NCBI GenBank assembly: GCA_900544195.1
Contig: UQUJ01000001.1
Span: 45,342-109,341 of the forward strand
Source: an uncultured Alistipes sp.
GTDB lineage: Bacteria > Bacteroidota > Bacteroidia > Bacteroidales > UBA932
Direction: 5' to 3'
Length of the DNA stretch: 64,000 nucleotides
Notes under the pieces: generated by a model
Database searches by the model: none
Told to the model about the DNA's origin: nothing
What the model saw: the letters and a program-made list of their open reading frames with translations, nothing else
Program-made: the position numbers and the translations under genes
In this document: positions 1 through 64,000 of the stretch, piece after piece
How the letters are laid out: each line of letters opens with the position of its first letter
How positions within the stretch are numbered: position 1 is the stretch's first letter

Positions 1-299
1 TCGGCTTTGTGATGGCTTCGAAAGGCTATCCGGGTTCTTACGAGAAAGGCTTTGCTATCACTGGTTTGGATGATGCCTTGGCAGATCCGTCAGTCAGGAT
101 TTATCAGATGGGAACCAAGGAGGTTACCGATCCGGAATCCGGTGCCAAGTCTCTGGTGACTTCCGGTGGCCGTGTCCTGATGGTGGTTGCCTCTGGTGAA
201 ACCCTCCGCCAGGCCCGCGACAAAGCCCTCGCCGCCGTCCGTAAGCTTCACTGCGACAACCTCTTCTACCGTGCCGACATCGGGCATCTTGTCCTTTAA
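1..299 (+). CDS. purD: phosphoribosylamine--glycine ligase, C-terminal fragment (5' end lies outside the window)
   Basis: The ORF runs in from the window edge. The tail GGRVLMVVASGETLRQARDKALAAV...FYRADIG matches the conserved GARS C-domain ending (GGRVL..V.A.G....A...A......YR.DIG). Confidence 0.6.
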   Translation, partial: GFVMASKGYPGSYEKGFAITGLDDALADPSVRIYQMGTKEVTDPESGAKSLVTSGGRVLMVVASGETLRQARDKALAAVRKLHCDNLFYRADIGHLVL

Positions 300-333
300 T
301 TAAAACTCTTGCTTCTTCACCGCTTGCGGTGAA

Positions 334-460
334 AGCAATTTCCCCCAGACTGTCTGAAAAGTCTCGACTAGAGTTCTAAAGTCTGTACCCTTATACAAGG
401 GCGATAACGAATTCTCAATCCTCTGAGGTGGTAATTAGACTTTCAAGACAGTCTCCCCCG
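334..460. repeat. MITE-like repeat family A, copy 1 (~127 bp, C5-AGACTGTCTGAAAAGTCT ... AGACTTTCAAGACAGTCT-C5 termini)
   Basis: Near-identical to 517-643 and to the reverse complement of 45971-46098. The 18-bp terminal inverted repeats are read directly. Confidence 0.8.
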
Positions 461-516
461 AGGGAAGGGATTTAGGAAGACGAGAATGCCACTCATCAAT
501 AAACGGTATAAAGAGA

Positions 517-643
517 AAGCAATTCCCCCAGACTGTCTGAAAAGTCTCGACGAGAGCAGAAAAGTCTGTACCCCACTACAGGGGCAACAACGAATTTTCA
601 ATCCTCGGAGGGGGTACTTTTACTTTTAAGACAGTCTCCCCCG
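517..643. repeat. MITE-like repeat family A, copy 2 (tandem to copy 1, 57-bp spacer)
   Basis: Direct sequence comparison with 334-460: same termini and same internal core AAGTCTGTACC..ACAAGGGC.A.AACGAATT.TCAATCCTC.GAGGTGG. Confidence 0.8.
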
Positions 644-698
644 TTGGAAGTACCTGCGTGGCATATTTTTTCAAAAAAAGACTTTTTCAAGTGGACTC
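638..698. repeat. Partial copy of palindromic element P (right half only), fused to the end of family-A copy 2
   Basis: CCCCCGTTGGAAGTACCTG.GTGGCA.ATTTTTTCAAAAAAAGACTTTTTCAAGTGGACTC matches the right half of 23364-23462 and 43257-43355. Confidence 0.7.
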
Positions 699-767
699 AT
701 TCTTTGAAGTGAAAAACTTCTCCAGGACAAGTTCCTAACATACGCCAATTTTTCGTAAATTTGGACT

Positions 768-2267
768 ATGAAAAGAATCATGCTTACCGCAGTGCTGTCA
801 CTGCTTTGCGCCGCGATGCTTCCGGCGCAGACCAAGATTATGTCCCACAGGGGCTTCTACGCCCATTCGGGCTCTTTTGAAAACACATTGACGAGTCTTG
901 CCGGCGCTCAGAAACTCGGCGTTGAGAGCGTCGAACTGGATGTGCACCTTACGACTGACGACTCGCTCGTGATCATGCACGGCCCGATGATCCCTGGGAC
1001 GAAGTACAAGGATATTCAGAAACTTGACTACGCCACCGTCAAAAGATGCGTCCTCCCGAACGGCGACCATATTCCTTCATTAAGGGAATATTTCACCCAG
1101 GCGAAGCGCACTCCGGCGCTGAAGTTGTTCCTTGAACTCAAGTCGCATCCGACTCCGGCGAGGGAAACCCAGCTGGCGGAGAAGGTCATCGCTCTCTGTG
1201 ATGAAATGAATATGTACGATCAGATGTGCTTCATCTCTTTCAGCGAGCATCTCTGCGACGAGGTCCTGCGTCTGCATCCGGGTGCTGAGGTGATCCCGAT
1301 CACGTCCAGGAAGACATATTCAGTGAAAGAACTCAAGGACAGGGGCTACGCCGGTGTGTCCTATAATTATAATGTGGTGATCAACTCCGCCCACTATCTG
1401 GACGAGGTGCACGCGGCCGGACTTCAGACGGTCCTCTGGCCGGTGAACAGTTACGATCTTGCGGACTTCGCGATGAGGCACGGTGTCACCTACGTCTCCA
1501 CCGACCAGCCGCAGGGCATGAAACGCCTGATGGACTCCATCCGCGAGTTGAGGTGGAAACAGGAGAAGAAACTGATCTGCTTTGATCTGGACGGAACACT
1601 GACCCAGCACAAGACCCCGTTGACCGCAGCCAACAGGGCGGTTCTTGACACGCTGGCCAAGCGCTATGAAATCATAATGGCAGGAGGCGGGAACTGTGCG
1701 AGGATCTACAAGCAGATGGGTGAATATCCAATCACAATACTTGGTAACTATGGTATGGAGGAGAGCCGCATTGTCGACGGCAAGTTTAAGATGGTGATGG
1801 AAGAGAAGGCTCCGATAGACAGAAAGTTCTTCCAGAAGAACTGCGACTATCTCAGGAAGAAATATGGCTACACGGACTACAAGGGTGATCCTCTTGAGTT
1901 CCATGAGTCCGGTATGGTGACTTTTGGCCTTCTCGGAACCAAGGCGGACAAGGCGGACAAATTGTCGTTCGATCCGGATAAAATCCGCAGGCGTGCCATG
2001 TTCCCGGAGGTCAAGGAGATATTCAAGGATTATTCCGTGTTCATCGGCGGCACGACGTCGTTCGATATCACGCCTAAGAGGTATAACAAATTCGACGCTG
2101 TGCTGCGTTATGCCGCCGAGCATGGCTACTCGTTTGATCAGATTCTCTTTGTCGGTGATGATTTCGCGGATGGCGGCAACGATAGCCAGATTCGTCTCGG
2201 CGGCATGGACTACATAAGGATCGACGACTACACCCGCCTCCCGGAGAAGCTGGAATTCCTGTTTTAG
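768..2267 (+). CDS. Secreted fusion protein: glycerophosphodiester phosphodiesterase (GDPD) domain + HAD-superfamily (Cof-like) phosphatase domain
   Basis: N-terminal signal peptide; GDPD motif block HRGF...ENTL.S...A...G...VELDVHLT.DD..V..HG; HAD motif I (CFDLDGTLT) and motif IV (GDDFADGGND) in the C-terminal half. Confidence 0.7.
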   Translation: MKRIMLTAVLSLLCAAMLPAQTKIMSHRGFYAHSGSFENTLTSLAGAQKLGVESVELDVHLTTDDSLVIMHGPMIPGTKYKDIQKLDYATVKRCVLPNGDHIPSLREYFTQAKRTPALKLFLELKSHPTPARETQLAEKVIALCDEMNMYDQMCFISFSEHLCDEVLRLHPGAEVIPITSRKTYSVKELKDRGYAGVSYNYNVVINSAHYLDEVHAAGLQTVLWPVNSYDLADFAMRHGVTYVSTDQPQGMKRLMDSIRELRWKQEKKLICFDLDGTLTQHKTPLTAANRAVLDTLAKRYEIIMAGGGNCARIYKQMGEYPITILGNYGMEESRIVDGKFKMVMEEKAPIDRKFFQKNCDYLRKKYGYTDYKGDPLEFHESGMVTFGLLGTKADKADKLSFDPDKIRRRAMFPEVKEIFKDYSVFIGGTTSFDITPKRYNKFDAVLRYAAEHGYSFDQILFVGDDFADGGNDSQIRLGGMDYIRIDDYTRLPEKLEFLF

Positions 2268-2335
2268 GAAGCGGCGTGTCATCTGGTGCGCCTCCTGTTC
2301 AAAGCGTGGCGCTTAATGCTTTGATTATTAGCCAT

Positions 2336-2382
2336 AAAAACAAACTCGTGGTGCCGGATTCAGTACCACGAGTTCTTTTATT
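2336..2382. terminator. Bidirectional rho-independent terminator (A-run, 10-bp stem CTCGTGGTGC..GTACCACGAG, T-run)
   Basis: Perfect hairpin 2344-2373 flanked by AAAAACAA and TTCTTTTATT, lying between convergent genes. Near-identical to the hairpin at 18489-18518. Confidence 0.75.
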
Positions 2383-2420
2383 ATGTTGATAGTAAATCAG
2401 TTATTAGCCACGCTTCCGTG

Positions 2421-4430
2421 TCACTTGACCGTCTTAGGAGCCTGACCGGCCACCTTTGGCCAACCAGGGTTCTGGTAGATTACAGATGTCTCAAGGTCGG
2501 TCTTGTCGCCGGAGGCAGTCTGGCGGAACGCACTCTGCGGAAGCGGACTGAGATAGTGGGCAGGTGTGAAGTTGTAGCCTCCGAAGACTGAATTGTTCAC
2601 CTTGGAGATCTGGTAAGGCCTGATGTAAGGCCCGCTGACCACCTTGTCAGACATATTCCCCGTTCCTCCGTCCACATCGACAATCACAAGGTCTTCCCCG
2701 CTTTGGCTCAAAAGCTTGCCTTCGTAGGAAGAACCCCAGTAGAGCATTCCCTCAATCTGGTAATCCTTCACCTGGTCGAGAGCCCTCCAGCGCTTGAGGT
2801 CGGCCATGCGCATCCCTTCGCCTATCAGCTCGTTCCTGCGCTCGCGGCGGATGTTGTAGAGTGTGGCGTCCACCATCCTTCCCTGCGAGTACGCCCCGAA
2901 GTCTCCCATCGCCTCCTTTGCCACATCTGTGGCGGCGATGGTGACGTTGTAGTCAGGGTTGACCTTCGCCCTCGTCCTGAGCGCGCGCCAGTACCTGTCC
3001 GCCGTGGCGTCGATGTTTCCGTTCTTCTCGTAGCAGGCCTCGATGTAGTTCAGCAGGGCCTCAGCCCCCCTGAACACCACGCTGGCGGTGGTTCCCTTCT
3101 GATGCTGGTTCTCCATGTAACTGTTGTAGTGCTTTCCCTTCTTCAGGGCGAACCCGGTCACATTGCGGGTCTCGTTGTTCCCTTTGACAATCCACGTCGG
3201 ATCGAAGCGGTTGGCGGATCCGTCGGCGTTGTAGACATCGGCGTCCCCGTCCTTCTTTGTGAATATCCTGATTCTGGAATCCCTGCCCGTAAGGGTGGCC
3301 TTCACGCTCTCCTTCTCCCAGTCAGGGTTGTAGCCCGAGCCCGAAGCATAGACCGGAAGTCCGTTCTCCATCAGGAACGAGTTGACCAGACCACGTGTCC
3401 AGCCTGTGCCGCCTCCGTTGCGCATCAGCTGCATCTGGATGTTGTGCGTCACACCCTGTGCCTCGTTGTATTCCCTCCACATCAGCACTTCAGGGTAGTT
3501 CTCAAGGCTGTAGTCGCAGAACATCACGTAGTACGGATTCAGCGTCTTGAACGACACGTCCATCCCCTCTTCGGTGTCGGTGTTCTCCGTCAGTTTCCCG
3601 ACAATCTCTTCCCCGACAGCCTTGGCCGAGGCCATCGCCTCTGTCAGGAAATAACTGATTTCGGAGTCGATGTTCAGACCGCTGGCATCCTCGGTCTTGC
3701 CCGGCCAGCCCTGACCGCCAGGGACGAATGCGGTGCCTTTGTGGTGCTTGAGCCAGGTTCCTTCGTAAAGAGCCACTCGCGAGCGGAGCAGATGGGCCAC
3801 GGATTTGCCGACCCTTGTCTTACCCGCCGGAGAAGTCTCCAGGAGCATCTGTGCTGCCTTGTCCAGGTCGGACAGGATGAAACGCGCCACCTTGTGTCTC
3901 GGCTGCCTTTTGGACGCCTCCACCAGAACTTCCTCCTGATCAGGAAGGGCGGTCTCGACAATCGGACAGTCGCCTATGTTCTGAAGCATGTTGAAATAGG
4001 CGTAGGCGCGGATCAGGTAGATTTCCCCGATGTAATGCCGGATGTTGGCGGCGGAACCCTGGATCTCTCCCGCCTCGTGTTTAGGCAGCACCTGCTCCAG
4101 AAAATAGTTGCAGTGCCTTATCTGAGAGAAGTTCCACACTCCCGAGGTGGCCGACACCCTCCACTCTCCGGGAACCCAGAAAGAGGAGTAATCAACGGCG
4201 GCCTGGTTATCCGTCCCGTTGTCGCTGCCGAAGGTGCTTATTCCATAGGAACCAGGTCCGATGGAAGTGAATGCGTACAGGTTGATTGAATATGCCGCCA
4301 GATCCGCCTCTGCCTTGAAATAGGACGAAGGAGTCACGGAACTCTGGGGCTGCTTGTCCAGAAAATCATCGCACCCGGCGACACTGAAAAGAGCTGCCAG
4401 AGACATGAATATGTAGATAATCTTTTTCAT
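2421..4430 (-). CDS. susD: SusD/RagB-family nutrient-binding outer-membrane lipoprotein
   Basis: Lipoprotein signal (..SVAGCDDFLDKQP), 669 aa, TPR-like SusD N-terminus (YFLRAYAYFN-type segment), immediately downstream of a SusC gene. Confidence 0.9.
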   Translation of the reverse strand: MKKIIYIFMSLAALFSVAGCDDFLDKQPQSSVTPSSYFKAEADLAAYSINLYAFTSIGPGSYGISTFGSDNGTDNQAAVDYSSFWVPGEWRVSATSGVWNFSQIRHCNYFLEQVLPKHEAGEIQGSAANIRHYIGEIYLIRAYAYFNMLQNIGDCPIVETALPDQEEVLVEASKRQPRHKVARFILSDLDKAAQMLLETSPAGKTRVGKSVAHLLRSRVALYEGTWLKHHKGTAFVPGGQGWPGKTEDASGLNIDSEISYFLTEAMASAKAVGEEIVGKLTENTDTEEGMDVSFKTLNPYYVMFCDYSLENYPEVLMWREYNEAQGVTHNIQMQLMRNGGGTGWTRGLVNSFLMENGLPVYASGSGYNPDWEKESVKATLTGRDSRIRIFTKKDGDADVYNADGSANRFDPTWIVKGNNETRNVTGFALKKGKHYNSYMENQHQKGTTASVVFRGAEALLNYIEACYEKNGNIDATADRYWRALRTRAKVNPDYNVTIAATDVAKEAMGDFGAYSQGRMVDATLYNIRRERRNELIGEGMRMADLKRWRALDQVKDYQIEGMLYWGSSYEGKLLSQSGEDLVIVDVDGGTGNMSDKVVSGPYIRPYQISKVNNSVFGGYNFTPAHYLSPLPQSAFRQTASGDKTDLETSVIYQNPGWPKVAGQAPKTVK

Positions 4431-4443
4431 GATCTTAACTGAA

Positions 4444-7400
4444 TTAGAAAGTTATGTCAAGTCCGACAGAGAATGTCTTGGACAGAGGGTAGGTCTTGCC
4501 GAATCCCCAGCCTCCGATTCCGACAAGTTCAGGGTCGGCTGTTTCCGTGAACTTGGTGAGCGTGAACAGATTCTCCCCTGAAGCGAAGAAGCGTAGCCTT
4601 TCGACAAAGAACTTCCTTGTCAGGCTCTGAGGAAGGGTGTAGCCCAGCGTCAGGTTCTTCAGTCGCGCGTAGGCCGCGTTCTGAAGGTAGCGGGTCTGGG
4701 TGTTGTTGTTCCTGCCTCCTCCCCAGTTGGCCTTAGGGTAGTAGCTGTCAAGATTCTGCCCGAGAGGGTTTGAAGCGTCGGCGCGAAAATAGTCCAGATG
4801 CTGCTTCAGTCCGAGAGCCTGCCATTTGCCTATGCCCGAGGCTCCCCAGAACGGGGCCTCTCCGCCCGGCCAGTAGTCCCTCTTGAGAGTTCCCTGAAGG
4901 AATACCTTCAGATCCAAGCCCCTCCATTCGGCCGTGAGATTGAGGCCGAAATTGAAACGAGGTGTCGAATTACCGATTATCTTGAGGTCGCCCGGATCGC
5001 CGGCCGTACCCTGGCCCCTGTCCACAACCCCGTCTCTGTTGATGTCGGCGTACATGATGTCTCCAGCTGACCAGTTGCTCCCGAGACGGCTCTGGTCGGC
5101 CTTGGCAAGATGGGCGTTCATCTCCTGGTCGGTCTTGGCTATTCCGACCGTGGTGAATCCCCAGATGTCGCCAAGTCTCGCCCCCGGATAGTAGTTGTTC
5201 AGGTTCTTGGACTCATTAGGGTACTTGTCAATCACCACGATGTTGTCGCTCAAGGTGAGGACAATCCCGTAGTTGAAGTCTCTGATGTAGTCCCTCCATC
5301 CGATCTGAAGATCCCAGCCTTTGGAGGTCATGTCCAGATTGTTGACCTTAGGCACTCCTGTGCCGAGGATGTCCGGAAGTTCCGGAGCCGGACCCACCAT
5401 GTCATAGGTCTTGCGCTGGAAATAGCCGAAACTTCCTGTCAGGCGGTCGGAGAACAGCCCCCAGTCAAGCCCGACCTCCCAGGTACGGCTTTTTTCCCAA
5501 GTCAACAGAGAGGAGACAAGACCCGGCTCGCTGGAGATGTTCGGCTTCTGTCCGCCGACGAGCCACCCTCCAGCCTTGGCGCTGTAGCCTATGGTAGGAT
5601 AGAACGGGTACCAGTTGTCCGTGTTCTGGTTGCCGAGTTTTCCCCACGACGCCCTCAGTTTCAAGATGTTCACCGCATCCGAGTACGGTTCCATGAACGG
5701 TTCTCTGGCGATGTTCCAGCCCGCCGAGAAAGACGGGAACCAGTTCCACCTCTTTTCCTTCGTGAAGCGGGAACTGCCGTCGTAGCGCAGATTGGCCTCG
5801 AACAGGTAGCGTCCTTTGAAATCGTAGTTGAGCCTTCCGAAGAATCCGGCGGTTGACCAGCTATTGTAGGCCCCTCCGACCTTCGGGTCGGTGGAGGTCG
5901 TGTTGAGGGTAGGAAGGCCGGACAGAATGCCGTTCTGCTGGGCTGAGAAGTCTCTCTCGTTCAGCAGCTCGCTCTGGAATCCGGCCATCAGGGTGACATT
6001 GTGGCCTCCTGACGAGCGGGCATATTCAGCCCACACATTAGGATTGAAGTAGTTGTTTTTCTCGTTGTACTCATAGACTGACGAGTTGGCGTTGTTCGTG
6101 ACGTACGGGTTGCCGTCCACGTCGTAGCCGTAGGTGGTGAGCCAGTCCTTGTGGAAGTTGGAGTTGTTGATCCTGTAGTTCAGTTCCACATTGACAGTCA
6201 GGCCGTCAAGAGGTTTCACCCTCAGGGAAACCTGCTGGGCCAAGACATCGTTCTGCTCCTTGTGCTTTCCTCCGTCCTTCAGCTCGCTGATGAAGGATTC
6301 CGGCACCCAGTGTCCGTTCGGATCCTTGGTCGGGACAATCGGCCAGTACCGCATCACGTTGTGGTAGAAGACCTGGTCGTCAATCCACGAAGGAGACACA
6401 TAGTCTGTACGCCCGAAGCGTACCTGGTAGCCCAGTTCCGCCCAGGATGCCAGCGCGGTTGTAATCTTTCCCGAAACCGAATAGCGCTGTATGTTGTCGT
6501 CGCCGTGCCTGAGGGCTCCGTCACGGTCAAGCATGTAGGCGGAGAAGTAGTATCTGGTCTTCCCCGAGCCACCGCTCACGCTGAGGTTGTGCTCCTGCGA
6601 GAAACTGCTGCCGAAATGTTCCTTAAGCCAGTCCGTGTTTCCCACAGGCAGGATGTCGGTGACATCCCACACTTCCCACCTGTTGGATGCGTTGGCGAAC
6701 ATCTTAGGGCTTTTCGGATCACTCTGGGCGTTCTTGATCTTGTTCAGATGAGACTCCTGGAACCACCTTCCGCTTCCTGAATTGACACTCGCCTCGTTCA
6801 TGTACAGCGCCCAGGTGTAGGAGTCCATCATTTCGGGCATATTCAAAGGAGAGTTGAAGCGGAAGCTGTTGCTGTAGTTCACCGTGGCCCTGCCGTCAGC
6901 CCCGCTCTTGGTCGTGACGAGGATGACTCCGCCAGCCGCTCTCGAACCGTAGATGGATGAAGCGGAAGCGTCCTTGAGAACGGAGATGCTGGCCACGTCG
7001 TGTGGATTCAGGGTGTTGAGGTCGCCCTCGATTCCGTCAATGAGAACCAGCGGACGTACCGAAGATCCGGCTCCGATGGTGCCGGTGCCTCGGATGTTGA
7101 AGCTTTTTGGTGAGTTGAGCGCTCCTCCCAGACTTCCTGTGGAAAAGTTCATTCCCGGAACAGTCCCCTGAAGCGCGTCCACCACAGAGTTGACCGGCCT
7201 GGCCGAAATCTCCTTGGCGTCCACGGTGGAGACGGCGCCGGTCAGGTTCACTTTCTTCTGGGTTCCGAACGCCACGACCACAACCTCGTCAAGGTACTCA
7301 AGGTTGTCCTCCAGAACTATGTGCAGATCTCCGCCGGTCCAGGCCACCTCTTTGGTCGTGTAACCCTGGATGGAAACCCGGAGCACCGCTCCAGGCCCCA

Positions 7401-7632
7401 CATTGTCCAAAGTGAAAACGCCAGAGGCGTCGGTCATCGTTCCACGGACAGTCCCGGAGACCAGAACATAGGCTCCGACCACAGTCTCGCCTCTGGTGTC
7501 CACCACGACACCCCGGCAAACGCCCTGCTGTCCCGAGACGGCGGCAGCGCCGGATTCGGATGCGGCAATGCCTCTCCCTGCCAGGCCGGCGCCCAACAGG
7601 CAAAGGATGGTTAAAATCAATTTCTTAAACAT
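4444..7632 (-). CDS. susC: SusC/RagA-family TonB-dependent outer-membrane transporter
   Basis: 1062 aa; signal peptide; carboxypeptidase-regulatory-like N-domain (VVDTRGETVVGAYVLVSGT); plug-domain block (DPLYVVDGV-like LVLIDGI, SIYGSRAAGGVILVTTK); C-terminal beta-barrel ending in F. Confidence 0.92.
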   Translation of the reverse strand: MFKKLILTILCLLGAGLAGRGIAASESGAAAVSGQQGVCRGVVVDTRGETVVGAYVLVSGTVRGTMTDASGVFTLDNVGPGAVLRVSIQGYTTKEVAWTGGDLHIVLEDNLEYLDEVVVVAFGTQKKVNLTGAVSTVDAKEISARPVNSVVDALQGTVPGMNFSTGSLGGALNSPKSFNIRGTGTIGAGSSVRPLVLIDGIEGDLNTLNPHDVASISVLKDASASSIYGSRAAGGVILVTTKSGADGRATVNYSNSFRFNSPLNMPEMMDSYTWALYMNEASVNSGSGRWFQESHLNKIKNAQSDPKSPKMFANASNRWEVWDVTDILPVGNTDWLKEHFGSSFSQEHNLSVSGGSGKTRYYFSAYMLDRDGALRHGDDNIQRYSVSGKITTALASWAELGYQVRFGRTDYVSPSWIDDQVFYHNVMRYWPIVPTKDPNGHWVPESFISELKDGGKHKEQNDVLAQQVSLRVKPLDGLTVNVELNYRINNSNFHKDWLTTYGYDVDGNPYVTNNANSSVYEYNEKNNYFNPNVWAEYARSSGGHNVTLMAGFQSELLNERDFSAQQNGILSGLPTLNTTSTDPKVGGAYNSWSTAGFFGRLNYDFKGRYLFEANLRYDGSSRFTKEKRWNWFPSFSAGWNIAREPFMEPYSDAVNILKLRASWGKLGNQNTDNWYPFYPTIGYSAKAGGWLVGGQKPNISSEPGLVSSLLTWEKSRTWEVGLDWGLFSDRLTGSFGYFQRKTYDMVGPAPELPDILGTGVPKVNNLDMTSKGWDLQIGWRDYIRDFNYGIVLTLSDNIVVIDKYPNESKNLNNYYPGARLGDIWGFTTVGIAKTDQEMNAHLAKADQSRLGSNWSAGDIMYADINRDGVVDRGQGTAGDPGDLKIIGNSTPRFNFGLNLTAEWRGLDLKVFLQGTLKRDYWPGGEAPFWGASGIGKWQALGLKQHLDYFRADASNPLGQNLDSYYPKANWGGGRNNNTQTRYLQNAAYARLKNLTLGYTLPQSLTRKFFVERLRFFASGENLFTLTKFTETADPELVGIGGWGFGKTYPLSKTFSVGLDITF

Positions 7633-7689
7633 GATAATTAAGTTATATAAAAGTTGTTTAAATGGTTTGTGAAACTTCTGTGCGACTCC

Positions 7690-8664
7690 TCAGGACTTGT
7701 CGGAGATGTTGCGGTAGAACTGGATGCGGTCGAAACGTCCGCCCTCCTCGTGGTGTGAGGCGTCAAGACGACCTCGGAACTCGTCCAGAGAGCGGAATTT
7801 GTGGGCTGCCATCCAGTCTGAAAGGCGGCCGGTCATCCTGGAGATGGCCTCAGGGCCTTCCTTGTAGAGAACAGAGCAGATTTCGGCAGCCGTGGCTCCG
7901 GCAAGGAGGATCTTGACAAGGGCGTCCCCGTCCAGGACCCCGCCCGAGGCCAGAATCGCTGATGACGGGGCCTTGGCCGAGGCAAGACCGACCCAACGCA
8001 GGACATCATGGATCTCCTTTCCGTCGCTCAATGGGTCGGCGCTCCTGAACGAAAGGGTGTCCGTGTCGATGTCCACAGGACACATCTTGTTGAACAGAAC
8101 CACGGCGGCGGCACCCTCAAACGTCAGTCTCCGGACAAGCGGGATCACGTTGGTGAACGTGTGGCCGATCTTGACAATGACCGGAATCTCGATCCGGTGC
8201 TTCACGGCCTTGAACATCTCCACGTGCATCCTTTCCAGGTCCCCGTCCACATAGACGGGGTCACTCTCCAGCCTCATCACGTTCAGTTCGACCGCATCGG
8301 CTCCCGCCTCCTCGAACCTCCCGGCGTAGGACACCCAGGCTCCGGCGGTCGCGCAGCACACGCTGGCGATGACCGGAATCGAGCAGAGGGCCTTCGTCCT
8401 GCGGATGATGTCGCAATACTCGTCAAGCCGACGCTCCATCTGGTAGTACCGCAGGTAGTCATAGCCTTCAGTGTGGAAGGAGTGGTCATACCGGTCGATC
8501 TCGGCGAGGATCTCCTCCTCGAAGATGGACTTGATCACAACCGCGCCCGCACCCGCCCTTTCATATTCAAGACACCTTTCCGGCCGCGAGGTAAGTGAGC
8601 AGCTGCCCACTATCACGGGGCTGCGCAGCAGCAGTCCCCCGAATGATGTAGTCATGTTGTTCAT
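7690..8664 (-). CDS. Dihydroorotate dehydrogenase-like protein (class 1 PyrD-family TIM barrel)
   Basis: 324 aa; SPVIVGSCSLTS...GAGAVV.KSI and later GGV.DG.DA.K...AGA resemble the DHODH/dihydropyrimidine-DH catalytic-subunit fold. The exact substrate is not inferable. Confidence 0.55.
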   Translation of the reverse strand: MNNMTTSFGGLLLRSPVIVGSCSLTSRPERCLEYERAGAGAVVIKSIFEEEILAEIDRYDHSFHTEGYDYLRYYQMERRLDEYCDIIRRTKALCSIPVIASVCCATAGAWVSYAGRFEEAGADAVELNVMRLESDPVYVDGDLERMHVEMFKAVKHRIEIPVIVKIGHTFTNVIPLVRRLTFEGAAAVVLFNKMCPVDIDTDTLSFRSADPLSDGKEIHDVLRWVGLASAKAPSSAILASGGVLDGDALVKILLAGATAAEICSVLYKEGPEAISRMTGRLSDWMAAHKFRSLDEFRGRLDASHHEEGGRFDRIQFYRNISDKS

Positions 8665-8678
8665 GTTGTTCTCCGTTG

Positions 8679-9058
8679 CTATTTATCCCATCCCGGATTC
8701 TGGGTGATGTTAGGATTTATCAGCATGGCATTCTTTGAGATAGGATTCAGGAAACACTTGTCGTTGTCGCTCCAGACACGCCCAGGGTCATTCAAGGCTT
8801 TCTTGTAAGGCCGGACATAGGTCTTACCTTCATAGCCCTTGCAGACACCCACGTTTTGGGGACACCGGACTCGGTGTCTGTTTGGTCAGAAGCCGCATAA
8901 GCCATTCCTCCCGCAATAAGAGCAAGGAGCAGCCTGGAGGCCGGAAAAGCCAGGAGAGACATGAGTATCCCTCCTGTTATGCTTTTGATGATTAATTGTT
9001 TAAGCATATTTATATGGTTATTGATGATTTTTAGGAAGTCTTCTGACGCTCTGGACAC
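8679..9058 (-). pseudogene. SusD-family gene remnant: signal peptide plus frameshifted C-terminal ~50 aa; internal bulk deleted
   Basis: The minus-strand frame at 8679-8840 reads KGYEGKTYVRPYKKALNDPGRVWSDNDKCFLNPISKNAMLINPNITQNPGWDK-stop, which parallels the C-terminus of the SusD at 11604-13529 (..LLKNPNLVQNPGW). The upstream ORF 8792-9058 supplies only a signal-peptide-like N-terminus in a different frame. Confidence 0.65.
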
Positions 9059-9089
9059 GGCGGTTCGCCCGCAGTCCGATTAAAGCTTG

Positions 9090-10286
9090 TCATAGCCTCT
9101 GATAAAGAATCACTTCCGAGAGGCTGGCGTGCGGGGCGTTGTTGCTGCCTGTCACCTTCAGCCGGAAATATCTTCCTGTGGCTTTTCCCGGCAGCACCAG
9201 AATACGCATCACCGGAGTCGGACTGTCCGGAAAGTCCATCGCTCCGGCCTCAGTCCACTCAACCTTGTCCTCGCTCATGTCGAATGCGACAGCCTTGGTG
9301 TCCTTGTTGTTCAGACGCCGGGCAAGAAGAATGGCGGAGATGGTCTTGGACTCGCCGAGGTCAACGACTATTGTGTGCGGCATCACCGGTCTGGCACCGT
9401 TATTCCACTCAGAGTGCCAGAAAGTGTTGAAGTTTCCGTCGATGATGCAATGGGCGAATCCATTTGAACCTTCGCCTACCGCTTCCTGTGTGCTGAACGA
9501 GTCTATGGCAAGACTAGCCTGCGGAATTTGTGAATATTCCGACATCAGTCCGGGATTCTCCTCGGTGCCTACCCATTCCTCCCGTGAGACAACATAGTAG
9601 AAAATAGGAAAGACAAAGGTTTCCGGTTCGGATTCGACAAGATCTATGGCGTTTTCCTCAGGCCTGAACACGGAAACCACCGAGAACTCTCCCTTTGAGA
9701 TGAAGTCTTCGATGAGGAGTGTCGGCTCGCTCGCCGACTGTTCGATTGTCTTGACCGAGCCGTCAATGCTGCTGACATATGTCACCTTTACTGAAACACA
9801 GTCGTCTACCGGAACCCATGTGATCGTGGCTCCATCCCTTGAAGGCACGATGGATCTGCATCCGCGTCTGTTCAGGTTGATGCTTTCCTTGTAGGCATCC
9901 CCATAGACCTCTCCAGAGATGGTCTGCGGAAGGGACTCCTTCCCGGACTGGCTATGGGACGTGATGCTGAAAATGTACTTTCCCTCAGGAATGTCAAAGG
10001 TGGCCTCGTGCATCCCGTCTGATGTGGCCTCTATCGGAACGACCACAGGCGCCTCCGCTCCTTGCCAGGTGATTCTACAGGAGTTTATCCTTGGATCCGC
10101 ATTCAGCCTCCACCTCAACCGGATCCGCTTGAATCCGGCATCCGCCTCCAGATCCGCCGGCTTGCCGAGATACGTGTCCTCTCCCATCTTTAGATACTTG
10201 TCGTGAATCTCGTACATGTCGCCACAGGCGGGCAAGAAAAGGGAGATAGCCAGACACGTCACCAAATATTCAAATATTCTTTTCAT
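9090..10286 (-). CDS. PUL-encoded surface lipoprotein with C-terminal F5/8 type C (discoidin-like) domain, DUF5000/DUF5126-like
   Basis: Lipoprotein signal (..LFLPACGD); C-terminal segment HCIIDGNFNTFWHSEW...VVDLGESKTISAILLARR is typical of discoidin carbohydrate-binding domains; position just after SusD in a PUL. Confidence 0.65.
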   Translation of the reverse strand: MKRIFEYLVTCLAISLFLPACGDMYEIHDKYLKMGEDTYLGKPADLEADAGFKRIRLRWRLNADPRINSCRITWQGAEAPVVVPIEATSDGMHEATFDIPEGKYIFSITSHSQSGKESLPQTISGEVYGDAYKESINLNRRGCRSIVPSRDGATITWVPVDDCVSVKVTYVSSIDGSVKTIEQSASEPTLLIEDFISKGEFSVVSVFRPEENAIDLVESEPETFVFPIFYYVVSREEWVGTEENPGLMSEYSQIPQASLAIDSFSTQEAVGEGSNGFAHCIIDGNFNTFWHSEWNNGARPVMPHTIVVDLGESKTISAILLARRLNNKDTKAVAFDMSEDKVEWTEAGAMDFPDSPTPVMRILVLPGKATGRYFRLKVTGSNNAPHASLSEVILYQRL

Positions 10287-10309
10287 ACTTCATATTCATT
10301 AAATAATCC

Positions 10310-11545
10310 CTACTGCACCACTTGTCCCCAGAAGGTCATTTCGCCTATCTGGGTGTAGATTCCTCCGCTCCAGGTCTCCAACATCAGGATTCTGACGTAG
10401 CGGAACGGCTCGGCCTCGATCGGCACCTCGTGCTCGTCCCCGCCACGGATATATTCCGCGTCCTCGTTGGTTATGACCCCGCTGTCGGCGCCGGATGGCT
10501 TGTAGCACTCAACATCCATTATCTTTCTCCAGCCTTCGAATGTCGGATAAGTGAGGCCGTCGTCGCCAACGACTCCTCCATTATACATTTCGCTCGTCAG
10601 CTCGTCGCAGCCATAGATCGTGTAACGCTTGAGGTTGTTGTGGGTATACATCCAAGAGTTGCCGGACAGACGCTGGAACATCTTGAAACGGCTGAGTTTG
10701 GCGCGTTGCCCCATATCGAACGTAATGCACTGTCCTATGTTTGTCGGATCATTGCTGTGGAAGCACTCCGACTGGTTGACTATGCCGTTCCAGATGTTTC
10801 TTATCGGGAGACTGCCATGTACGTTGCAGTCGCCGGGCAGCTTGTCCACCTCTCTGAACAGAGACTTGTCAATCAAGGACTCAGGTAGAGGATTGCTCTC
10901 CTGTGACATAGTTTCCGAATAGTTGTCCCAGCGATCCCTGACACGGAATGACAGCAGCACCGGCTCCGGGTCAAGGCCCCTGATCGTGGCACTTCCAACG
11001 CGGGTGCTCGTGTACACGTTCTCAAGGGAAATCCAATCCTCGCCGTCCTGTCTCGCCACCTCAATGATGATGTTGCTTTCTGTCGGATTCTCCCATGTCA
11101 TCTTGATGCCTCCGAAACTGTCAACAATTCTCAGGGACTCGAAGATGAACTCTACCGGAGGTTTCAGAGGGCTGACCGTCACGGAGACGGGAGTGGACTC
11201 ATTACGGCTCTTGTCAACGCTTGTCAGCCTCACGGTATAGTCTCCCACTTTGCCGAAACCTTCGACGGTAAGTTTGTTGACATACGGGGACGCTTTGGTG
11301 AATCTTTCCACGCCGTTGATTGTGTAGGTTGCCACGACACAAAGCAGGTCATCCTCCTTGGGAGCCGTGAAAGTGATTATCGCTCCGCCGTTGATGTTCT
11401 CGACTCCTACGACCGTCGGCGGTGCGGGAGCGACATCGTCCACCTTGTCAAGACCGAGTTTGCCCTCCTCGCCGCATCCGCCGGCAAAAGCGGCGCACAG
11501 CAAGGCAAGGCTGTATTTAAAGATGATTCTATCTAAACTTTTCAT
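10310..11545 (-). CDS. PUL-encoded surface lipoprotein (DUF4959-like Ig-fold repeats plus C-terminal galactose-binding-like domain)
   Basis: Lipoprotein signal (..AFAGGCGEEG), 411 aa, sits between the SusD and the discoidin lipoprotein. This architecture is known from N-glycan/host-glycan PULs. Confidence 0.6.
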   Translation of the reverse strand: MKSLDRIIFKYSLALLCAAFAGGCGEEGKLGLDKVDDVAPAPPTVVGVENINGGAIITFTAPKEDDLLCVVATYTINGVERFTKASPYVNKLTVEGFGKVGDYTVRLTSVDKSRNESTPVSVTVSPLKPPVEFIFESLRIVDSFGGIKMTWENPTESNIIIEVARQDGEDWISLENVYTSTRVGSATIRGLDPEPVLLSFRVRDRWDNYSETMSQESNPLPESLIDKSLFREVDKLPGDCNVHGSLPIRNIWNGIVNQSECFHSNDPTNIGQCITFDMGQRAKLSRFKMFQRLSGNSWMYTHNNLKRYTIYGCDELTSEMYNGGVVGDDGLTYPTFEGWRKIMDVECYKPSGADSGVITNEDAEYIRGGDEHEVPIEAEPFRYVRILMLETWSGGIYTQIGEMTFWGQVVQ

Positions 11546-11603
11546 AAGCGGTGATGTTCTTTATTCACTGAAAAATAACTCTTCACTCATTTCCTGAGCC
11601 GGA

Positions 11604-13529
11604 TCACCAGCCCGGATTCTGGACCAGGTTAGGATTCTTCAGCAAGGAAGAAACCTTCAGAGGCCAGAGATAATCCTTGTAGGAATATTTAGTCCTGCGG
11701 TAGAGAGTTGTCACCCTGTAGAACTCCTGCGCGCTTTGTCCTTTGATGTTCCATCCGCGCACCTCGCTCGGCAGATCCTGCTTCCACCGGCGCAGATCCC
11801 AGAAGCGCCTTCCTTCGCCTGCCATCTCGTTGAGTCTCTCGTTCCTGATAATCTGTCTCATGCCGCCTTGTGTCATCGGCTTGTCCGGATTTATGGAGTA
11901 CTTCCCCCACGAATCCACAACGCCCTCGAGACCGGCTCTCTCACGCACAAGGTCAACATATCTGTAAACCTCATCGTCCGGACTGTCCTTCACCTCATTC
12001 AAGGCCTCGGCGTACATCAGATAGAGATCCGCGAGACGGATGATCGGGAAGGCATAACGGTACGGACTCCAGCTGCCGGAAGTCAGGTTGCACTCATAGC
12101 TGCAGACTTTCTTGTTGAGATAGCCTGTGTAGGAGTGATCCTCCGATGTGCTTCGTCCGGACACTTCCCGCGCCCTGAAGCGGTACAAGCCAAGATTCCG
12201 CTGTTCGTCATTCGTATATCCCTTGCCGTACCAGGTGCCGCGGTCGAAAGCGAGGCTCGCATAGAAGCGCGGCTCTCTCTCGAGATGGAGGGCAGCCGTT
12301 TCAGCACCGAGTTCAAGAATATACCTGTTGTCGCCCTCGTCAGGAATGGTCATTATCGAATATCTCTTCGGATAGTTCTCCGACCAGAATGCTCCGTTGT
12401 CCTCGGAAATCGGCACTCCGTGGGAAGAATAGAAAGTCTCCGCGACCGACAGGGTAGGAGCGAGAACAGACCTTGCGTTCCAGTTGTTTCCTTTAGTGTG
12501 CTTCGCCATCGACACGGTCTCAAGTCCCGTGACGTTGCGTGTGCTACCCCAGAGAATCTCCTTGTTCCATTTCTCCGTCACGGCACCCTTGATGCTCAGG
12601 ATCCTCTTTGTCGCATCAGAAATGCTGGACAAGGCCAGATGATAGGTGTAAAGCGCATGCCCATGACTTTCGGCAAGTTGAATGGCTTCCATCGCGGCGT
12701 CAGCCGCTTTCTGCCACTTGTTCTTGTCCGGTTCCGCGGAGCCGAAAATATTCCTGTCCCTGTTGTCCTTGACAGACGCATAGTCAGCGTTGCCGTTGAA
12801 CAGCGGACTGGCGGCCAGCAAAAGTACCTGAGCCTTCACGGACTTGGCGATTATCTGTGTGGCTCTGCCGAGTTCTATCAGCTCATCCGCGATGGTGACA
12901 GGCAGATCCTTCGCCGCTTCGTCCAGCAGTGCAACAATGTAGGCCACCACATCATCGACCGGGTCCCTGTAGCGACGCACCTCTTCCTGAGAGGAGTCTA
13001 TGCTGATGTTCTCGTCCATGATAGGAATCGGCCCGTACAGGGAGAAAAGGTAGTAGTGGTAATATGCCTTGAGGAACTTCACCTCCGCTATCCATCGCAC
13101 GCGTTCATATTCCTCGATGTCCTCCGGCTTGTGGATATTCTCTAAAAAAGTGTTGCAGTCCCGGATTGCCACCCACAGGTTCGTCCCTCCGTTCCCGCCG
13201 TCCCAGTAATTCTGCCACGGGTCGTTGCTGTTCTGCTCTCCTCGTCCGATCTCCCAAGCGTTCAGGCTTATGCGCCGTTCTATGAATCCCGTTCCTTTCG
13301 GGATAAGCCAGTGCTCGTCCCCTGCAAGGAAGCCTATCGATCCTCCCTGATCCCAGGAAGGAAGATAGCTGTAGCAGGTGTAAAGGAACTTGAATGAGTT
13401 TATCCTGTTGCTGAAGGCGTTGTCCAGACTCGGTGTCCCTTCGGGTACAATGTTGAGGTAGTCGCCGCACGATGTCCCCGTAAAAGTGAGTGTGAGAGCA
13501 ATGGTTGCTCCAAGTATTATCTTTTTCAT
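11604..13529 (-). CDS. susD: SusD/RagB-family nutrient-binding outer-membrane lipoprotein
   Basis: Lipoprotein signal (..FTGTSCGDYLNIVPEG); 641 aa; ends ..QNPGW; immediately downstream of a SusC gene. Confidence 0.9.
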   Translation of the reverse strand: MKKIILGATIALTLTFTGTSCGDYLNIVPEGTPSLDNAFSNRINSFKFLYTCYSYLPSWDQGGSIGFLAGDEHWLIPKGTGFIERRISLNAWEIGRGEQNSNDPWQNYWDGGNGGTNLWVAIRDCNTFLENIHKPEDIEEYERVRWIAEVKFLKAYYHYYLFSLYGPIPIMDENISIDSSQEEVRRYRDPVDDVVAYIVALLDEAAKDLPVTIADELIELGRATQIIAKSVKAQVLLLAASPLFNGNADYASVKDNRDRNIFGSAEPDKNKWQKAADAAMEAIQLAESHGHALYTYHLALSSISDATKRILSIKGAVTEKWNKEILWGSTRNVTGLETVSMAKHTKGNNWNARSVLAPTLSVAETFYSSHGVPISEDNGAFWSENYPKRYSIMTIPDEGDNRYILELGAETAALHLEREPRFYASLAFDRGTWYGKGYTNDEQRNLGLYRFRAREVSGRSTSEDHSYTGYLNKKVCSYECNLTSGSWSPYRYAFPIIRLADLYLMYAEALNEVKDSPDDEVYRYVDLVRERAGLEGVVDSWGKYSINPDKPMTQGGMRQIIRNERLNEMAGEGRRFWDLRRWKQDLPSEVRGWNIKGQSAQEFYRVTTLYRRTKYSYKDYLWPLKVSSLLKNPNLVQNPGW

Positions 13530-13546
13530 ATATCGTGTGACTTTAA

Positions 13547-16500
13547 TTATAGTGAAACCTGAATGCCAATGTTGACGACTCGCTGGAGCGGATAACCGAG
13601 GCCGTTGCCGCCCATCTCCGTGTCCCAGACCTTGAATCTGGAGAAGTTGTACAGATTGGTTCCGTTGAGGTATACCCTGAGGTTCTCAAGACCTATCCTC
13701 TGCGCGATGCGGCGAGGAAGAGTATAGCCCAGTTCCGCTGACTTAAGCCGTAGGAAAGCCCCGTTGCGCAGCCACCATGTGCTCGTTTGCTCATTGTTCC
13801 TGATCGAGGTGTCGGAAAGGCGAGGCCAGAATGCATAGGCGTTCTGGTTCGTCTCGCTCCAATGATCATCGGCTACAACCTTAAGCAGGGCGTTGGTCAC
13901 GACCTTCCCGCCCATGATATTGTCCGGGTCATAGTTTGCGAACGGAGTGATGCGGCTTGCCGAGATGAAGAAGGACGAGCGGGCAGAGCCCTGGAAGAAA
14001 CAGCTCAAGTCAAAGGCTTTCCATCCGAAAGACAAGCCGAATCCATAAATTATCTCCGGAGTGGTTGGGTAGCCTATCGGAACCCTGTCCTGCTCGTCTA
14101 TGATTCCGTCCCTGTTGATGTCCTTGTACTTGATGTCTCCCGCCATGCAGTCACCGAAACTCTGCTTGGGCGAGTTGGCGACATCCTCCTCGTCGATGAA
14201 CAGGCGCTCGGCTATGAATCCGTATGCCTGGCTGATTTTGCTGCCGATGCGCGAACGCCACGGAGTGGCCGAGTAGTCCGGTTCCTCGAACTTCGAGTAC
14301 TTGCTCGTGGCATAGGTGAAATTGCCTCTGACCGTGGCCCAGAGGTCCTTGTTGAACGAGTGGGAGTAGTCAAGTGAGATGTCCACGCCCTCCCCCTTGG
14401 CCTCTCCAAGGTTAGCCATCGGATTGACGCGGAATCCCACCAGAGAAGGGATGTCCGCACGTGTCTGCAGGATGTTCGTCCTCCTTTCGCGGAAATATTC
14501 GGCCTGCAGCTCCACCTTGTCGAAGAACTTCACTTCGATTCCGGTGTTCAGCTTATGGGATATCTCCCATCCGATGCGCGGGTTGGCGTAACGATTGACT
14601 GTAATACCGGTCATTGTGACATTGTTGTAGGAGGTGCTGAAGTCAGTTCCAAACGCGAAGCCCCTGTTGCCGTCGTTCATGTTCACCTCGGAAAGGTAGA
14701 AGAAGCGGTTGGCGGACGATGAGATCTCATCGTTGCCCACCAGTCCGTAGGAAGCCTTCAGTTTGAGGAAATTGATTGCCTTTGAAAGTTTTCCGCCCTT
14801 CCAGAATCCCTCGTTTGACACTACCCATCCAAGTCCGAATGAAGGGAAGAAGCCCCACCTGTGGCTCTTGTCGAAGCGCTCCGAGCCATTGTAGCCGAAG
14901 TTGAACTCGGTGAAATATCGGTCGGCGTACCCATAGGTGAAACGACCTGCGAGGCCGAGGTTCCTTCTCGGAAGAGAGAGCTGCAAAGTGCTTTCGTTCG
15001 CCGACTTGCCCTCCCTTGCGGTGAAGACAAGCAAGCCGCTCACATTGTGCCTGTCTCTGAAAATCCGGTCATAGGAGAGAGCTGCCTCCATGTAGATGGA
15101 GCTGCTGATCGTCTTGGCTCCCTGGGTATATCCCAGATAGTCTGTGCCGCTCTCGGGATTAATGGCCGACAGGGTGTATTCATCCGTGGCCTTGTCGTAG
15201 ATGCCTATGGTGTAGTAGAAAGGCACATATGCCCTGTAAAGGTCATAGTAGGACTCTCGGGAGACGTTGCCAAGCAGACGTCCGTTCAGCCCTTGGGTGA
15301 TGAAGGAGAAGTCCTGCTTCAGTTCCAGCTGTGCCAGAACGACCGTGTTCTCGTATTCCTTGTAGCCTCGCGCCATCTCAGCGTACGGATTCAGGTAGTT
15401 GGCGTCTCTGCCGTAGTTTCCGAAAAGGACATTCTTCGATGTCTTGTTCTGCTTGTCGGGGGCGAAGAAAGCCGGGAATCGTACAGGGCTTGCCTTGATC
15501 GCCTTCGCGTACATGGACGCTCCTCCGTCAATCGGACCCTGGTAGCTGTCGAAGGTGCCGCTTACCCTGACCGCCAGTTCCGTGGTCTTTGTGAGGTTGA
15601 TGTTCACATTGGACCGTACGGTGTACTTGTCGAGTTTGATGTTGTTGTCGAAGAGGTTCTTCGGCACCTGCTTGAGTATACCGTTGTCCCTTGAATATGA
15701 AAGGGCGACATAATAGCGGGCGACACGTCCTCCTCCGCTTATGTTCATGTTCCCCCTATAGTTGGATGTGTAGTCCTTGAAGAGCATTTGTTTCCAGTCC
15801 ACCGTCGGATAGACATAGGGATTAAGACCTCGTTCCCTTGCGGCGATCTCGCTTTCCAGATAAGGTAAGGCGTTGTTCGGATTGCGTGTACGCACCGCCT
15901 CGTTGTGCAGGTACATGAATGTGATCGGATCGGCGATATCGACTTCCCTCACCGGAGCCGATATTGAGTTCTCCGCGCGGAAAGACAGCTTCATCTTCCC
16001 TTCCGCACCCTCCTTGGTAGTGACAAGGATCACACCGTTGGCTCCGCGCGCGCCGTAGAGGGCGGTGGCGGTGGCGTCCTTGAGAATGGAGAAACTTGCG
16101 ATGTCATCCGGGTTAAGCCTGGCCAAGTCGGATGAGGTGAGCTCTACATTGTCGATAAGAATCAACGGATTCGCCTTTCCTGTTCCGAACGTGGTGACAC
16201 CGCGGATGAAGAATTCCGCGTTGTCCTGCCCCGGCTCTCCGCTTCTCTGATAGGCAACCACTCCAGCAAGTTTTCCGGCGAATCCTGTGGTCAGGTTACT
16301 GGTCGGGGTCTTCAGCTCCGCCGGTCGCACTGTGGTCACGGAACCGAGCACCGACTCCTTTTTCTGCTTGGCGAAAGCCACGACCGTTGCATCCTCAATC
16401 GTCATCCCGGTGTCCTCCACCAGGGTGATCACACGGAACGCATTTAGTTTATCCGGACTGAACGGGATGACTTTCTTCTGGTAGCCGATTATGTAGACTT

Positions 16501-16831
16501 CCACGGTCTTTGTGCCTGCGGGAACCTTGAGGGAGAAGTCACCGTTGAGATCCGTGGTTGTGCCTACTGATGTCCCGGGTACATAGACACCCGCTCCCGC
16601 GATCGGTTCGTTGTTGAAGTCCAGAACAACTCCTTTGATCGTATATGTTCCGGTTTGAGACTGAGGGCTTATGGCCTTCGGACTTGCCGAGGCGTGAAAG
16701 GGGTACAGAATCATGGCTAAGGTCAAGACTAAAGCCTCGGTTAGTCCGATTACTGCCCACCTGTGGATTCTTGTGGTCATAGGCATGATTGAATTAAATG
16801 GGTTTGAGTTGATTGATATGTTCAGTTTCAA
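13547..16831 (-). CDS. susC: SusC/RagA-family TonB-dependent transporter (true start may be the internal Met at MPMTTRIHRW)
   Basis: 1094 aa; carboxypeptidase-regulatory-like N-domain (KGVVLDFNNEPIAGAGVYVPGT); plug block (LILIDNVE, ALYGARGANGVILVTTK); barrel ends ..IQVSL. Confidence 0.92.
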   Translation of the reverse strand: MKLNISINSNPFNSIMPMTTRIHRWAVIGLTEALVLTLAMILYPFHASASPKAISPQSQTGTYTIKGVVLDFNNEPIAGAGVYVPGTSVGTTTDLNGDFSLKVPAGTKTVEVYIIGYQKKVIPFSPDKLNAFRVITLVEDTGMTIEDATVVAFAKQKKESVLGSVTTVRPAELKTPTSNLTTGFAGKLAGVVAYQRSGEPGQDNAEFFIRGVTTFGTGKANPLILIDNVELTSSDLARLNPDDIASFSILKDATATALYGARGANGVILVTTKEGAEGKMKLSFRAENSISAPVREVDIADPITFMYLHNEAVRTRNPNNALPYLESEIAARERGLNPYVYPTVDWKQMLFKDYTSNYRGNMNISGGGRVARYYVALSYSRDNGILKQVPKNLFDNNIKLDKYTVRSNVNINLTKTTELAVRVSGTFDSYQGPIDGGASMYAKAIKASPVRFPAFFAPDKQNKTSKNVLFGNYGRDANYLNPYAEMARGYKEYENTVVLAQLELKQDFSFITQGLNGRLLGNVSRESYYDLYRAYVPFYYTIGIYDKATDEYTLSAINPESGTDYLGYTQGAKTISSSIYMEAALSYDRIFRDRHNVSGLLVFTAREGKSANESTLQLSLPRRNLGLAGRFTYGYADRYFTEFNFGYNGSERFDKSHRWGFFPSFGLGWVVSNEGFWKGGKLSKAINFLKLKASYGLVGNDEISSSANRFFYLSEVNMNDGNRGFAFGTDFSTSYNNVTMTGITVNRYANPRIGWEISHKLNTGIEVKFFDKVELQAEYFRERRTNILQTRADIPSLVGFRVNPMANLGEAKGEGVDISLDYSHSFNKDLWATVRGNFTYATSKYSKFEEPDYSATPWRSRIGSKISQAYGFIAERLFIDEEDVANSPKQSFGDCMAGDIKYKDINRDGIIDEQDRVPIGYPTTPEIIYGFGLSFGWKAFDLSCFFQGSARSSFFISASRITPFANYDPDNIMGGKVVTNALLKVVADDHWSETNQNAYAFWPRLSDTSIRNNEQTSTWWLRNGAFLRLKSAELGYTLPRRIAQRIGLENLRVYLNGTNLYNFSRFKVWDTEMGGNGLGYPLQRVVNIGIQVSL

Positions 16832-18177
16832 TGTGTTCCTCGGCGTTCAAGCCGACGGATTATGCGGCGGATGACGGCATCGATGGACTTGTCCGGCTCG
16901 ATGACGTTGTAGTCACCCCAGAAGTCGTCGTCCCGGAAGTCGCCGACCTTCTCGGAGAGGAAGTCCTTGAAACGGATCCTCTCGTCCGCGCCTATCCGCG
17001 CGGGAGCCTCGTTGTGGGCGGTGACGGCCATCTCGCCGGTGATGACGTAGTTGTTGCGGAAAAAGGACTTTCCCTTTCTGGACGAGAGGTTGATCCTCAT
17101 CAGGCTGTAGTCATAGTACCATGTGTCCCCGAATCGTTTGTAGTTGACGGCGTAGTCAGCCTTGGTGATGTAGAACCTCGTGTCCGGAGGCCTCTTGACG
17201 ACCATTATCCCTGCCGCCTTCTCCTCCCGTCCCTTGACATTCAGGGAGAGTTCGATCCTGCCTATCGCAAGACTCCCGCTCTCGATGTACAGTCGTCCGG
17301 AATAGAGGATCTCCTCCGAGCCGTCGATCTGGGTGAACGTGACCACGTAGAAGAACAGGCCATCCCTCAACACCGGTTCGCCCATTGCGAACCTGTAATG
17401 TCGTTCCACTTCTCTGAGCCAGACTCCCGCGAACGGATTCTTCACATTGTCCATGTCAAGAGCGGCCACCACTCCACCTCGGAAGCGGATAAGGATGCTG
17501 TCTGCGGCTCTGTAATCAGTGCTGGCGCGGCCTTTGAATATTCTGGCCCTGTCATTCTGAAAGGAGGTGTAGGACGCCTTGTTGATGTCGATCACAGCCT
17601 CGCTCAAGGTCAGATACCTGCCGCTCTGCCGTCGTATGATCTCCCTGTAGAACGCAGTCATGCCGGTGGTGACGGACGGATAGTTGTCTTTCACCTTGTC
17701 ATAAGCCTCATTAAAAAGATCCAAAGGATCGATTGACCTGATGACGGCGGGATCCAGAGTGAACGAGACCGGTGGAAGCTGGATTCCATACGGTTTGTCC
17801 GGACAGGATCCCGAGAAATCCTCCACACTCAAGGTAACGGTCACATAGCCAAGAAAACTGACCCTTATCTCATCCTCGGGCAAGACATCCATCGGAAGCT
17901 TCAGCGAGAAGAAACCCTCGGAGTTGCTTACGTTGGAGACTCCGGACACGACGTGTGTGACGGAGGCGAAAGCCAGGGAATGACCGTCGGAGGAGTCGGT
18001 TATCTTTCCATAGACGATGGGAATCCGCAGACTGTCCTGCGGCACGGATGACAAGGCCGGAGCGGACAGCGTGAAAAGGAATGCTGTCAAGGACGCGTAT
18101 GCCAACCGGACAAGGGTGGCACGAAGGTCAGGGGATACAGTGGTGCATGCTACGCCAACATCTGGAGTCTGCATCAA
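16828..18177 (-). CDS. Signal-peptide protein with carboxypeptidase-regulatory-like (CarbopepD_reg) beta-sandwich domain; first gene of the PUL, stop overlaps the SusC start
   Basis: 449 aa; hydrophobic N-terminus; block GKITDSSDGHSLAFASVTHVVSGVSNVSNSEGFFSLKLP is a typical CarbopepD_reg_2-like signature. Its stop codon at 16828-16830 overlaps the annotated SusC ATG. Confidence 0.55.
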   Translation of the reverse strand: MMQTPDVGVACTTVSPDLRATLVRLAYASLTAFLFTLSAPALSSVPQDSLRIPIVYGKITDSSDGHSLAFASVTHVVSGVSNVSNSEGFFSLKLPMDVLPEDEIRVSFLGYVTVTLSVEDFSGSCPDKPYGIQLPPVSFTLDPAVIRSIDPLDLFNEAYDKVKDNYPSVTTGMTAFYREIIRRQSGRYLTLSEAVIDINKASYTSFQNDRARIFKGRASTDYRAADSILIRFRGGVVAALDMDNVKNPFAGVWLREVERHYRFAMGEPVLRDGLFFYVVTFTQIDGSEEILYSGRLYIESGSLAIGRIELSLNVKGREEKAAGIMVVKRPPDTRFYITKADYAVNYKRFGDTWYYDYSLMRINLSSRKGKSFFRNNYVITGEMAVTAHNEAPARIGADERIRFKDFLSEKVGDFRDDDFWGDYNVIEPDKSIDAVIRRIIRRLERRGTH

Positions 18178-18482
18178 AACTATTGAATGTACTCATGCGT
18201 TCAAGGGTTTCTTATGTTGCACTTCCGTTCGTATGATGATGGGATGCTTATGAAAGGATGTAGCCTTGTCGAAAGAATCCTCTGTCTGTTGGTTCCGGTT
18301 ACAATGATATTGATAATAATTCTAATTTGCAAATATAATGTGCAATAATGCGAACATTTTGATTTACTGCTTGTTGCGCAAACGTTTTTGTTGGCTATCG
18401 CATAATTCAACCTGGTTAAAAAACCGCCTGACCGTCGGGCGGTCCGCTCTGGTGTGACACCTGATCCCTTGGACTTGGGCTT

Positions 18483-18526
18483 AAAAAAACTCGTGGTACC
18501 GGATTAAGTACCACGAGTTCTTTTAT
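18483..18526. terminator. Bidirectional rho-independent terminator, near-identical twin of 2336-2382
   Basis: Hairpin ACTCGTGGTACCGGATTAAGTACCACGAGT (18489-18518) flanked by an A-run and TTCTTTTATT, located 3' of the SusD at 18568. Confidence 0.75.
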
Positions 18527-18567
18527 TGTGTTGGCTGGCAAATTAGTTGTCTGCCACGCGGACTTCG

Positions 18568-20238
18568 TTAGAAGTTACCCTTGGCGGCGTTGTCCCACCA
18601 TACGCGGGTTCCGCCCTGGTCGCCGGAGTGGCCGGTCTTGCTGGAGTTCTCCTTGTTGAGGAGCTCGATACCGGTCTTGAGACCCTCGGCGTTGGTGTCA
18701 CCGGCATTGCTGCTGTAGATCTGGCGGCGTACGCCTTCCTCTGTGGTGACGGCTCCGTTGCTCTCGTTGACGTAGGCAGGGAAGAGAACCGGATAGCCGG
18801 TACGCCTCTGCTCGGCCCAGGCCTCGGTTGAGAGAGGGAAGAGCGCGATGTACTTCTGGGTCATGATGCGGGCGAGCTTGTCCTCGTTGGAGGCATTGTT
18901 GTCCCACTTCACGCCCAGCTTGTTGAGGGCTTTGGTGTTGAGTTTCGGATCGAAAGGATCGACGAAATCAATCTGCGTGTCGGTTCCGCTGATGTACTTC
19001 TCGACAGCGCCTTTCGCATATTCCGCGATCTCGGCGTACTTGCCCTTGTAGGCAAGCTCATTCGCCATCGAGGTTCTGATGCCTTCCTCGTAGAGGGACT
19101 TCACGTCGCCGGATGTCCAGCCCCTGAGGGCGGCCTCGGCAAGGAGGAAGTAGGACTCGGCCTGCTTGAAGATCGGAAGCGGAGCGCTGTAGATGCCCTT
19201 GCTGTTGTTGCCGTCTACCCAACCGGAGAGCTTGCCCCAGTTGTTCGGCTTGCCTGGCAGACCGCTGGCGAACCTGATGCCGTAGTAGCCGGTTCCCTTC
19301 GCAACTTCCTTTCCGTCGGAGGTGGTGAACTTGTCCTGGTTCTTCGCCATGTACAGAGGCTGGCGAGGATCCTTGAGACCTGACATCAATGTCACGAGGT
19401 TGGCGTTGAATCCGCAGTCTCCCCAAGCGAACATAAGCCAAAGCTCGTTCTCTAGACTCTTGTCGATCATGATGTCCTTGCCGCCGTTGGCGAGGGTGTT
19501 GCCCGCTGCCGCCTTGGCGATCGCAGGAAGGTCGTAGCCCGCGGCCTTCATCTCGTCCGCTCTCTTGGAAAGACGCAGGGCGATACGGAGTCTCATCGTG
19601 TTGGCCACCTTCTTCCACATCTCGAAGTCGCCGCCGCACCAGATGTCGAATGTGCCGAGTCCGGCCTTTTCGTCATCTGTAGGCTTGTTGAAGGCGTCCA
19701 ATGCCTTCTGAGTGTCGTCAAGCATTGTCTGGTAGAGCTGCTGCTGGCTGTCAAACGGGAAGTATGACTCATATTCACCGGACAGGATGGAGCTGTGGGC
19801 GAGAGGGCCGTACACGTCGGTGGTCATCATAAGGCTGTAGGCCTGTACGATTCTCATCACGCCGGCGAGGGCTGGCTGGTTCTTGCCGTCAAGGGTGGCG
19901 ATCAGTCGCCTTGTGTTGTTGAACACGTGGAGGTAGTGGTTCTCGTACATACCGCCCGAGTGTCCTCTGTTCTCGCCCATGTCACCGTTGGTGAAGTTTC
20001 CGTTAGGGGTCATGAAGTAACCGCTGTAGAAATCCACGGTGAGGTTTGTCCAGAACTGGAACATGTTCTGCTGAGGAGGGTAGCAGTACTGCATCGGCTC
20101 AGCGCACTGGGATGAGAGAGGAAGATCGCCCGGGTTCACCTGGACATCGCTTGTGTTCATCTTCTCGAAGTCGCCCGTACAGGCTACGATTCCGAGTCCG
20201 AACAAGGCCGCTACTGAATATTTTAAAATATTTTTCAT
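18568..20238 (-). CDS. SusD-like (RagB/SusD superfamily, SusD-like_2/3 type) outer-membrane lipoprotein
   Basis: Lipoprotein signal (..LGIVACTGDFEKMN); 556 aa; directly downstream of a SusC gene. Classic SusD motifs are weaker than in the other two SusD genes. Confidence 0.75.
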   Translation of the reverse strand: MKNILKYSVAALFGLGIVACTGDFEKMNTSDVQVNPGDLPLSSQCAEPMQYCYPPQQNMFQFWTNLTVDFYSGYFMTPNGNFTNGDMGENRGHSGGMYENHYLHVFNNTRRLIATLDGKNQPALAGVMRIVQAYSLMMTTDVYGPLAHSSILSGEYESYFPFDSQQQLYQTMLDDTQKALDAFNKPTDDEKAGLGTFDIWCGGDFEMWKKVANTMRLRIALRLSKRADEMKAAGYDLPAIAKAAAGNTLANGGKDIMIDKSLENELWLMFAWGDCGFNANLVTLMSGLKDPRQPLYMAKNQDKFTTSDGKEVAKGTGYYGIRFASGLPGKPNNWGKLSGWVDGNNSKGIYSAPLPIFKQAESYFLLAEAALRGWTSGDVKSLYEEGIRTSMANELAYKGKYAEIAEYAKGAVEKYISGTDTQIDFVDPFDPKLNTKALNKLGVKWDNNASNEDKLARIMTQKYIALFPLSTEAWAEQRRTGYPVLFPAYVNESNGAVTTEEGVRRQIYSSNAGDTNAEGLKTGIELLNKENSSKTGHSGDQGGTRVWWDNAAKGNF

Positions 20239-20252
20239 TGTCTTGGAAATTT

Positions 20253-23200
20253 TTAGAAGTTGAGTTTAAGGTTCAGACCGAAGCTGCGTGAGGTAGGGAG
20301 GGCGAACATGTCGATGCCCTGCCAGCCGTTGCCTGTACCTGCTGAGACATCAGGGTCGCAAGGTGCGTCCTTGTAGAAGAAGAACAGGTTGCGGCCGATG
20401 ATGGATGCTGTCACGTTCTTGCCGTTGCCGAGGAGGTTACGGAATGTGTAGCCGAAGCTGAGCTCGCGCAGACGGACGTTGGTGGCGCTGTAGACGTAGT
20501 TCTCGTTGGCGTAAGGAGAGTTGAAGTTGCTGGCTCCCGTGGTCTCGTACCAAGCCCTTGGATCGAAGGAGACTCCGTCAACGGTGATGGAGCCGGCGTC
20601 GCGGGCCTCGCCTGACCTCTGTGACACACCCCAGCCGTCCAGCGTGGCCTCGGTCATGGAGATGACCTTGCCGCCGAATCTCGCGTCGATGAGCATCGAG
20701 AGATTGAAGTTCTTGTAGCGGAATGAGTTACTCCAGCCGGCGTAAACCTTGGAGTTCATGTTGCCGACATGCTTGAGCTGGTCGTTGTTGTCGTCGCCGA
20801 GGATCGGCTGTCCGGCATCGTTCTTCTTGATCTTGCCGCTCTCGTCCCTGAGGATCTGGCGTACATAGAGGTCACCGTAGGAACCACCTTCCTTGAGGAT
20901 GATCTTGGCGCCTCCGAAGTTGGAGAGTGTAAGGCCGTTAGGAAGCTCGTCCACGAGTTCTACGATCTTGTTGTTGTTGTAGGAGAAGTTCACTCCTGTC
21001 TCCCAGCTGAAGTCGTTGCTGAACTGCTCGTACCAGCTGGCGGTCATCTCGATACCCTGGTTCTCCACATTACCGGCGTTCACATAGCGGTTGCGCAGAC
21101 CGGACTCGTAAGGAGAGGCTACGGAGAAGAACTGGTTCTTGGTGTTGGTCTTGTACCAGGTGGCGGAGACGTTGAGCCTGTTGTTGAAGAAGGCTCCGTC
21201 GAAACCGGCCTCGATGGAGTGGGTCATCTCAGGCTTGAGGGTTCTGAAAGGAGCGCTGTCCGGAGCGGAGATCGATCCCTGTGAGCCAAGGCTGTAGAGC
21301 AGGTTGGTCATGTAGACAGGGACATCGTTACCCACGATGGAGTAGCTTGCGCGGAACTTCACGAGGTCCACGGCAGGGCCGAGGTCGGCGAACTTGTTCA
21401 GAAGGAAGCTGGCTCCCACTGAAGGATAGAAGAATGACACATTGTCGGTGAAGGCAAGAGCCGATGACCAGTCGTTACGGGCGGTGACATCGATGAAGAG
21501 GCCTTCCTTGTAGCCGAACTGCGCGGTAGCGAACACGGCGTTAAGACGCTTCTCGGTGTTCCAGTGGCCACCCTTTCCGACAGACGACATATTCCCATAA
21601 TAGTTGTTAGGGGTGAATATGTTAGGGTAGTAGACGTTACCGTTGCCAGGGGCTGTGAACTGTGTTCCCTCAGCCCAGAGATCCACGTTTCCGGTCTTGC
21701 TGTGGGTGAAGCTGGAGCCGGTGGTCACGGAGAGTGAGAAGGTGTCGTTCCAGTTGTGGTTGTAGCCGACGAGCACATCGCCGTACATCTGGTCGCTGAA
21801 GTAGCGGTTGTCCTTCATTCTGCCCATAGGGTAGAGGTCACCGGTGCTGGAGGCGTAGGCGTTATGCACAAAGTGCTCCTCGCCCCTCTCGTAGCGGAGA
21901 CGGCCCTGTACGTAGAGATCCTTGATGATGTCCCATCTGACGCTGCCGCCGAACTCGTAGCGGTTGCGGTCAACGACCGGCTTCTGGCGGTTGAGCACCC
22001 AGTAAGGGTTGCTGTACTGCTGTTGCTTCGTGTTGGTCCAGTTCTGGACGTAGCAGCTGCGTGAGGCGTCATAGACCTCGTAGTTGTTCTTGTAGTGATC
22101 CCAGTCCTCGCCTCTCGGGAAGAGGTAGGCGCCGGTCAGAGGGTTCCAGAGGAATCCCGATGCGGACTGGTTCTCGATGTGCTGGTTGGTGAGCTTCGCG
22201 CTTGCCTCTATCTTGATGTTGTCGAGGACGGTGAAGTTGACCTTGGTGTTGAAGTTGTGGCTTCTGTACTCATTCTCAGGAGTCATGCCCTCTGAGTAGA
22301 CATTGCCGTAGGAGAAGTAGGCTCCGAAAGAGTCGTTTCCGCCGGACACGGCGAATGTGTTGTTGGTCGTGAAACCTGTGCGGAAGAACTTCTTGAGATA
22401 GTTCGGCGCCTTTGAGGAGAGCTTGCTGCCCCAGCTGTAGGTGCCGTTGTCCGACATCCCGTAGTTGTTCTGGAACTTAGGAAGCACCATAGGGCTTTCT
22501 GCTGTCGTGTTGCTGGACACGGTGACGTTCACCTTGCCTGCTGCCGCTGACTTTGTCGTGATCATGATCGCGCCGTTGGCGGCCACGGCACCGTAAAGCG
22601 CTGCGGCTGACGCACCTTTAAGGAGGGTGATGGACTTGATGTCGTCAGGGTTGATCGTGGACATCACATCGCCGCCGTCCCTCTCGCCACCATAGTTGGA
22701 GGCCACCTGGGATGAGGTGATGTTCTGCATCACAGGCACACCGTCCACAACAATGAGAGGCTGGTTGCTTCCGTTGATGGACTTGTTGCCTCGGAAGAGG
22801 ATCTTGGATGATCCGCCGGCTCCTGTCGAGTTAGGAGTGATGACCAGACCGGCGCTCTTTCCCTGGAGGGAGTTGATCATGTTGATGCTCTTGATGTCGT
22901 TGACATCCTTGCCGCCGACTGTCTCGGCAGCGTAGGTAAGGCTTTCCGACTGGCGGACCATACCCATGGCCGTCACCACGACTCCCTTGAGAGCTGTGGC
23001 TTCCTCGAGGATGACGATGTCGAGTGTGGCCTGGCCGTTCCAGACGATCTCCTTGGTCTCGTATCCGATGATGGAGACGGTGATCACATCGTTGGCCTTA
23101 AGATTGCCGAGTCTGAATTTACCGTCGATGTCTGTGGTCTCACCGGTGGTTCCACCTTTGACAAAAACGGCGGCGCCTACGACTGGGCCGTTGGCGTCCT

Positions 23201-23330
23201 TGACTGTACCGCTTACGGATCCTGCCCTGTCCTGGGCCGCCGCCGCGGCTGAGAACGACACGAACAGAACGATGGCTGCCACTACGGTCGCCATTCCTCT
23301 GAGTGTCGAAGATTTGATTCTGTTAAACAT
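20253..23330 (-). CDS. susC: SusC/RagA-family TonB-dependent transporter (start set at MFNRIKSS; the longer ORF to 23393 runs into a repeat element)
   Basis: Signal peptide, CarbopepD_reg N-domain (VSGTVKDANGPVVGAAVFVKGGTTGETTDIDGKF), plug block (LIVVDGVP, ALYGAVAANGAIMITTK), barrel ending KLNF. ATG at 23330-23328 verified. Confidence 0.9.
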   Translation of the reverse strand: MFNRIKSSTLRGMATVVAAIVLFVSFSAAAAAQDRAGSVSGTVKDANGPVVGAAVFVKGGTTGETTDIDGKFRLGNLKANDVITVSIIGYETKEIVWNGQATLDIVILEEATALKGVVVTAMGMVRQSESLTYAAETVGGKDVNDIKSINMINSLQGKSAGLVITPNSTGAGGSSKILFRGNKSINGSNQPLIVVDGVPVMQNITSSQVASNYGGERDGGDVMSTINPDDIKSITLLKGASAAALYGAVAANGAIMITTKSAAAGKVNVTVSSNTTAESPMVLPKFQNNYGMSDNGTYSWGSKLSSKAPNYLKKFFRTGFTTNNTFAVSGGNDSFGAYFSYGNVYSEGMTPENEYRSHNFNTKVNFTVLDNIKIEASAKLTNQHIENQSASGFLWNPLTGAYLFPRGEDWDHYKNNYEVYDASRSCYVQNWTNTKQQQYSNPYWVLNRQKPVVDRNRYEFGGSVRWDIIKDLYVQGRLRYERGEEHFVHNAYASSTGDLYPMGRMKDNRYFSDQMYGDVLVGYNHNWNDTFSLSVTTGSSFTHSKTGNVDLWAEGTQFTAPGNGNVYYPNIFTPNNYYGNMSSVGKGGHWNTEKRLNAVFATAQFGYKEGLFIDVTARNDWSSALAFTDNVSFFYPSVGASFLLNKFADLGPAVDLVKFRASYSIVGNDVPVYMTNLLYSLGSQGSISAPDSAPFRTLKPEMTHSIEAGFDGAFFNNRLNVSATWYKTNTKNQFFSVASPYESGLRNRYVNAGNVENQGIEMTASWYEQFSNDFSWETGVNFSYNNNKIVELVDELPNGLTLSNFGGAKIILKEGGSYGDLYVRQILRDESGKIKKNDAGQPILGDDNNDQLKHVGNMNSKVYAGWSNSFRYKNFNLSMLIDARFGGKVISMTEATLDGWGVSQRSGEARDAGSITVDGVSFDPRAWYETTGASNFNSPYANENYVYSATNVRLRELSFGYTFRNLLGNGKNVTASIIGRNLFFFYKDAPCDPDVSAGTGNGWQGIDMFALPTSRSFGLNLKLNF

Positions 23331-23363
23331 AATAATAAGATATTGGTAGTGTTTTCTATAGTT

Positions 23364-23462
23364 GAGTCCACTTGAAAAAGTACCATTCGCCACTTTTTAC
23401 CCCCGTTGGAAGTACCTGTGTGGCACATATTTTTCAAAAAAAAGACTTTTTCAAGTGGGCTC
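23364..23462. repeat. Palindromic MITE-like element P (99 bp, termini GAGTCCACTTGAAAAAGT / ACTTTTTCAAGTGG.CTC), complete copy
   Basis: Exact reverse complement of 43257-43355; the right half also appears at 638-698. Confidence 0.85.
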
Positions 23463-23936
23463 ATAGTTTTTATTTTTCATCCGGCGAAAAAGAGGAGCCG
23501 GCTCATTATGTCGTTTTTTTGTGTTTAGTATATTTATTCATTATGCAAAAATATGTGTCATTTTGTAAAAAACAAGAGATTCTCTTTAAAAATGACATTT
23601 TTATGAACCGTTTGTTTTAAAAATGGTAGCGAATCGCCTTGGACCCATATTTCGTGAAGGTTGTTCCCATAGATTGAATTATTCTAAAATAACGATTCCC
23701 TGACAGGCTAAACCGATAAAGTTGAAAAAACTCTTTGCAGTTAGAAATTGATTTCATAACTTGCGCCATCAAAATTTTTCAAGGATGTTTTCGGAAGCCC
23801 ACACATATCGACAGCAGCAGTTCCAGCAGGGATTTCAGAGCCAGAATGTTCAGGTCCTGAACGATTTCGTGTGTGCCGGTCTTCCAGCCTGACGGCATAT
23901 TCATTATGGAAAAAAGGATATTATGATTTAATATTG

Positions 23937-23973
23937 AAGGCTGGTTCCTCGTGGATCAGCCTTCTTTCTTTTT
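23937..23973 (+). terminator. Rho-independent terminator-like hairpin (GAAGGCTG-N12-CAGCCTTC followed by TTTCTTTTT) with no annotated upstream plus-strand gene
   Basis: 8-bp GC-rich stem followed by a T-run on the plus strand, ~40 bp downstream of a 110-bp GC-rich island (23785-23898) in an otherwise AT-rich intergenic region. Confidence 0.45.
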
Positions 23974-24030
23974 GAATCTGCTTAGTAAGCGTAAAAAAAT
24001 AAGTTGAACTAAATTTTGTGTCAGATTTAT

Positions 24031-24100
24031 GAGGATAGATTTCTTTTGGAAGAAGGAGTGTGCCGGTGGCACATGACTGATGAGAAAAGAAATATAGACC
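24031..24100. promoter_or_regulatory. 70-bp dispersed element containing palindrome TGTGCC-GGT-GGCACA (24059-24073), 109 bp upstream of glnA
   Basis: About 88% identical to 52644-52713, which is upstream of another gene; internal 15-bp inverted repeat read directly. Confidence 0.5.
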
Positions 24101-24208
24101 ATAAAGATATACAAATTGTTCAAGTTATTTTTTAATGATTACTTAGAGAATTTGATTACACAATATATAGTTTAAGGAAATACAACACCTTTAACAAATA
24201 GACAAATT

Positions 24209-26389
24209 ATGAGCATTGACAGATTTGATCTGGTGAAGGAATCCTTCGAGAAGAAGGCTGTTCCGGCTGAACGCCCTGAGGGCAAGACCTCCGACTATTA
24301 CGGAGAACTGGTCTTTGACCGTCCCAAGATGCACAAGTACTTGGACGTCAAGACTCTGAATGCGCTGCTTGACTGCATCGACAACGGCAAGTCCCTTGAC
24401 AGGGAGACCGCTGATGGAGTCGCAAAGGGTATGAAAGAGTGGGCTATGGAGCATCACGTGACCCACGTGACCCACTGGTTCCAGCCTCTGACAGAGGGCA
24501 CCGCCGAGAAGCATGATTCGCTGATCGACTATGACGGCAAAGGAGGAGTCATCGAGACATTCGACGGAAAATCTCTCGCGCAGCAGGAGCCTGACGCTTC
24601 TTCCTTCCCTAATGGAGGAATCCGCGCCACATTCGAGGCCAGAGGCTACACGGCCTGGGATCCGACTTCTCCGGTGTTCATCATGGATGACACCCTCTGC
24701 ATCCCGACCGTCTTCATCTCCTACACCGGTGAGGCCTTGGACTACAAAACCCCTCTCAAAAAGGCCCTCAAGGCCGTTTCTGATGCGGCCACTCCTATCT
24801 GCCGCCTCTTCGACAAGTCTGTCACTAAGGTATATTCCTACCTTGGATGGGAGCAGGAATATTTCCTTGTCGATGAATCCCTCTATGCCGCGAGGCCTGA
24901 CCTTATGATCACCGGCCGCACCCTGATGGGACACAGCTCATCCAAGAACCAACAGCTGGACGACCACTATTTCGGTGCCATTCCTTCAAGAGTCGCTGAG
25001 TTTATGCGTGATCTTGAGATTGCCGGTCACCGTCTTGGGATTCCGCTCAAGACCAGGCACAACGAGGTGGCTCCCAACCAGTTCGAGCTCGCTCCGATCT
25101 TCGGTGAGACCAACCTCGCCAACGACCAGAACCAGCTTGTGATGAACCTGATGAACAAGATCGCGCGCAAGCACGGTTTCGTGGTTCTGCTTCACGAAAA
25201 GCCTTTCGCAGGAGTGAACGGATCCGGCAAGCACAACAACTGGTCGCTCGGAACCGACACCGGCACAATGCTTCTGGCTCCGGGCAAGGATGCCAAGGGC
25301 AACCTCCAGTTCGTCACATTCTTCGTGAATGTGCTGGCTGCCGTTCAGAAGCACAACGCTTTGCTGAAGGCCTCCATAGCCACTGCCACCAACGCCCATC
25401 GTCTCGGCGCCAACGAGGCTCCGCCGGCAATCGTGTCCGCTTTCCTTGGCAGGACGATGACAGATGTGCTTCACAAACTGCTTGAGGTTCCGTCCGACAC
25501 TCCGATCGAGATCGCCGGGAAGAAGGGCAAAAGCGTTGGCCTTGTGGAGATTCCGGAGATATTCGTGGACAACACCGACCGCAACAGAACCTCTCCGTTC
25601 GCTTTCACGGGCAACCGCTTCGAGTTCCGCGCCGTGGGTTCGCTGGCCAATTGCGCCGGTGCGATGACCACACTGAACGCCGCTGTGGCTGAGCAACTTA
25701 TCTCGTTCAAGAAAAGCCTGGACAAGGAACTGGCAGCAGGCAAGGCTATGAATGTGGCCATCATGGACACCTTGAAGCCGATCATCGCGTCCATAATAGA
25801 TGTGGTCTGCTTCGACGGCAACGGCTACACCGATGAGTGGAAGGCCGAGGCGAAGAGGCGCGGGCTGGATGTCGAGACCAGCGTCCCGGAGATGATTAAG
25901 GTCTTCACGGCTCCTGAATCTGTGAATATGTTCAAGGAGACGGGGGTATATTCAGAAAAAGAGCTTCAGGCCCGCAATGAGGTGAAGTGGGAGACCTACA
26001 GCAAGATGATCCAGATCGAGTCGCGCGTGATGGCGAGAATGGCGATCAACCACATTATCCCGGCTGCCCTTGACTACAAGTCCAAGTTGCTGAAGGAGGT
26101 GGCGTTGAGCAAGAATGTCTTCGGCGGCACGGACGAGTGCAAGGAGGAGATCTACCTCATAAAGAGCATCTCGAAATACGTTGACCAGATCCGCGAGAAG
26201 GCGACCGCTATGGTCGAGGCGCGCAAGAAGGCGAATGTCCTTGAGGATGAATATGCCAAAGCAGTGGCCTACCACGAGATAGCCGAGAGCTTCTCCGCCC
26301 TCCGCCGTCCGATCGACAAGCTTGAGGAGATCGTGGACAACCGCACCTGGCCTCTCCCGAAGTACCGCGAGCTGCTGTTCATCAGCTAG
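24209..26389 (+). CDS. glnA: Glutamine synthetase type III (GSIII)
   Basis: 726 aa, the size typical of Bacteroides-type GSIII; conserved GS catalytic blocks (..NGSGKHNNWS.., ..EFR..GS..N..). Confidence 0.85.
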   Translation: MSIDRFDLVKESFEKKAVPAERPEGKTSDYYGELVFDRPKMHKYLDVKTLNALLDCIDNGKSLDRETADGVAKGMKEWAMEHHVTHVTHWFQPLTEGTAEKHDSLIDYDGKGGVIETFDGKSLAQQEPDASSFPNGGIRATFEARGYTAWDPTSPVFIMDDTLCIPTVFISYTGEALDYKTPLKKALKAVSDAATPICRLFDKSVTKVYSYLGWEQEYFLVDESLYAARPDLMITGRTLMGHSSSKNQQLDDHYFGAIPSRVAEFMRDLEIAGHRLGIPLKTRHNEVAPNQFELAPIFGETNLANDQNQLVMNLMNKIARKHGFVVLLHEKPFAGVNGSGKHNNWSLGTDTGTMLLAPGKDAKGNLQFVTFFVNVLAAVQKHNALLKASIATATNAHRLGANEAPPAIVSAFLGRTMTDVLHKLLEVPSDTPIEIAGKKGKSVGLVEIPEIFVDNTDRNRTSPFAFTGNRFEFRAVGSLANCAGAMTTLNAAVAEQLISFKKSLDKELAAGKAMNVAIMDTLKPIIASIIDVVCFDGNGYTDEWKAEAKRRGLDVETSVPEMIKVFTAPESVNMFKETGVYSEKELQARNEVKWETYSKMIQIESRVMARMAINHIIPAALDYKSKLLKEVALSKNVFGGTDECKEEIYLIKSISKYVDQIREKATAMVEARKKANVLEDEYAKAVAYHEIAESFSALRRPIDKLEEIVDNRTWPLPKYRELLFIS

Positions 26390-26418
26390 TTCCCGCATCG
26401 GTCACTGAGCAGCCTTTC

Positions 26419-26440
26419 GGTCACTGAGCTTGTCGAAGTG
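26419..26440. repeat. 22-nt dispersed motif GGTCRCTGARCYTGTYGAAGYG (copy 1 of 4)
   Basis: Same motif at 35751-35772, 44981-45002 and 48196-48217, all intergenic. Confidence 0.7.
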
Positions 26441-26469
26441 ACTATGTAATCATCAAAGCACTTTTACAA

Positions 26470-26539
26470 AGCGGCAAAGGCGTTCAAAAATAGAAAATTC
26501 CAGAATTTTGCACGTTACCAAAATTCTGGAATTTTTATT
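26470..26539. repeat. Long perfect hairpin (30-bp stem) with loop GCACGTTACC, 3' of glnA
   Basis: Stem GCGTTCAAAAATAGAAAATTCCAGAATTTT pairs with AAAATTCTGGAATTTTTATTTTCTGAACGC. It has the same architecture and loop as 45086-45158, but the stem sequence differs. Confidence 0.75.
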
Positions 26540-26613
26540 TTCTGAACGCGGTGTTTCTTTTTGAGTGGATTCCTTAAAACTCTATTATCTATGACTTGTG
26601 TCTGTGTCAGCCT

Positions 26614-26847
26614 CTATGCCTTGTGCCAGCTGGCGGAAGATTCTTGGATGATCTCATCAACCAGAAAGGCGTCACTCATATTCTGCAGACCGTTTCTTAA
26701 GTCGTTGAGATTGCAGTAGGTCTTTGAATTATAGAAAACAGCCATCGCCTTGTCTTCGGAAATGTCCAGCCTTTTGGCTAAAAGGGAGATGACTCTGGCA
26801 TATTTCATTTGGAGCAGAGTCTCATTTATTAAAGGATTTCCGTTCAT
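26614..26847 (-). CDS. Small protein, DUF3791-like (third gene of overlapping triad)
   Basis: 77 aa; start overlaps the stop of the upstream gene by 4 nt; paralogous in size and helical character to 27338-27565. Confidence 0.55.
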   Translation of the reverse strand: MNGNPLINETLLQMKYARVISLLAKRLDISEDKAMAVFYNSKTYCNLNDLRNGLQNMSDAFLVDEIIQESSASWHKA

Positions 26848-27341
26848 TGTTCTTCCTCCTTTATTTCACGCGCCTCAACAAATGTCAAGTGATTATCGAT
26901 AATGTTCTGGTTAAGAACGCAGATCTGATTGTTCGGCTTTTCATAAATCAATCTTTGAAGAGCCTCGTTTTCGGAAATCAAGCCAGAGGAGTATAACTCG
27001 ATTGTGTTGAATATCCTGTCGTTTGCTATTCCGCCTTCCACAATGTCAAACTGTCTCCAGTCGGAGCCTCCTTTCCTGTTGGAAATCACAAAATTCAGCC
27101 ATTCGGCGTTGTATTCATCGAAATGGAGGTATTGGTAGTCTCCGTTTGCAATTGCGGATGAATCCAGTTCATAGATATTGAGATATTTCTGTTTGCCTTG
27201 ATTCAAAGGTCTTGAGGCCCAGGATATTGCTTGAGCCTCCAAAGTTGTCAGATAGAATCCTTTGCCGAAGTCCAGATGATTCCGTCCGATATTGGCGAGC
27301 GGCTTGTCGACTATTGATGTGGAGCCGTGAAATACTTTCAT
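26844..27341 (-). CDS. DUF3990-like protein (possible H-Y-E type ADP-ribosyltransferase-fold domain)
   Basis: 165 aa; ordered motifs VFHGS ... GKGFYLTT ... QFDIVEGG resemble the H-G-S / aromatic-Y / catalytic-E pattern of ART folds; flanked by two small paralogous genes with 4-nt overlaps. Confidence 0.5.
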   Translation of the reverse strand: MKVFHGSTSIVDKPLANIGRNHLDFGKGFYLTTLEAQAISWASRPLNQGKQKYLNIYELDSSAIANGDYQYLHFDEYNAEWLNFVISNRKGGSDWRQFDIVEGGIANDRIFNTIELYSSGLISENEALQRLIYEKPNNQICVLNQNIIDNHLTFVEAREIKEEEQ

Positions 27342-27565
27342 AGTTTTATGCTGAAGTTATGGCTGGAGATATAAGTCTGGATCTCATCCAAGATGTAATC
27401 CTTGCTTTGTGTATGCAGAGAATCGTAACTTGGATAAAGGAATCCGGAGATTGCTCCTATGTCATTCAGTTTATTGAATATTACAGAACCTGACACTCCA
27501 AGGCGATCCGCAAGATTCTCAATGCAGAACACCACAAATTCTGTTGCCCGTTCTTTTTGGCTCAT
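27338..27565 (-). CDS. Small protein, DUF3791-like (first gene of overlapping triad)
   Basis: 75 aa; ATGA overlap with the downstream gene. Confidence 0.55.
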   Translation of the reverse strand: MSQKERATEFVVFCIENLADRLGVSGSVIFNKLNDIGAISGFLYPSYDSLHTQSKDYILDEIQTYISSHNFSIKL

Positions 27566-27969
27566 ATTCTTTCAATTTCCGCAAACTTAATCATTATTAT
27601 GGAAATTAACAATATGATTCATTTCACTCTTCCCTGTGTTCCTCCGGGACTGTCGAATCTCTGAAGTGCGAATCTTCAGCTTAAGACTATTTGAGGCTGT
27701 GCGCTATGAATGCTTGATAATGAATGCTTTAAGGCTTTGCCTTTGGCTTGATTCAACTGAAGGCGAATGCCTATTCCATTGACTATTAGTGTTTTGAATC
27801 GCACTGGCTGATATTGAGGCGGTGGCGGATAAGTGCTTGAATATCAATAAGAAAAACTTTGTCCTGGTGTCGAATATCGCACTAGGACAATGCTTAATAT
27901 GTTTATAATTAATGCTTTAAGCGCCACGGGGTTTGGTGCCCTGCCCACCCACTCTTACTTTACATTTGC

Positions 27970-28296
27970 CTAGATGTCCTTCTTCACGGCTGAGACATTC
28001 TGATCCTTGCCGAACATAGGACTGTATTTTCCTCTCGGGATGTCATTGAATATGTACGCATTGGCTTTTCTCGCGGCAACGATGTGGTCTGTGGTGGCGG
28101 TGACAATGGCGGATGCCGCAAGATCTATCAAGGCTCCTAAGACTCCACCTCCGCTGCTATTTTGCGACAGATCCAGATGAAGATCACAGGTCCTGTCAAA
28201 GATGATTTCGTTTGTCTTTGCCGACTTGATAAAATACCGGATTTTGGTGTCGATCCCGAAACCGCTCTTCGTCCATTTGTCTATCTGTGAGAACAC
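27970..28296 (-). CDS. Hypothetical small protein
   Basis: 108-aa ORF 58 bp downstream of cls on the same strand; Gly/Ala-rich segment SGGGVLGALIDLAASAIVTA; no family recognised. Confidence 0.35.
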   Translation of the reverse strand: MFSQIDKWTKSGFGIDTKIRYFIKSAKTNEIIFDRTCDLHLDLSQNSSGGGVLGALIDLAASAIVTATTDHIVAARKANAYIFNDIPRGKYSPMFGKDQNVSAVKKDI

Positions 28297-28353
28297 TACC
28301 GCATCGGCATGTGGTCTGAAGGCAGGCTGATTCGGCAGGAGGCAACGGAAGTC

Positions 28354-29964
28354 CTACAGCAGCGGAGCGAACAACCTCATGATACTTTCGATGATGTGGG
28401 AGTACCATGGGCGGGCACTCCATTCCTCGATGGTCAGCTCGTGGCATTGACGGAGGTCGTACATGAATATTCCTTTGTTCATCAGGGCGGTCTGCTCGTC
28501 GTAGATGTAGGAGTTGACCTCGTAGTTGATGGCGAAGCTGCGGAAGTCCAGATTGGCGGAACCTATGCTGGAGAGGTAGTCGTCGCTGACGAATGTCTTG
28601 GCATGGATGAACTCTCCTTTGCGCAGGAATATTCTTACGCCGGCTTGCAGGGCCTCTTCGTAATAGGCTCTGTTGGCCGGGCGCATGAGGATGTTGTCGG
28701 CCACTTCCGGGAGCATCAGACGGACATCGACTCCACAGAGGGCGGCTGTCTTGAGGGCGTCCATGACAGGCTCGGTCGGCACGAAGTACGGGGTTTGGAG
28801 ATAGATGTACTTTTTGGCGTGCTGCAAGGCCCATTCGTAGCTCAGCTGGAGGATCGGGAGCGGCAGGTCCGGTTCGTCCGGGACTATCTGGATAAGTTTG
28901 TTCCTGAGCGTCGGGTGGGTGGCATGGAAATCGATCTCTTGTTCTGTTGTCAAATCGTTTTCTCTGGTCGCTGAGCTTATCTTTCCAGTCGCTGGACTTC
29001 CCTTTCCGGTCTCTGGGCTTGTCGAAGCGACATTGTTCAGGATTAGAGACCCTTGTGAGGTCACTTCGGCAGGCTCAGTGGCCGGGGCAACTTTCTTCGC
29101 CATCGGGTAGAACTCAGTCATCGCCTTGTCAATCGTCCCGCCACCCGTCAGCCAGGAGTCCAAAAACGTGTACTGGAGCACGGCCACGGCGTCGCCCGTG
29201 ATGCGCATGTGCGTGTCCCTCCACAGACGGAAATAGTGGTCGTTTATATTCATGCCTCCAGTGTAGCCTATCTTTCCGTCAATCACGACTATCTTCCTGT
29301 GGTTCCGGTAATTGAGTTTCGTGGCCAGATCCAGGACGTGCATTCTTGGGTTGGTGAACTTCACAACCTCGACCCCGGCTTTCCTCATGTCATTGTAGTA
29401 GGCCGCCGCGATCGGGAAATTCGCGATGTTCTCGTACAGGAATCTGACTTTGACCCCTTCCCGGGCCTTCTGCATAAGAAGCCGTTTGATCGCCTTGCTG
29501 CCCTTGTCGTTGCCGAAATGGAAATATTCAATGTGGATTGACTCCTTGGCCGCCAGTATGTCCTCGCGCAGCAGGTCGAACTTCCGCTGCCCACTGGTGA
29601 TGACCTCGATGTCATTGCCGGATGTGACAGAAGGGTAGTGTTCCGCGCCCAAAAGTCTGGCAAGCGGGCGGAATTCCTCACGGATTTTCTCCTCGTTGTC
29701 GTGCCCGAAAAGGATTCTGTTCAGCTCAGGAGTCGTGCCGGCCTCGAAGATGTCCCTGTACCTCTGGTGCCGGCGGTAGAAGATCCAGTGATGTCGGTAG
29801 TTGATACCGAACATCAGGTAGAGAGCCAGTCCGACGACCGGAAGCACGGCTATGATCAGCAGCCATGCGAATTTCCTTCCCGAATCCCCCTTGTCAACCA
29901 GAATGACCGTGAAGACACTGAGGATCAAGAGAACATAAAGCCCTGTGAGAAACCACTGCAACAT
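28354..29964 (-). CDS. cls: Cardiolipin synthase (phospholipase D superfamily, two HKD motifs)
   Basis: Two N-terminal TM helices; HKD motif 1 (HRKIVVIDGKIGYTGGMNI) and motif 2 (HAKTFVSDDYLSSIGSANLD); a long low-complexity linker lies between the PLD domains. Confidence 0.85.
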   Translation of the reverse strand: MLQWFLTGLYVLLILSVFTVILVDKGDSGRKFAWLLIIAVLPVVGLALYLMFGINYRHHWIFYRRHQRYRDIFEAGTTPELNRILFGHDNEEKIREEFRPLARLLGAEHYPSVTSGNDIEVITSGQRKFDLLREDILAAKESIHIEYFHFGNDKGSKAIKRLLMQKAREGVKVRFLYENIANFPIAAAYYNDMRKAGVEVVKFTNPRMHVLDLATKLNYRNHRKIVVIDGKIGYTGGMNINDHYFRLWRDTHMRITGDAVAVLQYTFLDSWLTGGGTIDKAMTEFYPMAKKVAPATEPAEVTSQGSLILNNVASTSPETGKGSPATGKISSATRENDLTTEQEIDFHATHPTLRNKLIQIVPDEPDLPLPILQLSYEWALQHAKKYIYLQTPYFVPTEPVMDALKTAALCGVDVRLMLPEVADNILMRPANRAYYEEALQAGVRIFLRKGEFIHAKTFVSDDYLSSIGSANLDFRSFAINYEVNSYIYDEQTALMNKGIFMYDLRQCHELTIEEWSARPWYSHIIESIMRLFAPLL

Positions 29965-29970
29965 ATTCAG

Positions 29971-31293
29971 TTAAACTAATTTTCCGATGAGAGTGGCGGA
30001 GGTGCAAGACAGCACCTTGACATCCACATAGTCTCCGGCCTTGTGGCCACAGCCCGGGAACACGCACATCTTGTTGCTGCCCGAACGGCCGCATAACTCA
30101 TCCGGATTCTTCTTTGACGGCCCTTCCACGAGAACCTTGAAAGTCTTGCCGATGTCATTCTGGTTGCTTTTCAGGCTCAGTTCGCTCTGCAGGGCGATGA
30201 TCTCGTTCAACCTTCTGGTCTTGACATCGAGCGGGACATCGTCCGGATAGTGTCTTGCCGCGAGCGTCCCCGGCCTTTCGGAGTAGTAGAACATGTAGGC
30301 ATAGTCGAACCCGACCTTGCGGAACAGTTCAAGTGTCTGCTGATGATCCTCTTCTGTCTCGGAGCAGAATCCGGCGATCACGTCCGTGGTGATCCCGCAA
30401 CCTGGCAGCACTTCACGGATCTTCGCCACACGCTCAAGGTACCATTCGGCGGTGTAGCGTCTCCTCATCTTCTCCAGAAGCCTGTCGCTGCCGGACTGGA
30501 CCGGCAGATGAATATGATTGCAGATGTTGTCGTACCTTGCCATCGTCCCGATCAGCTCATCGCTGATGTCCTTGGGATGATTGGTGGCGAAACGGACTCT
30601 GAGCCCGGGACTGATCCGTGCGACCATCTCCAACAGTTTCGGAAAGTCACATCCTTCCCCCTCGGCCGGTTTCCAGTTGTAGGAATCCACGTTCTGGCCG
30701 AGCAGGGTGACTTCCTTGTACCCTTTGCCGAAAACATCACGGGCTTCATTCACAATTGTTTGCGGATCCCTGCTCCTTTCAGCTCCCCTTGTGTAAGGCA
30801 CGACACAGTACGAGCAGACGTTGTTGCATCCTCTCATGATCGAGATGAAGGCTGAGACTCCGTTCCTGTCGGTCCTGACCGGAACGATGTCCGCGTAGGT
30901 CTCCTCGTGGGAGAGCATCACGTTGATCTGTGGCTTGTCCGGTGCTATGTCCTTCAGAAGCGCCGGAAGCGTCCTGTAGGAGTCCGGACCGGCCACAAGA
31001 TCCACCTTGTGGGTGTCCAGCAACTTGTCCTTCAGCCTCTCGGCCATGCAGCCGACGATCCCCACGACCACGCCTGACCTCTTTTCCTTCTGTTTGTGGA
31101 ACACCTCTATGCGTCCCCATATTCTTTGCTCGGCATTGTCTCTGACGGAACATGTGTTGGCGAGGATGACATCGGCCTCGTCCATTGATTCTGTGCGTTC
31201 GTAGCCCTCTTTCCCGAGTATCGAGAAAATCACCTCCGAGTCGCCGACGTTCATCTGGCAACCGTAGGTCTCTATGTAAATCTTCTTGCTCAT
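29971..31293 (-). CDS. miaB: tRNA-2-methylthio-N6-dimethylallyladenosine synthase (radical SAM methylthiotransferase)
   Basis: MSKKIYIETYGCQMN start (MTTase N-domain), CxxxCxxC radical-SAM cluster (CNNVCSYC), C-terminal TRAM domain. Start placed at the MSKK Met. Confidence 0.88.
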   Translation of the reverse strand: MSKKIYIETYGCQMNVGDSEVIFSILGKEGYERTESMDEADVILANTCSVRDNAEQRIWGRIEVFHKQKEKRSGVVVGIVGCMAERLKDKLLDTHKVDLVAGPDSYRTLPALLKDIAPDKPQINVMLSHEETYADIVPVRTDRNGVSAFISIMRGCNNVCSYCVVPYTRGAERSRDPQTIVNEARDVFGKGYKEVTLLGQNVDSYNWKPAEGEGCDFPKLLEMVARISPGLRVRFATNHPKDISDELIGTMARYDNICNHIHLPVQSGSDRLLEKMRRRYTAEWYLERVAKIREVLPGCGITTDVIAGFCSETEEDHQQTLELFRKVGFDYAYMFYYSERPGTLAARHYPDDVPLDVKTRRLNEIIALQSELSLKSNQNDIGKTFKVLVEGPSKKNPDELCGRSGSNKMCVFPGCGHKAGDYVDVKVLSCTSATLIGKLV

Positions 31294-31662
31294 GTCTGAT
31301 TCAACTCTCACTTGTAGGCAAATACCTATTGTTTTTACAACCTTATCTCATGTTCGAAGGTGATTTCCCACCCTCGTCAATTCACGTTACCCCCTCCCTA
31401 AATCCTCCCCTCGGGGGAGGGACTTGCTTTCACCCTTTCACCGCAAGCGGTGAAGAAAATAGGTTCTCGCAAATGCGAGACTTGTGTTCCTGATTATAAC
31501 AGTCTTCCGCAAAGATAGATAATTATCCTTGAATAATGGCTTGGTGATGTTCGTCAAATCTGCTGTGGCATGATTTTATGATGGTTCGCAGATTCTGTCA
31601 AATCCATTCGGTGATGCTTATTATGGATTTTTTTCTATCTTTGTGGTAATAGTGTTGATAAA

Positions 31663-32142
31663 ATGGAGACAATAAAGAGAAATATTTCGGGCATTCTCAT
31701 CGCTTTGCTGGCGTGTGCCATCCTGTCCGGATGCTCCGGGCTGTCGAAGGTCAAAGACATCAAGGTGACCTCGTGCGGTCTGGAGTCATATTCATTGAAA
31801 GGACTGCGCTCGATAGACGCTGTGCTTGCCGTAGGGATTGACAACCCTACGTTCGCGTTCAAGGTGATGGATGTCAGCGGGGTCGTGAAGTACAACGGAG
31901 AGGATTTCGCTACCTACACGGCGGACACGGTCAGCGTGGACAAGAAATGCTCCAAGGTCTATGACATGCCTTGCACGGCGACCTTGAATGACGGGATAAG
32001 CCTGATGAAACTGATGCAGATAGTAAAAAAAGGCAATCTTGAGGGGTTCACGACTGACGTGACGGCGACGGTAAAACTCAAGAGCGGCGCGGGGAAGACT
32101 TTCAGGTTCAAGAATATAGACCTTAATAAAATGACTGAGTAG
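31663..32142 (+). CDS. Lipoprotein, LEA_2 / WHy-like beta-sandwich domain
   Basis: Lipobox LSGCSG; 159 aa; alternating beta-strand pattern typical of LEA14-like domains. Confidence 0.5.
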   Translation: METIKRNISGILIALLACAILSGCSGLSKVKDIKVTSCGLESYSLKGLRSIDAVLAVGIDNPTFAFKVMDVSGVVKYNGEDFATYTADTVSVDKKCSKVYDMPCTATLNDGISLMKLMQIVKKGNLEGFTTDVTATVKLKSGAGKTFRFKNIDLNKMTE

Positions 32143-32146
32143 ATTT

Positions 32147-32707
32147 ATGAATATTTTGGTTCGAAAGATTCTTGCCGTTTTGTTGACTGTCATGGCGTCC
32201 GCTTGCCTGATGATGGCTCAGGACATCCGGGAGGGGAAAGACTCGGTGATATATAGACAGAGCGCCTCCATGGATTCAACTCTGGTGGGGAAGGACATAT
32301 TCAGACTTCTTTCCGCCAACGGTGTGGATGGGTCAAATGTGACCGTGCGTCAGTCCCGGCATATTCTTGATGCCTTTGAATCGCATGTGGCGGCCAATCC
32401 GGCCAGGACATCGACAGGCTTCCGCGTCAGGATATTCAATGACAACAAGCAGACTTCGAGGAATGATTCCGAGGCGGCTTTGGACCGCTTCAAAGGGATG
32501 TTCCCGGGAATCTCGGTATATCGGACATATTCCAACCCGTTCTTCAGGGTCACGGTCGGGGATTTCCGCACCAAGTCCGAGGCCATGCAGCTTCTTCAGC
32601 AGGTCAAAGGGGCTTTCCCGACCGCATTCATCGTAAAGGAGACAATCGGCTATCCTGTGGTTGACCGGTTCCATTCCTACACAGTAGAGACCGTTAATCA
32701 GGAATAA
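32147..32707 (+). CDS. SPOR-domain (peptidoglycan-binding) protein
   Basis: Signal peptide; C-terminal FRVRIF....EA......GMFPGISVYRTYSNPFFRVTVGDF.TKSEA......VK is a canonical SPOR domain. Confidence 0.75.
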   Translation: MNILVRKILAVLLTVMASACLMMAQDIREGKDSVIYRQSASMDSTLVGKDIFRLLSANGVDGSNVTVRQSRHILDAFESHVAANPARTSTGFRVRIFNDNKQTSRNDSEAALDRFKGMFPGISVYRTYSNPFFRVTVGDFRTKSEAMQLLQQVKGAFPTAFIVKETIGYPVVDRFHSYTVETVNQE

Positions 32708-32710
32708 GTT

Positions 32711-34123
32711 ATGCTCAAGCAAGGACTCGAACTCAAACAGACTCAGAAACTTTCCCCGCTTCAGATCCAGACTATCAAGCTTATCGAGCTGCCGATTCAG
32801 GAGCTGGAGCAGAAGGTTAAGGCTGAGCTTGAGGACAATCCGGTGCTGGACGATTCTCCGGCTCCGGAAAAGAACGAGGACAATGACGAGCCAAAGGACA
32901 TCTCCATCGACGAGATCGATGAGAATGATCCGATTCCGGCCTACAAGCTTCATGTGAACAATTACGGCAAGGACGAGCGGCCGCAGTACAGCACATTCTC
33001 GGTCAAGGAGAGTTTCACTCAGAGTCTGATGGAGCAGCTGGGCTACCGCAACCTGTCGAAGCATGACCACGATGTGGCGGCGTTCATCATCGGCAGTCTG
33101 GACAGCGACGGCTACCTTCGCCGGGACATTGACAGCATTGTGGATGACCTTGCTTTCAGGGCGAACATCGAATCAAGCCCGGAGGAGGTTCTGAATATGT
33201 TGAAGGTGATTCAGGAGTTCGAGCCGGCGGGGGTAGGTGCCAGAGATCTGCGCGAGTGCCTTCTTCTTCAGCTTAAGGCTCAGAAACAGACCAAGCTTGT
33301 GCAGACGGCAGAGACCATACTCACGGACTATTTCTCAGAGTTCTCCAACCGGCATTTTCAGAAAATCATCACGAAGCTCGGATTGAGTGAGGAGGACATG
33401 AAGGCTGTGATGGCAAGGATCGTCAAACTTAATCCAGCTCCAGGCGGGCAGATTGACGATTCGTACAATGATCAGGCTCAGCAGATTGTGCCGGATTTCG
33501 TGCTGGACATCGTGGACGGGGAGCTGAGACTGTCGATGCCTCGCTTCAACATTCCTGAGATCCGGGTGAACCGCAAGTACGCCGAGCTTCTCGCCGATGC
33601 GCAAGGCTCTTCGGACAGGCAGAAAAAGGAGGCGGCGACGTTTGTCAAGCAGAAACTGGATTCGGCCAAGTGGTTTGTGGAGGCTTTGAAGCAGCGTTAC
33701 AACACATTGGAGAGTACGATGAAAGCCATCATCGACTACCAGCATGACTATTTCATGGACGGGGATGAGTCTCATCTCAGGCCTATGGTCTTGAAGGACA
33801 TAGCCGAGAGGACCGGTTTTGACATCTCGACGATTTCCAGAGTCGTGAACAGCAAGTACATCGAGACGCATTTCGGGATTTATCCGCTGAAATATTTCTT
33901 CTCGGAGGGTCTTGAGAATCAGGATGGGGAGGAGGTTTCGACCCGTGAGCTGAAGAAGGCTCTTCGTGAGTGTGTGGATGCTGAGAACAAGCGCAAGCCT
34001 TTGACCGACGATCAGTTGGTGGCTGAGATGAACAAGCGTGGCTATAAGGTGGCGCGCCGCACGATCGCCAAGTACCGTGACCAGCTCGACATCCCTAAGG
34101 CCCGCCTCCGCAAGGAGTTGTGA
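32711..34123 (+). CDS. rpoN: RNA polymerase sigma-54 factor
   Basis: N-terminal region I (MLKQGLELKQTQKLSPLQIQTIKLIELP), C-terminal HTH and RpoN box (ARRTIAKYRDQL). Confidence 0.92.
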   Translation: MLKQGLELKQTQKLSPLQIQTIKLIELPIQELEQKVKAELEDNPVLDDSPAPEKNEDNDEPKDISIDEIDENDPIPAYKLHVNNYGKDERPQYSTFSVKESFTQSLMEQLGYRNLSKHDHDVAAFIIGSLDSDGYLRRDIDSIVDDLAFRANIESSPEEVLNMLKVIQEFEPAGVGARDLRECLLLQLKAQKQTKLVQTAETILTDYFSEFSNRHFQKIITKLGLSEEDMKAVMARIVKLNPAPGGQIDDSYNDQAQQIVPDFVLDIVDGELRLSMPRFNIPEIRVNRKYAELLADAQGSSDRQKKEAATFVKQKLDSAKWFVEALKQRYNTLESTMKAIIDYQHDYFMDGDESHLRPMVLKDIAERTGFDISTISRVVNSKYIETHFGIYPLKYFFSEGLENQDGEEVSTRELKKALRECVDAENKRKPLTDDQLVAEMNKRGYKVARRTIAKYRDQLDIPKARLRKEL

Positions 34124-34126
34124 AAT

Positions 34127-34780
34127 CTACAACTTCGCGCCGTAGGCGAGGTCGCCCGCGTCACCAAGGCCCGGGACGATGTACGAGTGGCTTGTCAGCT
34201 CCTCATCGACGGCGGCGGTCCAGAGGGTCGTGTTCTCCGGAAGGTGCTTCTGGAGGAACTCGATGGCGTAGATGCTGGCGATAGGGCAGACAAAGTGGGT
34301 GTGGACTGGATCTCCGCCTTCATCAACAAGCTTATGATAGGCGATTTCAATCGACGCTCCGGTCGCAAGCATGGTGTCGGCGATGATGAGAGTCTTGCCA
34401 GTCAGGTCAGGGCAGGTGCAGTACTCCACATTGATGTGGAACTCGTCTCCCTTGTCGTACTTCCTGAAGGCCGCGATGAATGCGTTCTCTGCGCCGTCAA
34501 ACACATCGAGGATGCCTTTGTGGAGTGGCAGTCCGGCGCGCAGGATGGTGGAAACCACAATCTTCGCGTCGCAAGTGCGGACTCTGGCCGTGGCAAGAGG
34601 GGTGATGACATCCTTCGGGCTGTAATCCAGGACCTTGCTTAGCTCGTAGGCAAAGATGTGCCCCAACCTTTCAAGGTTGTAACGGAAACGGAGGCTGTCT
34701 TTCTGAACGGTTTTGTCACGCATCTGCGCGACGATGTTGTTGAGGACCGAATCGGTCTCGCCAAGATTGATGACTTTCAT
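34127..34780 (-). CDS. upp: Uracil phosphoribosyltransferase
   Basis: 217 aa, PRPP-binding motif (LIIADTMLATGAS) and the UPRTase C-terminal block. Confidence 0.85.
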   Translation of the reverse strand: MKVINLGETDSVLNNIVAQMRDKTVQKDSLRFRYNLERLGHIFAYELSKVLDYSPKDVITPLATARVRTCDAKIVVSTILRAGLPLHKGILDVFDGAENAFIAAFRKYDKGDEFHINVEYCTCPDLTGKTLIIADTMLATGASIEIAYHKLVDEGGDPVHTHFVCPIASIYAIEFLQKHLPENTTLWTAAVDEELTSHSYIVPGLGDAGDLAYGAKL

Positions 34781-34827
34781 TGGTTTCTCGAAATTGATTT
34801 TCGAGAATCAAAAGTAGGGATTTATTT

Positions 34828-35535
34828 CTATACCTGCAAGTTTTTTCTTTCCGCCATCGTCACCCTGTCGTCGGCGAAGCTGAAGTAGCAGTCATCGCAG
34901 ATTATTATGTGGTCGAGGAGGGATATGTCGAAGGTGTTCGCGGCCTTTTTCATGCGCTCGGTCTCGGTCAGGTCGTTGTGTCCGGGACGAGGGTTTCCGG
35001 ACGGGTGATTGTGCACCATGACCATCGCGCTGGCTCTCTTGTCCAAGGCCATCCTGACCACAAGCCTTGGATCGACGATAGTGGCAGAGATCCCTCCAAG
35101 GCTGATCATTTCCTTGTGGATGATGAAGTTGGCTCTGTTCAGGAGGATGATCCAGAATTCCTCGTGATCCAGCCCTTTGAGGCGGGGAAGCATCATCTTG
35201 AACACGATGTCGGCATCGGTCAGCGGAATTTTCTCTATTCCGGGATCTTCAAGACAGCATCTTTTCCCGAGTTCAAACGCGGCTGCGATCGCGGTGTACC
35301 GGACGCTGCCGATTCCTCCGATCTCTTTCATCCGCCCGGCGTCCATGTCGGCGATCATGGACAGTTTCCCTTCGTTGGCTGCCAGCAGTCTGTTCGCAAC
35401 TTCGAGGACGTTTTCCTTCTGTGTCCCGGAACCGATCAGTATGGCGAGCAGTTCAGCGTTGCTCATGGCGCCAGCTCCTTTGGCGAGCATCTTTTCCCGT
35501 GGCCTTTCGTCCACGCAGATTTCTTTGATTTTCAT
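34828..35535 (-). CDS. radC: RadC-family JAB-domain protein
   Basis: HhH N-region (LSNAELLAILIGSG), JAMM motif HNHPSG.P.PS..D. Confidence 0.85.
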   Translation of the reverse strand: MKIKEICVDERPREKMLAKGAGAMSNAELLAILIGSGTQKENVLEVANRLLAANEGKLSMIADMDAGRMKEIGGIGSVRYTAIAAAFELGKRCCLEDPGIEKIPLTDADIVFKMMLPRLKGLDHEEFWIILLNRANFIIHKEMISLGGISATIVDPRLVVRMALDKRASAMVMVHNHPSGNPRPGHNDLTETERMKKAANTFDISLLDHIIICDDCYFSFADDRVTMAERKNLQV

Positions 35536-35789
35536 AGTTTGTTACTTTTTGTGGCGGGTGTCCGGGAATATGCCGACGCGCTTGCCGACATATTCTTTAT
35601 CGCCGCATGTTCAATGCCGGCAATATAGGTATAGCAAACGGAAAAAAAGTTAAGAAACATAAATGTCTCCTAACTTTTTTCTGTTTTTTATGGAAATTTC
35701 TGTTTTTTATAGGCTATCCCTGCCACTTCGGCAAACTCACCGCATGGTGTGGTCGCTGAACCTGTTGAAGCGCCTGCCGAAGCGCCTGC

Positions 35790-36740
35790 CTACTTCCTTT
35801 CCAGAACCTTCTTTGCGGCCTCGACGATGTGTGGGGCATCAATTCCGTAAGCGGCGAGAAGTTCGGACGGAGTTCCGCTCTGGCCGAACTCGTCACGTCC
35901 GTTGACATATTCAATCGGCTTAGGGGAGGTGGCGGCAAGCACTCCGGCGATCAGTTCGCCAAGGCCACCGGCCATGTTGTGCTCCTCGGCGACAACCACG
36001 GCTCCGGTCTTGATTGCGGAGGCGATGACTGTCTTGGTGTCGAGCGGCTTGATGGTCGCCACATTGATGACCTCGGCACAGATTCCATCGGCTTCAAGAG
36101 CCTCGGCAGCCTGAAGGGCCTCCCAAACCATGTGCCCGGTGGCGAAGATGGTGACATCCTTGCCTTCGTTCAGGACGTAAGCCTTTCCGATTTCGAACGG
36201 CTCGTCAGGTGTGAAGTCGGCGACCTTCGGACGGCCGAAACGCAGATAGACAGGGCCGTCATATTTGGCTGCGGCGATCGTCGCGTTCTTTGTCTGCGTC
36301 CAGTCGCAAGGGTTGATCACAACCATTCCCGGAAGAGCGCGCATCAGGGCGATGTCCTCCATTGTCTGGTGGGTGGCACCGTCCTCACCGAGGGTGATTC
36401 CGGCGTGAGAGGATGCGATCTTGACGTTGGTCTTGCCGTAGCAGACCTCCATTCGGATCTGGTCGTAAACACGTCCGGTGACGAACTCGGCGAACGATCC
36501 GGCGAACGGAATCTTGCCGGTGAGGGCCATGCCTGAAGCCACGCCGATCATGTTGGACTCGGCGATGCCGCATTCGTAATATCTCTCCGGGAACTCGGCC
36601 GCGAAAGCGTCCATCTTGAGTGAGCCCTTGAGGTCGGCGGTCAACGCCACGACTCTTGAGTCAGCCTTTCCGGCTTCGAGAAGGCCGGCTCCGAAACCGC
36701 TGCGGGTGTCCTTCTTGCCCTTATCTGTATATTTCTTCAT
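35790..36740 (-). CDS. Transketolase, C-terminal (pyrimidine-binding + C-terminal domain) subunit
   Basis: 316 aa; Pyr-domain blocks (ECGIAE.NM.GVA.G.A, ..FA.F); paired with the N-terminal subunit immediately upstream. Confidence 0.85.
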   Translation of the reverse strand: MKKYTDKGKKDTRSGFGAGLLEAGKADSRVVALTADLKGSLKMDAFAAEFPERYYECGIAESNMIGVASGMALTGKIPFAGSFAEFVTGRVYDQIRMEVCYGKTNVKIASSHAGITLGEDGATHQTMEDIALMRALPGMVVINPCDWTQTKNATIAAAKYDGPVYLRFGRPKVADFTPDEPFEIGKAYVLNEGKDVTIFATGHMVWEALQAAEALEADGICAEVINVATIKPLDTKTVIASAIKTGAVVVAEEHNMAGGLGELIAGVLAATSPKPIEYVNGRDEFGQSGTPSELLAAYGIDAPHIVEAAKKVLERK

Positions 36741-36752
36741 AATATTCGTGAA

Positions 36753-37598
36753 TTAAAAGTCTCCCAATGTTTCCTCAAGCTGGCTCAGGGCGTTCTGGCA
36801 CTGCTCCTCTGAAGGTACGCTGCCGTGCCATTTGTGGGTGCCCGCCATAAAATCAACCCCGTGTCCCATCTCTGTCTTGAACAGGATCATCTTCGGCTTG
36901 CCGTTTCCGACACCAGCCTTGGCCTGCGCGAACGCCTCGAGGATCTTGTCCATGTCGTGTCCGTCGGCGATGATGACCTCCCATCCGAAAGCCTTCCATT
37001 TTGCCTCAAGGTCACCGAGTCCGGCGACATCTTCGGTCGTGCCGTCGATCTGCTGTCCGTTCCAGTCGGTCATCGCGATCAGATTGTCGGCCTTGTGGTG
37101 GGCTGCGAACATCGCCGCCTCCCAGATCTGTCCTTCCTCGGTCTCGCCGTCTCCGCAGAGAACGTAAACGCAGTGAGGGTCGTTGTCAGCCTTCTTTGCG
37201 AGAGCCGCTCCTATCGCTACTGAAAGTCCCTGTCCGAGGGAACCGGCCGCCTGAGCCACGCCAGGGAGGCCTTTCCTTACTGAAGGGTGTCCCTGAAGGC
37301 GGCTTCCGAACTTACGGAACGAGCCGAGCTCGGAGGTCGGGAAATATCCTGCCCTCGAAAGGATTGAGTAATACATTGGGGTGAGGTGTCCGGCCGACAG
37401 GATGAACATGTCCTGATCCTTTCCACCGCGTGTCCAAGTTTCAGGGTTCTGATCCATAACATTGAAGTACAGTGCTGTCATAAAATCAGCGCTGCTCATG
37501 GAGCCGCCCGGGTGTCCGGAATTGGCCTTGACGACCATCCTGATGATGTCTCTCCTTACCTGGGAGGCAATTTTTTTCAGATCTTCTGTTGACTGCAT
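36753..37598 (-). CDS. Transketolase, N-terminal (thiamine-diphosphate-binding) subunit
   Basis: 281 aa; GHPGGSMS and GDGE.EEGQ.WEA TPP-binding motifs. Confidence 0.85.
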   Translation of the reverse strand: MQSTEDLKKIASQVRRDIIRMVVKANSGHPGGSMSSADFMTALYFNVMDQNPETWTRGGKDQDMFILSAGHLTPMYYSILSRAGYFPTSELGSFRKFGSRLQGHPSVRKGLPGVAQAAGSLGQGLSVAIGAALAKKADNDPHCVYVLCGDGETEEGQIWEAAMFAAHHKADNLIAMTDWNGQQIDGTTEDVAGLGDLEAKWKAFGWEVIIADGHDMDKILEAFAQAKAGVGNGKPKMILFKTEMGHGVDFMAGTHKWHGSVPSEEQCQNALSQLEETLGDF

Positions 37599-37767
37599 TT
37601 TCTATTTGATATTTTGAATTTGAAATATGCTAAATCGTTTGTAAGCTACAAATATAATCCTTTTTTATGTCAAGAAGAAATTTTAACTTTGTCTGTATGA
37701 GATGTCGTTTTGATTCTCTTGATCCGGAGCGGCGTCCGACAGTGAAAATTGATAATCGTTATAATTA

Positions 37768-39174
37768 ATGGCACACGTAGTTATTATGCCCAAACAAGGG
37801 CAATCCGTAGAAAGTTGCATTGTCACTGAATTCAAGAAAAAGGTGGGAGACAAAGTCGCCGTCGGCGATGTCCTTTTCAGCTATGAGACCGACAAGGCAT
37901 CCTTTGACGAGGACGCCAAGGTCGAAGGCACTGTCCTTGCCTGCTTCTTCAATGATAATGACGAGATCCCTTGCCTGACCAACGTCATGGTCATCGGCGA
38001 ACCGGGGGAATCGTTCTCTGAATATGCTCCTTCGGGGGCCGGCGCATCTGCCGCTTCGGGAGCGGAACCGACATCGCCTGCCACGGAGCCGGCAAATGCG
38101 GTCGCAGAGCCAGTGGCTCGACAAGGCTCACCAGCCATCGAAGTGACCGCGGCAGCGACACCGGGCGCTTCGGCAAGCTCGGCGACCGGAACCGTTGCCG
38201 CCAACGCCCCCGTCTCCCCAAGAGCCCGCAAATTGGCCGCCGAAAAAGGCGTGGACACCGCCCAGGTCGCCGGCACAGGCCCTCACGGCCGCATAATCGA
38301 ACGTGACATCATAGCCGCACAGGGCGCTCCGAAATCCGGACTCGCCAAGGCTATGATGGCCGACGGAGGTCTCCAGGCTCCTGCCGCAGGCTCCGGAATC
38401 GGCGGAATGGTCAAGGGCTCCGACCTCAAGGTCTGGAAACCTACCCACACCGGGAACCTTGCCGGAGAAGGCGAGGAGTTCAAGGTCGAGAAGATGTCCA
38501 ACATGCGCAAGCTCATCGCCAAGTCGATGTACAACTCCCTCCAGAACACGGCCCAGCTCACCCATATGCTCGGTGCTGACGCACGCCGTGTCCAGGCTCT
38601 CCGCAAGAAGGCGAAGAAGGCCCTTGAGGAAGGAAAGATCGACGTGAACATCACGATCAATGATTTCGTCTGCTACTCCGTCATCAAGGCTCTGAAGAAA
38701 TTCCCTAAGGTCAACTCGCACTGCCTCGGTGACGCTATGAGGATATTCAATGTCGTCAATCTTGGTTGCGCCGTTGACACGGAGCGCGGACTGATGGTGC
38801 CTTGCGTGAAGCACGCGGAGGACCTGAATATCATCGGCTTGAGCAAGGCTCTGAAGAAGGTCGCTGAGGACTGCAAGAAGGGCTCGATCAATCCCGACCT
38901 GCTTTCCGCCGAGGGTGCCTCATTCACGGTCTCCAATCTCGGAGGTTTCGGAGTCGAGTGGTTCACACCTGTCATCAACGTGCCTCAGAGCGCGATCCTC
39001 GGAGTCGGCACGATCGTCCCTCGTCCGAAGGATCTGGGCGCCGGAGTCTATGCGTTCGTCCCTTATCTCGGTCTTTCCCTGACCTACGACCACAGGGCGC
39101 TTGACGGCGGAGAGGCAACCCGCTTCCTGAAGCAGGTGGCTGTTGAGATAGAGAATCTTGAAGTTGAATTCTAA
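37768..39174 (+). CDS. 2-oxoacid dehydrogenase complex E2 (dihydrolipoamide acyltransferase)
   Basis: Lipoyl domain with the ETDKA lipoyl-lysine motif, peripheral subunit-binding domain (PRARKLAAEKGVD...GTGPHGRI), catalytic motif DHRALDG. Confidence 0.88.
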   Translation: MAHVVIMPKQGQSVESCIVTEFKKKVGDKVAVGDVLFSYETDKASFDEDAKVEGTVLACFFNDNDEIPCLTNVMVIGEPGESFSEYAPSGAGASAASGAEPTSPATEPANAVAEPVARQGSPAIEVTAAATPGASASSATGTVAANAPVSPRARKLAAEKGVDTAQVAGTGPHGRIIERDIIAAQGAPKSGLAKAMMADGGLQAPAAGSGIGGMVKGSDLKVWKPTHTGNLAGEGEEFKVEKMSNMRKLIAKSMYNSLQNTAQLTHMLGADARRVQALRKKAKKALEEGKIDVNITINDFVCYSVIKALKKFPKVNSHCLGDAMRIFNVVNLGCAVDTERGLMVPCVKHAEDLNIIGLSKALKKVAEDCKKGSINPDLLSAEGASFTVSNLGGFGVEWFTPVINVPQSAILGVGTIVPRPKDLGAGVYAFVPYLGLSLTYDHRALDGGEATRFLKQVAVEIENLEVEF

Positions 39175-40567
39175 AATATTTACGAATATGTACGATTTAG
39201 CGGTAATAGGCGGTGGCCCGGGTGGTTACGTGGCCGCTGAAAGAGCCGGAGCCGCCGGCCTTAAGGTTGTCCTTTTTGAAAGAAAATCCCTCGGAGGAGT
39301 CTGCCTCAACGAGGGCTGCATCCCGACCAAGACGCTTCTTTACAGCGCCAAGGTCTATAACTACGCCCTAACTGGTGACCACTACGGAGTCTATGTGAAG
39401 GAACCTACGTTCGACTATTCAAAGATAGTCGCCCGCAAGGACAAGGTCGTGAAGAAACTCGTGGGCGGAGTCAGACTGGCGATGAAGTCCAACAATGTCG
39501 AGGTAGTGGCCGCCGAGGCCATGATCCAGGGCCGCGATGCGGAAGGCGTCAGGATCACCGCTGCCGACCAGACCTATGCTGCCCGCAACATCCTCATCTG
39601 CACAGGTTCAGAGGCCGCAGTGCCTCCATTCCCTGGCCTGAAGGAAGCCGGTGACGTCATCGTCACCAACCGTGAGATCCTTGCGCTTAAAGAGCGTCCG
39701 GCCGAACTCGTAGTAATCGGTGGAGGTGTCATCGGAATGGAGTTCGCGGCTTTCTATAGCACTCTCGGTACGAAAGTGACTGTGGTTGAGATGCTTCCTA
39801 AGATTCTCGGACCTCTTGACGATGAGATCAGCGCCATGCTTCAGAAGATCTACACCAAGCGTGGCGTGAACTTCTGCCTCAAGTGCAAGGTTACCGGAAT
39901 CGAGGGCAACACCGTTGTCTATGAGGATCCGGAGGGTAACACTAAGAGGGTCAGCGGGGACAAGATTCTCGTCTCTGTGGGCCGCCGCGCCAACATCGGC
40001 GGATTCGGCCTTGAGAACCTCGGCGTGGAGATGCTCCTGAACCGTGGTGGAAAGCCTTGCGGAATCAAGGTGGACAGCAAGATGCGCACGAATATTCCGG
40101 GAGTCTATGCCGCAGGTGATGTCACCGGCTTCTCTATGCTTGCACACACGGCCAGCCGTGAGGGCGAGGTCGCGGTCAACAATATTCTTGGAAAGGAAGA
40201 CCACATGCGCTACGACGCCATCCCTGGAATCGTCTACACCAATCCTGAGGTCGCCGGAGTCGGGCTCACCGAAGAGCAGGCCGCGGCTTCCGGGAAGGAA
40301 TATTCAGTCGTCAAGCTCCCTATGGCCTACGCCGGCCGCTTCGTCGCCGAGAACGAGGGCGGCGAGGGAATATGCAAGATCATCGTCGGCAAGAAGTACC
40401 ACGAGGTGCTGGGCGTGCACATGCTCGGCAACCCTTGCTCGGAGATCATCCACAGCGCCTGCATCGCCATCGAGTCGGAGATGACCCTTGAGCAGCTCAA
40501 GGAGGTTGTGTTCCCTCACCCGACCGTTTCCGAGATCATCAAGGAGACAGCGTTCGCGTTGAAATAA
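39158..40567 (+). CDS. lpdA: Dihydrolipoyl dehydrogenase (E3)
   Basis: FAD motif DLAVIGGGPGGY, redox disulfide GGVCLNEGCIPTK, C-terminal dimerisation domain; overlaps the E2 stop by 17 nt. Confidence 0.9.
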   Translation: MKLNSKIFTNMYDLAVIGGGPGGYVAAERAGAAGLKVVLFERKSLGGVCLNEGCIPTKTLLYSAKVYNYALTGDHYGVYVKEPTFDYSKIVARKDKVVKKLVGGVRLAMKSNNVEVVAAEAMIQGRDAEGVRITAADQTYAARNILICTGSEAAVPPFPGLKEAGDVIVTNREILALKERPAELVVIGGGVIGMEFAAFYSTLGTKVTVVEMLPKILGPLDDEISAMLQKIYTKRGVNFCLKCKVTGIEGNTVVYEDPEGNTKRVSGDKILVSVGRRANIGGFGLENLGVEMLLNRGGKPCGIKVDSKMRTNIPGVYAAGDVTGFSMLAHTASREGEVAVNNILGKEDHMRYDAIPGIVYTNPEVAGVGLTEEQAAASGKEYSVVKLPMAYAGRFVAENEGGEGICKIIVGKKYHEVLGVHMLGNPCSEIIHSACIAIESEMTLEQLKEVVFPHPTVSEIIKETAFALK

Positions 40568-40610
40568 AAGGATTTGCTGGTAAACGTAATGACCACAAAT
40601 TGTCGCTAAG

Positions 40611-40721
40611 TGAAATGTAAAAAATAACCTGCATCACTTTAAATTTGCAATATATTGATGTTAAAGGTGATTCTATGTATTCAATTTTATCGATTGATGC
40701 AACTTATTTTTTCAACATCAC
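40611..40721. repeat. 111-bp inverted repeat, arm A (partner 43431-43541, ~90% identity, 45-bp core 100%)
   Basis: The reverse complement of this segment aligns end to end with 43431-43541. The two arms bracket the E1 gene plus one element-P copy. Confidence 0.85.
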
Positions 40722-40759
40722 TAAAAAGAATGACGAAAAACAATTAAGAATATACTGAT

Positions 40760-43243
40760 ATGCCAAAAGCGCTTTACATCGATCCTAACGAGACCCTGCG
40801 TCCGAAGGATCACGAGCTTGAGCTTCCGAAGATTCCTGTGATGAAGTACAACAAGACCGTCAAGGAAGAACTTAAGGAAGGCAATTTCACAAAGGAGGAT
40901 CTTCTCCGCATCTACCGCGACATGTCCTACATCCGTGAGTTCGAGACCATGCTCAATCTGGTCAAGACCACCGGTGGCTACAACGGAGTCGCTTACAATA
41001 ACCCGGGTCCGGCCCATCTTTCAGCCGGCCAGGAGGCCGCCGCTGTCGGTATGGCCTATTGTCTTGACACCGATGACTTCATCTTCGGTTCGCATCGTTC
41101 CCACGGTGAGATTCTCGCCAAGGGCCTGCGTTCCATCCAGATCCTTCCGGAGGATGAGCTGAAGAAGGTCATGGAGGAGTTCTGGGGCGGCTCAACGCTT
41201 AACGTGGCCAGGAAGGCTTACGACGGGGCCGACACCAAGGAACTCGGAATCCGCTTCCTGCTCTACGGAGCGATGGCCGAGATCTTCGCCCGCACGACCG
41301 GTTTCAACAAGGGTCTGGGCGGGTCTATGCACACGTTCTTCACTCCTTTCGGAATATACCCGAACAACGCCATCGTGGGCGGTTCCGGCTCGATCGCCGT
41401 GGGCGCGGCTCTCTATAAGAAGGTCAACCGCAAGAAGGGCATCGTTGTCGCCAACCTCGGTGACGGCGCCATGGCCAGAGGACCGGTCCTCGAAGGCATG
41501 ACATTCGCCTCGATGGATCAGTTCAACACCCTCTGGGAAGGCGACATGAAGGGCGGGCTGCCAGTCCTGTTCAACGTGATGGACAACCAGTACGCCATGG
41601 GTGGCCAGACGAAGGGTGAGACGATGGGTTATGTGTTCCCTGCACGCCTGGGAGCCGGCTTCAAGGCCGACGCCATGGATGCCGAAAGAGTTGACGGTTA
41701 CAATCCTCTCGCGGTCATCGACGCTTTCAACCGCAAGAAAGCCTACCTTCTTGAGAAGAAGGGTCCTGCTCTTCTGGACGTTGTCACCTACCGTTACAGC
41801 GGACACTCTCCGAGCGACCAGTCGTCTTACCGTACAAAGGAGGAGATCGAGGCCTGGGAGAAGGAAGATTGCATCTTGGCGTTCGGTGAGAGACTGAAAG
41901 AGGCCGGGGTGGCTGATCAGGCCGCTCTCGACGCTATCCGCAAGGAAGTTGACGCCAACATATTCGAATGCTACAAGCTTGCCATCGACACCGAACTTTC
42001 CCCTCGCATGGATCTCGTGAAGGAAAGTGAGCTCCTTGGTGATATGATGTTCTCCAACCAGAGCATCGACTCCCTCAGCGACGCGAAACCGGATGTGAAT
42101 ATGCCGCTGGAGGAGAATCCTCGCGTCAAGCAGATTGCCGGCAAGTCCAGGTTCTATCTTGACAAGGACGGCAAGCCTGCCAGCAAGATGAAGACCTACA
42201 ACATCAGGGACGGAATATTCGAGGCCGTCGCCGACCGCTTCTACAAGGATGCTTCTCTGGTCGCTTACGGTGAGGAGAACCGTGAGTGGGGTGGCGCTTT
42301 CGCTGTCTATAGAGGACTGACCGAGGCTCTGCCTTACCATCGCCTGTTCAATTCTCCGATCGCCGAGGCCGCGATCATCGGGACAGCCATCGGTTACGCT
42401 ATGTGTGGCGGCCGTGTGATCCCTGAGATCATGTACTGCGACTTCCTCGGCTGCTGCGGAGACGAGATATTCAATCAGCTTCCTAAATGGCAGGCCATGT
42501 CAGGCAACATCCTGAAGATGCCGGTTGTGGTCCGTGTGTCCGTCGGCTCGAAGTACGGTGCCCAGCACTCTCAGGACTGGACTTCGCTGTGCTGCCATAT
42601 TCCTGGACTCAAGGTCTGCTTCCCTGTCACTCCGTATGATGCGAAGGGGTTGATGAATGCCGCGCTTCAGGGTACCGACCCTGTCATATTCTTTGAGAGT
42701 CAGAGAATCTACGACAAGGGTGAGATGTTCCACGAAGGTGGTGTGCCTGAGGAATATTATGAGATTCCGATCGGTGAGCCGGATGTCAAGAGAGCCGGTA
42801 AGGACATCACCATCCTTACTATCGGCGCCACTTTGTACCGCTCTCTTGAGGCCGCTGATATTCTTAAGGAAAAGTATGGTATGGAGGCTGAGGTCATCGA
42901 TGCCCGCTCTCTCGTGCCGTTCAACTACGAGAAGGTGCTTGCGTCCGTGAAGAAGACCGGCCGCATCGTCATCGCCGGCGACGCCTGCGCCCGTGGCTCC
43001 TACCTCAATGACATCGCCGCCAACATCACCGAGATGGCCTTTGACGACCTCGACGCCGCTCCTGTGGTGCTTGGTTCCCGCAACTGGATCACCCCTTGCC
43101 ACGAGCTTGAGGAGGCGTTCTTCCCTCAGCCGTCCTGGTTCCTGGATGCCATCAACGAGAAGATCGTCCCTCTGAAGGACTATGTTCCGGTAAGCAACCA
43201 GACCACCGCTGAGCAGGTCATCCGCGCCAAGAAGGGTGTGTAA
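40760..43243 (+). CDS. 2-oxoacid dehydrogenase E1 component, fused alpha-beta subunits (TPP-dependent)
   Basis: 827 aa; alpha-type TPP-binding region (GDGA...G...E, N-terminal half) followed by a beta-type transketolase-like Pyr and C-terminal domains. Confidence 0.82.
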   Translation: MPKALYIDPNETLRPKDHELELPKIPVMKYNKTVKEELKEGNFTKEDLLRIYRDMSYIREFETMLNLVKTTGGYNGVAYNNPGPAHLSAGQEAAAVGMAYCLDTDDFIFGSHRSHGEILAKGLRSIQILPEDELKKVMEEFWGGSTLNVARKAYDGADTKELGIRFLLYGAMAEIFARTTGFNKGLGGSMHTFFTPFGIYPNNAIVGGSGSIAVGAALYKKVNRKKGIVVANLGDGAMARGPVLEGMTFASMDQFNTLWEGDMKGGLPVLFNVMDNQYAMGGQTKGETMGYVFPARLGAGFKADAMDAERVDGYNPLAVIDAFNRKKAYLLEKKGPALLDVVTYRYSGHSPSDQSSYRTKEEIEAWEKEDCILAFGERLKEAGVADQAALDAIRKEVDANIFECYKLAIDTELSPRMDLVKESELLGDMMFSNQSIDSLSDAKPDVNMPLEENPRVKQIAGKSRFYLDKDGKPASKMKTYNIRDGIFEAVADRFYKDASLVAYGEENREWGGAFAVYRGLTEALPYHRLFNSPIAEAAIIGTAIGYAMCGGRVIPEIMYCDFLGCCGDEIFNQLPKWQAMSGNILKMPVVVRVSVGSKYGAQHSQDWTSLCCHIPGLKVCFPVTPYDAKGLMNAALQGTDPVIFFESQRIYDKGEMFHEGGVPEEYYEIPIGEPDVKRAGKDITILTIGATLYRSLEAADILKEKYGMEAEVIDARSLVPFNYEKVLASVKKTGRIVIAGDACARGSYLNDIAANITEMAFDDLDAAPVVLGSRNWITPCHELEEAFFPQPSWFLDAINEKIVPLKDYVPVSNQTTAEQVIRAKKGV

Positions 43244-43256
43244 CCGCTTTTGAACC

Positions 43257-43355
43257 ATGAGTCCACTTGAAAAAGTCTTTTTTTTGAAAAATATGTGCCA
43301 CACAGGTACTTCCAACGGGGGTAAAAAGTGGCGAATGGTACTTTTTCAAGTGGAC
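43257..43355. repeat. Palindromic MITE-like element P, complete copy (reverse complement of 23364-23462)
   Basis: Direct sequence identity. Confidence 0.85.
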
Positions 43356-43430
43356 TCAACCATTTATGGCGAAGGGGATTTAGGGGGTAGTGTAACGTGA
43401 AGGGAAAGTATTGAGCCTCGCAGCCGTATA

Positions 43431-43541
43431 GTAATGTTGAAAAAATAAGTTGCACCAATCAATATAATTGAACACATAGAACCACCCTGAACATCAATAT
43501 ATTGCAAATTTAAAGTGATGCAGGTTATTTTTTATATTTCA
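43431..43541. repeat. 111-bp inverted repeat, arm B
   Basis: See 40611-40721; this arm carries a TAnnTTTC -7-like box 35 bp upstream of the next gene. Confidence 0.85.
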
Positions 43542-43574
43542 CATAATGGTTATTCAAGGTAATGATTATTCGCT

Positions 43575-44855
43575 ATGTATACTAAAGCCGTTAGATTATA
43601 TGGTAAGGAAGACCTTCGTCTCGAGGAGTTCGAGCTCCCCGAGATGAAGGATGATGAAATTCTCGCGAAGGTTGTCAGCGACAGCCTCTGCATGTCTTCC
43701 TACAAGTCTTCACATCAGGCCTCCGACCACAAGAGGGTACCGGATGACATCGCCGAGAATCCGACGATCATCGGCCACGAGTTCGCCGGAGAGATCATAG
43801 AGGTCGGCGCCAAGTGGAAGGATCAGTTCAAGCCGGGTGACAAGTTCTCCATCCAGCCTGCCCTCAACTACGAGGACGGCCCTGTCGGAGCCCTTTCCGC
43901 CCCTGGCTATTCCTACAGATTCATCGGTGGCGACGCCACCTACATCATCATCCCTTCCGAGGTGATGGAGATGGGGTGTCTGCTCCCTTACAAGGGTCCG
44001 GGCTTCTATCCAGCTTCCCTTAGCGAGCCTCTGTCCTGCGTCATCGGCGCGATGCACGCTTGCTATCACACCCATCCTGGTTCATACGTGCACCAAATGG
44101 AAATCAAGGACGGTGGCAAGATGGCTCTTCTGGCCGGTGTCGGCCCGATGGGACTTGCGATGATCAACTATGTGCTCCGCCGTGAGGACAGAAGGCCGTC
44201 CCTTTTCGTTGTGACGGACATTGATCAGACCCGTCTTGACCGTGCCGCGATGCTCTACACCAAGGAGTTCGCCGCTTCCCGTGGCATCGATCTCCGCTAT
44301 GTGAACACCGGCACTGTCGAGAATCCTGTCGATCTGTTGCGTGAGATTTCCGGCGGAACCGGCTACGATGAGGTCATCGTGATGGCTCCGGTTCCCGCGG
44401 TTGTCGAGCAGGGAGACGACATCCTCGGACAGGATGGCTGCCTGAATTTCTTCTCCGGCCCTGGCCGCTCCGATTTCAAGGCTCCGTTCAACTTCTACAA
44501 TGTCCACTACGCTTCCACCCACGTGGTAGGCACCAGCGGCGGCAACACCGAGGACATGAAAGAAGCCCTCAGGATGATGGGCGAAGGCCTCGACCCCGCC
44601 GGTCTTGTGACCCACATCGGCGGCCTGAACGTCGTCCCTGAGACCACACTGAACCTCCCGTCGATCAAAGGCGGCAAGAAGCTCATCTACACCCACGTGG
44701 AGATGCCTCTGACCGCCATCACCGATTTCGGGGAGAAAGGCAAGACCAACCCTGTCTATGCCGAGCTCGACCGCCTCTGCAAAGCCCATAACGGCCTCTG
44801 GAATCTGGAAGCCGAGGAATACCTCCTCGCCCACGCCACCGAGCTGAGCAAGTAG
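43575..44855 (+). CDS. Zinc-dependent alcohol dehydrogenase (MDR superfamily), long-form
   Basis: 426 aa; catalytic-Zn ligand region (C..SS.K...HEFAGEI) and Rossmann GxGxxG (GVGPMG). Confidence 0.75.
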   Translation: MYTKAVRLYGKEDLRLEEFELPEMKDDEILAKVVSDSLCMSSYKSSHQASDHKRVPDDIAENPTIIGHEFAGEIIEVGAKWKDQFKPGDKFSIQPALNYEDGPVGALSAPGYSYRFIGGDATYIIIPSEVMEMGCLLPYKGPGFYPASLSEPLSCVIGAMHACYHTHPGSYVHQMEIKDGGKMALLAGVGPMGLAMINYVLRREDRRPSLFVVTDIDQTRLDRAAMLYTKEFAASRGIDLRYVNTGTVENPVDLLREISGGTGYDEVIVMAPVPAVVEQGDDILGQDGCLNFFSGPGRSDFKAPFNFYNVHYASTHVVGTSGGNTEDMKEALRMMGEGLDPAGLVTHIGGLNVVPETTLNLPSIKGGKKLIYTHVEMPLTAITDFGEKGKTNPVYAELDRLCKAHNGLWNLEAEEYLLAHATELSK

Positions 44856-44890
44856 TGTGCTCATCATAGGGTGTGCCCCACAAAAGAATT

Positions 44891-44946
44891 TCCCCTTCCC
44901 GAGTTTTTCACGTTACAAAAATTACGGGAAGGGGATATTCTTTTCT
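44891..44946 (+). terminator. Terminator-like hairpin (11-bp stem TCCCCTTCCCG / CGGGAAGGGGA, loop containing TTCACGTTAC) followed by T-rich run
   Basis: Located 36 bp after the ADH stop; the loop shares CACGTTAC with the two long hairpins. Confidence 0.5.
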
Positions 44947-44980
44947 GGCTGCTGTTATGAACGGTATTGTGGTTTGATCT

Positions 44981-45002
44981 GGTCGCTGAGCTTGTCGAAG
45001 CG
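44981..45002. repeat. 22-nt dispersed motif GGTCGCTGAGCTTGTCGAAGCG (copy 3 of 4)
   Basis: See 26419-26440. Confidence 0.7.
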
Positions 45003-45085
45003 CCCGCCGAACCGTCCGGGACCGTTTGTATTGTTTCATGTCGCTATTATCGTGTGGTAATAAGCTACAAGCGAACGAGTCTGAT

Positions 45086-45158
45086 GACAGCGGAAAAAAG
45101 GCAAAGTGAAAATTTTGCGCGTTACCAAAATTTTCACTTTGTCTTTTTTTCCGCTGTC
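45086..45158. repeat. Long hairpin (31-bp stem) with loop GCGCGTTACC; structural twin of 26470-26539
   Basis: GACAGCGGAAAAAAGGCAAAGTGAAAATTTT pairs with AAAATTTTCACTTTGTCTTTTTTTCCGCTGTC. Confidence 0.75.
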
Positions 45159-45970
45159 AAGTGGCTTTACTACCGCTTCATCTCGGAATGGTAGATCTTT
45201 TGATTGTTTATTTGATCTATAACTAATTGGTTGGTAGTTAATTACTTTGTAATTTGCGATTTTGTAAAATATACTTTATGAATTTGTAAAACACGATTTA
45301 TAAATGACAATATTCAAAAGGCCAGTTCTCTGCTTCATCACTTGCTTCTGGCTGCGGTGTTCGGCGACACTTTAAGCCTTTTTCGTTGCCGATAAGTCAA
45401 CTTATACCAGTAATAATCTATAAATCCGAGTCAACCTAAATCAGGAAAGTACAGAAGGGTGTCAAATGGTGCCCTTAAGCGACATTTCAAGCCCTTTTTG
45501 TCGCCAAAGGAATCCTCAAACTCAATGAAAGAGACTCTGACAAATTCACCGAACTCAAAAATATCTGGTAAAACTTGCACCATGATATTCATCTGACCAT
45601 TGCCGAGACAATCTTGCTGAAGGGACTGCGTTAAACTACTGATAAATAAAGTCTTACCCGTCACTGGTTCTGTATGAGCGAGTGGTGGGCAAGTTATTAA
45701 TAGTGTGCGACATGCGCATCCATCTTCAGCAGTAATCAACCATAGGGAAGAGTCTTGTTTGCTGAAAGTCAACTCATTACATTTGCTGGTCTGCCAAAGA
45801 GCCAAATACTACGTTTTGTTCGTGAACGCTATTGGTGACAATCACTTAGACGGACTTGGCGATCTGGAAGTTCTGTGGCCAAGGTTCTGGATCAGTTATT
45901 GGAAAGTCATTTGTCCGGGGAAACACATGTATCGCCGGACAAACCGGCAGCGAAATGAGTTTTGTCCGGT

Positions 45971-46098
45971 GAGGGTGAGACTGTCTTAAAAGTAAAAGAA
46001 CCCCCAGTGAGGATTGAGAATTCGTTGTCGCCCCTGTATAGGGGTACAGACTTTTCTACTCTCGCCGAGACTTTTAAGACAGTCTGGGGAGGGGATTT
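45971..46098. repeat. MITE-like repeat family A, copy 3 (inverted orientation)
   Basis: Reverse complement of 517-643 with a few substitutions. Confidence 0.8.
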
Positions 46099-46104
46099 AC
46101 CGGA

Positions 46105-46565
46105 CAAAATGATACTGAATGAGAGAACTTAGGTTGGCCGGGGGTGGCGTGTTTGAGGCACGTGAGGAATATTGTTATTTTACAAATCGCTTTCAGAGTA
46201 ATGTGCCACAGAACAGTGTAGAATGACGATAAGCCTGAAAAAGTCGTGCGATCGGGGGTGAGATATTCATGGCATAGTTGCCTGTGGACGGTTCTGTGGA
46301 CGATCGGCCTGAAGGTGTTTTGCAAAATGAGAGGGATAACTTAGGTTGGCCTGAAGGTGGCGTGTCTGAGGCACGTGAGGAATTCTGTTATTTTACAAAT
46401 CGCTTTCATGGTAATGTGCCATAGAACAGTGTAGAATGACGATAAGCCTGAAAAAGTCGTGCGATCGGGGGTGGGATATTCATGACAAAGTGGCCTGTGG
46501 ACGGTTCTGTGGACGATCGGCCTGAAGGTGTTTTGCAAAATGTAAGGGATAACTCAGGGTTGGCA
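46105..46565. repeat. 212-bp tandem repeat, 2 full copies plus a third-copy stub (~96% identity)
   Basis: Unit AACTTAGGTTGGCC...GGCACGTGAGGAAT...TTTGCAAAATG. Unit starts are at 46127, 46339 and a third-copy stub begins at 46551. The ORFs 46074-46325 and 46341-46538 are merely translations of the two copies. Confidence 0.85.
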
Positions 46566-46675
46566 ACGGCTATATTGGGAGCAGGCCACGGTGTAGAGTC
46601 TCTGCTGACACTCTGAATGAAAAACGACTGACCGGAAACGGTCAGCCGTTGTAATATTCATAGAAAAAGAATTCG

Positions 46676-48079
46676 CTATTTGCCCTGCGCCTCGTAGTCG
46701 GCCTTGACCTGCTCAAGGAGCTTGTCGGCTTTGGCGTAGCCGTCGGCTGGGGCTTTCCAGATGATGGCGAAGAGGATCACGCCGACGATGCCCAGGGCTA
46801 TGGCTACCTCGAAGACGGAGTTCCAGCCGAACTTGTCGGCAAGGGCTCCGAAGACGAGACCGGAGATCGCGGTGCTGGCGTAGCCGAGGATGCCGGCCAT
46901 GCCGTTGGCGGAGGAGGCGACACGCTTCGTGGCCTGGTTGGACAGGCATATTCCTATAAGAGCCTGAGGCATATAGATGAAGAAGCTGGCCATGATGATC
47001 AGGGCCACTGAAAGACCGCCCATCTCCTTAGGGGTGAGCCAGAAGAGGATGAAGCAGGCTGTGGCGCTGGCCAGGCCGATGAGACAGGTTCTGTGGGCCT
47101 TGCTGCCGAAGAACTTGTCGGTCGCCCAGCCGGCGAGAAGTGTTCCCACGATGCCGAGCACTTCAGTGATGCCCACCACCGTCGAGGCGGTCTGGATGCT
47201 CAGGCCTCTGTCCTGGGTGAGGAATGTCGCGCCCCAGTCCAGGATGGTGAAGCGGATGATGTAGATGAAGAAGTTGGAGGTCGCGAGAATCCAGACGATA
47301 GGGTTCTTGAACACCATCTCCTTGACGAATCTCTTGTAAGCGAAATCGGTGAACTCCTTAGGCTCTGTGACAACTTCCTTGACTGGAGCGTTGTCGTCAA
47401 TCTCCTCAGGATCAGGCAGCCCTACTGACGCAGGGGTGTCCTTGAGGCCGAAGAGAACCAGAACGGCACCGGCTATTGCGAGGAGTGCCGGGACGAAGAA
47501 GCACCATTGCCACGCTGAATATGAGAAGTGGTTCAGAATGAAGGTTCCGCAAAGGAATGCCACGAGGCTGGCACCGATGGAGTGCGAGCTGTTCCAGATG
47601 GCCTGCTTGGTGGCAAGCTCGGAAGGCTTGATCCAATGGGCCATAAGGCTACCGCATGGAGGGAACCCCATTCCCTGGGTGTAACCGTTTATGAGCCAAA
47701 GGCTTCCGATGAACGCGACCATTCCCATAGTGGCCTTGCCCTCGCCGTCCATAAAGTTGAACAGGCCGTTCATCTCAGGGCTGAGTCCTATGAATATATT
47801 CACGAGCGCGGAGAGGAAAAGTCCCGTGGCCATCATCTTCTTGCGGCTGACGCGGTCGGCGATGAAGCCGTTGATGAACCTTGAGAGGCCGTAGATGATG
47901 CCGTGGAGCGTCAGGAACAGACCGAGTTTGACCTTGCTGATCCCCAGCTCGGCCTCAAGGGCCGGCATCGTGATGCTGAAGTTCTTCCTGACGAAATAGA
48001 AGAGGGCGTAGCCGATCATCAGGATGATGAGGGTTCTCCACTGCCAATAGTTGTACTTTTTCTTGATAGACTGATCCAT
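46676..48079 (-). CDS. MFS transporter, organophosphate:phosphate antiporter family (GlpT/UhpC-like)
   Basis: 467 aa, 12 predicted TM segments, N-terminal WRTLIILMIGYALFYFVRKNFS and GLFLTLHGIIYGLSRFINGFIADR blocks characteristic of the OPA family. Confidence 0.8.
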   Translation of the reverse strand: MDQSIKKKYNYWQWRTLIILMIGYALFYFVRKNFSITMPALEAELGISKVKLGLFLTLHGIIYGLSRFINGFIADRVSRKKMMATGLFLSALVNIFIGLSPEMNGLFNFMDGEGKATMGMVAFIGSLWLINGYTQGMGFPPCGSLMAHWIKPSELATKQAIWNSSHSIGASLVAFLCGTFILNHFSYSAWQWCFFVPALLAIAGAVLVLFGLKDTPASVGLPDPEEIDDNAPVKEVVTEPKEFTDFAYKRFVKEMVFKNPIVWILATSNFFIYIIRFTILDWGATFLTQDRGLSIQTASTVVGITEVLGIVGTLLAGWATDKFFGSKAHRTCLIGLASATACFILFWLTPKEMGGLSVALIIMASFFIYMPQALIGICLSNQATKRVASSANGMAGILGYASTAISGLVFGALADKFGWNSVFEVAIALGIVGVILFAIIWKAPADGYAKADKLLEQVKADYEAQGK

Positions 48080-48302
48080 TCTTTTAGCGTTTTAAAAACG
48101 GGGGACACAAAGATACAAAAAACGGCATTCTTAAGGAAGAAATTGTTATTTTTGTAAGATATGAAATGAGCGGTCGCGGAGCTGTTGCTTCGCCCGGTCG
48201 CTGAGCTTGTCGAAGCGGCAGTTGGTTCGACAGGCTCACCAACCATCGAAGCGGTCCCTGAACCTGTCGAAGGAACCGGATAATGAAAGAAATTAATTAT
48301 TA

Positions 48303-49199
48303 ATGAATATGACAGAAAACTATAACAAGTCTCTCACCGCAGAGCAGAAGGCCAAGCTCCGCCGGATCAAGCATCTGGCTCTGGACATGGACGGCACAAT
48401 CTACATGGAGAACAACATCTTCCCTTTCACGGTCGAGGTGCTGGACACCATGAAAAGGAACGGGGTGGGATATTCATTCCTGACGAACAATCCGACGAAG
48501 TCGGTGGAGGACTACCTCAGGAAACTCGCCGGAATGGGAATCCCTGCCGATGAAGGGAACATGTACACGACCCCGATCGCCACGATCGACTACATCAGGA
48601 AGAATTTCCCTGATGTGAAGAAACTCTTTATGTTGGGTACTCCGAGCATGATCGGCCAGTTCGAGAAGGCTGGCTTCGTTTCCTGCGCAGACGATCCTGA
48701 TGACGTGCCGGACATGCTGATCGTGGCCTTCGACACCACGCTGGTATATTCACGCCTCTGCCGTGCCACCTGGTGGGCGAAGCAGGGCATCCCGTACGTG
48801 GCGACCAACCCTGACTGGGTTTGCCCGACGGACGCGAGAACCATTCTGGTGGACTGCGGCTCGCTCCAGAAGTGCATCGAGGCCGCTTCCGGCAGAAGGC
48901 CGGACAAGGTGATGGGCAAGCCGGATCCTACGATGCTCGACGGCATCCGTGACCGTAACGGGCTGCGGGCCGACGAGATTGCCATGGTCGGCGACCGGAT
49001 CTACACGGACATCGCGATGGGACACAACGCCGGAGCCGTCAGCGTGCTGGTTCTTTCCGGCGAGACCACGCTTGAGACTGCCTTGAAAGTGGCCGAGGAC
49101 GCCCGCGCGAATCCTCATCCGGAGCATTATCCAGCGGACTTCATCGTCCGCGACCTCAAGGAGCTTGGCGACCTGATCCTCGAGAGCCACAAGGACTGA
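48303..49199 (+). CDS. HAD-superfamily hydrolase, subfamily IIA (NagD-like sugar-phosphate phosphatase)
   Basis: Motif I LDMDGTIY, motif II FLTNN, motif IV GDRIYTDIAMG. Confidence 0.75.
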   Translation: MNMTENYNKSLTAEQKAKLRRIKHLALDMDGTIYMENNIFPFTVEVLDTMKRNGVGYSFLTNNPTKSVEDYLRKLAGMGIPADEGNMYTTPIATIDYIRKNFPDVKKLFMLGTPSMIGQFEKAGFVSCADDPDDVPDMLIVAFDTTLVYSRLCRATWWAKQGIPYVATNPDWVCPTDARTILVDCGSLQKCIEAASGRRPDKVMGKPDPTMLDGIRDRNGLRADEIAMVGDRIYTDIAMGHNAGAVSVLVLSGETTLETALKVAEDARANPHPEHYPADFIVRDLKELGDLILESHKD

Positions 49200-49207
49200 C
49201 AATCCCG

Positions 49208-49786
49208 ATGAAAGTCCTTTTCATCCACGGACTTGCGTCCTCCGGAGCCTACAAGATGGCCTCCTCCCTGCGGATTCTCCTGAAGGGGAGCGAGGTCATC
49301 GCTCCAGACGTGCCCATCGAACCCGGCGAGGCTTTGACCCTTCTTGAAGGAATATGCCGGGACGAGCGTCCTGACCTCATTGTCGGCCTGTCCCTTGGCG
49401 GATTCTGGGCACAGAAACTCCGTGGCTACCGCAAGATCCTCGTCAACCCTGACTTCCACATCTCCCGTCTCCTGCGCACGATGACAGGGGTGCGTGAATA
49501 TCTCTCCCCGCGCCGCGACGGAGCGTTGACGTTCACCGTCACCGAAGTGTTGTGCGATGAATATGCCCGTTTGGAAGCCACTGAGTTTGACGGGCTTTCT
49601 CCTGAGGAGATTGCCCTGACAACCGGCATGTTCGCCGACCGTGACGAGATGGTCAACTGCAAGGACGAGTTTGAGGCTTATTATCCAGGTCGGTCGCGTT
49701 CCTACCCTGGAACCCACCTGCCCAATTACCCCGAAATCAAGAAATATATCCTACCTGTAATCGAATATGAAGTATCTGATAAATAA
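49208..49786 (+). CDS. Alpha/beta-hydrolase esterase, YqiA-like
   Basis: 192 aa; VLFIHGLASSG start and nucleophile elbow GLSLGG. Confidence 0.65.
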   Translation: MKVLFIHGLASSGAYKMASSLRILLKGSEVIAPDVPIEPGEALTLLEGICRDERPDLIVGLSLGGFWAQKLRGYRKILVNPDFHISRLLRTMTGVREYLSPRRDGALTFTVTEVLCDEYARLEATEFDGLSPEEIALTTGMFADRDEMVNCKDEFEAYYPGRSRSYPGTHLPNYPEIKKYILPVIEYEVSDK

Positions 49787-50732
49787 CTCCACCGACCCGT
49801 ATTTCAACCTTGCGTTCGATGAATATTGCCTTGAGAACATTCCGTCCGAGGAACCGTACTTCTTCCTCTGGAGGAACCGCCCGGCAGTGATCATAGGCCT
49901 GAACCAGAACGCCTACAGCGAGGTGAATCTGGACTATCTCAATTCGCACGGCATCACGCTGGCCCGTCGTGTGACCGGAGGCGGAGCCGTCTATCACGAT
50001 CTCCAGAACATGAACTACACGATCATCGGCAGGAACCCGTCCCCTCAGCCGATGGTGGACGCTCTGCGCAGCCTTGGCGTACCCGCCGAGCTGACAGGCC
50101 GCAACGACATATTCGTGGAAGGAAGAAAGGTCTCCGGCTACGCCCGCCGCGTCTCCCATAATCAGGAGATCATCCACGGCACGCTGATGTATGACGTTGA
50201 CCTTGACACGCTTACGCACGTGCTGGACACGCAGGGCTCTAAGATGCAGGCCAAGGGTATCTCTTCGGTCAAGAGCCGTGTGGCGAATCTGAAGGAGTAC
50301 CTCCCGCAGTTCAAGTCCCTTGACGAGCTTCAGGCCGCGCTCCAGAAGATCCTTTCCGCAGGTGACGGTCAGATGCCTTTGTCCGCCGAGCAGGTCGCCG
50401 AGGTCCGCAGACAGGCCGACGAGAAGTTCTCCACCTGGGATTTCATCTACGGCCACTCCCACGAAGCCGATTTCCGCTGCAAGGCCAAACTCTCCTGCGG
50501 CACCGTAGAGGCCAACATCCGTGTGGACCGCGGCCTGATCGCCCGTCTGGATTTCTCCGGCGACTTCCTCTTCGACACCCCTGCCCAGGAGCTTGCCGCC
50601 AAGATGACCGGCCTCCGCTACGCCCCTGCTGAAGTAAAGGCTTTCCTGGCCACCCAGCCCGTCTCCACCTACTTCCGCGGCGCCACCCCCGACGACCTCG
50701 CCGCCCTCCTCTTCAAGCCTTCCGCCGAGTAG
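49767..50732 (+). CDS. lplA: Lipoate--protein ligase A
   Basis: BPL/LPL catalytic domain (RR.TGGGAVYHD..N) and C-terminal LplA domain; located near the lipoyl-E2 cluster. Confidence 0.85.
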   Translation: MKYLINNSTDPYFNLAFDEYCLENIPSEEPYFFLWRNRPAVIIGLNQNAYSEVNLDYLNSHGITLARRVTGGGAVYHDLQNMNYTIIGRNPSPQPMVDALRSLGVPAELTGRNDIFVEGRKVSGYARRVSHNQEIIHGTLMYDVDLDTLTHVLDTQGSKMQAKGISSVKSRVANLKEYLPQFKSLDELQAALQKILSAGDGQMPLSAEQVAEVRRQADEKFSTWDFIYGHSHEADFRCKAKLSCGTVEANIRVDRGLIARLDFSGDFLFDTPAQELAAKMTGLRYAPAEVKAFLATQPVSTYFRGATPDDLAALLFKPSAE

Positions 50733-51033
50733 CCGAGTAGCCGCGGAGTCACCGCCACCGCCACCCAGGCTGGCTCTGGACAGGTGTACAAGCGTTGAGC
50801 ATCTTCTCCTCCCTCCGCCGAGTGGCCGTGGAGCCTAAGGTCTTAATAATGAGCGAAATCAATGAACCTTCTCCTACCTCGAAGCGATAGGAGGAGGTTC
50901 TTTTTACTGTCTGATTTTCAATCGAATGCCCTCCACGGCGACATAAATAAAACTCTCAAAACGCTCCTGCCACCCTTCTTTTTAACCTCGACGGCGGCAA
51001 AACCGCTCAATAATGCCGCCGTTCCCCTCCGCA

Positions 51034-51190
51034 CCTTCCTCTCCGGAAACGAATATCCCTCAAAACGTCGCCGCAAGCCCCCTCTGATCCCTCTCCGGAA
51101 ACACAAACCCCTCAAAACGTTGCCGCAGGCCTCCTCTTATCCCTCTCCGGCAACGAATACCCCTCAAAACGTTGCCGCAGGGCGCGGAGG
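51034..51190. repeat. Tandem array of three ~52-bp units (CCCTCTCCGGAAACGAATA.CCCTCAAAACGT.GCCGCA.G...)
   Basis: Three contiguous copies with 80-90% identity, 67 bp upstream of the PNGase F-like gene; a degenerate fourth copy lies at 52515-52545. Confidence 0.8.
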
Positions 51191-51256
51191 GAACAGCGAT
51201 CCGTCAGTGAGACATTTATTTTGATTTTATTTTAAATTGTTTTAATTTAGGGGTCG

Positions 51257-52411
51257 ATGGATAAAACTTATACAGACATGATTATGATGAATCGAATCAC
51301 CGTTGCCTGCGTTGTTTTAGCCGGGTGCGTCACAATGTTTTCAAGCTGCCGAAAAGACAAGATTGAGCCTCCGGTTCCTCTTGACCCCGACAACATTGCT
51401 GTCAGGGAAGACAGGAAGCCGTTCCACAAGTCCGACCCCATGACGGGGAAAACGCCTTCCGCCAAGGTCAGCAGTGACAAATTGAAGCTGCATTTCTTCG
51501 GCTGGGGCGAGGAACAGGACTTCTCCTTCAACCTTATATTCCCGAAGGACAAGGAATATGAAAGGGTCATCATCGCCTATACTATGACAAGTTTCTTCGA
51601 AGGACCAGCTTCCTATGACAACACAACCATGCTTTTTGTGCGCAACAAGACAGACGGTCAATGGTACGAACTTACAAGGGCGTTCACCCCATACGGAAAC
51701 GCGTTCAACAGCAGTTGGAGCAAGACCTTCTGGATAGATGTCTCTGAATATTCCTCCATGCTCTCCGGGGACACGGAGTTCCGGCTGTACTACGGCGGGT
51801 TCGACGCGACCCCGACAAGAAGCCACGCCGTCAGGCTGGACTTCAATCTCTACGAAGGCAAGCCGTCGAAAAAAGTCGTGTGGACATCCAAGGTCTACGA
51901 TTCCAGCCGTGACGGCAATTCCGGCTATAGGGGCTGGTCCTACGGCGTGAAGGGTCATGACATCGAGGACGCTTCCAGATTGGGCAAAAGGGAGTTCACC
52001 CTGCCGCAGGAAGTCAAATCCCTGTTGATGAAAGTGGCCGTGAGCGGCCATGGTCACGATCAGGGAAGATTCATAGAAAGAACGGGTTACGTGACAAGAA
52101 ACGCTGCCGAGTTCGATGAGAACACGTACACCATCGTGATCAACGGAGTCACCCAGAAAAAGACCGGAAGAATCTTCTACAGCAACAAGGACAACTACCC
52201 TCAGGCCGGGACCTATCTCTATGACAGGGCCAACTGGGCTCCCGGAAATCCGCTGAATGTGCATTACTGGACGATTACTCCGCCGGAAAGTTCCCGAAGG
52301 TTGTCTCTGGACCTCAACCTTGAGAAGTTCGAGTCTCAGTTCACCGACCCGAAAGCCGAAGGTTGCGCGCAGTACATAGTCGAAGTCGATCTCTTCGGCC
52401 TCAGCGACTAG
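51257..52411 (+). CDS. Peptide-N4-(N-acetyl-beta-glucosaminyl)asparagine amidase F (PNGase F) homologue, lipoprotein
   Basis: Lipobox MFSSC. Blocks VRNKTDGQWYELTRAFTPY, DVSEYSSMLSGDTEFRLY and VSGHGHD parallel the VKNKTTGEWYEIGRFITPY, DVTDFKSLLSGNTELKIY and ISGWGHA blocks of Elizabethkingia PNGase F as I remember that sequence. Confidence 0.75.
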   Translation: MDKTYTDMIMMNRITVACVVLAGCVTMFSSCRKDKIEPPVPLDPDNIAVREDRKPFHKSDPMTGKTPSAKVSSDKLKLHFFGWGEEQDFSFNLIFPKDKEYERVIIAYTMTSFFEGPASYDNTTMLFVRNKTDGQWYELTRAFTPYGNAFNSSWSKTFWIDVSEYSSMLSGDTEFRLYYGGFDATPTRSHAVRLDFNLYEGKPSKKVVWTSKVYDSSRDGNSGYRGWSYGVKGHDIEDASRLGKREFTLPQEVKSLLMKVAVSGHGHDQGRFIERTGYVTRNAAEFDENTYTIVINGVTQKKTGRIFYSNKDNYPQAGTYLYDRANWAPGNPLNVHYWTITPPESSRRLSLDLNLEKFESQFTDPKAEGCAQYIVEVDLFGLSD

Positions 52412-52643
52412 CGCCCCTCTGCCCGTCGCCGTCCTGCTTCCGTGGCGTCACTGCTGACGACCTCGCACCCTTCCCGTCAAGCCTTCCGCCGAGTAGTCAT
52501 CATCATCGTCCGCGAAACCTCCCGGAAACGCTCCCGTCGCCGTCCAATTGCCCCGTTACGGCTCACCTGCAAGTCTCCGTGTCTGATATGATATAAATCC
52601 AGCCATGGAGGAACATGAAAATATAATTAAGAGAATACTTTCG

Positions 52644-52713
52644 AGGATAGATCTTTTTTCGAAGAAGGAGTGTGCCGGTGGCACATGACAGATGAAAAAA
52701 AAGAGAGATAGAC
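52644..52713. promoter_or_regulatory. Second copy of the 70-bp element with palindrome TGTGCC-GGT-GGCACA (52671-52685)
   Basis: About 88% identical to 24031-24100; 35 bp upstream of the small ORF 52748-52966 and 372 bp upstream of the esterase gene. Confidence 0.5.
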
Positions 52714-53084
52714 CGGAAAGATTCCTTAAGATGATGCAGCTTGTTTTTTGAAGGTTACTAAGGTAGATTCCGTGAAAGGAAGTACCTTTGTAGTCATGGA
52801 TAAGAGCACAGCACAAGCAATGCTCTACGAGCGCTACCTCGGTTTCATTCTTCCCGATGGTATGTTGGATTTTTCGAACTGGTCTGGATGGAGAGATGTT
52901 TCTCACGGCCATGGAGGCGAAGAAGGAAGTTGCGTACACCGGCATACTGCACATACATCTTATTGATGGAGAATTATCTAGGTAGCGCTATGGCCGGCGT
53001 CCGTTTGCGCCCCACCGGTGGCAAAAAGGATTAAAGGCACCGTGCTGACAATTGTGGGTGTTGGAAAAAGGGAAGTGCTTGTAG

Positions 53085-54143
53085 TTGATGCTAAAAATAT
53101 TGAATATGAGGAAAATAGCCTTTTTGATGGCGCTGATGCTGTCCGTGTGTCCGCTCGGCGCCGGGATGTGGGTCTCTGCGCGGGAACTGACTCCGCGCTG
53201 GACTTTGGAATATTCACGGAAAGACACTTCGGCGCTTTTCATGGACATCTACTCTCCGGCGGAGGGGAGCGTGACGGAGATTGACGGCCGCAGGAAGCCG
53301 ACGATCCTCTATGTGTTCGGAGGCGGGTTCATGGAAGGGAACAGGCGTGACGGGACGGCTATGGAGTGGTTCCGGGATCTGACCGATGATGGCTATGGGG
53401 TGGTGGCGATTGACTACCGCCTTGGCTTGAAGGGGGTCAGGGGCGTTACCGCCTCGGAGTTCGTCGTGCTGTTGGAAAGGGCTATAAACCTTGCGGTTGA
53501 GGATCTGTTCAGCGCGACATCCTATCTGATCGAGCATCAGGATGAGCTGGGCATAGATCCGTCCGCCCTTGTGGTCGCGGGATCCTCCGCCGGTGCGATA
53601 ACCGCGTTGCAGGCTGAATATGAGATCTGTAACGGAACGCCCGTCGCGTCGGTGCTGCCGGAGGGCTTCAACTATGCCGGCGTGATGTCCTTCGCCGGAG
53701 CGCTGCTTGTCAAAGGAGGTGCTATTGAATATTCCCGAAAACCTTGTCCGACACTTTTGATGCACGGCACGAAGGATGACATCGTGCCTTATGAGGTTAC
53801 CAGTTACGGCGGCTACTCGTTCCGTGGCTCGTCAGCCCTGGCCAAGGCGTTGTCTGACAACGGTTATGACTATCGCATCTACCGGTACCTTGGCAACAAT
53901 CACACTGTCGCCGGCTTTATGCATTTCACTCTGGACATAGAAAGAGATTTCTTGGAGCGTAACGTGATGCAGGCTGTCCGTCTGAACGTTGACGCTCTGA
54001 TAGAAGACCCGTCCCTGCCATATTACCCCTCAGGTAACAGCAATCTTTACGACATCAAGACCGATAGGGCAGGCTCAGCGACCAAAAGGGGCGCTCCTTT
54101 AGTCTCAGGTAACAGCAATCTTTACGACATCAAGACCGATTGA
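53085..54143 (+). CDS. Secreted alpha/beta-hydrolase carboxylesterase/lipase
   Basis: Signal peptide; oxyanion-hole region YVFGGGFMEG; nucleophile elbow GSSAG; the C-terminus carries a 69-bp tandem duplication (SGNSNLYDIKTD twice). Confidence 0.75.
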   Translation: MMLKILNMRKIAFLMALMLSVCPLGAGMWVSARELTPRWTLEYSRKDTSALFMDIYSPAEGSVTEIDGRRKPTILYVFGGGFMEGNRRDGTAMEWFRDLTDDGYGVVAIDYRLGLKGVRGVTASEFVVLLERAINLAVEDLFSATSYLIEHQDELGIDPSALVVAGSSAGAITALQAEYEICNGTPVASVLPEGFNYAGVMSFAGALLVKGGAIEYSRKPCPTLLMHGTKDDIVPYEVTSYGGYSFRGSSALAKALSDNGYDYRIYRYLGNNHTVAGFMHFTLDIERDFLERNVMQAVRLNVDALIEDPSLPYYPSGNSNLYDIKTDRAGSATKRGAPLVSGNSNLYDIKTD

Positions 54144-54551
54144 CCAGACGCGAGATGGAGACGATGGGGAAGAGTCGTGAATCGCAACAGCCTGATTATC
54201 TGTGGACAAGACATCCGTCTTTGGTCGGCATGGACTAAAGGGAATCGTTTATGTTGCTCTTAATGAGAAGATTACTGCTCATCTGCTGATACAAAGCAGG
54301 TGAGCTCTAATGCTTTATTGATAAAGTTATTAGCGCATTTCCTTTGGACGCGGCTCCGCATTTTCTCGCTGTATTCAACCGAGTTCTGTCATGCTTCTAA
54401 TGGCAGAAAAGTATTATTTATAGTTTTATACATAATGCACTAATGCTCAATTAATTACAAACTATAGTAAAAAATTGGATTAATAATATTATATTTTATT
54501 GTTTGTATATTGATTGAAAAGTATTATACACAACACTAAAAATAAAGCCAG

Positions 54552-57068
54552 ATGAAGTCTTTCAGATTATCACTTCTCGCATCCTTTTCATTAATGGCTG
54601 TCTCGTTTCAGGCAAAGGCAGGGGAATGGATTCGGATCAATCAGGTCGGTTATCTTCCCGATGCCTCCAAAGTGGCGGTTTATGTCAGCAATGACGTGGA
54701 ACCGCATGAAATCCCATCATTCTCCGTCGTGGACGCATCCACCGGAGAAACGGTGTATGCCTCAAGACCGGAGGATGTAAGGAACACAGGTGTGATGGGT
54801 GAACTCAAAACAACTGTAAGACTCGACTTTTCCGCGCTCACGGCGGAAGGCAACTATTTCATTGTGGCTGGCGGATTAAAATCCTCCGTGGTAAGGATCA
54901 GCGCTGGGGCCTATGACGGAGCCGCTGATTTTGTCCTGAACTATATGCGTCAGCAACGTTGTGGCTGGAATCCATTCATGAGGGACAGCTGCCACGTCAA
55001 GGACGGCTACATTCGCTATCATCCTACAAAGGAGGGGCAGTGGATAGACGTGCGCGGGGGATGGCATGACGCTTCGGACTGCCTTCAGTACACGACCACT
55101 TCGGCCAACGCCATCTATCAGATGATGTTTGCCTACCAGAGTAATCCGGAAGCTTTTGGGGACGAGTATCTTGCCGACGGTACTCCGGGCGGGAACGGCA
55201 TCCCTGACATAATTGATGAGATCTACTGGGGCTTGGACTGGCTTGACAGGATGAATCCGGAGCCGGGTGAGTTCTACAACCAGATCGCGGATGACCGCGA
55301 TCATGTAGGAATGCGTGAGCCTGCCAAGGACATCGCGGACTACGGGTGGGGCAAGAACAATGGTCGTCCGGTCTACTTTGTCAGCGGTGAGCCTCAGCAG
55401 AGGTACAATCGCACCAATGCAACCACAGGCATTTCCAGCACAGTGGGGAAGTTCGCGTCAGATTTCGCGCTTGGCTCGAAGATTCTGGCTCCGTTCTATC
55501 CTGAGTTCGCCGCAAGGATCGGGGCTAAGGCTGAGGGAGCCTATCAGCTTGGAATAGATAAGCCGGGAGTTTGCCAGACGGCGTCTGTGGTCTCTCCATA
55601 CATCTATGAGGAGGACAACTGGGTTGATGACATGGAACTTGCCGCGGTGGAAATGTACCATAGCACAGGAGATGCGAAGTATCTCTCGCAGGCCATTGAA
55701 TATGCCAGAAGGGAGCCGGTGACTCCGTGGATGGGAGCGGACAGCGCGAGACACTATCAGTGGTACCCGTTCATGAATATGGGACACTATCACCTTGCCA
55801 AAGATGGCAACGCCAGAGTCTCGGCGGAGTTTATCCGCAACCTCAGATCCGGAATCCAGAGGACATTCGAGAAGGCAGAAGGGACCCCTTTCCTTTATGG
55901 GATACCATCAATCTGGTGTTCCAATAATCTTACGACCGCAATGCTCACCCAGTGCATTCTCTATCGTCATCTTACTGGAGACGAGACCTACAAGGAGATG
56001 GAAGGCGCGCTCAGGGATTGGCTGTTGGGGTGCAACCCTTGGGGAGTCTGCATGATTGTTCAGATGCCCGGGGCTGAGGTCTATCCTACCCAGCCGCACT
56101 CGTTCATCGTCAATCTCAACCTTGGCAACACAAGTGGAGGACTTGTTGACGGACCTGTCTACAGCGCGATATTCTCCGGTTTAAAGGGCGTGAATATGGA
56201 AGGTGGGATCAACTATCTTGATGTCCAGCCCGGCACTATGGTCTACCATGACAGTACCCATGACTATTCAACGAACGAGCCTACTATGGACGGCACGGCG
56301 TCTCTGACATTCCCGTTCTCTGCCTATCAGATGGAGGGAGCCGCACTTAAGGGGGTAAGGAAGGATAAGAACGGTGTGGTCAGCAGAGTCAATGTCAACG
56401 AAAAGAAGGTCTATCTTGTCTTCACGGCGCATTACAGTTCGGATGACAAAGGACATTTTGAGAATTTTGACGGTGTGGTTCCCGTCCTGAACACCCTTAA
56501 GGCCAAAGGTGTGAAGGGCTCTTTCTTCCCGACCGGCGAGTGCTTCAGGCAACCAAGGTACAAGGCTCCGATCAAGAGAATCATCCGGGAAGGGCATTAC
56601 CTTTCAGGCCATTCAGACAAGCATCTGCTTCTGTGTGAGGGTGGGGTCAGTCTTGTGTCCTCTGATTCCCTTGTCCGGGACATCCGCGGTATGGAGGCGG
56701 AGCTTGAGCGTTTCGGACTCAACAAAGACCGGTTCCGCTGGATGATACCTCCTTACGAGACCTGCGACGAGGCTTCCGCCTATGTTCTCAAAGGTTTGGG
56801 CTACAAACTGGTGAAGCCTACCTCAGGACTTGTCACGGGGCTTGACTGGGCCGCAGAGGGGGAGACCGCCTACAGAAGTGCAGGGTCGTTGGTTCAGAAC
56901 ATCTGGGACTTTGATGACAAATATGGTCTCAACGGGGCCGTCATCCTCGTCCATGCGATGAACTATCCTGGCAGGGCAAAGGAAGACCGGGTATATTCCC
57001 ATCTCGGAGAAATCATTGACGGGCTTCGCGCGCGTGGATATTCCTTTGGTACATTCAAAGAACTCTAA
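54552..57068 (+). CDS. Two-domain enzyme: glycoside hydrolase family 9 (with N-terminal Ig-like CelD_N domain) fused to polysaccharide deacetylase (CE4/NodB) domain
   Basis: Signal peptide; Ig-like N-domain; GH9 catalytic block RGGWHDASD (cf. GGWYDAGD); C-terminal 240 aa with NodB-like blocks (VYLVFTAHYSSDDKGHF, SFFPTGECF, GHYLSGHSDKH). Confidence 0.7.
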   Translation: MKSFRLSLLASFSLMAVSFQAKAGEWIRINQVGYLPDASKVAVYVSNDVEPHEIPSFSVVDASTGETVYASRPEDVRNTGVMGELKTTVRLDFSALTAEGNYFIVAGGLKSSVVRISAGAYDGAADFVLNYMRQQRCGWNPFMRDSCHVKDGYIRYHPTKEGQWIDVRGGWHDASDCLQYTTTSANAIYQMMFAYQSNPEAFGDEYLADGTPGGNGIPDIIDEIYWGLDWLDRMNPEPGEFYNQIADDRDHVGMREPAKDIADYGWGKNNGRPVYFVSGEPQQRYNRTNATTGISSTVGKFASDFALGSKILAPFYPEFAARIGAKAEGAYQLGIDKPGVCQTASVVSPYIYEEDNWVDDMELAAVEMYHSTGDAKYLSQAIEYARREPVTPWMGADSARHYQWYPFMNMGHYHLAKDGNARVSAEFIRNLRSGIQRTFEKAEGTPFLYGIPSIWCSNNLTTAMLTQCILYRHLTGDETYKEMEGALRDWLLGCNPWGVCMIVQMPGAEVYPTQPHSFIVNLNLGNTSGGLVDGPVYSAIFSGLKGVNMEGGINYLDVQPGTMVYHDSTHDYSTNEPTMDGTASLTFPFSAYQMEGAALKGVRKDKNGVVSRVNVNEKKVYLVFTAHYSSDDKGHFENFDGVVPVLNTLKAKGVKGSFFPTGECFRQPRYKAPIKRIIREGHYLSGHSDKHLLLCEGGVSLVSSDSLVRDIRGMEAELERFGLNKDRFRWMIPPYETCDEASAYVLKGLGYKLVKPTSGLVTGLDWAAEGETAYRSAGSLVQNIWDFDDKYGLNGAVILVHAMNYPGRAKEDRVYSHLGEIIDGLRARGYSFGTFKEL

Positions 57069-57080
57069 CGTTCAGACATT

Positions 57081-58040
57081 ATGGCGGTAATAGCGATAGA
57101 CCTTGGTGGTACAAAGGCGCTTGGGGCGGTCTTCGATGCTTCGGGCAAGATGTGCGCAAGGCAGGTTGAACTCCTTGACGGAGCGAAGGGTGATGCGGTA
57201 GGAGACATTGTCTTAGACCTCATCAAGGCTCTTTGCGGCTCCTGTCGGGGAGAAAGGGTCGAGGCGGTGGGAATATGTGTGCCAGGGATAGTCTTCTCTA
57301 AGCAGGATGTTGTCTGGGCCCCGAATATTCCCGGTTGGGAAAGATACCCGCTCAAAAAAAGGATCTCCGGTCTGGTCGGCCCTGACGTCAAGGTGGAGAT
57401 TGAGAGCGACAGGACATGCTACATTCTTGGCGAGGTCTGGAAAGGAGCCGCCAAAGGATGCGGCAATGCCATCTACATCGCTGTCGGGACTGGTATCGGG
57501 GTCGGTATTCTGGTTGACGGCAGGGTGCTCCATGGCGCAGAGGACATCATCGGAGCCGCAGGCTGGATGGCTCTTCATTACCCTTACCAGCAGGAGTATA
57601 TTCCTACCGGATGTTTTGAATATTATGCCTCAGGCAACGGCATCGCGACCCAGATTCACCGGGCGCTGCGCTGCAACCGCAACTACACCGGGTTGCTGAG
57701 CGGCAGACCTATAGATGAGATCACTTCCCATGACGTGTTTGACGCGTACCATAAAGGCGACCGTCTGGCCGCGAAAGTTCTTGACAAGGCTGTGGAGATG
57801 TGGGGAATGGCCGCCGCTAATCTGGTCAGCATCCTGAATCCTGAGAAAGTGATCTTCGGAGGAGGAGTCTTCGGACCTGCTGAGGAGTTTATCGGGAGGA
57901 TTTACGATGAAGCCTGCAAGTGGGGGCAGCCTATAGCGATGGATCACGTGGAGTTCCGCGTCTCAGAGGTTCAGGGAGAAGCTGCTCTTTATGGTTCGGC
58001 CTATCTGGCTTTCAAGACTATAGGACAACAAGAGAAGTAG
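57081..58040 (+). CDS. ROK-family sugar kinase (glucosamine/GlcNAc/glucose kinase type)
   Basis: N-terminal AIDLGGTK ATP motif, ROK signature region with GIGVGILVDGRVLHG, 319 aa. Confidence 0.8.
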   Translation: MAVIAIDLGGTKALGAVFDASGKMCARQVELLDGAKGDAVGDIVLDLIKALCGSCRGERVEAVGICVPGIVFSKQDVVWAPNIPGWERYPLKKRISGLVGPDVKVEIESDRTCYILGEVWKGAAKGCGNAIYIAVGTGIGVGILVDGRVLHGAEDIIGAAGWMALHYPYQQEYIPTGCFEYYASGNGIATQIHRALRCNRNYTGLLSGRPIDEITSHDVFDAYHKGDRLAAKVLDKAVEMWGMAAANLVSILNPEKVIFGGGVFGPAEEFIGRIYDEACKWGQPIAMDHVEFRVSEVQGEAALYGSAYLAFKTIGQQEK

Positions 58041-58047
58041 GAAGGCC

Positions 58048-59196
58048 ATGCGTGGATATTCAACATCATCAGTTTTCGTCTCGGCTTGCGCCGGGATGGC
58101 GTTTTTCGGGGTGGCGATGCTTTCCCTGGCTCCGATTCTCGGACAGTTGAACGGCATTGTGGACGGAGCCAACGGCTTGCCGTCGACAATGTCTCTTGGA
58201 ATCCTTTTGGGTACAATAGTGTTCGGTCCTGTGGTTGACCGTTTCGGCTACAAATGGCTTCTCGCGCTGAGTTCCGTCCTTGCTCTCGCGGGGCTTCAAG
58301 GCCTTGCGAACTTCAGGGAGATAGGAATGCTTCATCTTTCCATCTTCTGTCTCGGAATAGGCGGAGGCATACTCAACGGCGAGACCAATGCCCTTGTGTC
58401 AGACATCTATGACGATGACAAGAGGGGAGGACGCCTCGGTCTGCTCGGCGCGTTCTACTGCGTCGGAGCATTGCTGTGGACCTTGCTGAACTACTTCATC
58501 GTGGATTTCACAATCACTCTCAACGCAGTGTCGGCGGTGATGGCGGCGTTCATCGTCTTCTTCGTGTTTACCCGTTTCCCTGCCGCCAAGCCATCGGAGA
58601 ACGTGTCGATGAGGAAGACAGCCGGGCTGCTGAGATACCCTGCTCTTATTCTCTTTGCGGTCATCCTTTTCTTTGAGAGCGGTTTTGAGGGAGCGCAGGG
58701 TAATTTCACGGTCTCGTACCTAAGTGACAAAGAAGGGATGAGCATGGCCTCCGCCACTCTTGCCATGACTTGGTTCACCGTCGGGATGTTGGCTGGTCGT
58801 CTGCCTCTTGGCTTCATCCTTGGAAAACTTGGAGCTATCGGAACCCTATATTCCTATCTGTCCGCCGCTCTTGCAGGAGTGATGCTGCTCCTTCTTTGCT
58901 CCGGGAGCGTTTTTGCGGCCTACCTTTCGATGATTCTGATCGGATTTGGAGTCGGCGCGACTTATCCTGTCATTCTCAACTACATCGGAGGAGCCTTCCG
59001 GGAGCTGTCCGGCACGGCGATCTCGATTGCGTTGTTCATTGCGCTGCTGGGGCAGTACACTTTCAACAAATTGACCGGAGCCGCTTTTGACGCCGGGCGC
59101 CAGATGCTCTTGCCTGTTCTTCTTGTCGTTGCGGTTGCATGCATGATGACGCTTGTCCCTTTGGCAGTCAAGGTCTCGTCGCGGATGAAAGGATGA
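58048..59196 (+). CDS. MFS transporter
   Basis: 382 aa, ~12 hydrophobic segments, MFS signature-like GR..D.FG.K. Confidence 0.75.
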   Translation: MRGYSTSSVFVSACAGMAFFGVAMLSLAPILGQLNGIVDGANGLPSTMSLGILLGTIVFGPVVDRFGYKWLLALSSVLALAGLQGLANFREIGMLHLSIFCLGIGGGILNGETNALVSDIYDDDKRGGRLGLLGAFYCVGALLWTLLNYFIVDFTITLNAVSAVMAAFIVFFVFTRFPAAKPSENVSMRKTAGLLRYPALILFAVILFFESGFEGAQGNFTVSYLSDKEGMSMASATLAMTWFTVGMLAGRLPLGFILGKLGAIGTLYSYLSAALAGVMLLLLCSGSVFAAYLSMILIGFGVGATYPVILNYIGGAFRELSGTAISIALFIALLGQYTFNKLTGAAFDAGRQMLLPVLLVVAVACMMTLVPLAVKVSSRMKG

Positions 59197-59250
59197 CACT
59201 TTTATGAATATTCAAACAACTCAATAGTTAAACTTTTTAATCTACAAACA

Positions 59251-60012
59251 ATGTTAGCAAACGAATGGAAACAAAACGCCTTCGATGTCATGAATGAGAT
59301 CGAGGCTACACAGATGGAACAAATCAAGAAAGTTGCCGAGGTGATGGCTGATTGCATCCAGTCAGGTCATCTTGTACACACTTTCGGCTGCGGTCATGCC
59401 AATCTTCCGATCGAGGAGATGTATCCGAGGATCGGTGGCATCGTAGGATTCCATCCTCTTTGCGAGCTCCCTTTGACATTCTTCACCCACATCGTAGGCG
59501 AGATGGGTATCAACCAGTTCCTGTGGCTTGAGAGAGAGGAAGGCTATGGCCAGGCGATAATGCAAAGCTGGAACTTCGACAAGAATGATCTTCTCTGGAT
59601 CTTCTCGCACACCGGAGTGAACGCTGTCAACATTGATGTCGCCAATGAGGCTCACAAGCGTGGCATGAAGGTCATCGTCTGCGGATCGGCAGGCAGGACC
59701 GGTGACAAGAAACCTCGCCACTCAGGCGGAAAGAACCTTTTCCAGATCGCTGATTATGTGGTTGACACATGCTGCCCTCTTCAGGATGCGTCCGTGACTT
59801 TGAAGAATCACTTCGACAAGATCGGACCTCTTTCCACAATGGCTTCCATCACATGTGTCTGGATGATCATCACGACAGTCTGCGAGATTCTTGCGGACCG
59901 TGGAATGAAACTTCACATCAACCCGTCCCACAACATACCGGGCGACACCACCGCAAGGGAGCGTCTTGCCGAGTGTATCGCCGCCTATAAGGAAAGCGTG
60001 AAAGGCTGCTGA
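59251..60012 (+). CDS. SIS-domain protein (single sugar-isomerase domain; putative aminosugar-phosphate deaminase/isomerase)
   Basis: 253 aa; Rossmann-like SIS layout (GHLVHTFGCGHAN ... LLWIFSHTGVN ... KVIVCGS). Confidence 0.6.
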   Translation: MLANEWKQNAFDVMNEIEATQMEQIKKVAEVMADCIQSGHLVHTFGCGHANLPIEEMYPRIGGIVGFHPLCELPLTFFTHIVGEMGINQFLWLEREEGYGQAIMQSWNFDKNDLLWIFSHTGVNAVNIDVANEAHKRGMKVIVCGSAGRTGDKKPRHSGGKNLFQIADYVVDTCCPLQDASVTLKNHFDKIGPLSTMASITCVWMIITTVCEILADRGMKLHINPSHNIPGDTTARERLAECIAAYKESVKGC

Positions 60013-60153
60013 TCAGGTTCGGAAAACACTGAAACTATTATTGAACTCTCCTCTGTCTGTCCTGTCGGAACCCGAGTATTCCGGAAGGCTCCCAGGGACA
60101 GGGATAGGGGAGTTTTATCTTTACCAATTATATTCAACCCAAAAACAGTTGTT

Positions 60154-63100
60154 ATGCTACACACAGAAAAACGCTCGCTCATTCCTTGGACACTCAAGGT
60201 CTGCGCCGCTGTGCTGTCGCTTTTCGGGATGAGTGTCATCCCCATGGGCGCACAGTCTGTTCTGAGCGGTACCGTGGTCACAGCCTCGGACGGACAGCCT
60301 ATTGTAGGAGCTTATGTCCTTGTAAAAGGTACCACTGTAGGAACCACTACGGAAGTTGACGGTACCTTCAGGATTGAAGCATCCTCCGGAACCATTCTGG
60401 AAGTCTCTCAGATGGGCTATGTCACACGTCAGGTGAAAGCTTCGGATGGGATCAGGATCGCTCTTGATGAAGACCAGCTTTGGCTGGATGACGTTGTTGT
60501 CGTCGGCTATGGCGTACAGAAAAAGAAGCTTGTCACAGGCTCCACCGTGCAGGTAAAGGGCGATGACATCGCCAAACTCAACACCGTGGATGTCCTTGGA
60601 GCGTTGCAGTCACAGTCTCCGGGAGTCAACATCGTCCAGAACAATGGCTTCCTTGGATCCGGCTTCAAGGTCAACATCCGTGGTCTTGGCACAATCGGTG
60701 ATTCCGCGCCTCTTTATGTCGTTGATGGAGTTGCCAACGGCAGCATCTCCGCGCTCAATCCGTCCGACATTGAATCTGTTGATGTGCTGAAAGACGCCGC
60801 ATCAGCCGCGATCTACGGAGCAAGGGCGGCAAACGGTGTCATCCTCATCACCACCAAGAAAGGAAAAGAGGGACAGGCTTCTGTCACCTATGATGGATAC
60901 TACGGTCTCCAGAATCTTTATAAGATTCCTACTCTGTTGAACGCCAAAGAGTTCATGCAGATTCAGGATGAATCCAGAATCATGGACGGTCTTGCTCCTT
61001 ACAATTGGGAGAACCACATCGGTCCACGTCTCTATAAGGCCATAAAGGATGGCTGGACAGGTACCAACTGGCTCAAGGAGATCATCAATGAGGACGCTCC
61101 TGTCCAGAATCATTCGGTTAATGTCACTGGCGGGTCGAAGACGGGTACATATTCATTAGGACTTGCCTACACGGGGCAGGACGCCACGATGGGCGTGCCT
61201 TCATCCATTCCTCACCTTGACCGCTATAACTTCAGGGTGAACTCTGAGAACACAGTCTTCAAAAAAGGTTCTTTGGATGTGTTGAAGGTCGGCCAGACCC
61301 TTAACTACCGCTACCAGAAAACCACAGGATCCTTCGCTACGGAGGGCATATACTGGAACGGAGTCCACAACATGCTTGTGATGAGTCCGCTTATGCCGGC
61401 CTATAACTCTGACGGAAGCTACTATGTCTTTGAAGACAGGGTGGCAGACAGCTACGTCTGGGACACCGCCAACGGTGCGGCGAAGAACCCGATCGCCTAC
61501 ATGGACTATACCTCCAACCAGAATGTGTCCAAGAGTCATTATCTTCAGGCCAGTGTCTATGCGGTTCTCCAGCCGATAGAAAGGCTCAACATCAAGAGTC
61601 AGTTCGGTTACATGATGAGCGCTTCAAGCTACCGCTCCTACATGCCGGAATATGACCTTGACGCCACTGCCAAGAGGGAGATGGATCAGGTCTCACAAAG
61701 CATGTCTCTGTCTAACCGCTGGTCTTGGGAAAACACGGCCAGTTACTCATTCAATATCAATGAGCATCAGATTGACGCCCTTGTGGGAAGCTCTCTGGAG
61801 AAGTGGGGCTACGGTGAGTCTCTCAGCGCAAGCAATGTGGATTCCAATTTCGGAGACCTTGAGCATGCTTATCTTTCAAATGTGTCCACTACACCTTCAT
61901 CAATGTCGAGCATCAGCGGATCACCTTCCCAGAAGAACTCCATAGCATCCTTCTTCGCCCGCGCGAACTGGAACTGGAAGGAAAAGTACATGGCTTCGGC
62001 CACGATGCGCGTTGATGGATCATCCGTTTTCGCAAGAGGCTATCGTTGGGGCTATTTCCCTTCAGCATCAGCTGGTTGGGTCATCACCAACGAAGACTTC
62101 TTCAAGGGGCTTGGACTTGACAGTGTGCTGGACTTCCTCAAGCTTCGCACGTCTTGGGGACAGAATGGAAACTGCAATGTGACCGGTTTCCAATACCTTT
62201 CGCTTGTGACCTCGAACAACGGTTACGGTGGCTATGTCTTCGGTGATGTCATCGACAAGCGCGAAATAGGCTCCTATGCCTATAAACTGACCAACTCCGA
62301 ACTGAAATGGGAAACATCAGAGCAAACCAACATCGGTTTCGATGCAAGACTGTTCGGGAATCGTCTCGGAGTGGAGTTTGACTGGTACAACAAACTTACA
62401 AAAGACTGGCTTGTGGTGGCTCCTGTGCTTTACTCCTATGGTGCCAACGCTCCATACGTCAATGGTGGAAATGTCAAGAACCAAGGTTTGGAATTCGGTC
62501 TGCACTGGAATGATAGCGTCGGAGAAGTGTTCTATGGCGTAAATCTGACCGGAGCGCACAATAAGAATAAAGTCACCAAGATCGCCAATGCCGATGGGAT
62601 CATCCACGGAACGGGAAGTATTCCATGGGAAGGAGCCGAGGAACTCTATAGGGCAGAGGTAGGCATGCCTATCGGTTACTTCTACGGCTACAAGACTGCG
62701 GGAGTGTTCCAGAATCAGGCTGAGATTGATGCTTACAAGGGAGCTCTCCTGAACGGTGAAAACACAAACCCTGGCGATGTCATCTATGTTGATTCCAACA
62801 ATGACGGAGTCATTGATGCAAATGACCGTACCATGATCGGAAACCCGCATCCGGACTTCACCCTTGGGCTTTCCTTCAATATTGAGTGGAAAGGAATAGA
62901 TCTCTCAATCTCTGGTTTCGGATCGTTCGGACAGCAGATCTTCAAGTGCTACAGGGACTTCTCCTCATCACCTCTGAACAACTACACGACCGACATCCTG
63001 AAGAGATGGACGGGAGAGGGTTCTTCCAACAAGTATCCTCGCCTTGCCAGCTCTTCAAACAGCAACTGGAACAGGATCTCTTCTCTTTACATAGAAGATG

Positions 63101-63342
63101 GAGACTATTTCAAGGTGCAGAACATAACCCTCGGCTACGACATTGCCAAGGCGTTCAAGAAGTTCCCTCTCAAGACTTGCCGTGTCTATGTGACAGGACA
63201 GAATCTCTTTACATTCACTTCGTACTCCGGAATGGATCCGGAGATCGGCTACGGTGGTGGCAGCGGCTGGGCGCAAGGCATTGACTTGGGCTACTATCCA
63301 AGTGCCCGCACCATCCTTTTCGGAGTCAACCTCAAATTTTAG
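60154..63342 (+). CDS. susC: SusC/RagA-family TonB-dependent transporter
   Basis: 1062 aa; signal peptide; CarbopepD_reg N-domain (GTVVTASDGQPIVGAYVLVKGTTVGTTTEVDGTF); plug block (LYVVDGV, AIYGARAANGVILITTK); barrel ending NLKF. Confidence 0.92.
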   Translation: MLHTEKRSLIPWTLKVCAAVLSLFGMSVIPMGAQSVLSGTVVTASDGQPIVGAYVLVKGTTVGTTTEVDGTFRIEASSGTILEVSQMGYVTRQVKASDGIRIALDEDQLWLDDVVVVGYGVQKKKLVTGSTVQVKGDDIAKLNTVDVLGALQSQSPGVNIVQNNGFLGSGFKVNIRGLGTIGDSAPLYVVDGVANGSISALNPSDIESVDVLKDAASAAIYGARAANGVILITTKKGKEGQASVTYDGYYGLQNLYKIPTLLNAKEFMQIQDESRIMDGLAPYNWENHIGPRLYKAIKDGWTGTNWLKEIINEDAPVQNHSVNVTGGSKTGTYSLGLAYTGQDATMGVPSSIPHLDRYNFRVNSENTVFKKGSLDVLKVGQTLNYRYQKTTGSFATEGIYWNGVHNMLVMSPLMPAYNSDGSYYVFEDRVADSYVWDTANGAAKNPIAYMDYTSNQNVSKSHYLQASVYAVLQPIERLNIKSQFGYMMSASSYRSYMPEYDLDATAKREMDQVSQSMSLSNRWSWENTASYSFNINEHQIDALVGSSLEKWGYGESLSASNVDSNFGDLEHAYLSNVSTTPSSMSSISGSPSQKNSIASFFARANWNWKEKYMASATMRVDGSSVFARGYRWGYFPSASAGWVITNEDFFKGLGLDSVLDFLKLRTSWGQNGNCNVTGFQYLSLVTSNNGYGGYVFGDVIDKREIGSYAYKLTNSELKWETSEQTNIGFDARLFGNRLGVEFDWYNKLTKDWLVVAPVLYSYGANAPYVNGGNVKNQGLEFGLHWNDSVGEVFYGVNLTGAHNKNKVTKIANADGIIHGTGSIPWEGAEELYRAEVGMPIGYFYGYKTAGVFQNQAEIDAYKGALLNGENTNPGDVIYVDSNNDGVIDANDRTMIGNPHPDFTLGLSFNIEWKGIDLSISGFGSFGQQIFKCYRDFSSSPLNNYTTDILKRWTGEGSSNKYPRLASSSNSNWNRISSLYIEDGDYFKVQNITLGYDIAKAFKKFPLKTCRVYVTGQNLFTFTSYSGMDPEIGYGGGSGWAQGIDLGYYPSARTILFGVNLKF

Positions 63343-63350
63343 AAGGAGAA

Positions 63351-64000
63351 ATGAATATGAAAAAGATCATAATCAATATTGTCCTTGCCGTGACCACGGT
63401 GTTTGCGCTGTCAGCGTGCGAGGACTTTCTCGACACCAAGAATCTTACCCAGAAGACAACCGAGAACTTCCCGGAGACAGAGAAAGACGCGCAGGAGATG
63501 GTCACCGCCATCTATGCCCATCTGCTTTTCGAGAGTCCTGAGACATCCTCTCAGTTCTATGTCGCCCAGCTTGCCGGAGACGATTGCCTTGGCGGGAACC
63601 TCTCGTACTCAGGGAACTGTGCCACGAACTTCCTCTTGTACAAGGACAATCTTAACGGGCTGCTTTCCTTGTGGGATCGCGACTACACTCTCATCAACAG
63701 GGCCAACAGCGCCCTCGCGTCATTCGGGAATGTGAAATCATGGTCATCCGAGGAGGAAATGAACCGCCTTATCGGCGAGACCTATTTCCTTCGCGCGTTT
63801 GCCTACAATGAGCTTGTGCAGATTTTCGGCGGTGTTCCGCTTAGGACCAACACCGAGACTGTCAACCTTCCGAGGGCAAGCGTGGAAGAAGTTTACACCG
63901 TCATCGAGAGCGATCTCCTCCAGGCCATAAGCTTGATGCCGGACAAAATCTACACCGCCGGCTCTCCGATGACCGGTCATGCCACCAAGTATGCGGCAGA
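63351..64000 (+). CDS. susD: SusD/RagB-family lipoprotein, 5' part (runs off the window end)
   Basis: ATG at 63351, 8 bp after the SusC stop. Translation MNMKKIIINIVLAVTTVFALSACEDFLDTKNLTQKTTENFPETEKDAQEMVTAIYAHLL...YFLRAFAYNELVQIFGGVPL is a canonical SusD N-terminus. The gene is open to the window end and is absent from the supplied ORF table. Confidence 0.85.
   Translation, partial: MNMKKIIINIVLAVTTVFALSACEDFLDTKNLTQKTTENFPETEKDAQEMVTAIYAHLLFESPETSSQFYVAQLAGDDCLGGNLSYSGNCATNFLLYKDNLNGLLSLWDRDYTLINRANSALASFGNVKSWSSEEEMNRLIGETYFLRAFAYNELVQIFGGVPLRTNTETVNLPRASVEEVYTVIESDLLQAISLMPDKIYTAGSPMTGHATKYAA

Follow-up and report, generated by a model that had tools for sequence, protein, structure and literature searches.

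A clade-specific family of long hairpins with a near-invariant tip at gene 3′ ends in uncultured gut Bacteroidales

Introduction

Three long hairpins in the window (the whole 64-kb stretch of DNA analysed here) belong to a hairpin family that is real, selected and previously undescribed, and that is restricted to a single clade of uncultured Bacteroidales from the gut. The family unit is a non-coding palindrome, typically ~64-76 bp in size (about 70 bp), with a tip that is nearly invariant on a stem that covaries. We put it at somewhat better than an even chance (roughly 0.55) that these units are REP- or MITE-like DNA elements that have been co-opted as bidirectional terminators, with the tip serving as the recognition site of the factor that propagates them.

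Gene boundaries, the stability of mRNAs and the plasticity of genomes are all shaped by small palindromic repeats. Such repeats have been studied in depth in Proteobacteria, but hardly at all in Bacteroidota, which dominate the Gram-negative bacteria of the gut.

Three hairpins of the window

The longest three short-range inverted repeats found by an inverted-repeat scan of the window are hairpins 1, 2 and 3 (Table 1). All three also stand out on folding against shuffled sequence, with z = -6.5 to -9.5 on either strand, and both approaches confirm that hairpins are present at the positions originally claimed for them. Several structural details of the original prediction have to be revised, however. 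The stems, which had been described as perfect, are 84-96% complementary (87% in hairpin 1, 84% in hairpin 3 and 96% in hairpin 2), and contain mismatches, wobbles and 1-nt bulges. The loop had been given as 10 nt long; it is in fact 8 nt, and its sequence is CACGTTAC except in hairpin 2, which has CGCGTTAC. An inner stem end thought to be common, AAAATTTT, is present in hairpin 2 only, with GAATTTT in hairpin 1 and GTTTTT in hairpin 3 at the same place. Finally, hairpin 3 had been regarded as a third, shorter structure, but it equals the other two in length once a bulge is permitted.

The core that is common to all three hairpins is TTTTG-C[A/G]CGTTAC-CAAAA, and the loop-closing pair is G-C in hairpins 1 and 2 and T-A in hairpin 3. 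When up to three mismatches (<=3) are allowed, the core TTTTGCRCGTTACCAAAA has three matches in the window against 0.02 expected, and three matches were reached in 0 of 100 shuffles. A chance resemblance, or an artefact of assembly, has nothing in its favour beyond the low copy number (three) in the window; given the 0.02 matches expected in shuffles, and the recurrence of the elements in independent assemblies from many samples and studies, it can be dismissed for practical purposes.

Hairpin 1 begins 91 nt past the stop codon of glnA, which encodes a type III glutamine synthetase, and is flanked by glnA and a small convergent ORF. It contains an internal A-tract and T-tract, gains additional outer pairs across 26468-26560, folds at -37.1 kcal/mol (z -7.1), and is unchanged in seven further contigs of the same species. 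Hairpin 3 (-41.6 kcal/mol, z -7.1) begins 23 nt past the stop codon of a gene of the zinc-ADH family, and hairpin 2 (-51.1 kcal/mol, z -9.5) lies 230 nt past the same ADH stop. Together, hairpins 3 and 2 open a 1.8-kb stretch without a recognisable gene; its small ORFs have no Pfam match, and the stretch has no Rfam match. Proteins identical to those of the upstream genes are encoded on human-gut metagenome contigs, Hadza samples among them. A scan of the window with the covariance model of the family (see below) identified hairpins 1-3 as its sole family members, with scores of 76.8 bits for hairpin 1 (E 7e-16), 69.6 bits for hairpin 2 and 57 bits for hairpin 3. The next-best matches are ordinary terminators composed of A-tract, stem and T-tract.

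Table 1. Positions of the hairpins, short repeats and neighbouring features in the window
Feature	Position	Strand	Remarks
Ordinary bidirectional terminator	18474-18533		A-tract/short GC stem/T-tract; conserved tip absent
glnA	24209-26389		type III glutamine synthetase; upstream of hairpin 1
Short repeat, partial and full copy	26401-26443	+	between glnA and hairpin 1
Hairpin 1	26480-26549	+	left arm 26480-26510, loop CACGTTAC 26511-26518, right arm 26519-26549
Conserved apical module of hairpin 1	26506-26523	+	TTTTG-CACGTTAC-CAAAA
DUF3990/DUF3791 gene pair and two small ORFs	26844-27565	-	just downstream of hairpin 1
Phospholipase-D/cardiolipin-synthase-like gene	28354-29964	-	two-domain; contains an inverted short-repeat pair (29009-29082)
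Short repeat	29009-29029	+
Short repeat	29062-29082	-
Ordinary bidirectional terminator	35630-35693		A-tract/short GC stem/T-tract; conserved tip absent
Short repeat	35752-35772
Short repeat	38166-38186	-
Zinc-ADH-family gene	43575-44855		upstream of hairpins 3 and 2
Stretch without recognisable gene	44856-46675		1.8 kb; opened by hairpins 3 and 2
Hairpin 3	44878-44948	+	arms 44878-44908/44918-44948; loop CACGTTAC 44909-44916, T-A closing pair
Short repeat	44981-45004	+	between hairpins 3 and 2
Hairpin 2	45085-45159	+	arms 45094-45117/45126-45149, extended by folding; loop CGCGTTAC 45118-45125
Tandem duplication, non-coding	46126-46564		213-bp unit, 2.1 copies, 92% identical
Short repeat, three copies	48197-48274

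Some further features of the window may be mentioned here. The two small ORFs that accompany the DUF3990/DUF3791 gene pair have no assigned function, and the pair itself is kept in every contig of the same species. In a related species (locus L054) the stretch from glnA to the phospholipase-D-like gene is rearranged. The tandemly duplicated unit of 213 bp occurs in other strains, too. The ordinary bidirectional terminators listed in Table 1 are devoid of the conserved tip, and the clade therefore uses conventional terminators as well.

Architecture, covariation and the invariant tip

From the outside inwards, a family unit is composed of a clamp, a tract of A5-7, a stem of ~10-16 bp and the tip, which are followed by the mirror image with T5-6. 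The clamp is GC-rich, 4-8 bp long and self-complementary, and its sequence varies from copy to copy. In the middle stem the sequence is partly free and partly specific for individual subfamilies. The tip is near-invariant: it comprises a 7-bp stem, AATTTTG/CAAAATT, and the 8-nt loop CACGTTAC, and its consensus across the family is RAATTTTG-CACGTTAC-CAAAATTY.

Subfamily A (GAAAAAAGGCAAAT...) has a conserved GG-against-T asymmetry and includes hairpin 2 (GACAGCGG-AAAAAAGGCAAA...). Hairpin 3, with its G/C-rich ATTTCCCCTTCCCG-type stem, falls into subfamily B (ATTTCCCCTTGCCG...), which is distinguished by a 1-nt bulge, and copies related to it are present at loci L060, L126, L051 and L146. Subfamily C (GCCTCTAACCTG...) has a 3x3 internal loop. 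Subfamily A copies at different loci resemble each other from the A-tract to the T-tract (~56 bp), but not in the clamp. The description of the three stems as unrelated therefore holds only in that their sequences differ; the layout is common to all of them, and hairpins 2 and 3 belong to subfamilies that are known from other genomes.

To quantify the pairing, 52 distinct copies were placed in a loop-anchored, gap-free alignment (A2), from which the covariance model was also built. Across the 30-bp helix as specified, standard pairs occupy 81% of cells, compared with 60% after shuffling, and the covariation score is 0.51, compared with 0.17 for shuffled alignments and 0.13-0.28 when the register is slid. 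Double changes occur at 26 of the 30 pairs. RNAalifold independently arrives at a 22-bp helix with 18 covarying pairs. Compensatory double substitutions thus exceed both the shuffled and the slid controls, as befits a structured element, and most stem positions outside the tip carry three to five pair types. At least 52 hairpins with compensatory stem changes have now been found. The original prediction of a selected structural element, in which structure and loop are kept and stem sequence is not, is well supported by this number of instances and their strong covariation.

The loop behaves very differently from the stem. A covariance-model search of 354 kb of family loci (48 loci, ~55 copies) found a sole loop variant, CACGGAGGAT. 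This variant, at positions 5472-5553 of locus L128, has a loop of 10 nt on a typical subfamily-A stem and is arranged tail to tail with a canonical copy. Because matches of the model on the reverse strand still score 28-56 bits, variant loops are detectable by this search, and the loop is therefore truly constrained. An unconstrained loop would drift at least as fast as the stem, and a purely structural one fastest of all. The combination of an asymmetric, invariant loop with covarying stems therefore argues that the tip is read by its sequence, and we infer a sequence-specific reader.

Distribution of the family

Scanning one genome per species with the pattern TTTTNCRCGTTACNAAAA produced matches in at least 116 stretches, and these matches are bimodal. 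About half of those listed form long hairpins in which the match lies at the centre of 20-37 paired positions. The remaining listed matches have no stem past the pattern itself and come from unrelated taxa, and hence are chance matches. Among the matches listed are at least 52 distinct hairpins with the same tip, at ~45 loci, and their carriers are 20 species-level assemblies of related Bacteroidales MAGs. The labels given by depositors include Bacteroidales, Bacteroidaceae, Muribaculaceae and 'Alistipes sp. CAG:435 / CAG:514', as well as two archaeal/Firmicutes names. Orthologous proteins are mostly 94-98% identical between carriers (~86% in two pairs), which indicates that the carriers form one genus-like clade and that the odd labels reflect mis-binning. 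In both L043 ('Methanomethylophilaceae archaeon') and L107 ('Bulleidia sp.'), the hairpin family is accompanied by genes for MetK and a peptidase whose products match their counterparts in the Bacteroidales MAGs at 94% identity; L043 and L107 are almost certainly mis-binned Bacteroidales contigs in public MAGs.

Outside this clade the glnA locus looks different. Of 80 glnA-orthologous loci in metagenomes, only the one from the same species (98% identity) has a family member. The 79 others, with GlnA identities of 61-88%, have none within 2.5 kb; they have ordinary terminators or other neighbour genes instead. A phage element was considered and rejected, as four matches in viral contigs represent a single locus, at which the 3′ end of the host gene hisS lies beside a prophage integrase.

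The family does not correspond to a known RNA family either. The window has no Rfam match at gathering thresholds, and a permissive E-value brings up generic long-hairpin matches only, mostly miRNA precursors, that lie far under threshold. In a literature search the core sequence was found in no paper, and nothing relevant was found in the literature on Bacteroides terminators and Prevotella repeats.

Location at gene ends and resemblance to terminators

The gene context of 54 copies was determined from self-trained ORF calls; 46 of them were resolved and 8 unresolved. Convergent genes flank 29 copies, a further 11 lie in tandem context in sense and 6 in tandem context in antisense (the antisense cases were inspected by eye on an earlier ORF call), and none is located between divergent genes. 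Every one of the 46 resolved copies is faced by at least one gene 3′ end, and a stop codon lies within 60 nt (<=60 nt) of about two thirds of the 54. A transcription attenuator, which had been among the original candidates, is therefore unlikely.

A pattern scan classifies hairpins 1 and 2 as terminator-like on both strands. Around the inner stem the family consensus is AAAAAA...TTTTT(C), and the T-tract of hairpin 3 (TTTTCT) is weaker. Judged by their sequence, the long hairpins look like bidirectional intrinsic terminators in shape, since they combine a stem-loop and a T-tract with a mirrored A-tract at sites downstream of stop codons. At loci L090 and L137 an ordinary terminator precedes the copy, and hairpin 3 likewise precedes hairpin 2, so that termination is not the role of every copy.

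These resemblances raise the question of whether the units are simply ordinary intrinsic terminators, with a common tip that results from recent descent or from a local mutational process and is recognised by nothing. Anatomy and location would fit, and the outer part of the covariance model also matches ordinary terminators in the window. We nevertheless regard this explanation as very improbable. The loop and 7 bp are near-invariant, against three to five pair types at most other stem positions, and loop variants (1 in ~55 copies) are not as common as stem variants. Moreover, identical tips are found on unalignable stems at equivalent sites, the other terminators of the window are without the tip, and identical units behind unrelated genes amount to dispersal.

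Other readings of the location were also rejected. Matches to a sigma-70-type promoter are weak (9 of 12 only) and overlap the hairpins, and no Bacteroides-type TAnnTTTG box at proper spacing was seen by eye. The clamps could have been former terminator stems, but the flanks outside them are not T-rich.

Strand symmetry and orientation

Whether the units act as RNA or as DNA may be reflected in asymmetries between their strands. Folding energy provides no advantage for the loop-sense strand (36 copies better, 44 worse) or for the strand transcribed by the nearest gene (24 versus 26), and wobbles are not enriched on the sense strand (33 G.T versus 27 A.C). A strand-specific RNA signal was therefore rejected, as these measures favour neither the loop-sense nor the transcribed strand. 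On sequence grounds, the symmetric stems agree with a palindrome that either is preserved as DNA or functions in both directions.

The orientation of the loop is less symmetric. Relative to the nearest gene end, 36 copies are in sense and 15 in antisense, and the short repeat described below, where it lies upstream of a long hairpin, is co-oriented with it in 17 cases and opposite in one. Both biases hint at an RNA-level or transcription-linked component, and the moderate sense bias makes an RNA-level reader possible.

An RNA-level cis element could have produced such biases. The units would then be 3′-UTR tags with a loop, CACGUUAC, that is bound by a clade-specific RNA-binding protein or RNase; they would act in stabilisation, in processing (for instance by RNase III on the ~30-bp stem) or in factor-assisted termination, and their spread would be secondary. 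A single-stranded loop that does not vary, carried by a stem that covaries, is what one classically expects of an RNA hairpin to which a protein binds. The confinement of copies to gene 3′ ends, often <=20 nt from the stop codon, points the same way as the two orientation biases, and in four of five tail-to-tail pairs each hairpin is sense to its own gene. We consider this explanation rather unlikely all the same. About 30% of copies (~30%) are antisense to the sole gene that is able to transcribe them, including six clean tandem cases, and wobbles are unenriched on the sense or transcribed strand. The clamp past the U-tract is still complementary, yet a terminated RNA would miss its 3′ half. 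Finally, some copies come after an ordinary terminator, and hairpin 2 has been lost in one strain.

The symmetry of the stems on both strands would also suit a site in double-stranded DNA or a cruciform, read by a host protein such as a nucleoid protein, gyrase or recombinase and serving to organise the chromosome or to mark gene boundaries, by analogy with the binding of gyrase and IHF at REP/BIME. The AT-rich centre would favour extrusion, and the 7-bp inverted arms around an 8-bp asymmetric spacer recall the core sites of recombinases. However, a duplex-bound dimer needs neither an invariant asymmetric spacer nor 30 bp of sequence-free complementarity, and no associated gene was found in ~1 Mb. 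Loop orientation leans with GC skew weakly and non-significantly (34 versus 20 raw, 20 versus 13 corrected), which also speaks against such a site; overall it appears improbable. For the same reason, and because oppositely oriented pairs occur within 200 bp, an orientation tied to replication was rejected.

Dispersal and turnover

The same unit is found at non-orthologous loci and is variably present or absent at orthologous ones, which identifies the family as a dispersed repeat. At locus L150, which contains an ADH orthologue with 95% amino-acid identity, hairpin 3 is absent, and hairpin 2 is present at the orthologous position with 6-7 compensated differences in the inner stem. A near-identical hairpin-2-type unit, clamp included, lies at locus L089 behind a gene other than that of L150 and the window. 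On the 3′ side of the peptidase gene dcp, three species differ from each other: there is a single copy in one, a pair of copies with three short repeats in another and an inverted copy in the last. Locus L054 and the window are collinear through glnA, with 86.6% nucleotide identity, and in the corresponding position L054 has a hairpin whose tip is identical but whose stem cannot be aligned.

Within the species of the window the hairpins are identical with one exception: in strain L240, which encodes an ADH protein identical to that of the window, most of hairpin 2 has been deleted between TTTGT direct repeats. A comparison of L240 ~3886-4106 with window positions 44961-45260 reveals that ~100 bp were deleted: the outer part of the right arm was left, whereas its inner part has gone together with the loop and the whole left arm. 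This deletion is an example of palindrome decay by microhomology.

Traces of a transposition machinery were also sought. When flanks were aligned by stem ends, no target-site duplication and no foot tag were seen, and the termini are not conserved. Six-frame translations of the window and the family loci, covering only ~1 Mb, contain no HUH-plus-Y motif. In the same ~1 Mb, no transposase or HUH gene was found beside any copy and no recurrent neighbour gene in the family loci, which is weak evidence against such a machinery.

We favour a dispersed DNA element co-opted as a bidirectional terminator, and this could work in the following way. In transcription from either side, the inner hairpin and the U-tract would act as an intrinsic terminator or 3′-end stabiliser, and this action would allow copies to be tolerated directly behind stop codons and in many cases to become fixed there. 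The tip would be conserved because a sequence-specific factor reads the single-stranded tip of the hairpin. The likeliest reader would be a protein that propagates the element, acting on a single-stranded DNA hairpin in the manner of the HUH/Y1 transposases of the IS200/IS605-RAYT type.

A second, short hairpin repeat

The clade also has a specific short repeat, GGTCRC-TGAGCYTGTCGAA-GYGACC, whose 6-bp stem covaries (A-T to G-C swaps) and whose 13-nt loop is conserved. The window contains seven copies, against 0 expected, and a search of 364 kb of family loci gave 70, which are distributed over 23 loci and often form partial tandem copies or inverted pairs. For 28 of the 54 long hairpins, there is a short repeat no more than 120 nt away. 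A fixed composite of short repeat and long hairpin was considered and rejected, as the linkers between them are non-homologous and range from ~15 to 86 nt.

One inverted pair of short repeats lies in frame within the phospholipase-D/cardiolipin-synthase-like gene (Table 1) and encodes part of a low-complexity linker (...APATEPAEVTSQGSLILNNVASTSPETGKGSP...). The orthologue at locus L054 (86% identity) has an inverted short-repeat pair too. This arrangement resembles the intragenic in-frame insertions that are known for REPs and for Rickettsia RPEs, and with such features the short repeat (GGTCRCTGAGCYTGTCGAAGYGACC) is more REP-like than the long hairpins are.

Comparison with known repeats and hairpins

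The long hairpins have much in common with REP/BIME sequences. Both are high-copy extragenic imperfect palindromes that are concentrated at gene 3′ ends, specific to a clade and turning over, and in both the stems are kept paired by compensatory changes. Roles as terminators or mRNA stabilisers have been credited to them, and spread is presumed to rest on a protein that recognises a small conserved hairpin. In contrast, REPs are 20-40 nt in size and have a GTAG/CGTC foot tag, whereas the long hairpins are ~70 bp with a variable foot, without such a tag, and with a conserved tip, and no RAYT was found in the ~1 Mb covered. RAYTs of subclass 2.6 from Bacteroidetes reportedly have 'atypical secondary structures' on their flanks (PMC6006769), which may offer a lead. 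REPINs (PMC3116915, PMC3337134) are likewise long hairpin-forming non-autonomous repeats, of a similar size to the long hairpins, that persist within a lineage. The conservation polarity is reversed, however: REPINs have conserved REPs at the base of the hairpin and a variable central spacer, while the ends of the long hairpins vary and the tip is conserved.

Correia elements of Neisseria (NEMIS/CREE), RUP, BOX, ERIC and Rickettsia RPE are dispersed inverted repeats that form RNA hairpins at gene ends, a description that also fits the long hairpins. Hairpins of the Correia type and of small MITEs can serve as terminators or RNase III substrates. These elements have conserved terminal inverted repeats (TIRs), target-site duplications and conservation over their full length. 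By contrast, the long hairpins have variable termini, their outer clamps differ by copy and no flanking direct repeats are seen, so that they do not resemble MITEs of DDE transposons in this respect.

Bidirectional Rho-independent terminators share with the long hairpins the order of A-tract, stem-loop and T-tract and an enrichment between convergent genes. The ordinary ones have no conserved loop and no pairing past the U-tract, whereas the long hairpins have both. Pairs of DUS/USS in Neisseria and Haemophilus are similar in that a conserved short word is embedded in many terminators. There, the word forms the stem and single copies exist elsewhere; in the long hairpins, the word forms the loop and apical stem and, among the matches listed, occurs within the clade in hairpins only.

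A parallel to the conserved tip is provided by hairpins that are read by HUH enzymes. The origin hairpins of CRESS-DNA viruses present a loop nonanucleotide, NANTATTAC, on variable stems, and are nicked by the HUH protein Rep. Their loop ends in ATTAC, and the left-end cleavage site of IS608 is TTAC; the loop of the long hairpins ends in GTTAC, a similarity that may serve as a lead. Like the origin hairpins of CRESS viruses and the subterminal hairpins of IS200/IS605, the long hairpins have an invariant loop on a stem of free sequence, which is the logic of hairpins read by HUH proteins or of protein-binding RNA hairpins. The CRESS and IS200/IS605 hairpins differ in being single sites with short GC-rich stems and an adjacent Rep or TnpA gene, whereas the long hairpins are present in many chromosomal copies, beside which no gene of this kind was seen in the ~1 Mb covered.

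Implications

In the long hairpins the usual pattern of conservation is reversed, with a fixed tip and a free foot, and this points to a reader of the loop sequence. Going one step further, we tentatively suggest that the invariant tip (7 bp plus CACGUUAC/CACGTTAC) may be the address at which a so far unrecognised system of gut Bacteroidales reads hairpins, although the odds are against so broad a claim. If such a system exists, the short repeat, with its conserved loop, its covarying stem and the orientation it shares with the long hairpins, would be another site for this kind of system. The system itself could be a mobilisation of the REP/RAYT-like type, with its recognition determinant in the apical loop and not in the foot. 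Alternatively, it could be a clade-wide 3′-UTR tag with a dedicated RNA-binding protein or nuclease. To our knowledge, Bacteroidota are without Hfq and ProQ, and we know of little characterisation of the RNA-binding proteins of these organisms.

In practice, the 22-nt tip serves to mark one uncultured clade specifically, and the long-hairpin units are candidate compact bidirectional terminators for the engineering of Bacteroidales. Identification of the reader would provide either a new system of single-strand DNA mobilisation or a new post-transcriptional tag.

Follow-up and report, generated by a model that had tools for sequence, protein, structure and literature searches.

We identified a cassette of three minus-strand genes, here called A, B and C, in the window, the 64,000-nucleotide stretch of DNA from an uncultured Alistipes sp. 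that was analysed (Table 1). The A/B and B/C junctions are both ATGA stop/start sequences, in which the neighbouring genes overlap by 4 nt. The original prediction of three minus-strand genes of 75, 165 and 77 aa with such overlaps thus proved exact in its coordinates and junctions. It had also placed the cassette in isolation between glnA and cls with a promoter of its own, and this agrees with the flanking genes that we identified and with the promoter-like site upstream of A. The best genomic match is Alistipes sp. CAG:514, where protein B is 98% identical. In comparisons with four relatives (85-92% DNA identity), dN/dS is 0.09-0.36 for A, B and C each, with gene A at 0.11-0.17. By this measure, A, B and C are real genes under purifying selection.

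Table 1. Features of the cassette and its surroundings (positions are those of the window).
Feature	Position	Strand	Description
Gene A	27338-27565	minus	75 aa; DUF3791 small helical protein; putative trans-acting antitoxin or regulator
Gene B	26844-27341	minus	165 aa; DUF3990, predicted ADP-ribosyltransferase fold; putative NAD+-using toxin
Gene C	26614-26847	minus	77 aa; putative cis partner of B, to whose C-terminus it is fused in many relatives; paralogous to A (divergent DUF3791)
glnA	24209-26389	plus	type III glutamine synthetase; flank on C side, convergent with the cassette
cls	28354-29964	minus	PLD-type cardiolipin synthase; flank on A side
Bacteroidetes-type promoter-like site	27582-27613	minus	-7 box TAAGTTTG at 27582-27589; TTG at 27610-27612
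Imperfect inverted repeat	27584-27624	unstranded	11-nt arms, 82% complementary; overlaps the -7 box
Hairpin	26480-26549	unstranded	31-nt arms, T-runs on both sides; between C and convergent glnA
Low-GC island	26450-28100	unstranded	GC 40-46% vs 54-60% in glnA and cls

The -7 box of the promoter-like site ends 17 nt before the ATG of A, and the TTG sits 20 nt upstream of the box. The TANNTTTG motif occurs at 26 sites within the 64 kb. Among 80 related genomic loci, 60 carry the promoter motif in the 100 nt that precede A, vs about two expected by chance. In two relatives (L001 and L003), homology sets in some 50 nt ahead of A, and the stretch so delimited holds both the -7 box and the TTG. We regard this consensus match as a putative Bacteroidetes-type promoter belonging to the cassette itself. 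A scan for sigma-70 promoters was not informative in this Bacteroidetes genome.

The inverted repeat that overlaps the -7 box might conceivably act as an operator. Across the related loci, palindromes upstream of A have arms of 4.4 nt, only slightly longer than the 3.3 nt found in shuffled sequence. Downstream of C, the hairpin looks like a bidirectional terminator shared by C and glnA. An Rfam search of window positions 22000-30000 returned nothing.

Besides the cassette, the low-GC island contains a degraded gene next to it. On the cls side, the adjoining stretch is different in each of four relatives (L001-L004), and on the glnA side it is conserved. Judged by these features, the cassette is a horizontally acquired low-GC insert.

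Protein families and predicted structures

Protein B matches Pfam DUF3990 (PF13151) with an E-value of 1.3e-45 (155.3 bits vs a gathering cutoff of 32.2), which bears out the resemblance to this family that had been suggested for the middle protein. The match spans residues 1-152 of the 152-position model, and in B the domain begins at residue 1. The Pfam ART clan includes DUF3990 (PMC7955679). The split beta-sheet of the ART fold, which the original prediction expected of the 165-aa protein, is present in its AlphaFold2 model (pLDDT 93.4, pTM 0.87; 43 homologues). Profiles of B, A and C found no solved homologue among PDB sequences, with A giving weak HTH-like segments only, and a Foldseek search of a B-C fusion model against the PDB returned nothing at E ≤0.001. 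In BFVD there were two significant viral matches, followed by weaker ones to the ART domains of phage polyvalent proteins. A, B and C had no significant match in NCBIfam or PHROGs.

The motifs VFHGS, GKGFYLTT and QFDIVEGG, which had been likened to the H-Y-E signature of ADP-ribosyltransferase folds, are all found in B. Across 385 homologues, H5, Y30, D24, F25, G26, R89, D99, G103, D108 and Q139 are 97-100% conserved, and position 57 is Y or F. H5, Y30 and Y57 are located on predicted strands (residues 2-7, 29-32 and 53-59, respectively), as is E102 (residues 100-102). An hhalign alignment of the B profile to the catalytic domain of PARP1, the sequence of which was checked against the PDB, had a low probability of 7.6%. 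This low-probability alignment pairs VFHGS with LWHGS (H862), FGKGFYLT with FGKGIYFA (Y896) and NIYELD with NMYELK (Y907). The H and Y of the proposed signature are thus in register with PARP1 in this alignment, but the E does not extend to the whole family.

In close relatives E102 is 90% conserved, and in B-C fusions it is 100% conserved. In a set of cluster representatives (50% identity), the position is E in 72/143 (50%) and I in 37/143 (26%), with M and T also present, and the B protein of the plasmid pBF9343 has Met there. On its sequence, the window's B carries the full H-Y-E signature, and the third position of the signature varies across the family, as in PARPs. Because this E varies, the catalytic acid may instead be D99, which is invariant. 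Half of the distant representatives have I, M or T in place of E102, and some members of the family may therefore be inactive.

The nearest solved folds to B are RES-domain toxins (ParT, Res, MbcT, VPA0770 and NatT). Several RES-fold toxins, including MbcT and Xre-RES, deplete NAD+, and B might likewise be an NAD+ glycohydrolase or phosphorylase that does not transfer ADP-ribose and that arrests cells through NAD+ depletion. The variable third catalytic position is compatible with such an enzyme. So is the acidity of B (A, B and C all have a pI of about 5), in which B is unlike the nucleic-acid-modifying ART DarT, a basic protein; this acidity also speaks weakly against nucleic acid as the target of B. 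We nevertheless consider NAD+ degradation of the MbcT/Xre-RES kind somewhat unlikely, because B has an H-Y-Y transferase signature, not R-E-S, and lacks a Pfam RES match, and because the ADP-ribosylglycohydrolase (ARH) genes that neighbour some related cassettes (see below) suggest that the product is a covalent, removable ADP-ribosyl group.

In Serratia and Enterobacter, some T6SS Rhs proteins end in DUF3990, which forms a toxin tip at their C-terminus (PMC4524185, PMC10763514). These tips (Serratia Rhs5-CT, Enterobacter RhsA) have the same Pfam domain as B but are fused to Rhs/PAAR delivery regions and have unrelated immunity genes, whereas B is stand-alone. This deployment of the domain, together with a weak Imm43 match of B (E 0.013), would be in keeping with an effector that acts between bacteria and has two immunity proteins. 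We consider such an effector highly improbable, and of the three layouts that the original prediction had offered (toxin-antitoxin, abortive infection and effector-immunity) it is the least likely. B starts directly at the first ART strand and lacks a signal peptide and any delivery domain such as PAAR, Rhs or MIX, the neighbouring genes include none of a T6SS, and C, the putative immunity partner, is often fused to the toxin itself. A secreted effector or polymorphic toxin was also rejected as a class for B, which consists of DUF3990 alone (165 aa) with no N-terminal delivery or trafficking domain.

Protein A matches Pfam DUF3791 (PF12668) with an E-value of 1.1e-19 (70.6 bits vs a gathering cutoff of 25), and it has a nearly invariant LHTQS motif. 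For C of the window, Pfam gives no match at E ≤1, DUF3791 included. The Pfam HMM search that had been proposed as a check therefore assigns B to DUF3990 and A to DUF3791 and leaves the window's C below threshold. At the level of the family, 58 of 70 C-family members match PF12668 (best 1.4e-7), and the NCBI annotation of one C homologue is DUF3791. Both outer proteins are thus DUF3791-like as suggested, A by its own match and C by those of its relatives. Pairwise BLASTP yielded no alignment of A with C, but hhalign of the A-family and C-family profiles gave a probability of 96% (E 1e-8, 56 columns), so the claimed paralogy of the outer two proteins holds for profiles and not for pairwise similarity. 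This profile alignment and the C-family matches to DUF3791 indicate that A and C are old paralogues.

The predicted structure of the C domain has four helices. The model of a B-C fusion has a pTM of 0.67, and its placement of the C domain on B is uncertain. Residues 15-38 of A give recurrent weak HTH-type matches; DNA binding by A is doubtful, given that A is acidic and that the upstream palindromes are weak. A search for DUF3791 homologues recovered stand-alone small proteins only, with no informative domain fusions.

Conservation, mobility and neighbourhoods of the cassette

We compared 122 related loci, of which 80 are genomic (from Bacteroidales, Lachnospiraceae, Treponema and others) and 42 are from IMG/VR. 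The triad is present in all but a few of these loci, at B identities down to 25%. In the genomic loci, B has an A homologue beside it in 80/80 cases and a C homologue in 79/80. The gene order in these loci is A-B-C, with A upstream, and a 4-nt overlap is the modal junction at both positions. In the viral-collection loci, A and C homologues flank B in about 33 of 42, and the order is B-C-A in six.

The three genes are also joined by fusion. B-C fusions are found in more than 120 clusters (90% identity), one of which has 1293 member sequences, and the loci that encode them retain a separate A upstream. In pBF9343, a single 149-aa protein with a C-like and then an A-like domain is placed before B. 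Since C is fused to B in some cases and to A in others, the three proteins probably work in physical contact, which implies that A, B and C form one complex. Co-occurrence, overlaps and fusions together amount to the obligate gene linkage that is expected of type II toxin-antitoxin systems.

All three proteins match PADLOC models for PDC-M13 (A, 9e-23; B, 2e-52; C, 4.6e-18), and the three genes are adjacent; the assignment is based on these HMM matches and on contiguity. PDC systems are 145 computational 'guilt-by-embedding' candidates for phage defence, drawn from genes inside BREX, DISARM and type I RM loci (10.1101/2024.01.29.577857). The definition of PDC-M13 goes back to two cassettes whose gene orders match A-B-C and B-C-A (supplement, Payne et al., bioRxiv 10.1101/2024.01.29.577857). 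The window's copy has the same three components and differs in that it is not embedded in a defence system. Among the predicted systems of rumen bacteria PDC-M13 is one of the most frequent, with 3324 loci in 6530 genomes (PMC13356809), and the family as a whole comprises 5157 clusters at 50% identity. With a composition the same as that of PDC-M13, the locus appears as an ordinary member of an abundant family that is already catalogued as a candidate system.

The function of the cassette had been called undescribed. We found no functional study of DUF3990 or DUF3791 in the literature, where PF13151, PDC-M13 and the pBF9343 toxin were also searched; the family itself had already been listed as PDC-M13. 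The proposed toxin-antitoxin or abortive-infection layout fits the PDC-M13 matches, the carriage of homologues on plasmids and the occurrence of DUF3990 as an Rhs tip (PMC4524185).

Defence genes are recognisable in about 10-15% of the immediate neighbours at the 80 genomic loci, and the rest are heterogeneous and mostly housekeeping or unrelated genes. The defence-like minority includes ABC/OLD-type ATPases, PDC-S01 and Mokosh. A survey for defence islands, as had been suggested, thus recovers a few defence-like neighbours, but most loci lie in other surroundings.

Plasmids also carry homologues of the cassette: there are 87 such records, of which 28 are conjugative. The pBF9343 plasmid family is spread over many Bacteroides and Phocaeicola species, and its cassette adjoins a zeta-toxin pair. 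In viral collections the family is rare (5 phage records; 42 of 2.9 million IMG/VR contigs). Several of these observations would suit a cassette that stabilises plasmids or integrative elements by post-segregational killing, through the same molecular mechanism but with no role in phage defence. First, the plasmid records include the conjugative pBF9343 family, with the adjoining zeta-toxin pair. Second, defence genes are sparse near most chromosomal copies. Finally, some genomes have multiple copies, with two on one contig in one case (L032) and copies on two contigs of one MAG in another (L054 and L075). We consider addiction as the sole role unlikely, as the window's copy is chromosomal and lies among housekeeping genes. 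No integrase or element ends were found around it in the stretch searched, and ARAGORN detected no tRNA gene in window positions 15000-40000; with no element remaining there, nothing is left for this copy to stabilise. Moreover, the cassettes that define PDC-M13 lie within RM, BREX or DISARM loci, and one distant relative of the window's cassette adjoins a type II RM system.

Between secDF and a tRNA synthetase gene, a Prevotella island holds the cassette, an ARH gene that adjoins it, and nothing else. Five such Prevotella loci are near-identical and were counted as one lineage; at locus L015 the ARH gene occupies positions 4828-5619. An ARH gene is also found, independently, beside the cassette of a spirochaete, which brings the total to two unrelated lineages; ARH is absent from the window and from the great majority of loci. 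Its position next to the cassette hints, in these two lineages only, at an ADP-ribosyl product that ARH can remove. Tre1-Tri1 and DraT-DraG pair an ART with a reversing ARH, a pairing that the cassette has in the Prevotella island and the spirochaete only.

B could accordingly be imagined as a regulated, non-lethal enzyme that ADP-ribosylates some factor of the host or of a phage reversibly, as in DraT/DraG, with A and C as specificity or regulatory subunits. Besides the adjoining ARH genes, the high frequency of B-C fusions (odd for a labile antitoxin) and the shared acidity and similar constraint of all three proteins are consistent with such a modifier. We consider it distinctly unlikely, as DUF3990 is also deployed as a killing toxin in Rhs proteins, ARH is missing at most loci, and the patchy, mobile and multi-copy spread of the cassette is typical of selfish toxin modules. 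B is also found as a pseudogene while A and C are kept: at one locus (L024) a stop codon lies inside B, and at another (L093) B is split over two ORFs, with A and C intact in both.

Proposed mechanism and relation to known systems

We favour, at a probability of about 0.55, the interpretation that the cassette is an autonomous and mobile tripartite toxin-antitoxin-like module in which B, an NAD+-using toxin with an ART fold, is held by A and C. We infer from its family and predicted fold that B would be a toxic, cytoplasmic enzyme of the ADP-ribosyltransferase superfamily, which binds NAD+ via an H-Y(-Y) site like that of PARPs and diphtheria toxin. Its activity would be either to ADP-ribosylate an essential target, of the cell or of a phage, or to destroy NAD+. 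Translational coupling would ensure that A and C are made in a fixed ratio with B, and these four-helix DUF3791 paralogues would keep B inactive within an A-B-C complex.

A and C would probably divide this labour. C would be a stoichiometric, cis-type partner, often fused covalently to B, and A would be a separate, trans-acting neutraliser and possibly a transcriptional autoregulator. If the small partners were lost or displaced, B would be set free and would arrest the cell. This might be triggered when a phage infects or when the element that carries the cassette is lost, and the module would then defend by abortive infection, stabilise the mobile element, or both. More tentatively, related cassettes might constitute a new family of ADP-ribosylating abortive-infection or addiction switches in gut Bacteroidota and Firmicutes, in which two paralogous four-helix proteins share the antitoxin role, with C as a cis lid or sensor that has repeatedly become fused to the enzyme, A as a trans neutraliser, an acidic H-Y-Y enzyme that acts on a protein so far not known as a target of ADP-ribosylation, and a neighbouring ARH that reverses the modification in some lineages.

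The ART-fold toxins DarT, ParT, MbcT and CmdT have each uncovered a new cellular target and a route by which phages are stopped or mobile DNA is stabilised. The family described here abounds in gut and rumen bacteria, including on widespread pBF9343-type Bacteroides plasmids. Its fusions and permuted gene orders suggest a testable design of one enzyme and two paralogous partners in one complex, and point to H5, Y30, Y57, D99 and E102 as residues of interest in B. If the cassette is a defence or addiction system, it would matter for phage therapy and for the ecology of plasmids in Bacteroidota. Because the family is already listed among the PADLOC candidates, the cassette is not a new discovery; it is a good experimental lead of moderate interest.

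The likeness of the cassette to ParST, MbcTA and Xre-RES is one of fold and operon logic. The toxins of these systems are R-E-S enzymes, whereas B is H-Y-Y(-E/D), and they have a single Xre-HTH or DUF2384 antitoxin in place of two paralogous DUF3791 partners. When B was considered as a RES-domain toxin, no RES match was found at E ≤1, and its first-strand residue is His, not Arg.

DarTG combines an ADP-ribosyltransferase toxin with a macrodomain antitoxin and is anti-phage. Like the cassette with its putative toxin B, it is a mobile, defence-associated module around an ART fold of the H-Y-E class, although in the B family the E varies. Membership of DarTG was rejected, as the cassette does not have the DarT (DUF4433) and macrodomain antitoxin pair.

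Searches with Pfam, NCBIfam and PADLOC profiles detected no SecB-like chaperone among A, B and C. Tripartite toxin-antitoxin(-chaperone) systems such as CmdTAC, like the cassette with its putative toxin B, have three co-transcribed components around an ART toxin, and the cassette differs from them in that its accessory proteins are paralogous to each other.

Genes beside the cassette and broken copies of gene B

We identified an ADP-ribosylglycohydrolase gene (PF03747) adjoining the A-B-C cassette in five loci of a Prevotella island (L015, L017, L018, L023 and L024; 4828-5619 or equivalent). The island is laid out as secDF, the ADP-ribosylglycohydrolase gene divergent from A-B-C, and a tRNA synthetase gene. 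An independent case occurs in a spirochaete MAG, where a PF03747 gene lies downstream of C (L031, 7111-7956). The neighboring ADP-ribosylglycohydrolase may be an enzyme that reverses the product of B, the putative NAD+-using toxin.

Gene B is broken into two ORFs in two loci, L024 (6001-6492; here by an in-frame stop) and L093 (4001-4477), and A and C (the small DUF3791 proteins) are intact in both. Split B genes beside intact A and C are what one would expect if B imposed a cost on its host cell.

Copy number, gene order and fusions

A Treponema contig (L032) carries two cassette copies (291-1068 and 2084-3024) about 1.4 kb apart, with B and C alone detected in the first. MAG RGIG10234 likewise has two copies, on different contigs (L054 and L075). 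The same three families occur in the order B-C-A in six IMG/VR loci (L095-L097 and L099-L101), an order matched by the second defining cassette (CAS_00120) of PDC-M13, a PADLOC candidate phage-defense system.

In the plasmid copy, the small proteins are joined as a single 149-aa C-A fusion, B has a methionine at the position of E102 (the glutamate of the H-Y-E signature), and a zeta-toxin family pair adjoins the cassette. The N-terminal extension of the DUF3990 protein P0140 has no match to A or C; its gene is followed by two small ORFs without an assigned family and adjoined by a type II restriction-modification pair.

Features of the cassette, its relatives and its flank
Feature	Location	Strand	Description
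AAGGAGG, Shine-Dalgarno-like	window 26860-26875	-	8-14 nt ahead of the ATG of C, within the 3' end of B
108-aa ORF	window 27970-28296	-	remnant (C-terminal part) of a gene for a GNA1162-like lipoprotein
Cassette copy on pBF9343 (NC_006873.1)	L081 3555-4480		conjugative Bacteroides plasmid
DUF3990 protein P0140	L083/L084 255-968		77-aa extra N-terminal segment

Sequence around the cassette in the window

Shine-Dalgarno use is uncommon in Bacteroidota. C is preceded by a Shine-Dalgarno-like sequence, unlike B, ahead of which no such sequence was found. Upstream of glnA, approximately 900 nt (23300-24200) have a low GC content (30-41%), and an Rfam search of this stretch returned no match.

On the cls side, sequence comparison marks the stretch 27614-28353 as a variable spot, because the DNA that separates cls from the cassette is different in each of the relatives L001-L004 (KduI-type genes, an MFS transporter, the lipoprotein operon). 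At the position equivalent to the 108-aa ORF, L002 encodes a complete GNA1162-like lipoprotein (221 aa) together with a DUF4810 protein.

Follow-up and report, generated by a model that had tools for sequence, protein, structure and literature searches.

The PNGase F-like gene described here, from a species complex of uncultured Bacteroidales of the human gut, is best explained as lying in a recombination hotspot at a synteny break directly 3′ of lplA. The copy of the lplA 3′ end that follows the gene is, with a probability that we put at roughly 0.6, a scar of homology-anchored, illegitimate or unequal recombination in this VNTR-like hotspot, formed without a dedicated integrase. The 85-nt copy would then be the old 3′ end of an lplA allele, displaced together with its own downstream sequence and by now in decay. 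The ~1.76-kb segment placed between the lplA body and that old tail would comprise a replacement lplA tail and a second lplA-downstream type carrying a 52-bp repeat, a leader and the PNGase gene. Positions refer to the window, the whole 64-kb stretch of DNA that was analysed, and L numbers denote the loci compared with it.

Results

The features of the locus are listed below, with tails, relics and segments lettered as in the text.

49500..49680, no strand: ancestry breakpoint, from the identity of the window to L005 and L002
49767..50732, + strand: lplA, intact, lipoate-protein ligase of 321 aa (Pfam LplA-B_cat 1.4e-57, Lip_prot_lig_C 1e-16)
about 50648..50732, + strand: tail a, left repeat copy, the functional 85-nt end of lplA
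50724..50743, + strand: 8-bp tandem duplication GCCGAGTA, 2.5 copies, across the lplA stop codon
50733..50825, + strand: spacer b, with the third lplA-tail relic at its end
50826..51037, + strand: segment c, orthologous to the sequence directly 3′ of the lplA stop in L006, L062, L074 and L007
51038..51181, + strand: 52-bp tandem repeat, 2.8 copies in the window
51182..51256, + strand: AT-rich leader d, 5′ of the PNGase gene
51257..52411, + strand: gene of the PNGase F-like lipoprotein (384 aa), whose predicted signal peptide ends in FSSC
about 52412..52496, + strand: relic e, a decaying lplA 3′-end fragment and right copy of the repeat
52422..52545, + strand: 111-bp unit, covering most of relic e and a further 36 nt
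52497..52700, + strand: segment f, its first ~55 nt orthologous to the sequence after the lplA stop of L001, L002, L005, L010 and L068
53127..54143, + strand: esterase (BD-FAE / alpha-beta hydrolase)

The first-pass annotation of this DNA had described a direct repeat of the lplA 3′ end after a PNGase-like gene, and all of its elements were recovered in place, including the further duplication at the end of lplA, which is the 8-bp GCCGAGTA. The identity of lplA itself was supported by NCBIfam TIGR00545 (337.7 bits; cutoff 280). The repeat had been given as 42 bp; it is real, but the homology is longer, covering about 85 nt with 68/85 identities (80%) and 2 gaps (E 4e-15 in a search against the whole window). 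Relic e starts 1-2 nt past the PNGase stop codon (TAG, 52409-52411). The final 20 nt of tail a and relic e are identical and the remainder is ~75% alike, a pattern that resembles a crossover core or local gene conversion. This 20-mer, TCAAGCCTTCCGCCGAGTAG, occurs at exactly two sites in 64 kb, 50713-50732 and 52477-52496, and 0 of 100 shuffles contained even a single match. Tail a and relic e are separated by 16 substitutions and 2 indels. The majority state is retained by e at 5 of the 16 substitutions, and another 8 occur in e alone, at invariant or nearly invariant sites where 18-22 of 22 functional lplA genes agree. By these substitutions and the 2 indels, relic e is a decaying pseudogene fragment and not a copy of the present tail; CFRGVTADDLAPF is still readable in its frame 2 (..FRGVTADDLA..). 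Identity to the tails of f-type species is 80-91% for a and 66-81% for e. Likeness to f-type or c-type species was also tried as a means of picking the native tail and was indecisive once the private decay of e was allowed for.

A third lplA-tail relic lies at 50803-50825 (CTTCTCCTCCCTCCGCCGAGTGG), which is its robust part, with a possible extension back to 50759. In other strains zone b is a tandem array of ~55-65 nt modules, each made of the last ~30 nt of lplA and ~25 nt of downstream sequence. The window has 3 tail relics and other strains have as many as 6, and the left ends of the relics fall at about -8, -18, -31/-34, -75 and -85, and at about -22 and -53 in L003 and L004. The DNA between the two tail copies had been described as a tandem array and a single gene. 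The gene count held, since 51257-52411 is the sole long ORF with a family match and the remaining ORFs of at least 60 aa overlap the PNGase gene or repeats (ORF 50862-51224 had no Pfam match); the third relic and the stretch at 50826-51181, which is orthologous to the sequence immediately 3′ of lplA in other species, had been missed.

Segment c contains two hairpins, one followed by a U-run (50868-50905) and a strong one (-17.3 kcal/mol, z -4.7) at 50990-51023. No known RNA family was found in 50500-53200 at E up to 1, and a sigma-70 promoter and terminator scan, with a tool not built for Bacteroidetes promoters, gave nothing above shuffle expectation. The relic e region (52412-52560) is no more stably folded than its shuffles (z +1.0), unlike an integron-type attC, an imperfect palindrome that forms a stable single-stranded hairpin. 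Self-comparison of the window revealed no inverted repeats at the repeat boundaries. The first-pass annotation had reported that no integrase is present, and this was confirmed with Pfam: no recombinase, integrase, transposase or resolvase domain was found in any ORF of at least 180 aa of the 64-kb window, and the window contains no tRNA.

The assignment of the gene as PNGase F-like was borne out by sequence matches to PDB chains, Pfam and catalytic residues. A phmmer search of the PDB matched 1pnf, 1pgs and 3pms (E about 2e-17; query 74-334, chain 13-258), the homology to PNGase F spanning both beta-sandwich domains. Pfam N-glycanase_C gave a weak match (26.9 bits; cutoff 25) and an NCBIfam search with the protein gave no match. 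D121 and E285 align with the catalytic D60 and E206 of PNGase F and are invariant in 114/114 homologues, and the position equivalent to E118 is Gly in 108/114. [quoted passage not shown] Like the Bacteroides PNGases of group 1 (type I) and group 2 (type II), the window protein is a PNGase F homologue with D60/E206 equivalents, and several of the group 2 genes are reported as orphan single genes, as is the case here (PMC9522356). [quoted passage not shown]

A test of the gene for deviating GC content and codon usage had been suggested. GC was 52.1% (z -1.5), but neither GC3 (z -0.4) nor synonymous codon usage (z -0.3) was unusual, and composition was uninformative as to foreignness. Homologues of 75-83% identity occur in three other genomic contexts, where homology ends at the gene borders and no lplA-tail-like flanks are present; tail duplications flanking the homologues were likewise absent from L089, L093 and L094, L089 having only a 37-bp tandem duplication of the tail of the upstream abhydrolase gene. 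Gene-tail tandem duplication was thus observed for genes other than lplA, in this abhydrolase and in the esterase of the window, where 36 nt are duplicated (54030-54065 and 54105-54140). A search for further cassettes with the same flank had been proposed, and none was found by an 18-mer scan of metagenome contigs: every match homologous to the window was the same locus, and the remaining matches lacked homology.

Comparison with related species identified the sites without the gene. L001, L002, L005, L010 and L068 each have a single lplA tail, no PNGase gene and then f-like sequence, as the proposed empty-site check had foreseen, with the esterase gene next in L005 and L068. The esterase is the gene directly 3′ of lplA in L005, L008, L063 and L068. 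Relic e with segment f is colinear with the lplA tail and downstream sequence of these five single-tail species that lack PNGase; hence empty sites exist and the window holds ~1.76 kb extra. The third relic with segment c is colinear instead with the lplA tail and downstream sequence of L006, L062, L074 and L007, so that two alternative lplA-downstream haplotypes, each headed by a tail, are stacked in the window. An orthologue of c also lies directly 3′ of the lplA stop in L003 and L004. Segments c and f are themselves partly homologous, as window 50949-51020 matches L005 6986-7058, overlapping the f-like stretch of L005. The esterase to the right of the relic is not sister-like to that of L005 either (76% nt), and e and f are for this reason not firmly assignable to the recipient. 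The arrangement expected of a donor (lplA, c, tandem repeat and PNGase gene, with no relic e behind) was absent from all 78 related species loci, and no related species was found to keep both a c-type and an f-type unit. L087, considered as a candidate donor arrangement, is more readily accounted for by loss of the 111-bp unit from this same locus, with a right flank like that of L002. Tail relics are also present in L003 and L004, species without PNGase, with no gene between them, and L004 has a simple tandem tail duplication.

Within the species of the window every contig that reaches far enough carries the PNGase gene, and exact-protein look-ups of lplA and esterase gave no empty site. Because all of these contigs keep the gene, no excision product was seen. 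Presence of the gene and the same duplication in all related genomes, with no empty site in any, had been named as the result that would speak against an insertion; the far-reaching contigs of the species do all carry it, but related species supply the empty sites.

Ancestry of the DNA was compared along the locus. Left of the breakpoint at 49500-49680 the window shares 94-97% identity with L005 and L002, and right of it 81-92%, with L005 and L002 still 92-98% identical to each other through lplA. Maximum chi-square placed the breakpoint at about 49520-49670 (39-52; 0/1000 permutations). It is visible only when the window is compared with the L005/L002 pair, which was checked to stay mutually close. 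Simple sliding identity had suggested a breakpoint within lplA, which was discarded as all species fall to ~80% in the C-terminal half and the signal is not lineage-specific; an affinity of the window to L003 and L004 was apparent only and not robust. The ancestry thus changes upstream of or in lplA, as a scar of homology-facilitated illegitimate recombination (HFIR) requires, the donor lineage being unsampled.

The PNGase gene is 98.5-100% identical among strains, and the HAD, abh, lplA and esterase genes of those strains are 81-97% identical to those of the window, neighbours differing by up to 10-16%. Since the gene is far less diverse than its flanks, these values point to recent horizontal spread, and the earlier proposal of horizontal acquisition agrees with this signature. 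L080 has in common with the window a high-identity tract that extends from about 51150 to 53600, and the tract shared between lineages is therefore not bounded by the tails. DNA homology to PNGase loci elsewhere starts at 51216, within leader d.

Strains differ extensively in this spacer, although the comparison sequences are mostly short-read metagenome assemblies in which repeat copy numbers may be mis-assembled. The 52-bp unit is present in 2.8 copies in the window and about 2 to 9 in other strains, a ~490-bp unit in 1 to 3 copies, a 222-bp unit (52479-52700, overlapping segment f and duplicated in many strains) in 1 to 2 copies, and the ~55-65 nt modules in 0 to 2 extra copies. The 111-bp unit is absent from L087 and L122, and it occurs once in the window and three times in L080 and L142. 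Tandem copy number therefore varies among strains of one species, as it does in VNTR or minisatellite loci. One strand is C-rich (GC skew down to -0.35), a bias that may favour slippage in the spacer. The variants join at 8-13-nt microhomologies. A 5′-truncated PNGase gene arose at GCCTTCCGCC (10 nt; 51454-51463 in the PNGase gene), which is common to the tail relic and PNGase codons, and a second deletion at GCCGCAGG (8 nt; 52003-52010 in the PNGase gene), common to the tandem repeat and the PNGase gene. Loss and gain of the 111-bp unit is mediated by the 13-mer CCCGTCGCCGTCC, which bounds it at 52422-52434 and 52533-52545. The duplication junction of the f unit has only AAG in common.

Discussion

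The anatomy of the locus, the orthology of its blocks, the empty sites, the decay of the relic, the differences between strains, the microhomology junctions and the lack of a recombinase in the window are observations, from which we infer in what order the events took place and by which precise route the DNA recombined. The likeliest route would use a homology anchor in or upstream of lplA, the opposite end being joined illegitimately or out of register, that is, HFIR, or a topologically equivalent Campbell-type or unequal crossover through the tail. Such an event would leave lplA intact and shift the old tail downstream, with no need of a dedicated integrase. In keeping with HFIR, a displaced lplA 3′-end fragment with its native downstream sequence was found directly 3′ of the inserted DNA. 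Weighing against the scar are the lack of a donor arrangement among the 78 loci, the esterase that keeps e and f from a firm assignment, the identical final 20 nt of the two copies, a PNGase/relic junction (between 52399 and 52412) that has no clear microhomology with lplA around 50648, and the predominance of short-read assemblies in the comparison. The tract containing PNGase would later have spread among diverged lineages by ordinary homologous recombination, and slippage or unequal crossing-over at short repeats would continue to alter the spacer, changes that have already truncated the PNGase gene in some strains, one truncated allele being of 309 aa. Bacteroidales are not known to be naturally transformable, and conjugation would for this reason be the likelier entry route for the incoming DNA.

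The closest competitor to the recombination scar, to which we give something like one chance in four, is an old intragenomic duplication. 

It is a possible though distinctly less probable account: in the genus ancestor the lplA tail and downstream spacer would have been doubled by short-repeat slippage, for example at CCCGTCGCC, found at -75 and +37 of f-type species, the copies would have diverged into c and f, PNGase would have been inserted between them independently, and related species would have lost one unit by tail-by-tail deletion. The 0-3 copies of the 111-bp unit, exchanged through its 13-nt flanking repeats, the partial homology of c and f and the simple tandem tail duplication of L004 are all in keeping with it. 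Relative to e, tail a is also derived at 5 sites, from which it follows that the two split long ago. An older tandem duplication with differential loss gives the same topology as the recombination scar, and this counts against the latter. However, several independent losses would be required, with no related species keeping both units, and the homology of e to lplA runs ~10 nt past the unit boundary, to the PNGase stop codon. Duplication also offers no explanation of why ancestry switches at about 49520, and a separate, unexplained insertion of PNGase is still required.

The first-pass annotation had favoured site-specific insertion of a minimal cassette with attL/attR-like ends, which did not hold up and is now considered improbable. 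Here the lplA tail would be attB and the 1.7-kb PNGase segment an integrase-less cassette or decayed integrative element between attL and attR, moved by a recombinase encoded elsewhere or since lost. Direct repeats do bracket the segment, the left copy regenerating the lplA 3′ end; single-copy empty sites occur in related species, an identical 20-nt block ends both copies, and the PNGase gene is much less diverse than its flanks. Against this, neither a recombinase domain (ORFs of at least 180 aa) nor a tRNA is present in the 64 kb, the copies are 80% alike with no clean core, and relic boundaries vary among events, the identical 20-nt block not being their boundary. Several relics are present, those of L003 and L004 enclose no gene at all, and strain variants join at microhomologies. 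The metagenome-wide 18-mer scan yielded no other tail-flanked cassette, and such flanks are missing around the PNGase homologues of three other contexts, where homology stops at the gene borders. The tract shared between lineages is not delimited by tails, relic e is without significant secondary structure (z +1.0), and no excision product accompanies the far-reaching contigs of the species, which all keep the gene.

A related and very improbable idea is that the lplA tail, and in particular its conserved block AAGCCTTCCGCCGAGTAG at the head of nearly all repeat units, acts as a true recombination site used in trans by a recombinase encoded elsewhere in the genome. The lplA 3′ end would then be an integrase-less gene-capture site of uncultured gut Bacteroidales and the stacked relics successive att scars, by analogy with Xer-exploiting elements or attC clusters that lack an integrase. 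Least credible of all is an assembly artefact, in which mis-joined repeats produced the duplicated tail: contigs L079, L085, L102 and L104 do break or carry N runs inside the spacer, but the order of tail a, PNGase and relic e recurs in dozens of independent assemblies from various samples and assemblers, one of them with an 11.7-kb stretch 99.9% identical to the window, and the copies differ at 17 positions, so that an assembler could not have collapsed or swapped them.

The recombination scar has its nearest parallel in HFIR or 'C-terminal displacement' arrays, such as rhs loci and the Vibrio cholerae T6SS effector-immunity arrays, in which a conserved 5′ region anchors incoming DNA and the resident 3′ end is kept downstream as an orphan stub (PMC5361080). 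Stacked orphan 3′ ends in T6SS and rhs loci have been attributed to HFIR (PMC5361080); repeated events stack the stubs with no integrase needed, and the window likewise has three stacked lplA tails and an upstream ancestry switch. In contrast to those arrays, the anchor here is a housekeeping ligase in place of a polymorphic toxin, the displaced stubs are non-functional and short, at 23-85 nt, and the payload is a single gene for a predicted glycan-degrading enzyme. Integrative elements and genomic islands, which target and restore the 3′ ends of genes or tRNAs and are flanked by attL/attR direct repeats, share the topology of an intact gene, an insert and a 3′-end direct repeat, with an empty site in relatives. 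The window departs from them in having no integrase, repeats that are 80% alike with one decaying, boundaries that vary between events, and an insert of 1.7 kb with one gene for which neither excision nor alternative cargo was observed. Bacterial VNTR or minisatellite loci, shaped by slipped-strand mispairing and unequal crossing-over, also have strain-variable units (here 8, ~55-65, 52, 111, 222 and ~490 bp) and junctions at short direct repeats, whereas the present array is seeded on a coding 3′ end, contains a complete gene, and has nested, heterogeneous unit sizes with no single periodic array. The locus is a fresh instance of known recombination phenomena and opens no new class of mechanism.

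The locus serves as a cautionary case, in that a gene bracketed by a repeat that regenerates a 3′ end mimics attL/attR when homologous, illegitimate or unequal recombination is the likelier cause here. The readings can be separated by population data, namely the number and boundaries of relics, microhomology at junctions and the edges of shared tracts. Being hypervariable and VNTR-like, and belonging to a prevalent species complex of uncultured human-gut Bacteroidales, the locus could serve for strain typing. The PNGase F-like gene has spread recently among lineages about 10% apart and is already truncated in part of the population, and the combination of recent spread and partial truncation hints at fluctuating selection on N-glycan harvesting.

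The lplA 3′ end recurs behind a PNGase F-like gene

The lplA product is a bona fide lipoate-protein ligase as judged by its profile matches (Pfam LplA-B_cat 1.4e-57; TIGR00545 337.7 bits). The features behind it are as follows.

49767-50732, + strand: lplA, lipoate-protein ligase
50648-50732: a, functional last 85 nt of lplA
50733-50825: b, spacer
50803-50825: third tail relic
50826-51037: c
51038-51181: tandem repeat
51182-51256: leader
51257-52411: PNGase F-like gene, 384-aa product, matching solved PNGase F structures
52412-52496: e, relic copy of the tail
52497-52700: f

The final 20 nt of lplA, TCAAGCCTTCCGCCGAGTAG, have a single other exact occurrence in the window, at 52477-52496, and shuffled sequence gave no match. 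In a search against the whole window, 50649-50732 aligned to 52413-52496 with 68/85 identities and 2 gaps (E 4e-15); the direct repeat reported in the first-pass annotation is thus real and about twice the length described. Its 8-bp duplication (50724-50743) and its tandem-repeat array, a 52-bp repeat at 51038-51181, were also found. The downstream copy begins directly 3′ of the stop codon of the 51257-52411 ORF and is still readable in one frame (..CFRGVTADDLAPF..). Relative to a, e carries 16 substitutions and two indels; at five of the 16 e retains the majority state, and eight are private to e at sites invariant or nearly so (18-22/22) in functional lplA genes. By these differences e is an old lplA fragment in decay and not a newly made target-site duplication. 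The 20-nt block identical in a and e may stem from gene conversion or mark a preferred region for crossover. GC skew across the lplA tail and repeat spacer (50500-51250) is -0.23 to -0.35, the + strand being C-rich, and this strong asymmetry may be linked to spacer instability.

The 384-aa product matches 1pnf, 1pgs and 3pms over both domains (E about 2e-17), and across 114 homologues the residues corresponding to D60, E206, R248 and W251 never vary. The equivalent of PNGase F E118 is Gly (G180), as in 108/114 family members, a residue tied to type II / group 2 PNGases accepting core alpha-1,3-fucose (plant/insect N-glycans) by Crouch et al. (2022, PMC9522356), who also report that certain PNGase genes of Bacteroides stand alone as orphans. 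The N-terminus (...FSSC) looks like a lipoprotein signal peptide. Codon usage of 51257-52411, proposed earlier as a check on foreign origin, showed no notable deviation, and GC3 is equally unremarkable. The nearest homologues outside this complex (83% and 75% amino-acid identity) lie in three unrelated contexts, none with tail-like flanks, and DNA homology with them is confined to 51216-52399. At L089, a locus in another genome with an 83%-identical homologue, the last 27 nt of the upstream abhydrolase gene plus 10 nt are tandemly duplicated (7787-7860; 37 bp, 97% identical), and 9151-9471, downstream of the homologue, is packed with tandem repeats, of 24 nt and of 78 nt, around a GCCGGTCGGAGCCGGC hairpin.

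The window holds a stack of three tail-plus-downstream units

Upstream of the locus lie genes for 2-oxoacid dehydrogenase E2, E3 and E1, an alcohol dehydrogenase, an MFS transporter, a HAD hydrolase and a small alpha/beta hydrolase (abh); downstream are an esterase, a GH9-deacetylase fusion, a ROK kinase, an MFS transporter, an SIS protein and SusC. The order MFS-HAD-abh-lplA is mostly or fully kept in 26 related uncultured Bacteroidales species (roughly 82-93% nucleotide identity to the window in the conserved upstream block). In nearly all of these, colinearity with the window is lost no more than a few bases from the lplA stop codon, and the sequence behind lplA varies from species to species, with the PNGase gene at that position in 0/78 loci. 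A 213-bp tandem repeat (46126-46564; 2.1 copies, 92% matches) lies in the intergenic sequence just past the MFS gene 3′ end, and in many strains extra sequence adjoining it includes a RhuM-family gene.

Alignment of lplA tails plus 60 nt downstream across species was decisive for the nature of the repeat copies, and three such units are stacked in the window. The functional tail a is followed by the truncated spacer b. The third relic, c and the 52-bp repeat are colinear with the tail and downstream sequence of loci L006, L062, L074 and L007, and L003 and L004 match as well. The PNGase gene stands at the end of this middle unit. Finally, e and f are colinear with the functional tail and downstream sequence of L001, L002, L005, L010 and L068, and in L005 and L068 the esterase gene comes next. 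Tail relics (22 nt; 53 plus 14 nt) with nothing in between are also found in L003 and L004, which have no PNGase gene.

The window's esterase gene likewise has its final 36 nt, TCAGGTAACAGCAATCTTTACGACATCAAGACCGAT, in two copies (54030-54065 and 54105-54140, 75 nt apart); a stop codon follows the second copy, and the tandem duplication extends the ORF. A dispersed element of about 80-135 nt with hairpin TGTGCCGGTGGCACA occurs at 52626-52759, in the PNGase-esterase spacer, and at 24031-24108, ~100 nt upstream of a type III glutamine synthetase gene (86% identity). Strains L082, L097, L143 and L136 have it between abh and lplA, and it also occurs in the distant species L039, L040 and L043. The spacer copy had no Rfam match; the element could be a small mobile or regulatory one.

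The spacer is hypervariable among strains

An identical PNGase protein was found in 68 blocks of the assembly collection, mostly from human-gut samples. The empty site sought earlier exists in part: the PNGase segment is an insertion relative to related species, but within the species every contig with an identical lplA or esterase protein that extends far enough carries the gene. The lplA-esterase spacer is hypervariable, and the lplA terminal 13-mer occurs up to six times within it.

Variable units of the spacer (copy numbers come from short-read assemblies and are provisional until long reads)
last 34 nt of lplA + b + c + tandem repeat: ~490 bp, 1-3 copies
tandem repeat: 52 bp, ~2-9 copies
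most of e + 36 nt: 111 bp, 0-3 copies
last 18 nt of e + f: 222 bp, 1-2 copies
last ~30 nt of lplA + ~25 nt downstream: ~55-65 nt, extra copies in some strains

Variant junctions fall at short repeats. The 10-mer GCCTTCCGCC, common to a tail relic and PNGase codons, joins 50717-50726 to 51454-51463 (window equivalents), a deletion that took out c, the tandem repeat and the leader together with the PNGase gene's first 197 nt. The resulting allele (L113, L116, L119, L120, L145), 5′-truncated and lacking promoter, signal peptide and those 197 nt, is widespread; since its 309-aa cluster has 660 member sequences, PNGase function may be lost in much of the population. The 8-mer GCCGCAGG, common to the tandem repeat and the PNGase gene, produced another deletion, the 111-bp unit is gained and lost through the 13-mer CCCGTCGCCGTCC, and the 222-bp duplication junction has only AAG in common. 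Relic left boundaries accordingly range from about -8 to -85.

Recombination and the proposed origin of the locus

Strains that share only 81-97% identity with the window in their HAD, abh, lplA and esterase genes have PNGase genes 98.5-100% identical to one another, and these lineages are as distant from each other as from PNGase-less L002 and L005. The gene therefore coalesces much more recently than its flanks, an indication of recent spread across lineages. Strain L080 shares a high-identity tract from about 51150, past c, to about 53600, within the esterase gene, a pattern expected of homologous recombination and not of a tail-bounded unit. To the right of the esterase gene, L080 lacks the window's GH9 / ROK / MFS / SIS / SusC genes and has the genus-typical flank (328-aa and 615-aa minus-strand ORFs, with SPOR and peptidase M28 genes beyond them), which makes the entire polysaccharide-utilisation cluster another presence/absence variant at the hotspot. 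Against L005 and L002 the window is 94-97% identical leftward to about 49520, then 81-92%, where those two are 92-98% alike. The sharp switch (~49520-49670; maximum chi-square 39-52, 0/1000 permutations) falls in the 3′ third of the gene for a 192-aa hydrolase that immediately precedes lplA. Since identity to both drops while that pair stays close, the lplA region differs in ancestry from the left flank. Strain L084 breaks at nearly the same place, being 83-95% identical to the window on the upstream side and 100% on the downstream side.

A somewhat unlikely history for this arrangement is that an older tandem duplication was followed by differential loss, the PNGase gene having been inserted separately. 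Site-specific integration of the PNGase segment at the lplA tail is quite improbable: the 64 kb contain no tRNA and no recombinase or transposase domain in any ORF of at least 180 aa, relic boundaries are variable, e has no attC-like structure, and neither alternative cargo flanked by the tail nor excision products were found. Horizontal acquisition as first proposed thus stands as an insertion relative to relatives with recent spread, but not as a minimal attL/attR-like cassette. Assembly artefact is effectively excluded, the arrangement recurring in dozens of independent assemblies.

The best-supported account is that the locus is a recombination scar. Donor DNA bearing an lplA tail, c-type spacer and PNGase gene would have joined a chromosome with an f-type tail and spacer, one side anchored by homology in or upstream of lplA and the other joined illegitimately or out of register. 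The route may have been homology-facilitated illegitimate recombination or a Campbell-type or unequal crossover through the tail, with the same topology; either would leave lplA intact and the old tail displaced. Such a donor arrangement was not found, and the PNGase/e junction has no clear microhomology. The tract would later have spread by homologous recombination, the spacer still being remodelled by slippage. The same logic has been put forward for orphan 3′ ends that are stacked at rhs and T6SS loci (PMC5361080), and the lplA locus is proposed to follow it; it is a further instance of an already known type of recombination scar, within a VNTR-like hotspot.

Follow-up and report, generated by a model that had tools for sequence, protein, structure and literature searches.

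The block of genes headed by a GH9-CE4 fusion enzyme reads, with moderate confidence, as that half of a polysaccharide utilization locus (PUL) in which monosaccharides are released and then consumed, the PUL being directed at a β-1,4-linked N-acetylglucosamine polymer, the likely targets being chitin, partly de-acetylated chitin or chito-oligosaccharides of fungal or dietary origin. The host is an uncultured human-gut Bacteroidales, Candidatus Cryptobacteroides, and the PUL, which the block opens, spans roughly 23 kb. We observed a gene content, domain identities, conserved catalytic residues and a recurrent co-localisation that are described below, starting with the features present in the window, i.e. 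the whole stretch of 64,000 nucleotides analysed:

51257-52411, + strand, PNGase F homologue, lipoprotein (PDB 1pnf match, 2e-17)
53085-54143, + strand, alpha/beta-hydrolase esterase of the BD-FAE family (Pfam)
54552-57068, + strand, GH9-CE4 fusion gene, 838 aa (open reading frame call and Pfam)
aa 1-23 of the fusion, + strand, signal peptide (sequence)
54618-54884, + strand, Ig-like CelD_N domain of the fusion (Pfam, aa 23-111, 1.7e-19)
54912-56312, + strand, GH9 domain of the fusion (Pfam Glyco_hydro_9, aa 121-587, 3.4e-65)
56391-57065, + strand, CE4 domain of the fusion (Pfam Polysacc_deac_1, aa 614-753, 4.7e-10)
57081-58040, + strand, ROK-fold sugar kinase, 319 aa (Pfam ROK, 2.4e-43)
58048-59196, + strand, MFS permease, 382 aa (Pfam MFS_1, 1.1e-25, also Sugar_tr)
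59251-60012, + strand, UPF0309 / SIS_2 protein, 253 aa (Pfam SIS_2, 1e-40)
60154-63342, + strand, SusC-type TonB-dependent transporter, 1062 aa (NCBIfam TIGR04056, 1.6e-258)
63357-64000, + strand, SusD-like lipoprotein, truncated at the window end (translation)

The E-values of these domain matches are far beyond chance, and the gene set put forward in the earlier note (a GH9 with an Ig-like domain joined to CE4, a ROK kinase, an MFS permease and a single-SIS-domain protein) is entirely present, with both GH9 and CE4 confirmed by profile search. The SusC/SusD pair is indeed directly downstream, and the PNGase F is a genuine homologue. The gaps separating fusion, ROK, MFS, SIS and SusC genes are 12, 7, 54 and 141 nt, and the full length of SusD is 603 aa, as read from the complete gene in loci L001-L004. 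Upstream, a 408-nt AT-rich spacer lies between the esterase and the operon, and this esterase is found at such loci in the same species only; its membership in the operon is doubtful.

Past the window the PUL continues with the remainder of SusD, a 301-aa lipoprotein, DUF4369, DUF6057 and PD40 proteins, a GH18, NagA and a GH3, no regulator gene being seen in the locus. The GH18 is a lipoprotein with an intact DGVDIDWE motif. Among solved structures it is closest to chitinases (ChiW 5gzu, 9e-49), and it scores 106 bits against ChiD versus 31 bits against Endo H; judged by its sequence it is chitinase-type, not ENGase-like. The GH3 is of NagZ type (KHFPGHGDTEVDSH signature, NF003740 match), and NagA scores above the TIGR00221 cutoff. 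Parts of this PUL recur in varied orders in Muribaculaceae and other Bacteroidales families: GH18-ROK-MFS-SIS-SusC-SusD-x-x-GH18-GH18-GH9CE4 in Muribaculaceae, ROK-MFS-SIS-SusC-SusD-hyp301-GH18-GH9CE4 in HGM05231, GH9CE4-ROK-MFS-SIS-NagA in L005, and further arrangements in L143 and L098; in L009, L086/L087 and L143 the ROK, MFS and SIS genes are accompanied by SusC. Of the 37 groups into which SIS loci were dereplicated, 29 have an MFS gene adjoining SIS. The commonest CAZyme partner is GH18: 6 of 79 species loci have it beside GH9-CE4, and 7 of the 37 groups have it within about 10 kb of SIS. Taken together, the chitinase-type GH18, NagA, the NagZ-type GH3 and the recurrence of these parts elsewhere result in a well supported amino-sugar, chitin-like target, and the view that operon and SusC/SusD pair form one amino-sugar PUL stands.

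The fusion protein starts with a type-I signal peptide (MKSFRLSLLASFSLMAVSFQAKA, followed by GE), no lipobox was found in its sequence and no space is left at its C-terminus for a secretion domain, which makes a periplasmic location more likely than the secreted one first proposed, the signal peptide itself being present. Neither is the fusion unusual in Bacteroidales, since at least 557 species-level genomes carry it. Most GH9-CE4 genes are lone, in housekeeping-gene surroundings outside PULs, and we found no paper characterising the fusion in the literature. Two CE4 types with 34% mutual identity are both fused to one GH9 (76% identical between clades), and the architecture is retained down to 30–45% overall identity, which argues that the GH9 and CE4 activities would be coupled.

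Close relatives of the fusion (58–90% identity, 39 sequences aligned) all share the GH9 catalytic residues D173, D176 and E576, which are missing from some relatives further removed. No solved GH9 is more than 24% identical to this domain, the nearest being of endoglucanase type (3x17, 24%; BoGH9A, 20%; overall range 17–24%), whereas the characterised exo-glucosaminidases rank below them at 14–16%; assignment to the exo-β-D-glucosaminidase type is thus not borne out. The Ig-like N-terminal domain does not discriminate between the two kinds of GH9, as it is common to both, and in the AF2 model the active-site loops have pLDDT <50, so that pocket and cleft topologies cannot be told apart. In the CE4 domain, H687, S688, H691, Y735, E736, D765 and H801 are invariant in the same 39 relatives, and the His-His pair, catalytic His and motif-4 Asp are retained. 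The expected D-H-H metal triad can be assigned only in part: its two histidines are there, but the motif-1 Asp pair is non-canonical, with a Lys of the window protein at the position of the metal-binding Asp, and motif 3 lacks its Arg.

The SIS protein matches NF002805 (215.6 bits versus a cutoff of 135) and, in the PDB, 3cvj and 9eol; on these grounds it is assigned to the UPF0309/NagS family as a NagS/BH3325 homologue. The GlmD/NagB-II (GlmS-isomerase-like) type of GlcN-6-P deaminase, to which it had been likened, was ruled out by its UPF0309 membership, on the NagS/MurQ/GmhA branch. The residues essential in NagS, H53, R64, E94, D179 and N228 (PMC12680351), correspond to H49, R60, E94, D179 and N228, and sugar-contact residues are changed (S54 to A, S91 to L, G227 to H). 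NagS is the only characterised relative, a GlcNAc-6-P dehydratase that does not bind GlcN-6-P, and its homologues at 26–36% identity are inactive on GlcNAc-6-P. As a tentative best single guess, the window protein might catalyse GlcN-6-P deamination or isomerisation. In a Bacteroides locus with an SIS identical to that of B. uniformis, the trio has a canonical NagB three genes away, and many related Bacteroides loci have NagB at the same spacing, as judged from matching gene sizes; a second deaminase would be redundant in those loci.

The ROK protein has no HTH domain and belongs to a divergent subfamily, in which ESDRTCY replaces NDANxA and GAAGWMAL replaces GxAGExGH (29 orthologues checked for motif conservation) and the zinc Cys motif is reduced. 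Alignment to the glucokinases 2qm1, 3vgk and 3vov places a Trp at the Glu of ExGH and an invariant Arg after the catalytic Asp, substitutions that would not be expected in a cationic GlcN site. A hint towards the amino-sugar reading comes from ROK-family proteins of B. uniformis and B. caccae, which make B. thetaiotaomicron fitter on glucosamine (PMC11300592). The MFS permease has about 10–12 predicted TM segments and matches TsgA weakly; we infer that its solute is an amino sugar.

In the route that we infer, including all substrates, the order in which CE4 and GH9 act and the SIS reaction, the surface GH18 lipoprotein just past the window would cleave the polymer and SusC/SusD would import the oligomers, from which the NagZ-type GH3 would strip GlcNAc in the periplasm. 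Residues refractory to GH3 would be de-N-acetylated by CE4, and GH9, as an inverting enzyme for which the acetamido group would not be required, would cleave the GlcN-containing β-1,4 bond. The monosaccharides would be taken up by the MFS permease and converted to 6-phosphates by the ROK kinase, and NagA and the UPF0309 enzyme would turn the amino-sugar phosphates towards fructose-6-P. The earlier note had the operon encoding every step of chitobiose degradation: the genes are there, but the roles given to GH9, CE4, SIS and ROK are borne out only in part.

A variant compatible with this route, which we regard as unlikely, has CE4 as a binding or pseudo-enzyme module and GH9 alone as catalyst, for example removing GlcN already present in partly de-acetylated chitin. 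The non-canonical motifs 1 and 3 would fit, as would the pseudoenzyme BA3943 among the best structural matches, the orthologues with GH9 and no CE4, and more distant fusion relatives in which catalytic residues of CE4, GH9 or both are clearly missing; the seven invariant CE4 residues and the retention of two distinct CE4 types on the same GH9 speak against it. Salvage or recycling of peptidoglycan glycan (muramic acid) is likewise unlikely, though a serious rival. Here a PdaA-like CE4 would de-acetylate peptide-free MurNAc in glycan strands, GH9 would free muramic acid, the NagZ-type GH3 would remove GlcNAc, MFS would import the acidic amino sugar for phosphorylation by ROK, and a MurQ/NagS-like SIS would eliminate the 3-O-lactyl substituent, yielding GlcN-6-P or GlcNAc-6-P for NagA and NagB. 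In agreement, the best sequence matches of CE4 are PdaA-type enzymes (TIGR02884, 2j13, 1w17), the fold neighbours of SIS after NagS are MurQ and GmhA, with catalytic residues kept and sugar contacts changed, and the ROK Arg is invariant; one lineage has an operon ROK-MFS-SIS-Porin_10-SLT (SLT, lytic transglycosylase), 2 loci have an AmiA-like amidase close to GH9-CE4, and GH9 (76%) and SIS (about 70%) show housekeeping-like conservation, with most GH9-CE4 genes outside PULs. However, the commonest partners are chitinase-type GH18s and not muramidases, amidases or peptidases, the SLT linkage is confined to that lineage and the PUL encodes no amidase; that we know of no GH9 or bacterial GH18 established on peptidoglycan also counts against this explanation.

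The chitobiose core of N-glycans, which the earlier note had proposed beside chitin, is a very unlikely target. PNGase F would free N-glycans, whose trimmed GlcNAc-GlcNAc would be de-acetylated and split by GH9-CE4, and the PNGase F lipoprotein is indeed encoded on the same strand, 2.1 kb before the operon, with several other SusC/D pairs in the window. Yet it occurs at loci of the window's own species only (L001-L004, L093 group). The other GH9-CE4 and SIS loci examined lack it, those with the same PUL in other lineages included. This and the chitinase-like GH18 weaken the N-glycan reading and leave chitin as the part that stands, and genes for a mannosidase, galactosidase or sialidase are absent from the locus. 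Periplasmic processing of a self-made poly-GlcNAc-type exopolysaccharide, comparable to PgaB or PelA, we consider highly improbable: the architecture and the housekeeping, non-PUL setting of most copies are compatible with it, and in 2 further dereplicated Bacteroidales groups SIS has a GH18-CE4-GT2 poly-GlcNAc-synthase-like gene beside it, but a synthase is absent from the recurrent GH9-CE4 neighbour families and the closer loci examined, and several lineages place the gene within an import-type SusC/D PUL. A plant β-glucan enzyme, with GH9 as endoglucanase or xyloglucanase and CE4 as acetyl-xylan-type esterase, is scarcely credible; endoglucanases and BoGH9A come nearest among solved GH9s, and in one source a protein from the 90%-identity cluster of the fusion is called 'endoglucanase', but the identity is only 17–24% and the recurrent partners GH18, NagZ-type GH3 and NagA are all amino-sugar genes.

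The preferred chitin-like reading has counterparts in several known systems. PgaB and PelA, with GH153 and GH166 domains, belong to biosynthetic operons beside a synthase. They likewise join a CE4-fold de-acetylase and a glycoside hydrolase for an amino-sugar polymer in a single periplasmic polypeptide, whereas the window fusion uses GH9 and sits in an import PUL or alone. The Thermococcus/Pyrococcus chitin pathway comprises the de-acetylase Dac, the exo-glucosaminidase GlmA, a GlcN kinase and the deaminase GlmD. With it (see PMC6566704, PMC9779004) the proposed route shares the succession of de-acetylation, GlcN cleavage, phosphorylation and de-amination by an SIS-fold enzyme, but no family-level homology: here CE4, GH9, ROK and SIS_2/UPF0309 stand in place of CE14, GH35, an ADP-dependent kinase and the GlmS-like double-SIS GlmD, and one polypeptide would carry out the first two steps, in the periplasm of a Gram-negative cell behind SusC/D.

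The Vibrionaceae GH9 exo-β-D-glucosaminidases VC0615, PBPRA0520 and VP2484 belong to a chitobiose operon with a GlcN kinase (PMC6096475). They resemble the window protein in their Ig/Fn3-like N-domain and GH9 barrel, in the Asp/Asp/Glu catalytic set and in the genomic link to a sugar kinase and chitin catabolism, and differ in identity (14–16%, below endoglucanases) and in lacking a CE4 fusion; their exo subgroup is defined by loop closure, which the AF2 model, with pLDDT <50 in the active-site loops, does not let one judge. The Vibrio GlcN kinase is not known to be a ROK enzyme, unlike the divergent ROK protein found here. With NagS (SCO4393, Streptomyces) and the etherase MurQ the SIS protein shares its fold (TM 0.81 to 9eol) and, with NagS, the essential H, R, E, D and N and the Ser/Thr phosphate site, at about 25% identity and with the three sugar contacts replaced by A, L and H; orthologues of NagS occur in Streptomycetaceae only (identity of at least 58.7%, synteny with dmdR1), the activity being lacking in more distant homologues.

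In the NagX-NagP-NagK-NagA route of Bacteroidota and Proteobacteria, periplasmic glucosamine is re-acetylated (PMC9007349). Periplasmic glucosamine, amino-sugar import by an MFS permease and subsequent phosphorylation are common to both schemes, but the present locus has a de-acetylase, and none of its genes was reported with a NagX-family domain. The chitin loci of Flavobacterium johnsoniae and other Bacteroidota combine SusC/SusD, surface GH18, a periplasmic exo-GlcNAc-ase and cytoplasmic Nag enzymes, a set that the present PUL resembles in each of these components; it departs from them in that no regulator gene was seen and in carrying the recurrent DUF4369-DUF6057-PD40 module, the NagZ-type GH3, the GH9-CE4 fusion and the ROK-MFS-UPF0309 cassette.

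The block comprises five open reading frames on the same strand, placed as the earlier note had them and separated by intergenic gaps of 12, 7, 54 and 141 nt, and is followed by a susD gene truncated at the end of the window:

54552-57068, + strand, 838-aa GH9-CE4 fusion (Pfam CelD_N, Ig-like, aa 23-111; GH9, 121-587; CE4 Polysacc_deac_1, 614-753)
57081-58040, + strand, ROK family protein
58048-59196, + strand, MFS permease (MFS_1)
59251-60012, + strand, SIS protein of the UPF0309 family (SIS_2)
60154-63342, + strand, SusC (confirmed by NCBIfam, 1.6e-258)
63357 to the window end, SusD

The Pfam assignments of the three proteins following the fusion have strong E-values throughout. The fusion itself carries a type-I signal peptide without a lipobox and its CE4 domain extends to the C-terminus, so that a periplasmic placement is likelier. 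Upstream of the operon lies a 408-nt AT-rich spacer; a scan for sigma-70 promoters and terminators over 52400-60400, not designed for Bacteroidota, returned counts not above those of shuffled sequences. In public records an identical SIS sequence carries the name Candidatus Cryptobacteroides sp., the 90%-identity cluster of the fusion has 1638 members, and the contigs bearing the locus are ENA metagenome assemblies, one of them labelled human gut metagenome. On one same-species contig (L001, 7896-9043, equivalent to window 58048-59196) the MFS gene appears as two open reading frames of 239 and 143 aa, which is either a frameshift variant or an assembly error.

On contigs of the same species, the genes after SusD encode a 301-aa lipoprotein, a DUF4369 protein, a DUF6057 membrane protein, a PD40 beta-propeller lipoprotein, a GH18, an amidohydrolase and a GH3. 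In the GH18 the DGVDIDWE motif is intact; chitinases are its closest solved relatives (ChiW, 9e-49), and it scores 106 bits with the ChiD model against 31 bits with that of Endo H. The amidohydrolase clears the NagA equivalog cutoff, and the GH3, which also matches NF003740, carries KHFPGHGDTEVDSH, the signature of NagZ-type N-acetylglucosaminidases. As these downstream genes are amino-sugar genes, the window block is thus the leading part of an amino-sugar polysaccharide utilization locus (PUL) of about 23 kb, in which a SusC/SusD pair is accompanied by co-oriented glycan enzymes, the GH18, the GH3 and the GH9-CE4 fusion lying on the same strand. No regulator of the HTCS, ECF sigma/anti-sigma or SusR-like type is reported among the genes scanned round the operon or the downstream PUL genes listed. 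Two candidates for conserved parts of the PUL, the esterase (53085-54143) and the PNGase F homologue, were dropped, since both are confined to the species of the window. The PD40 lipoprotein (L001, 18256-19698) contains a CMNCH motif, of the haem-c-like CxxCH kind; it belongs to a module, along with DUF4369 and the multi-pass membrane protein DUF6057, which is found again beside GH18 and SIS in at least four lineages. PDB sequence searches with the MFS permease and with DUF6057 gave no useful match.

The window is PUL-dense, and holds further SusC/SusD pairs:

2421-7632, SusC/SusD pair
11604-16831, SusC/SusD pair, accompanied by DUF4998/F5_F8_type_C and DUF4959/DUF5126/DUF5000 lipoproteins at 9090-11545
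18568-23393, SusC/SusD pair

A 449-aa reading frame with a CarboxypepD_reg-like domain (16828-18177, - strand) overlaps by 4 nt the start of the SusC at 13547-16831, and may represent a split or N-terminally extended SusC. Between 26001 and 28000 the GC content falls to 0.446, against about 0.53 elsewhere, round a DUF3990 gene (26844-27341), which may mark a small insertion of foreign DNA.

The GH9-CE4 enzyme and the ROK-MFS-SIS cassette are each widespread alone and are repeatedly joined with SusC/SusD and chitinase-type GH18s; given these solo and joint occurrences, they are therefore two modules. Relatives of the fusion were found in at least 557 genomes in a scan of species-representative genomes, and among 80 of these nearly all are labelled Bacteroidales, two odd bin labels aside; carriers include B. 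cellulosilyticus, B. timonensis, Prevotellaceae, Muribaculaceae, Rikenellaceae and Parabacteroides. Across 79 loci the enzyme is mostly solitary amid housekeeping genes: any one neighbour family is present in at most 14 of them, most families being of the housekeeping type (Etf, GroEL, DnaJ, IspF, HisS), and the only informative one in this enrichment is GH18, a chitinase-type member of which adjoins the fusion in 6 of the 79. The cassette was surveyed within about 10 kb of SIS at 84 loci, drawn chiefly from the metagenome scan and dereplicated to 37 groups. MFS is present in 29 of these groups and ROK in 25, followed by GH18 (7/37), a creatininase-family amidohydrolase (6/37), SusC/SusD with the 301-aa lipoprotein (4/37) and DUF6057/PD40/DUF4369 (4/37). 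The gene orders encountered include:

Locus L005: GH9CE4-ROK-MFS-SIS-NagA
Locus L009: ROK-MFS-SIS-SusC-SusD-hyp301-GH18-GH9CE4
Muribaculaceae contigs (SIS as query): GH18-ROK-MFS-SIS-SusC-SusD-x-x-GH18-GH18-GH9CE4
One lineage: ROK-MFS-SIS-Porin_10-SLT
Another lineage: 1144-aa GH18-CE4-GT2 (PgaC/NodC-like) protein, then MFS-MFS-SIS

At one Bacteroides locus, which shares an identical SIS with B. uniformis, the trio lies outside any PUL, beside DPP-IV and LipA and three genes away from a canonical NagB; many related Bacteroides loci match it in gene sizes and order, and the ROK of the trio is also found in B. cellulosilyticus. The 1144-aa protein (L088, 3744-7178, also on L094) combines a GH18, a PgdA/NodB-like CE4 and a PgaC/NodC-like GT2 synthase, and its gene immediately precedes MFS-MFS-SIS and a creatininase-family gene; it has the look of a synthase/processing fusion for poly-GlcNAc or chito-oligosaccharides in a Bacteroidales lineage.

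The GH9 domain is a genuine family member (PF00759, 3.4e-65), with the (alpha/alpha)6 domain, the Asp pair of the DAxD motif and the C-terminal Glu; an alignment of 39 sequences shows GGWHDASD (D173, D176) and STNEPT (E576) without variation. The earlier note had likened it to exo-beta-D-glucosaminidases, and a proximity to the characterised members (VC0615/PBPRA0520) is not borne out: phmmer gives 29-31 bits to 5dgq/3h7l versus 140 bits to the metagenomic endoglucanase 3x17, the closest solved GH9 at 24% identity, with BoGH9A next, and Foldseek places the exo-glucosaminidases at ranks 17-23, at 14-16% identity. By these comparisons the domain is remote from every solved GH9. The exo-glucosaminidase subgroup is defined by loop closure, extended alpha1-2 and alpha9-10 loops shutting the -2 subsite (PMC6096475). 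In the AF2 model built from the 39-sequence alignment, the active-site loops (138-151, 173-179, 394-404 and 494-578) have pLDDT below 50, and for this reason pocket or cleft, and exo or endo action, are not readable from it. Between the clade of the window and the majority clade the GH9 domain is 76% identical, with 47% of columns invariant, and the fusion architecture is kept in representatives down to 30-45% identity; orthologues consisting of GH9 only also exist. Six distant relatives of about 755-875 aa (P0322, P0325, P0329, P0330, P0336 and P0352) align over GH9 and CE4 at 31-38% identity; they are probably non-catalytic derivatives, from which the Asp pair and/or the Glu of GH9 and/or the His pair of CE4 have disappeared.

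The CE4 domain (PF01522) adopts the NodB-homology fold, modelled with pLDDT of about 90 over residues 600-838, and has as Foldseek matches BA0150, Bc1960 and PdaC, at TM(target) of 0.75-0.83, as well as the pseudoenzyme BA3943. Of the D-H-H triad, the metal-binding His pair of motif 2 (H687-S-D-K-H691) is invariant in the 39 sequences, and the Asp is not assignable without a structure. At motif 1 (TFDD, in which the catalytic-base Asp precedes the metal-binding one), HMMER pairs D632-K633 with D-N of PdaA, the family alignment has D640 as the only invariant Asp with a 9-aa insert in the window clade, and deeper relatives read FTA[D/H][D/E]. The Arg of motif 3 (RxPY) is absent, the sequence being MIPPYE with PPYE invariant; D765 of motif 4 and L799-x-H801 of motif 5, with the catalytic His, are conserved. 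Identity in this domain is 34% between the window and majority clades and 67-74% within each; set against the 76% of GH9, this means that two CE4 types share one GH9, and in the Cryptobacteroides clade the module has either been replaced or has diverged very rapidly. Alistipes-like fusions (L076, 9953-12838; L067; L072) are longer, at 923-961 aa, the extra length being due to a low-complexity linker of about 150 aa that separates GH9 from a type-B CE4. That a CE4 is repeatedly kept on this GH9 argues that the GH9 and a putatively active CE4 work together on a beta-1,4-linked chain of N-acetylated amino sugars.

In the cassette, the ROK protein (PF00480, 2.4e-43) has the ROK/ASKHA fold without a helix-turn-helix, aligns with glucokinases and conserves DLGGT and the catalytic Asp of ESDRT. 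The sugar and zinc motifs of the family (ExGH, CxCGxxGCxE and NDxN) are altered: GAAGWMAL replaces AGExGH, SDRT replaces NDAN and the Cys motif is reduced to (C)GCFE, changes that are conserved in 29 orthologues. The specificities of known ROK kinases cannot be carried over to this subfamily. In the window protein and the 29 orthologues an invariant Arg directly follows the catalytic Asp (SDRTCY), an unusual ROK active site. In an overexpression screen, members of the ROK family from B. uniformis and B. caccae proved beneficial on glucosamine (PMC11300592); these Boba-seq hits, BACUNI_RS03225 (WP_005825067.1) and INE72_RS00960, may correspond to the ROK of the trio. An analogy of the cassette with Tannerella MurT-MurK-MurQ was also considered, and the transporter likeness, which supposed an MFS-type MurT, was dropped, as TfMurT is related to NagX (PMC9007349).

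The SIS protein consists of one PF13580 SIS_2 domain (NCBIfam NF002805) and lacks the GlmS-isomerase-like, PF01380-type architecture that its earlier description as a SIS-type GlcN-6-P deaminase calls for. Its only PDB sequence matches are BH3325 (3cvj) and NagS (9eol), which are also the nearest folds of its model (pLDDT 70; TM 0.77-0.81), followed by MurQ and GmhA; no GlmS-type, AgaS-type or deaminase structure is among the 50 fold matches listed. By these sequence and fold affinities it therefore falls outside the GlmD/NagB-II family. It could nonetheless act as a deaminase, because ring opening and abstraction of the C2 proton are common to all these enzymes; judged by homology, a MurQ/NagS-like elimination is at least as well supported. 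NagS is a GlcNAc-6-P dehydratase without GlcN-6-P binding, and its distant homologues (26-36% identity) are inactive on GlcNAc-6-P (PMC12680351). In an alignment to 9eol the essential NagS residues H53, R64, E94 and D179, with N228 (PMC12680351), correspond to H49, R60, E94, D179 and N228, and the sugar contacts are replaced (S54 by A50, S91 by L91, G227 also changed). The protein is not a NagS orthologue, the identity being about 25%; NagS orthologues, which are confined to Streptomycetaceae, share at least 58.7% identity and dmdR1 synteny.

As for the role of the whole block, we give about even chances to a chitin-type PUL. This accounts for the GH18s, the NagZ-type GH3, NagA, SusC/SusD and the poly-GlcNAc-synthase context of SIS, and the chitin-type association is the commonest in the neighbourhood surveys of both GH9-CE4 and SIS. 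It does not account for why GH9-CE4 is conserved like a housekeeping protein and sited as an orphan, why its CE4 is PdaA-like and why SIS has an affinity to NagS/MurQ, nor for the Arg at the ROK site and the NagB next to the Bacteroides trio. All of these would be explained by a route acting on peptidoglycan glycan, that is on muramic acid, which we nevertheless consider unlikely; its direct genomic support is limited to one SLT-containing operon and two amidase neighbours. Catabolism of the N-glycan core is quite improbable, since it rests on a PNGase F neighbour found solely in the window's own species, and a role on plant beta-glucan, at odds with the entire genomic context, is the most improbable of all.

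It is possible, if doubtful, that the very conserved GH9-CE4 and the ROK-MFS-UPF0309 cassette, which Bacteroidales as diverse as B. uniformis and B. cellulosilyticus and the window species have conserved, encode an undescribed amino-sugar route. This could take two forms. In one, UPF0309 would be a third, non-homologous family of GlcN-6-P deaminases, supplied by a fused de-acetylase/exo-glucosaminidase. In the other, a de-acetylation-first muramic-acid pathway would allow gut Bacteroidales to eat or recycle peptidoglycan glycan strands, with GH9 acting as an exo-muramidase-like enzyme and a NagS/MurQ-like lyase taking off the lactyl ether. Should the model proposed for the locus hold, many gut and rumen Bacteroidales, among them abundant uncultured lineages such as Cryptobacteroides and Muribaculaceae, would have a system of their own dedicated to amino-sugar polymers of the chitin or cell-wall type, the core enzyme of which belongs to no characterised GH9 subgroup. 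UPF0309, with one activity so far (NagS, 2025), would then acquire a second role, a catabolic one, in a major phylum of the gut. Since ROK-MFS-SIS occurs in well-studied, culturable Bacteroides, these questions are directly accessible to genetics and enzymology.

In open-access text we found no paper describing a GH9 fused to a CE4 and none dealing with UPF0309 in Bacteroidota, an absence which is not proof, nor anything relevant, beyond the papers cited, on chitosan PULs or on Cryptobacteroides and chitin. In general type the system is a familiar PUL; its periplasmic core enzyme and cytoplasmic cassette are uncharacterised, and each departs in at least one defining feature from the families to which the earlier note assigned them. 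In the known glucosamine route of Bacteroidota the sugar is re-acetylated in the periplasm by NagX (PMC9007349), whereas the window locus encodes a de-acetylase and so follows a different logic.
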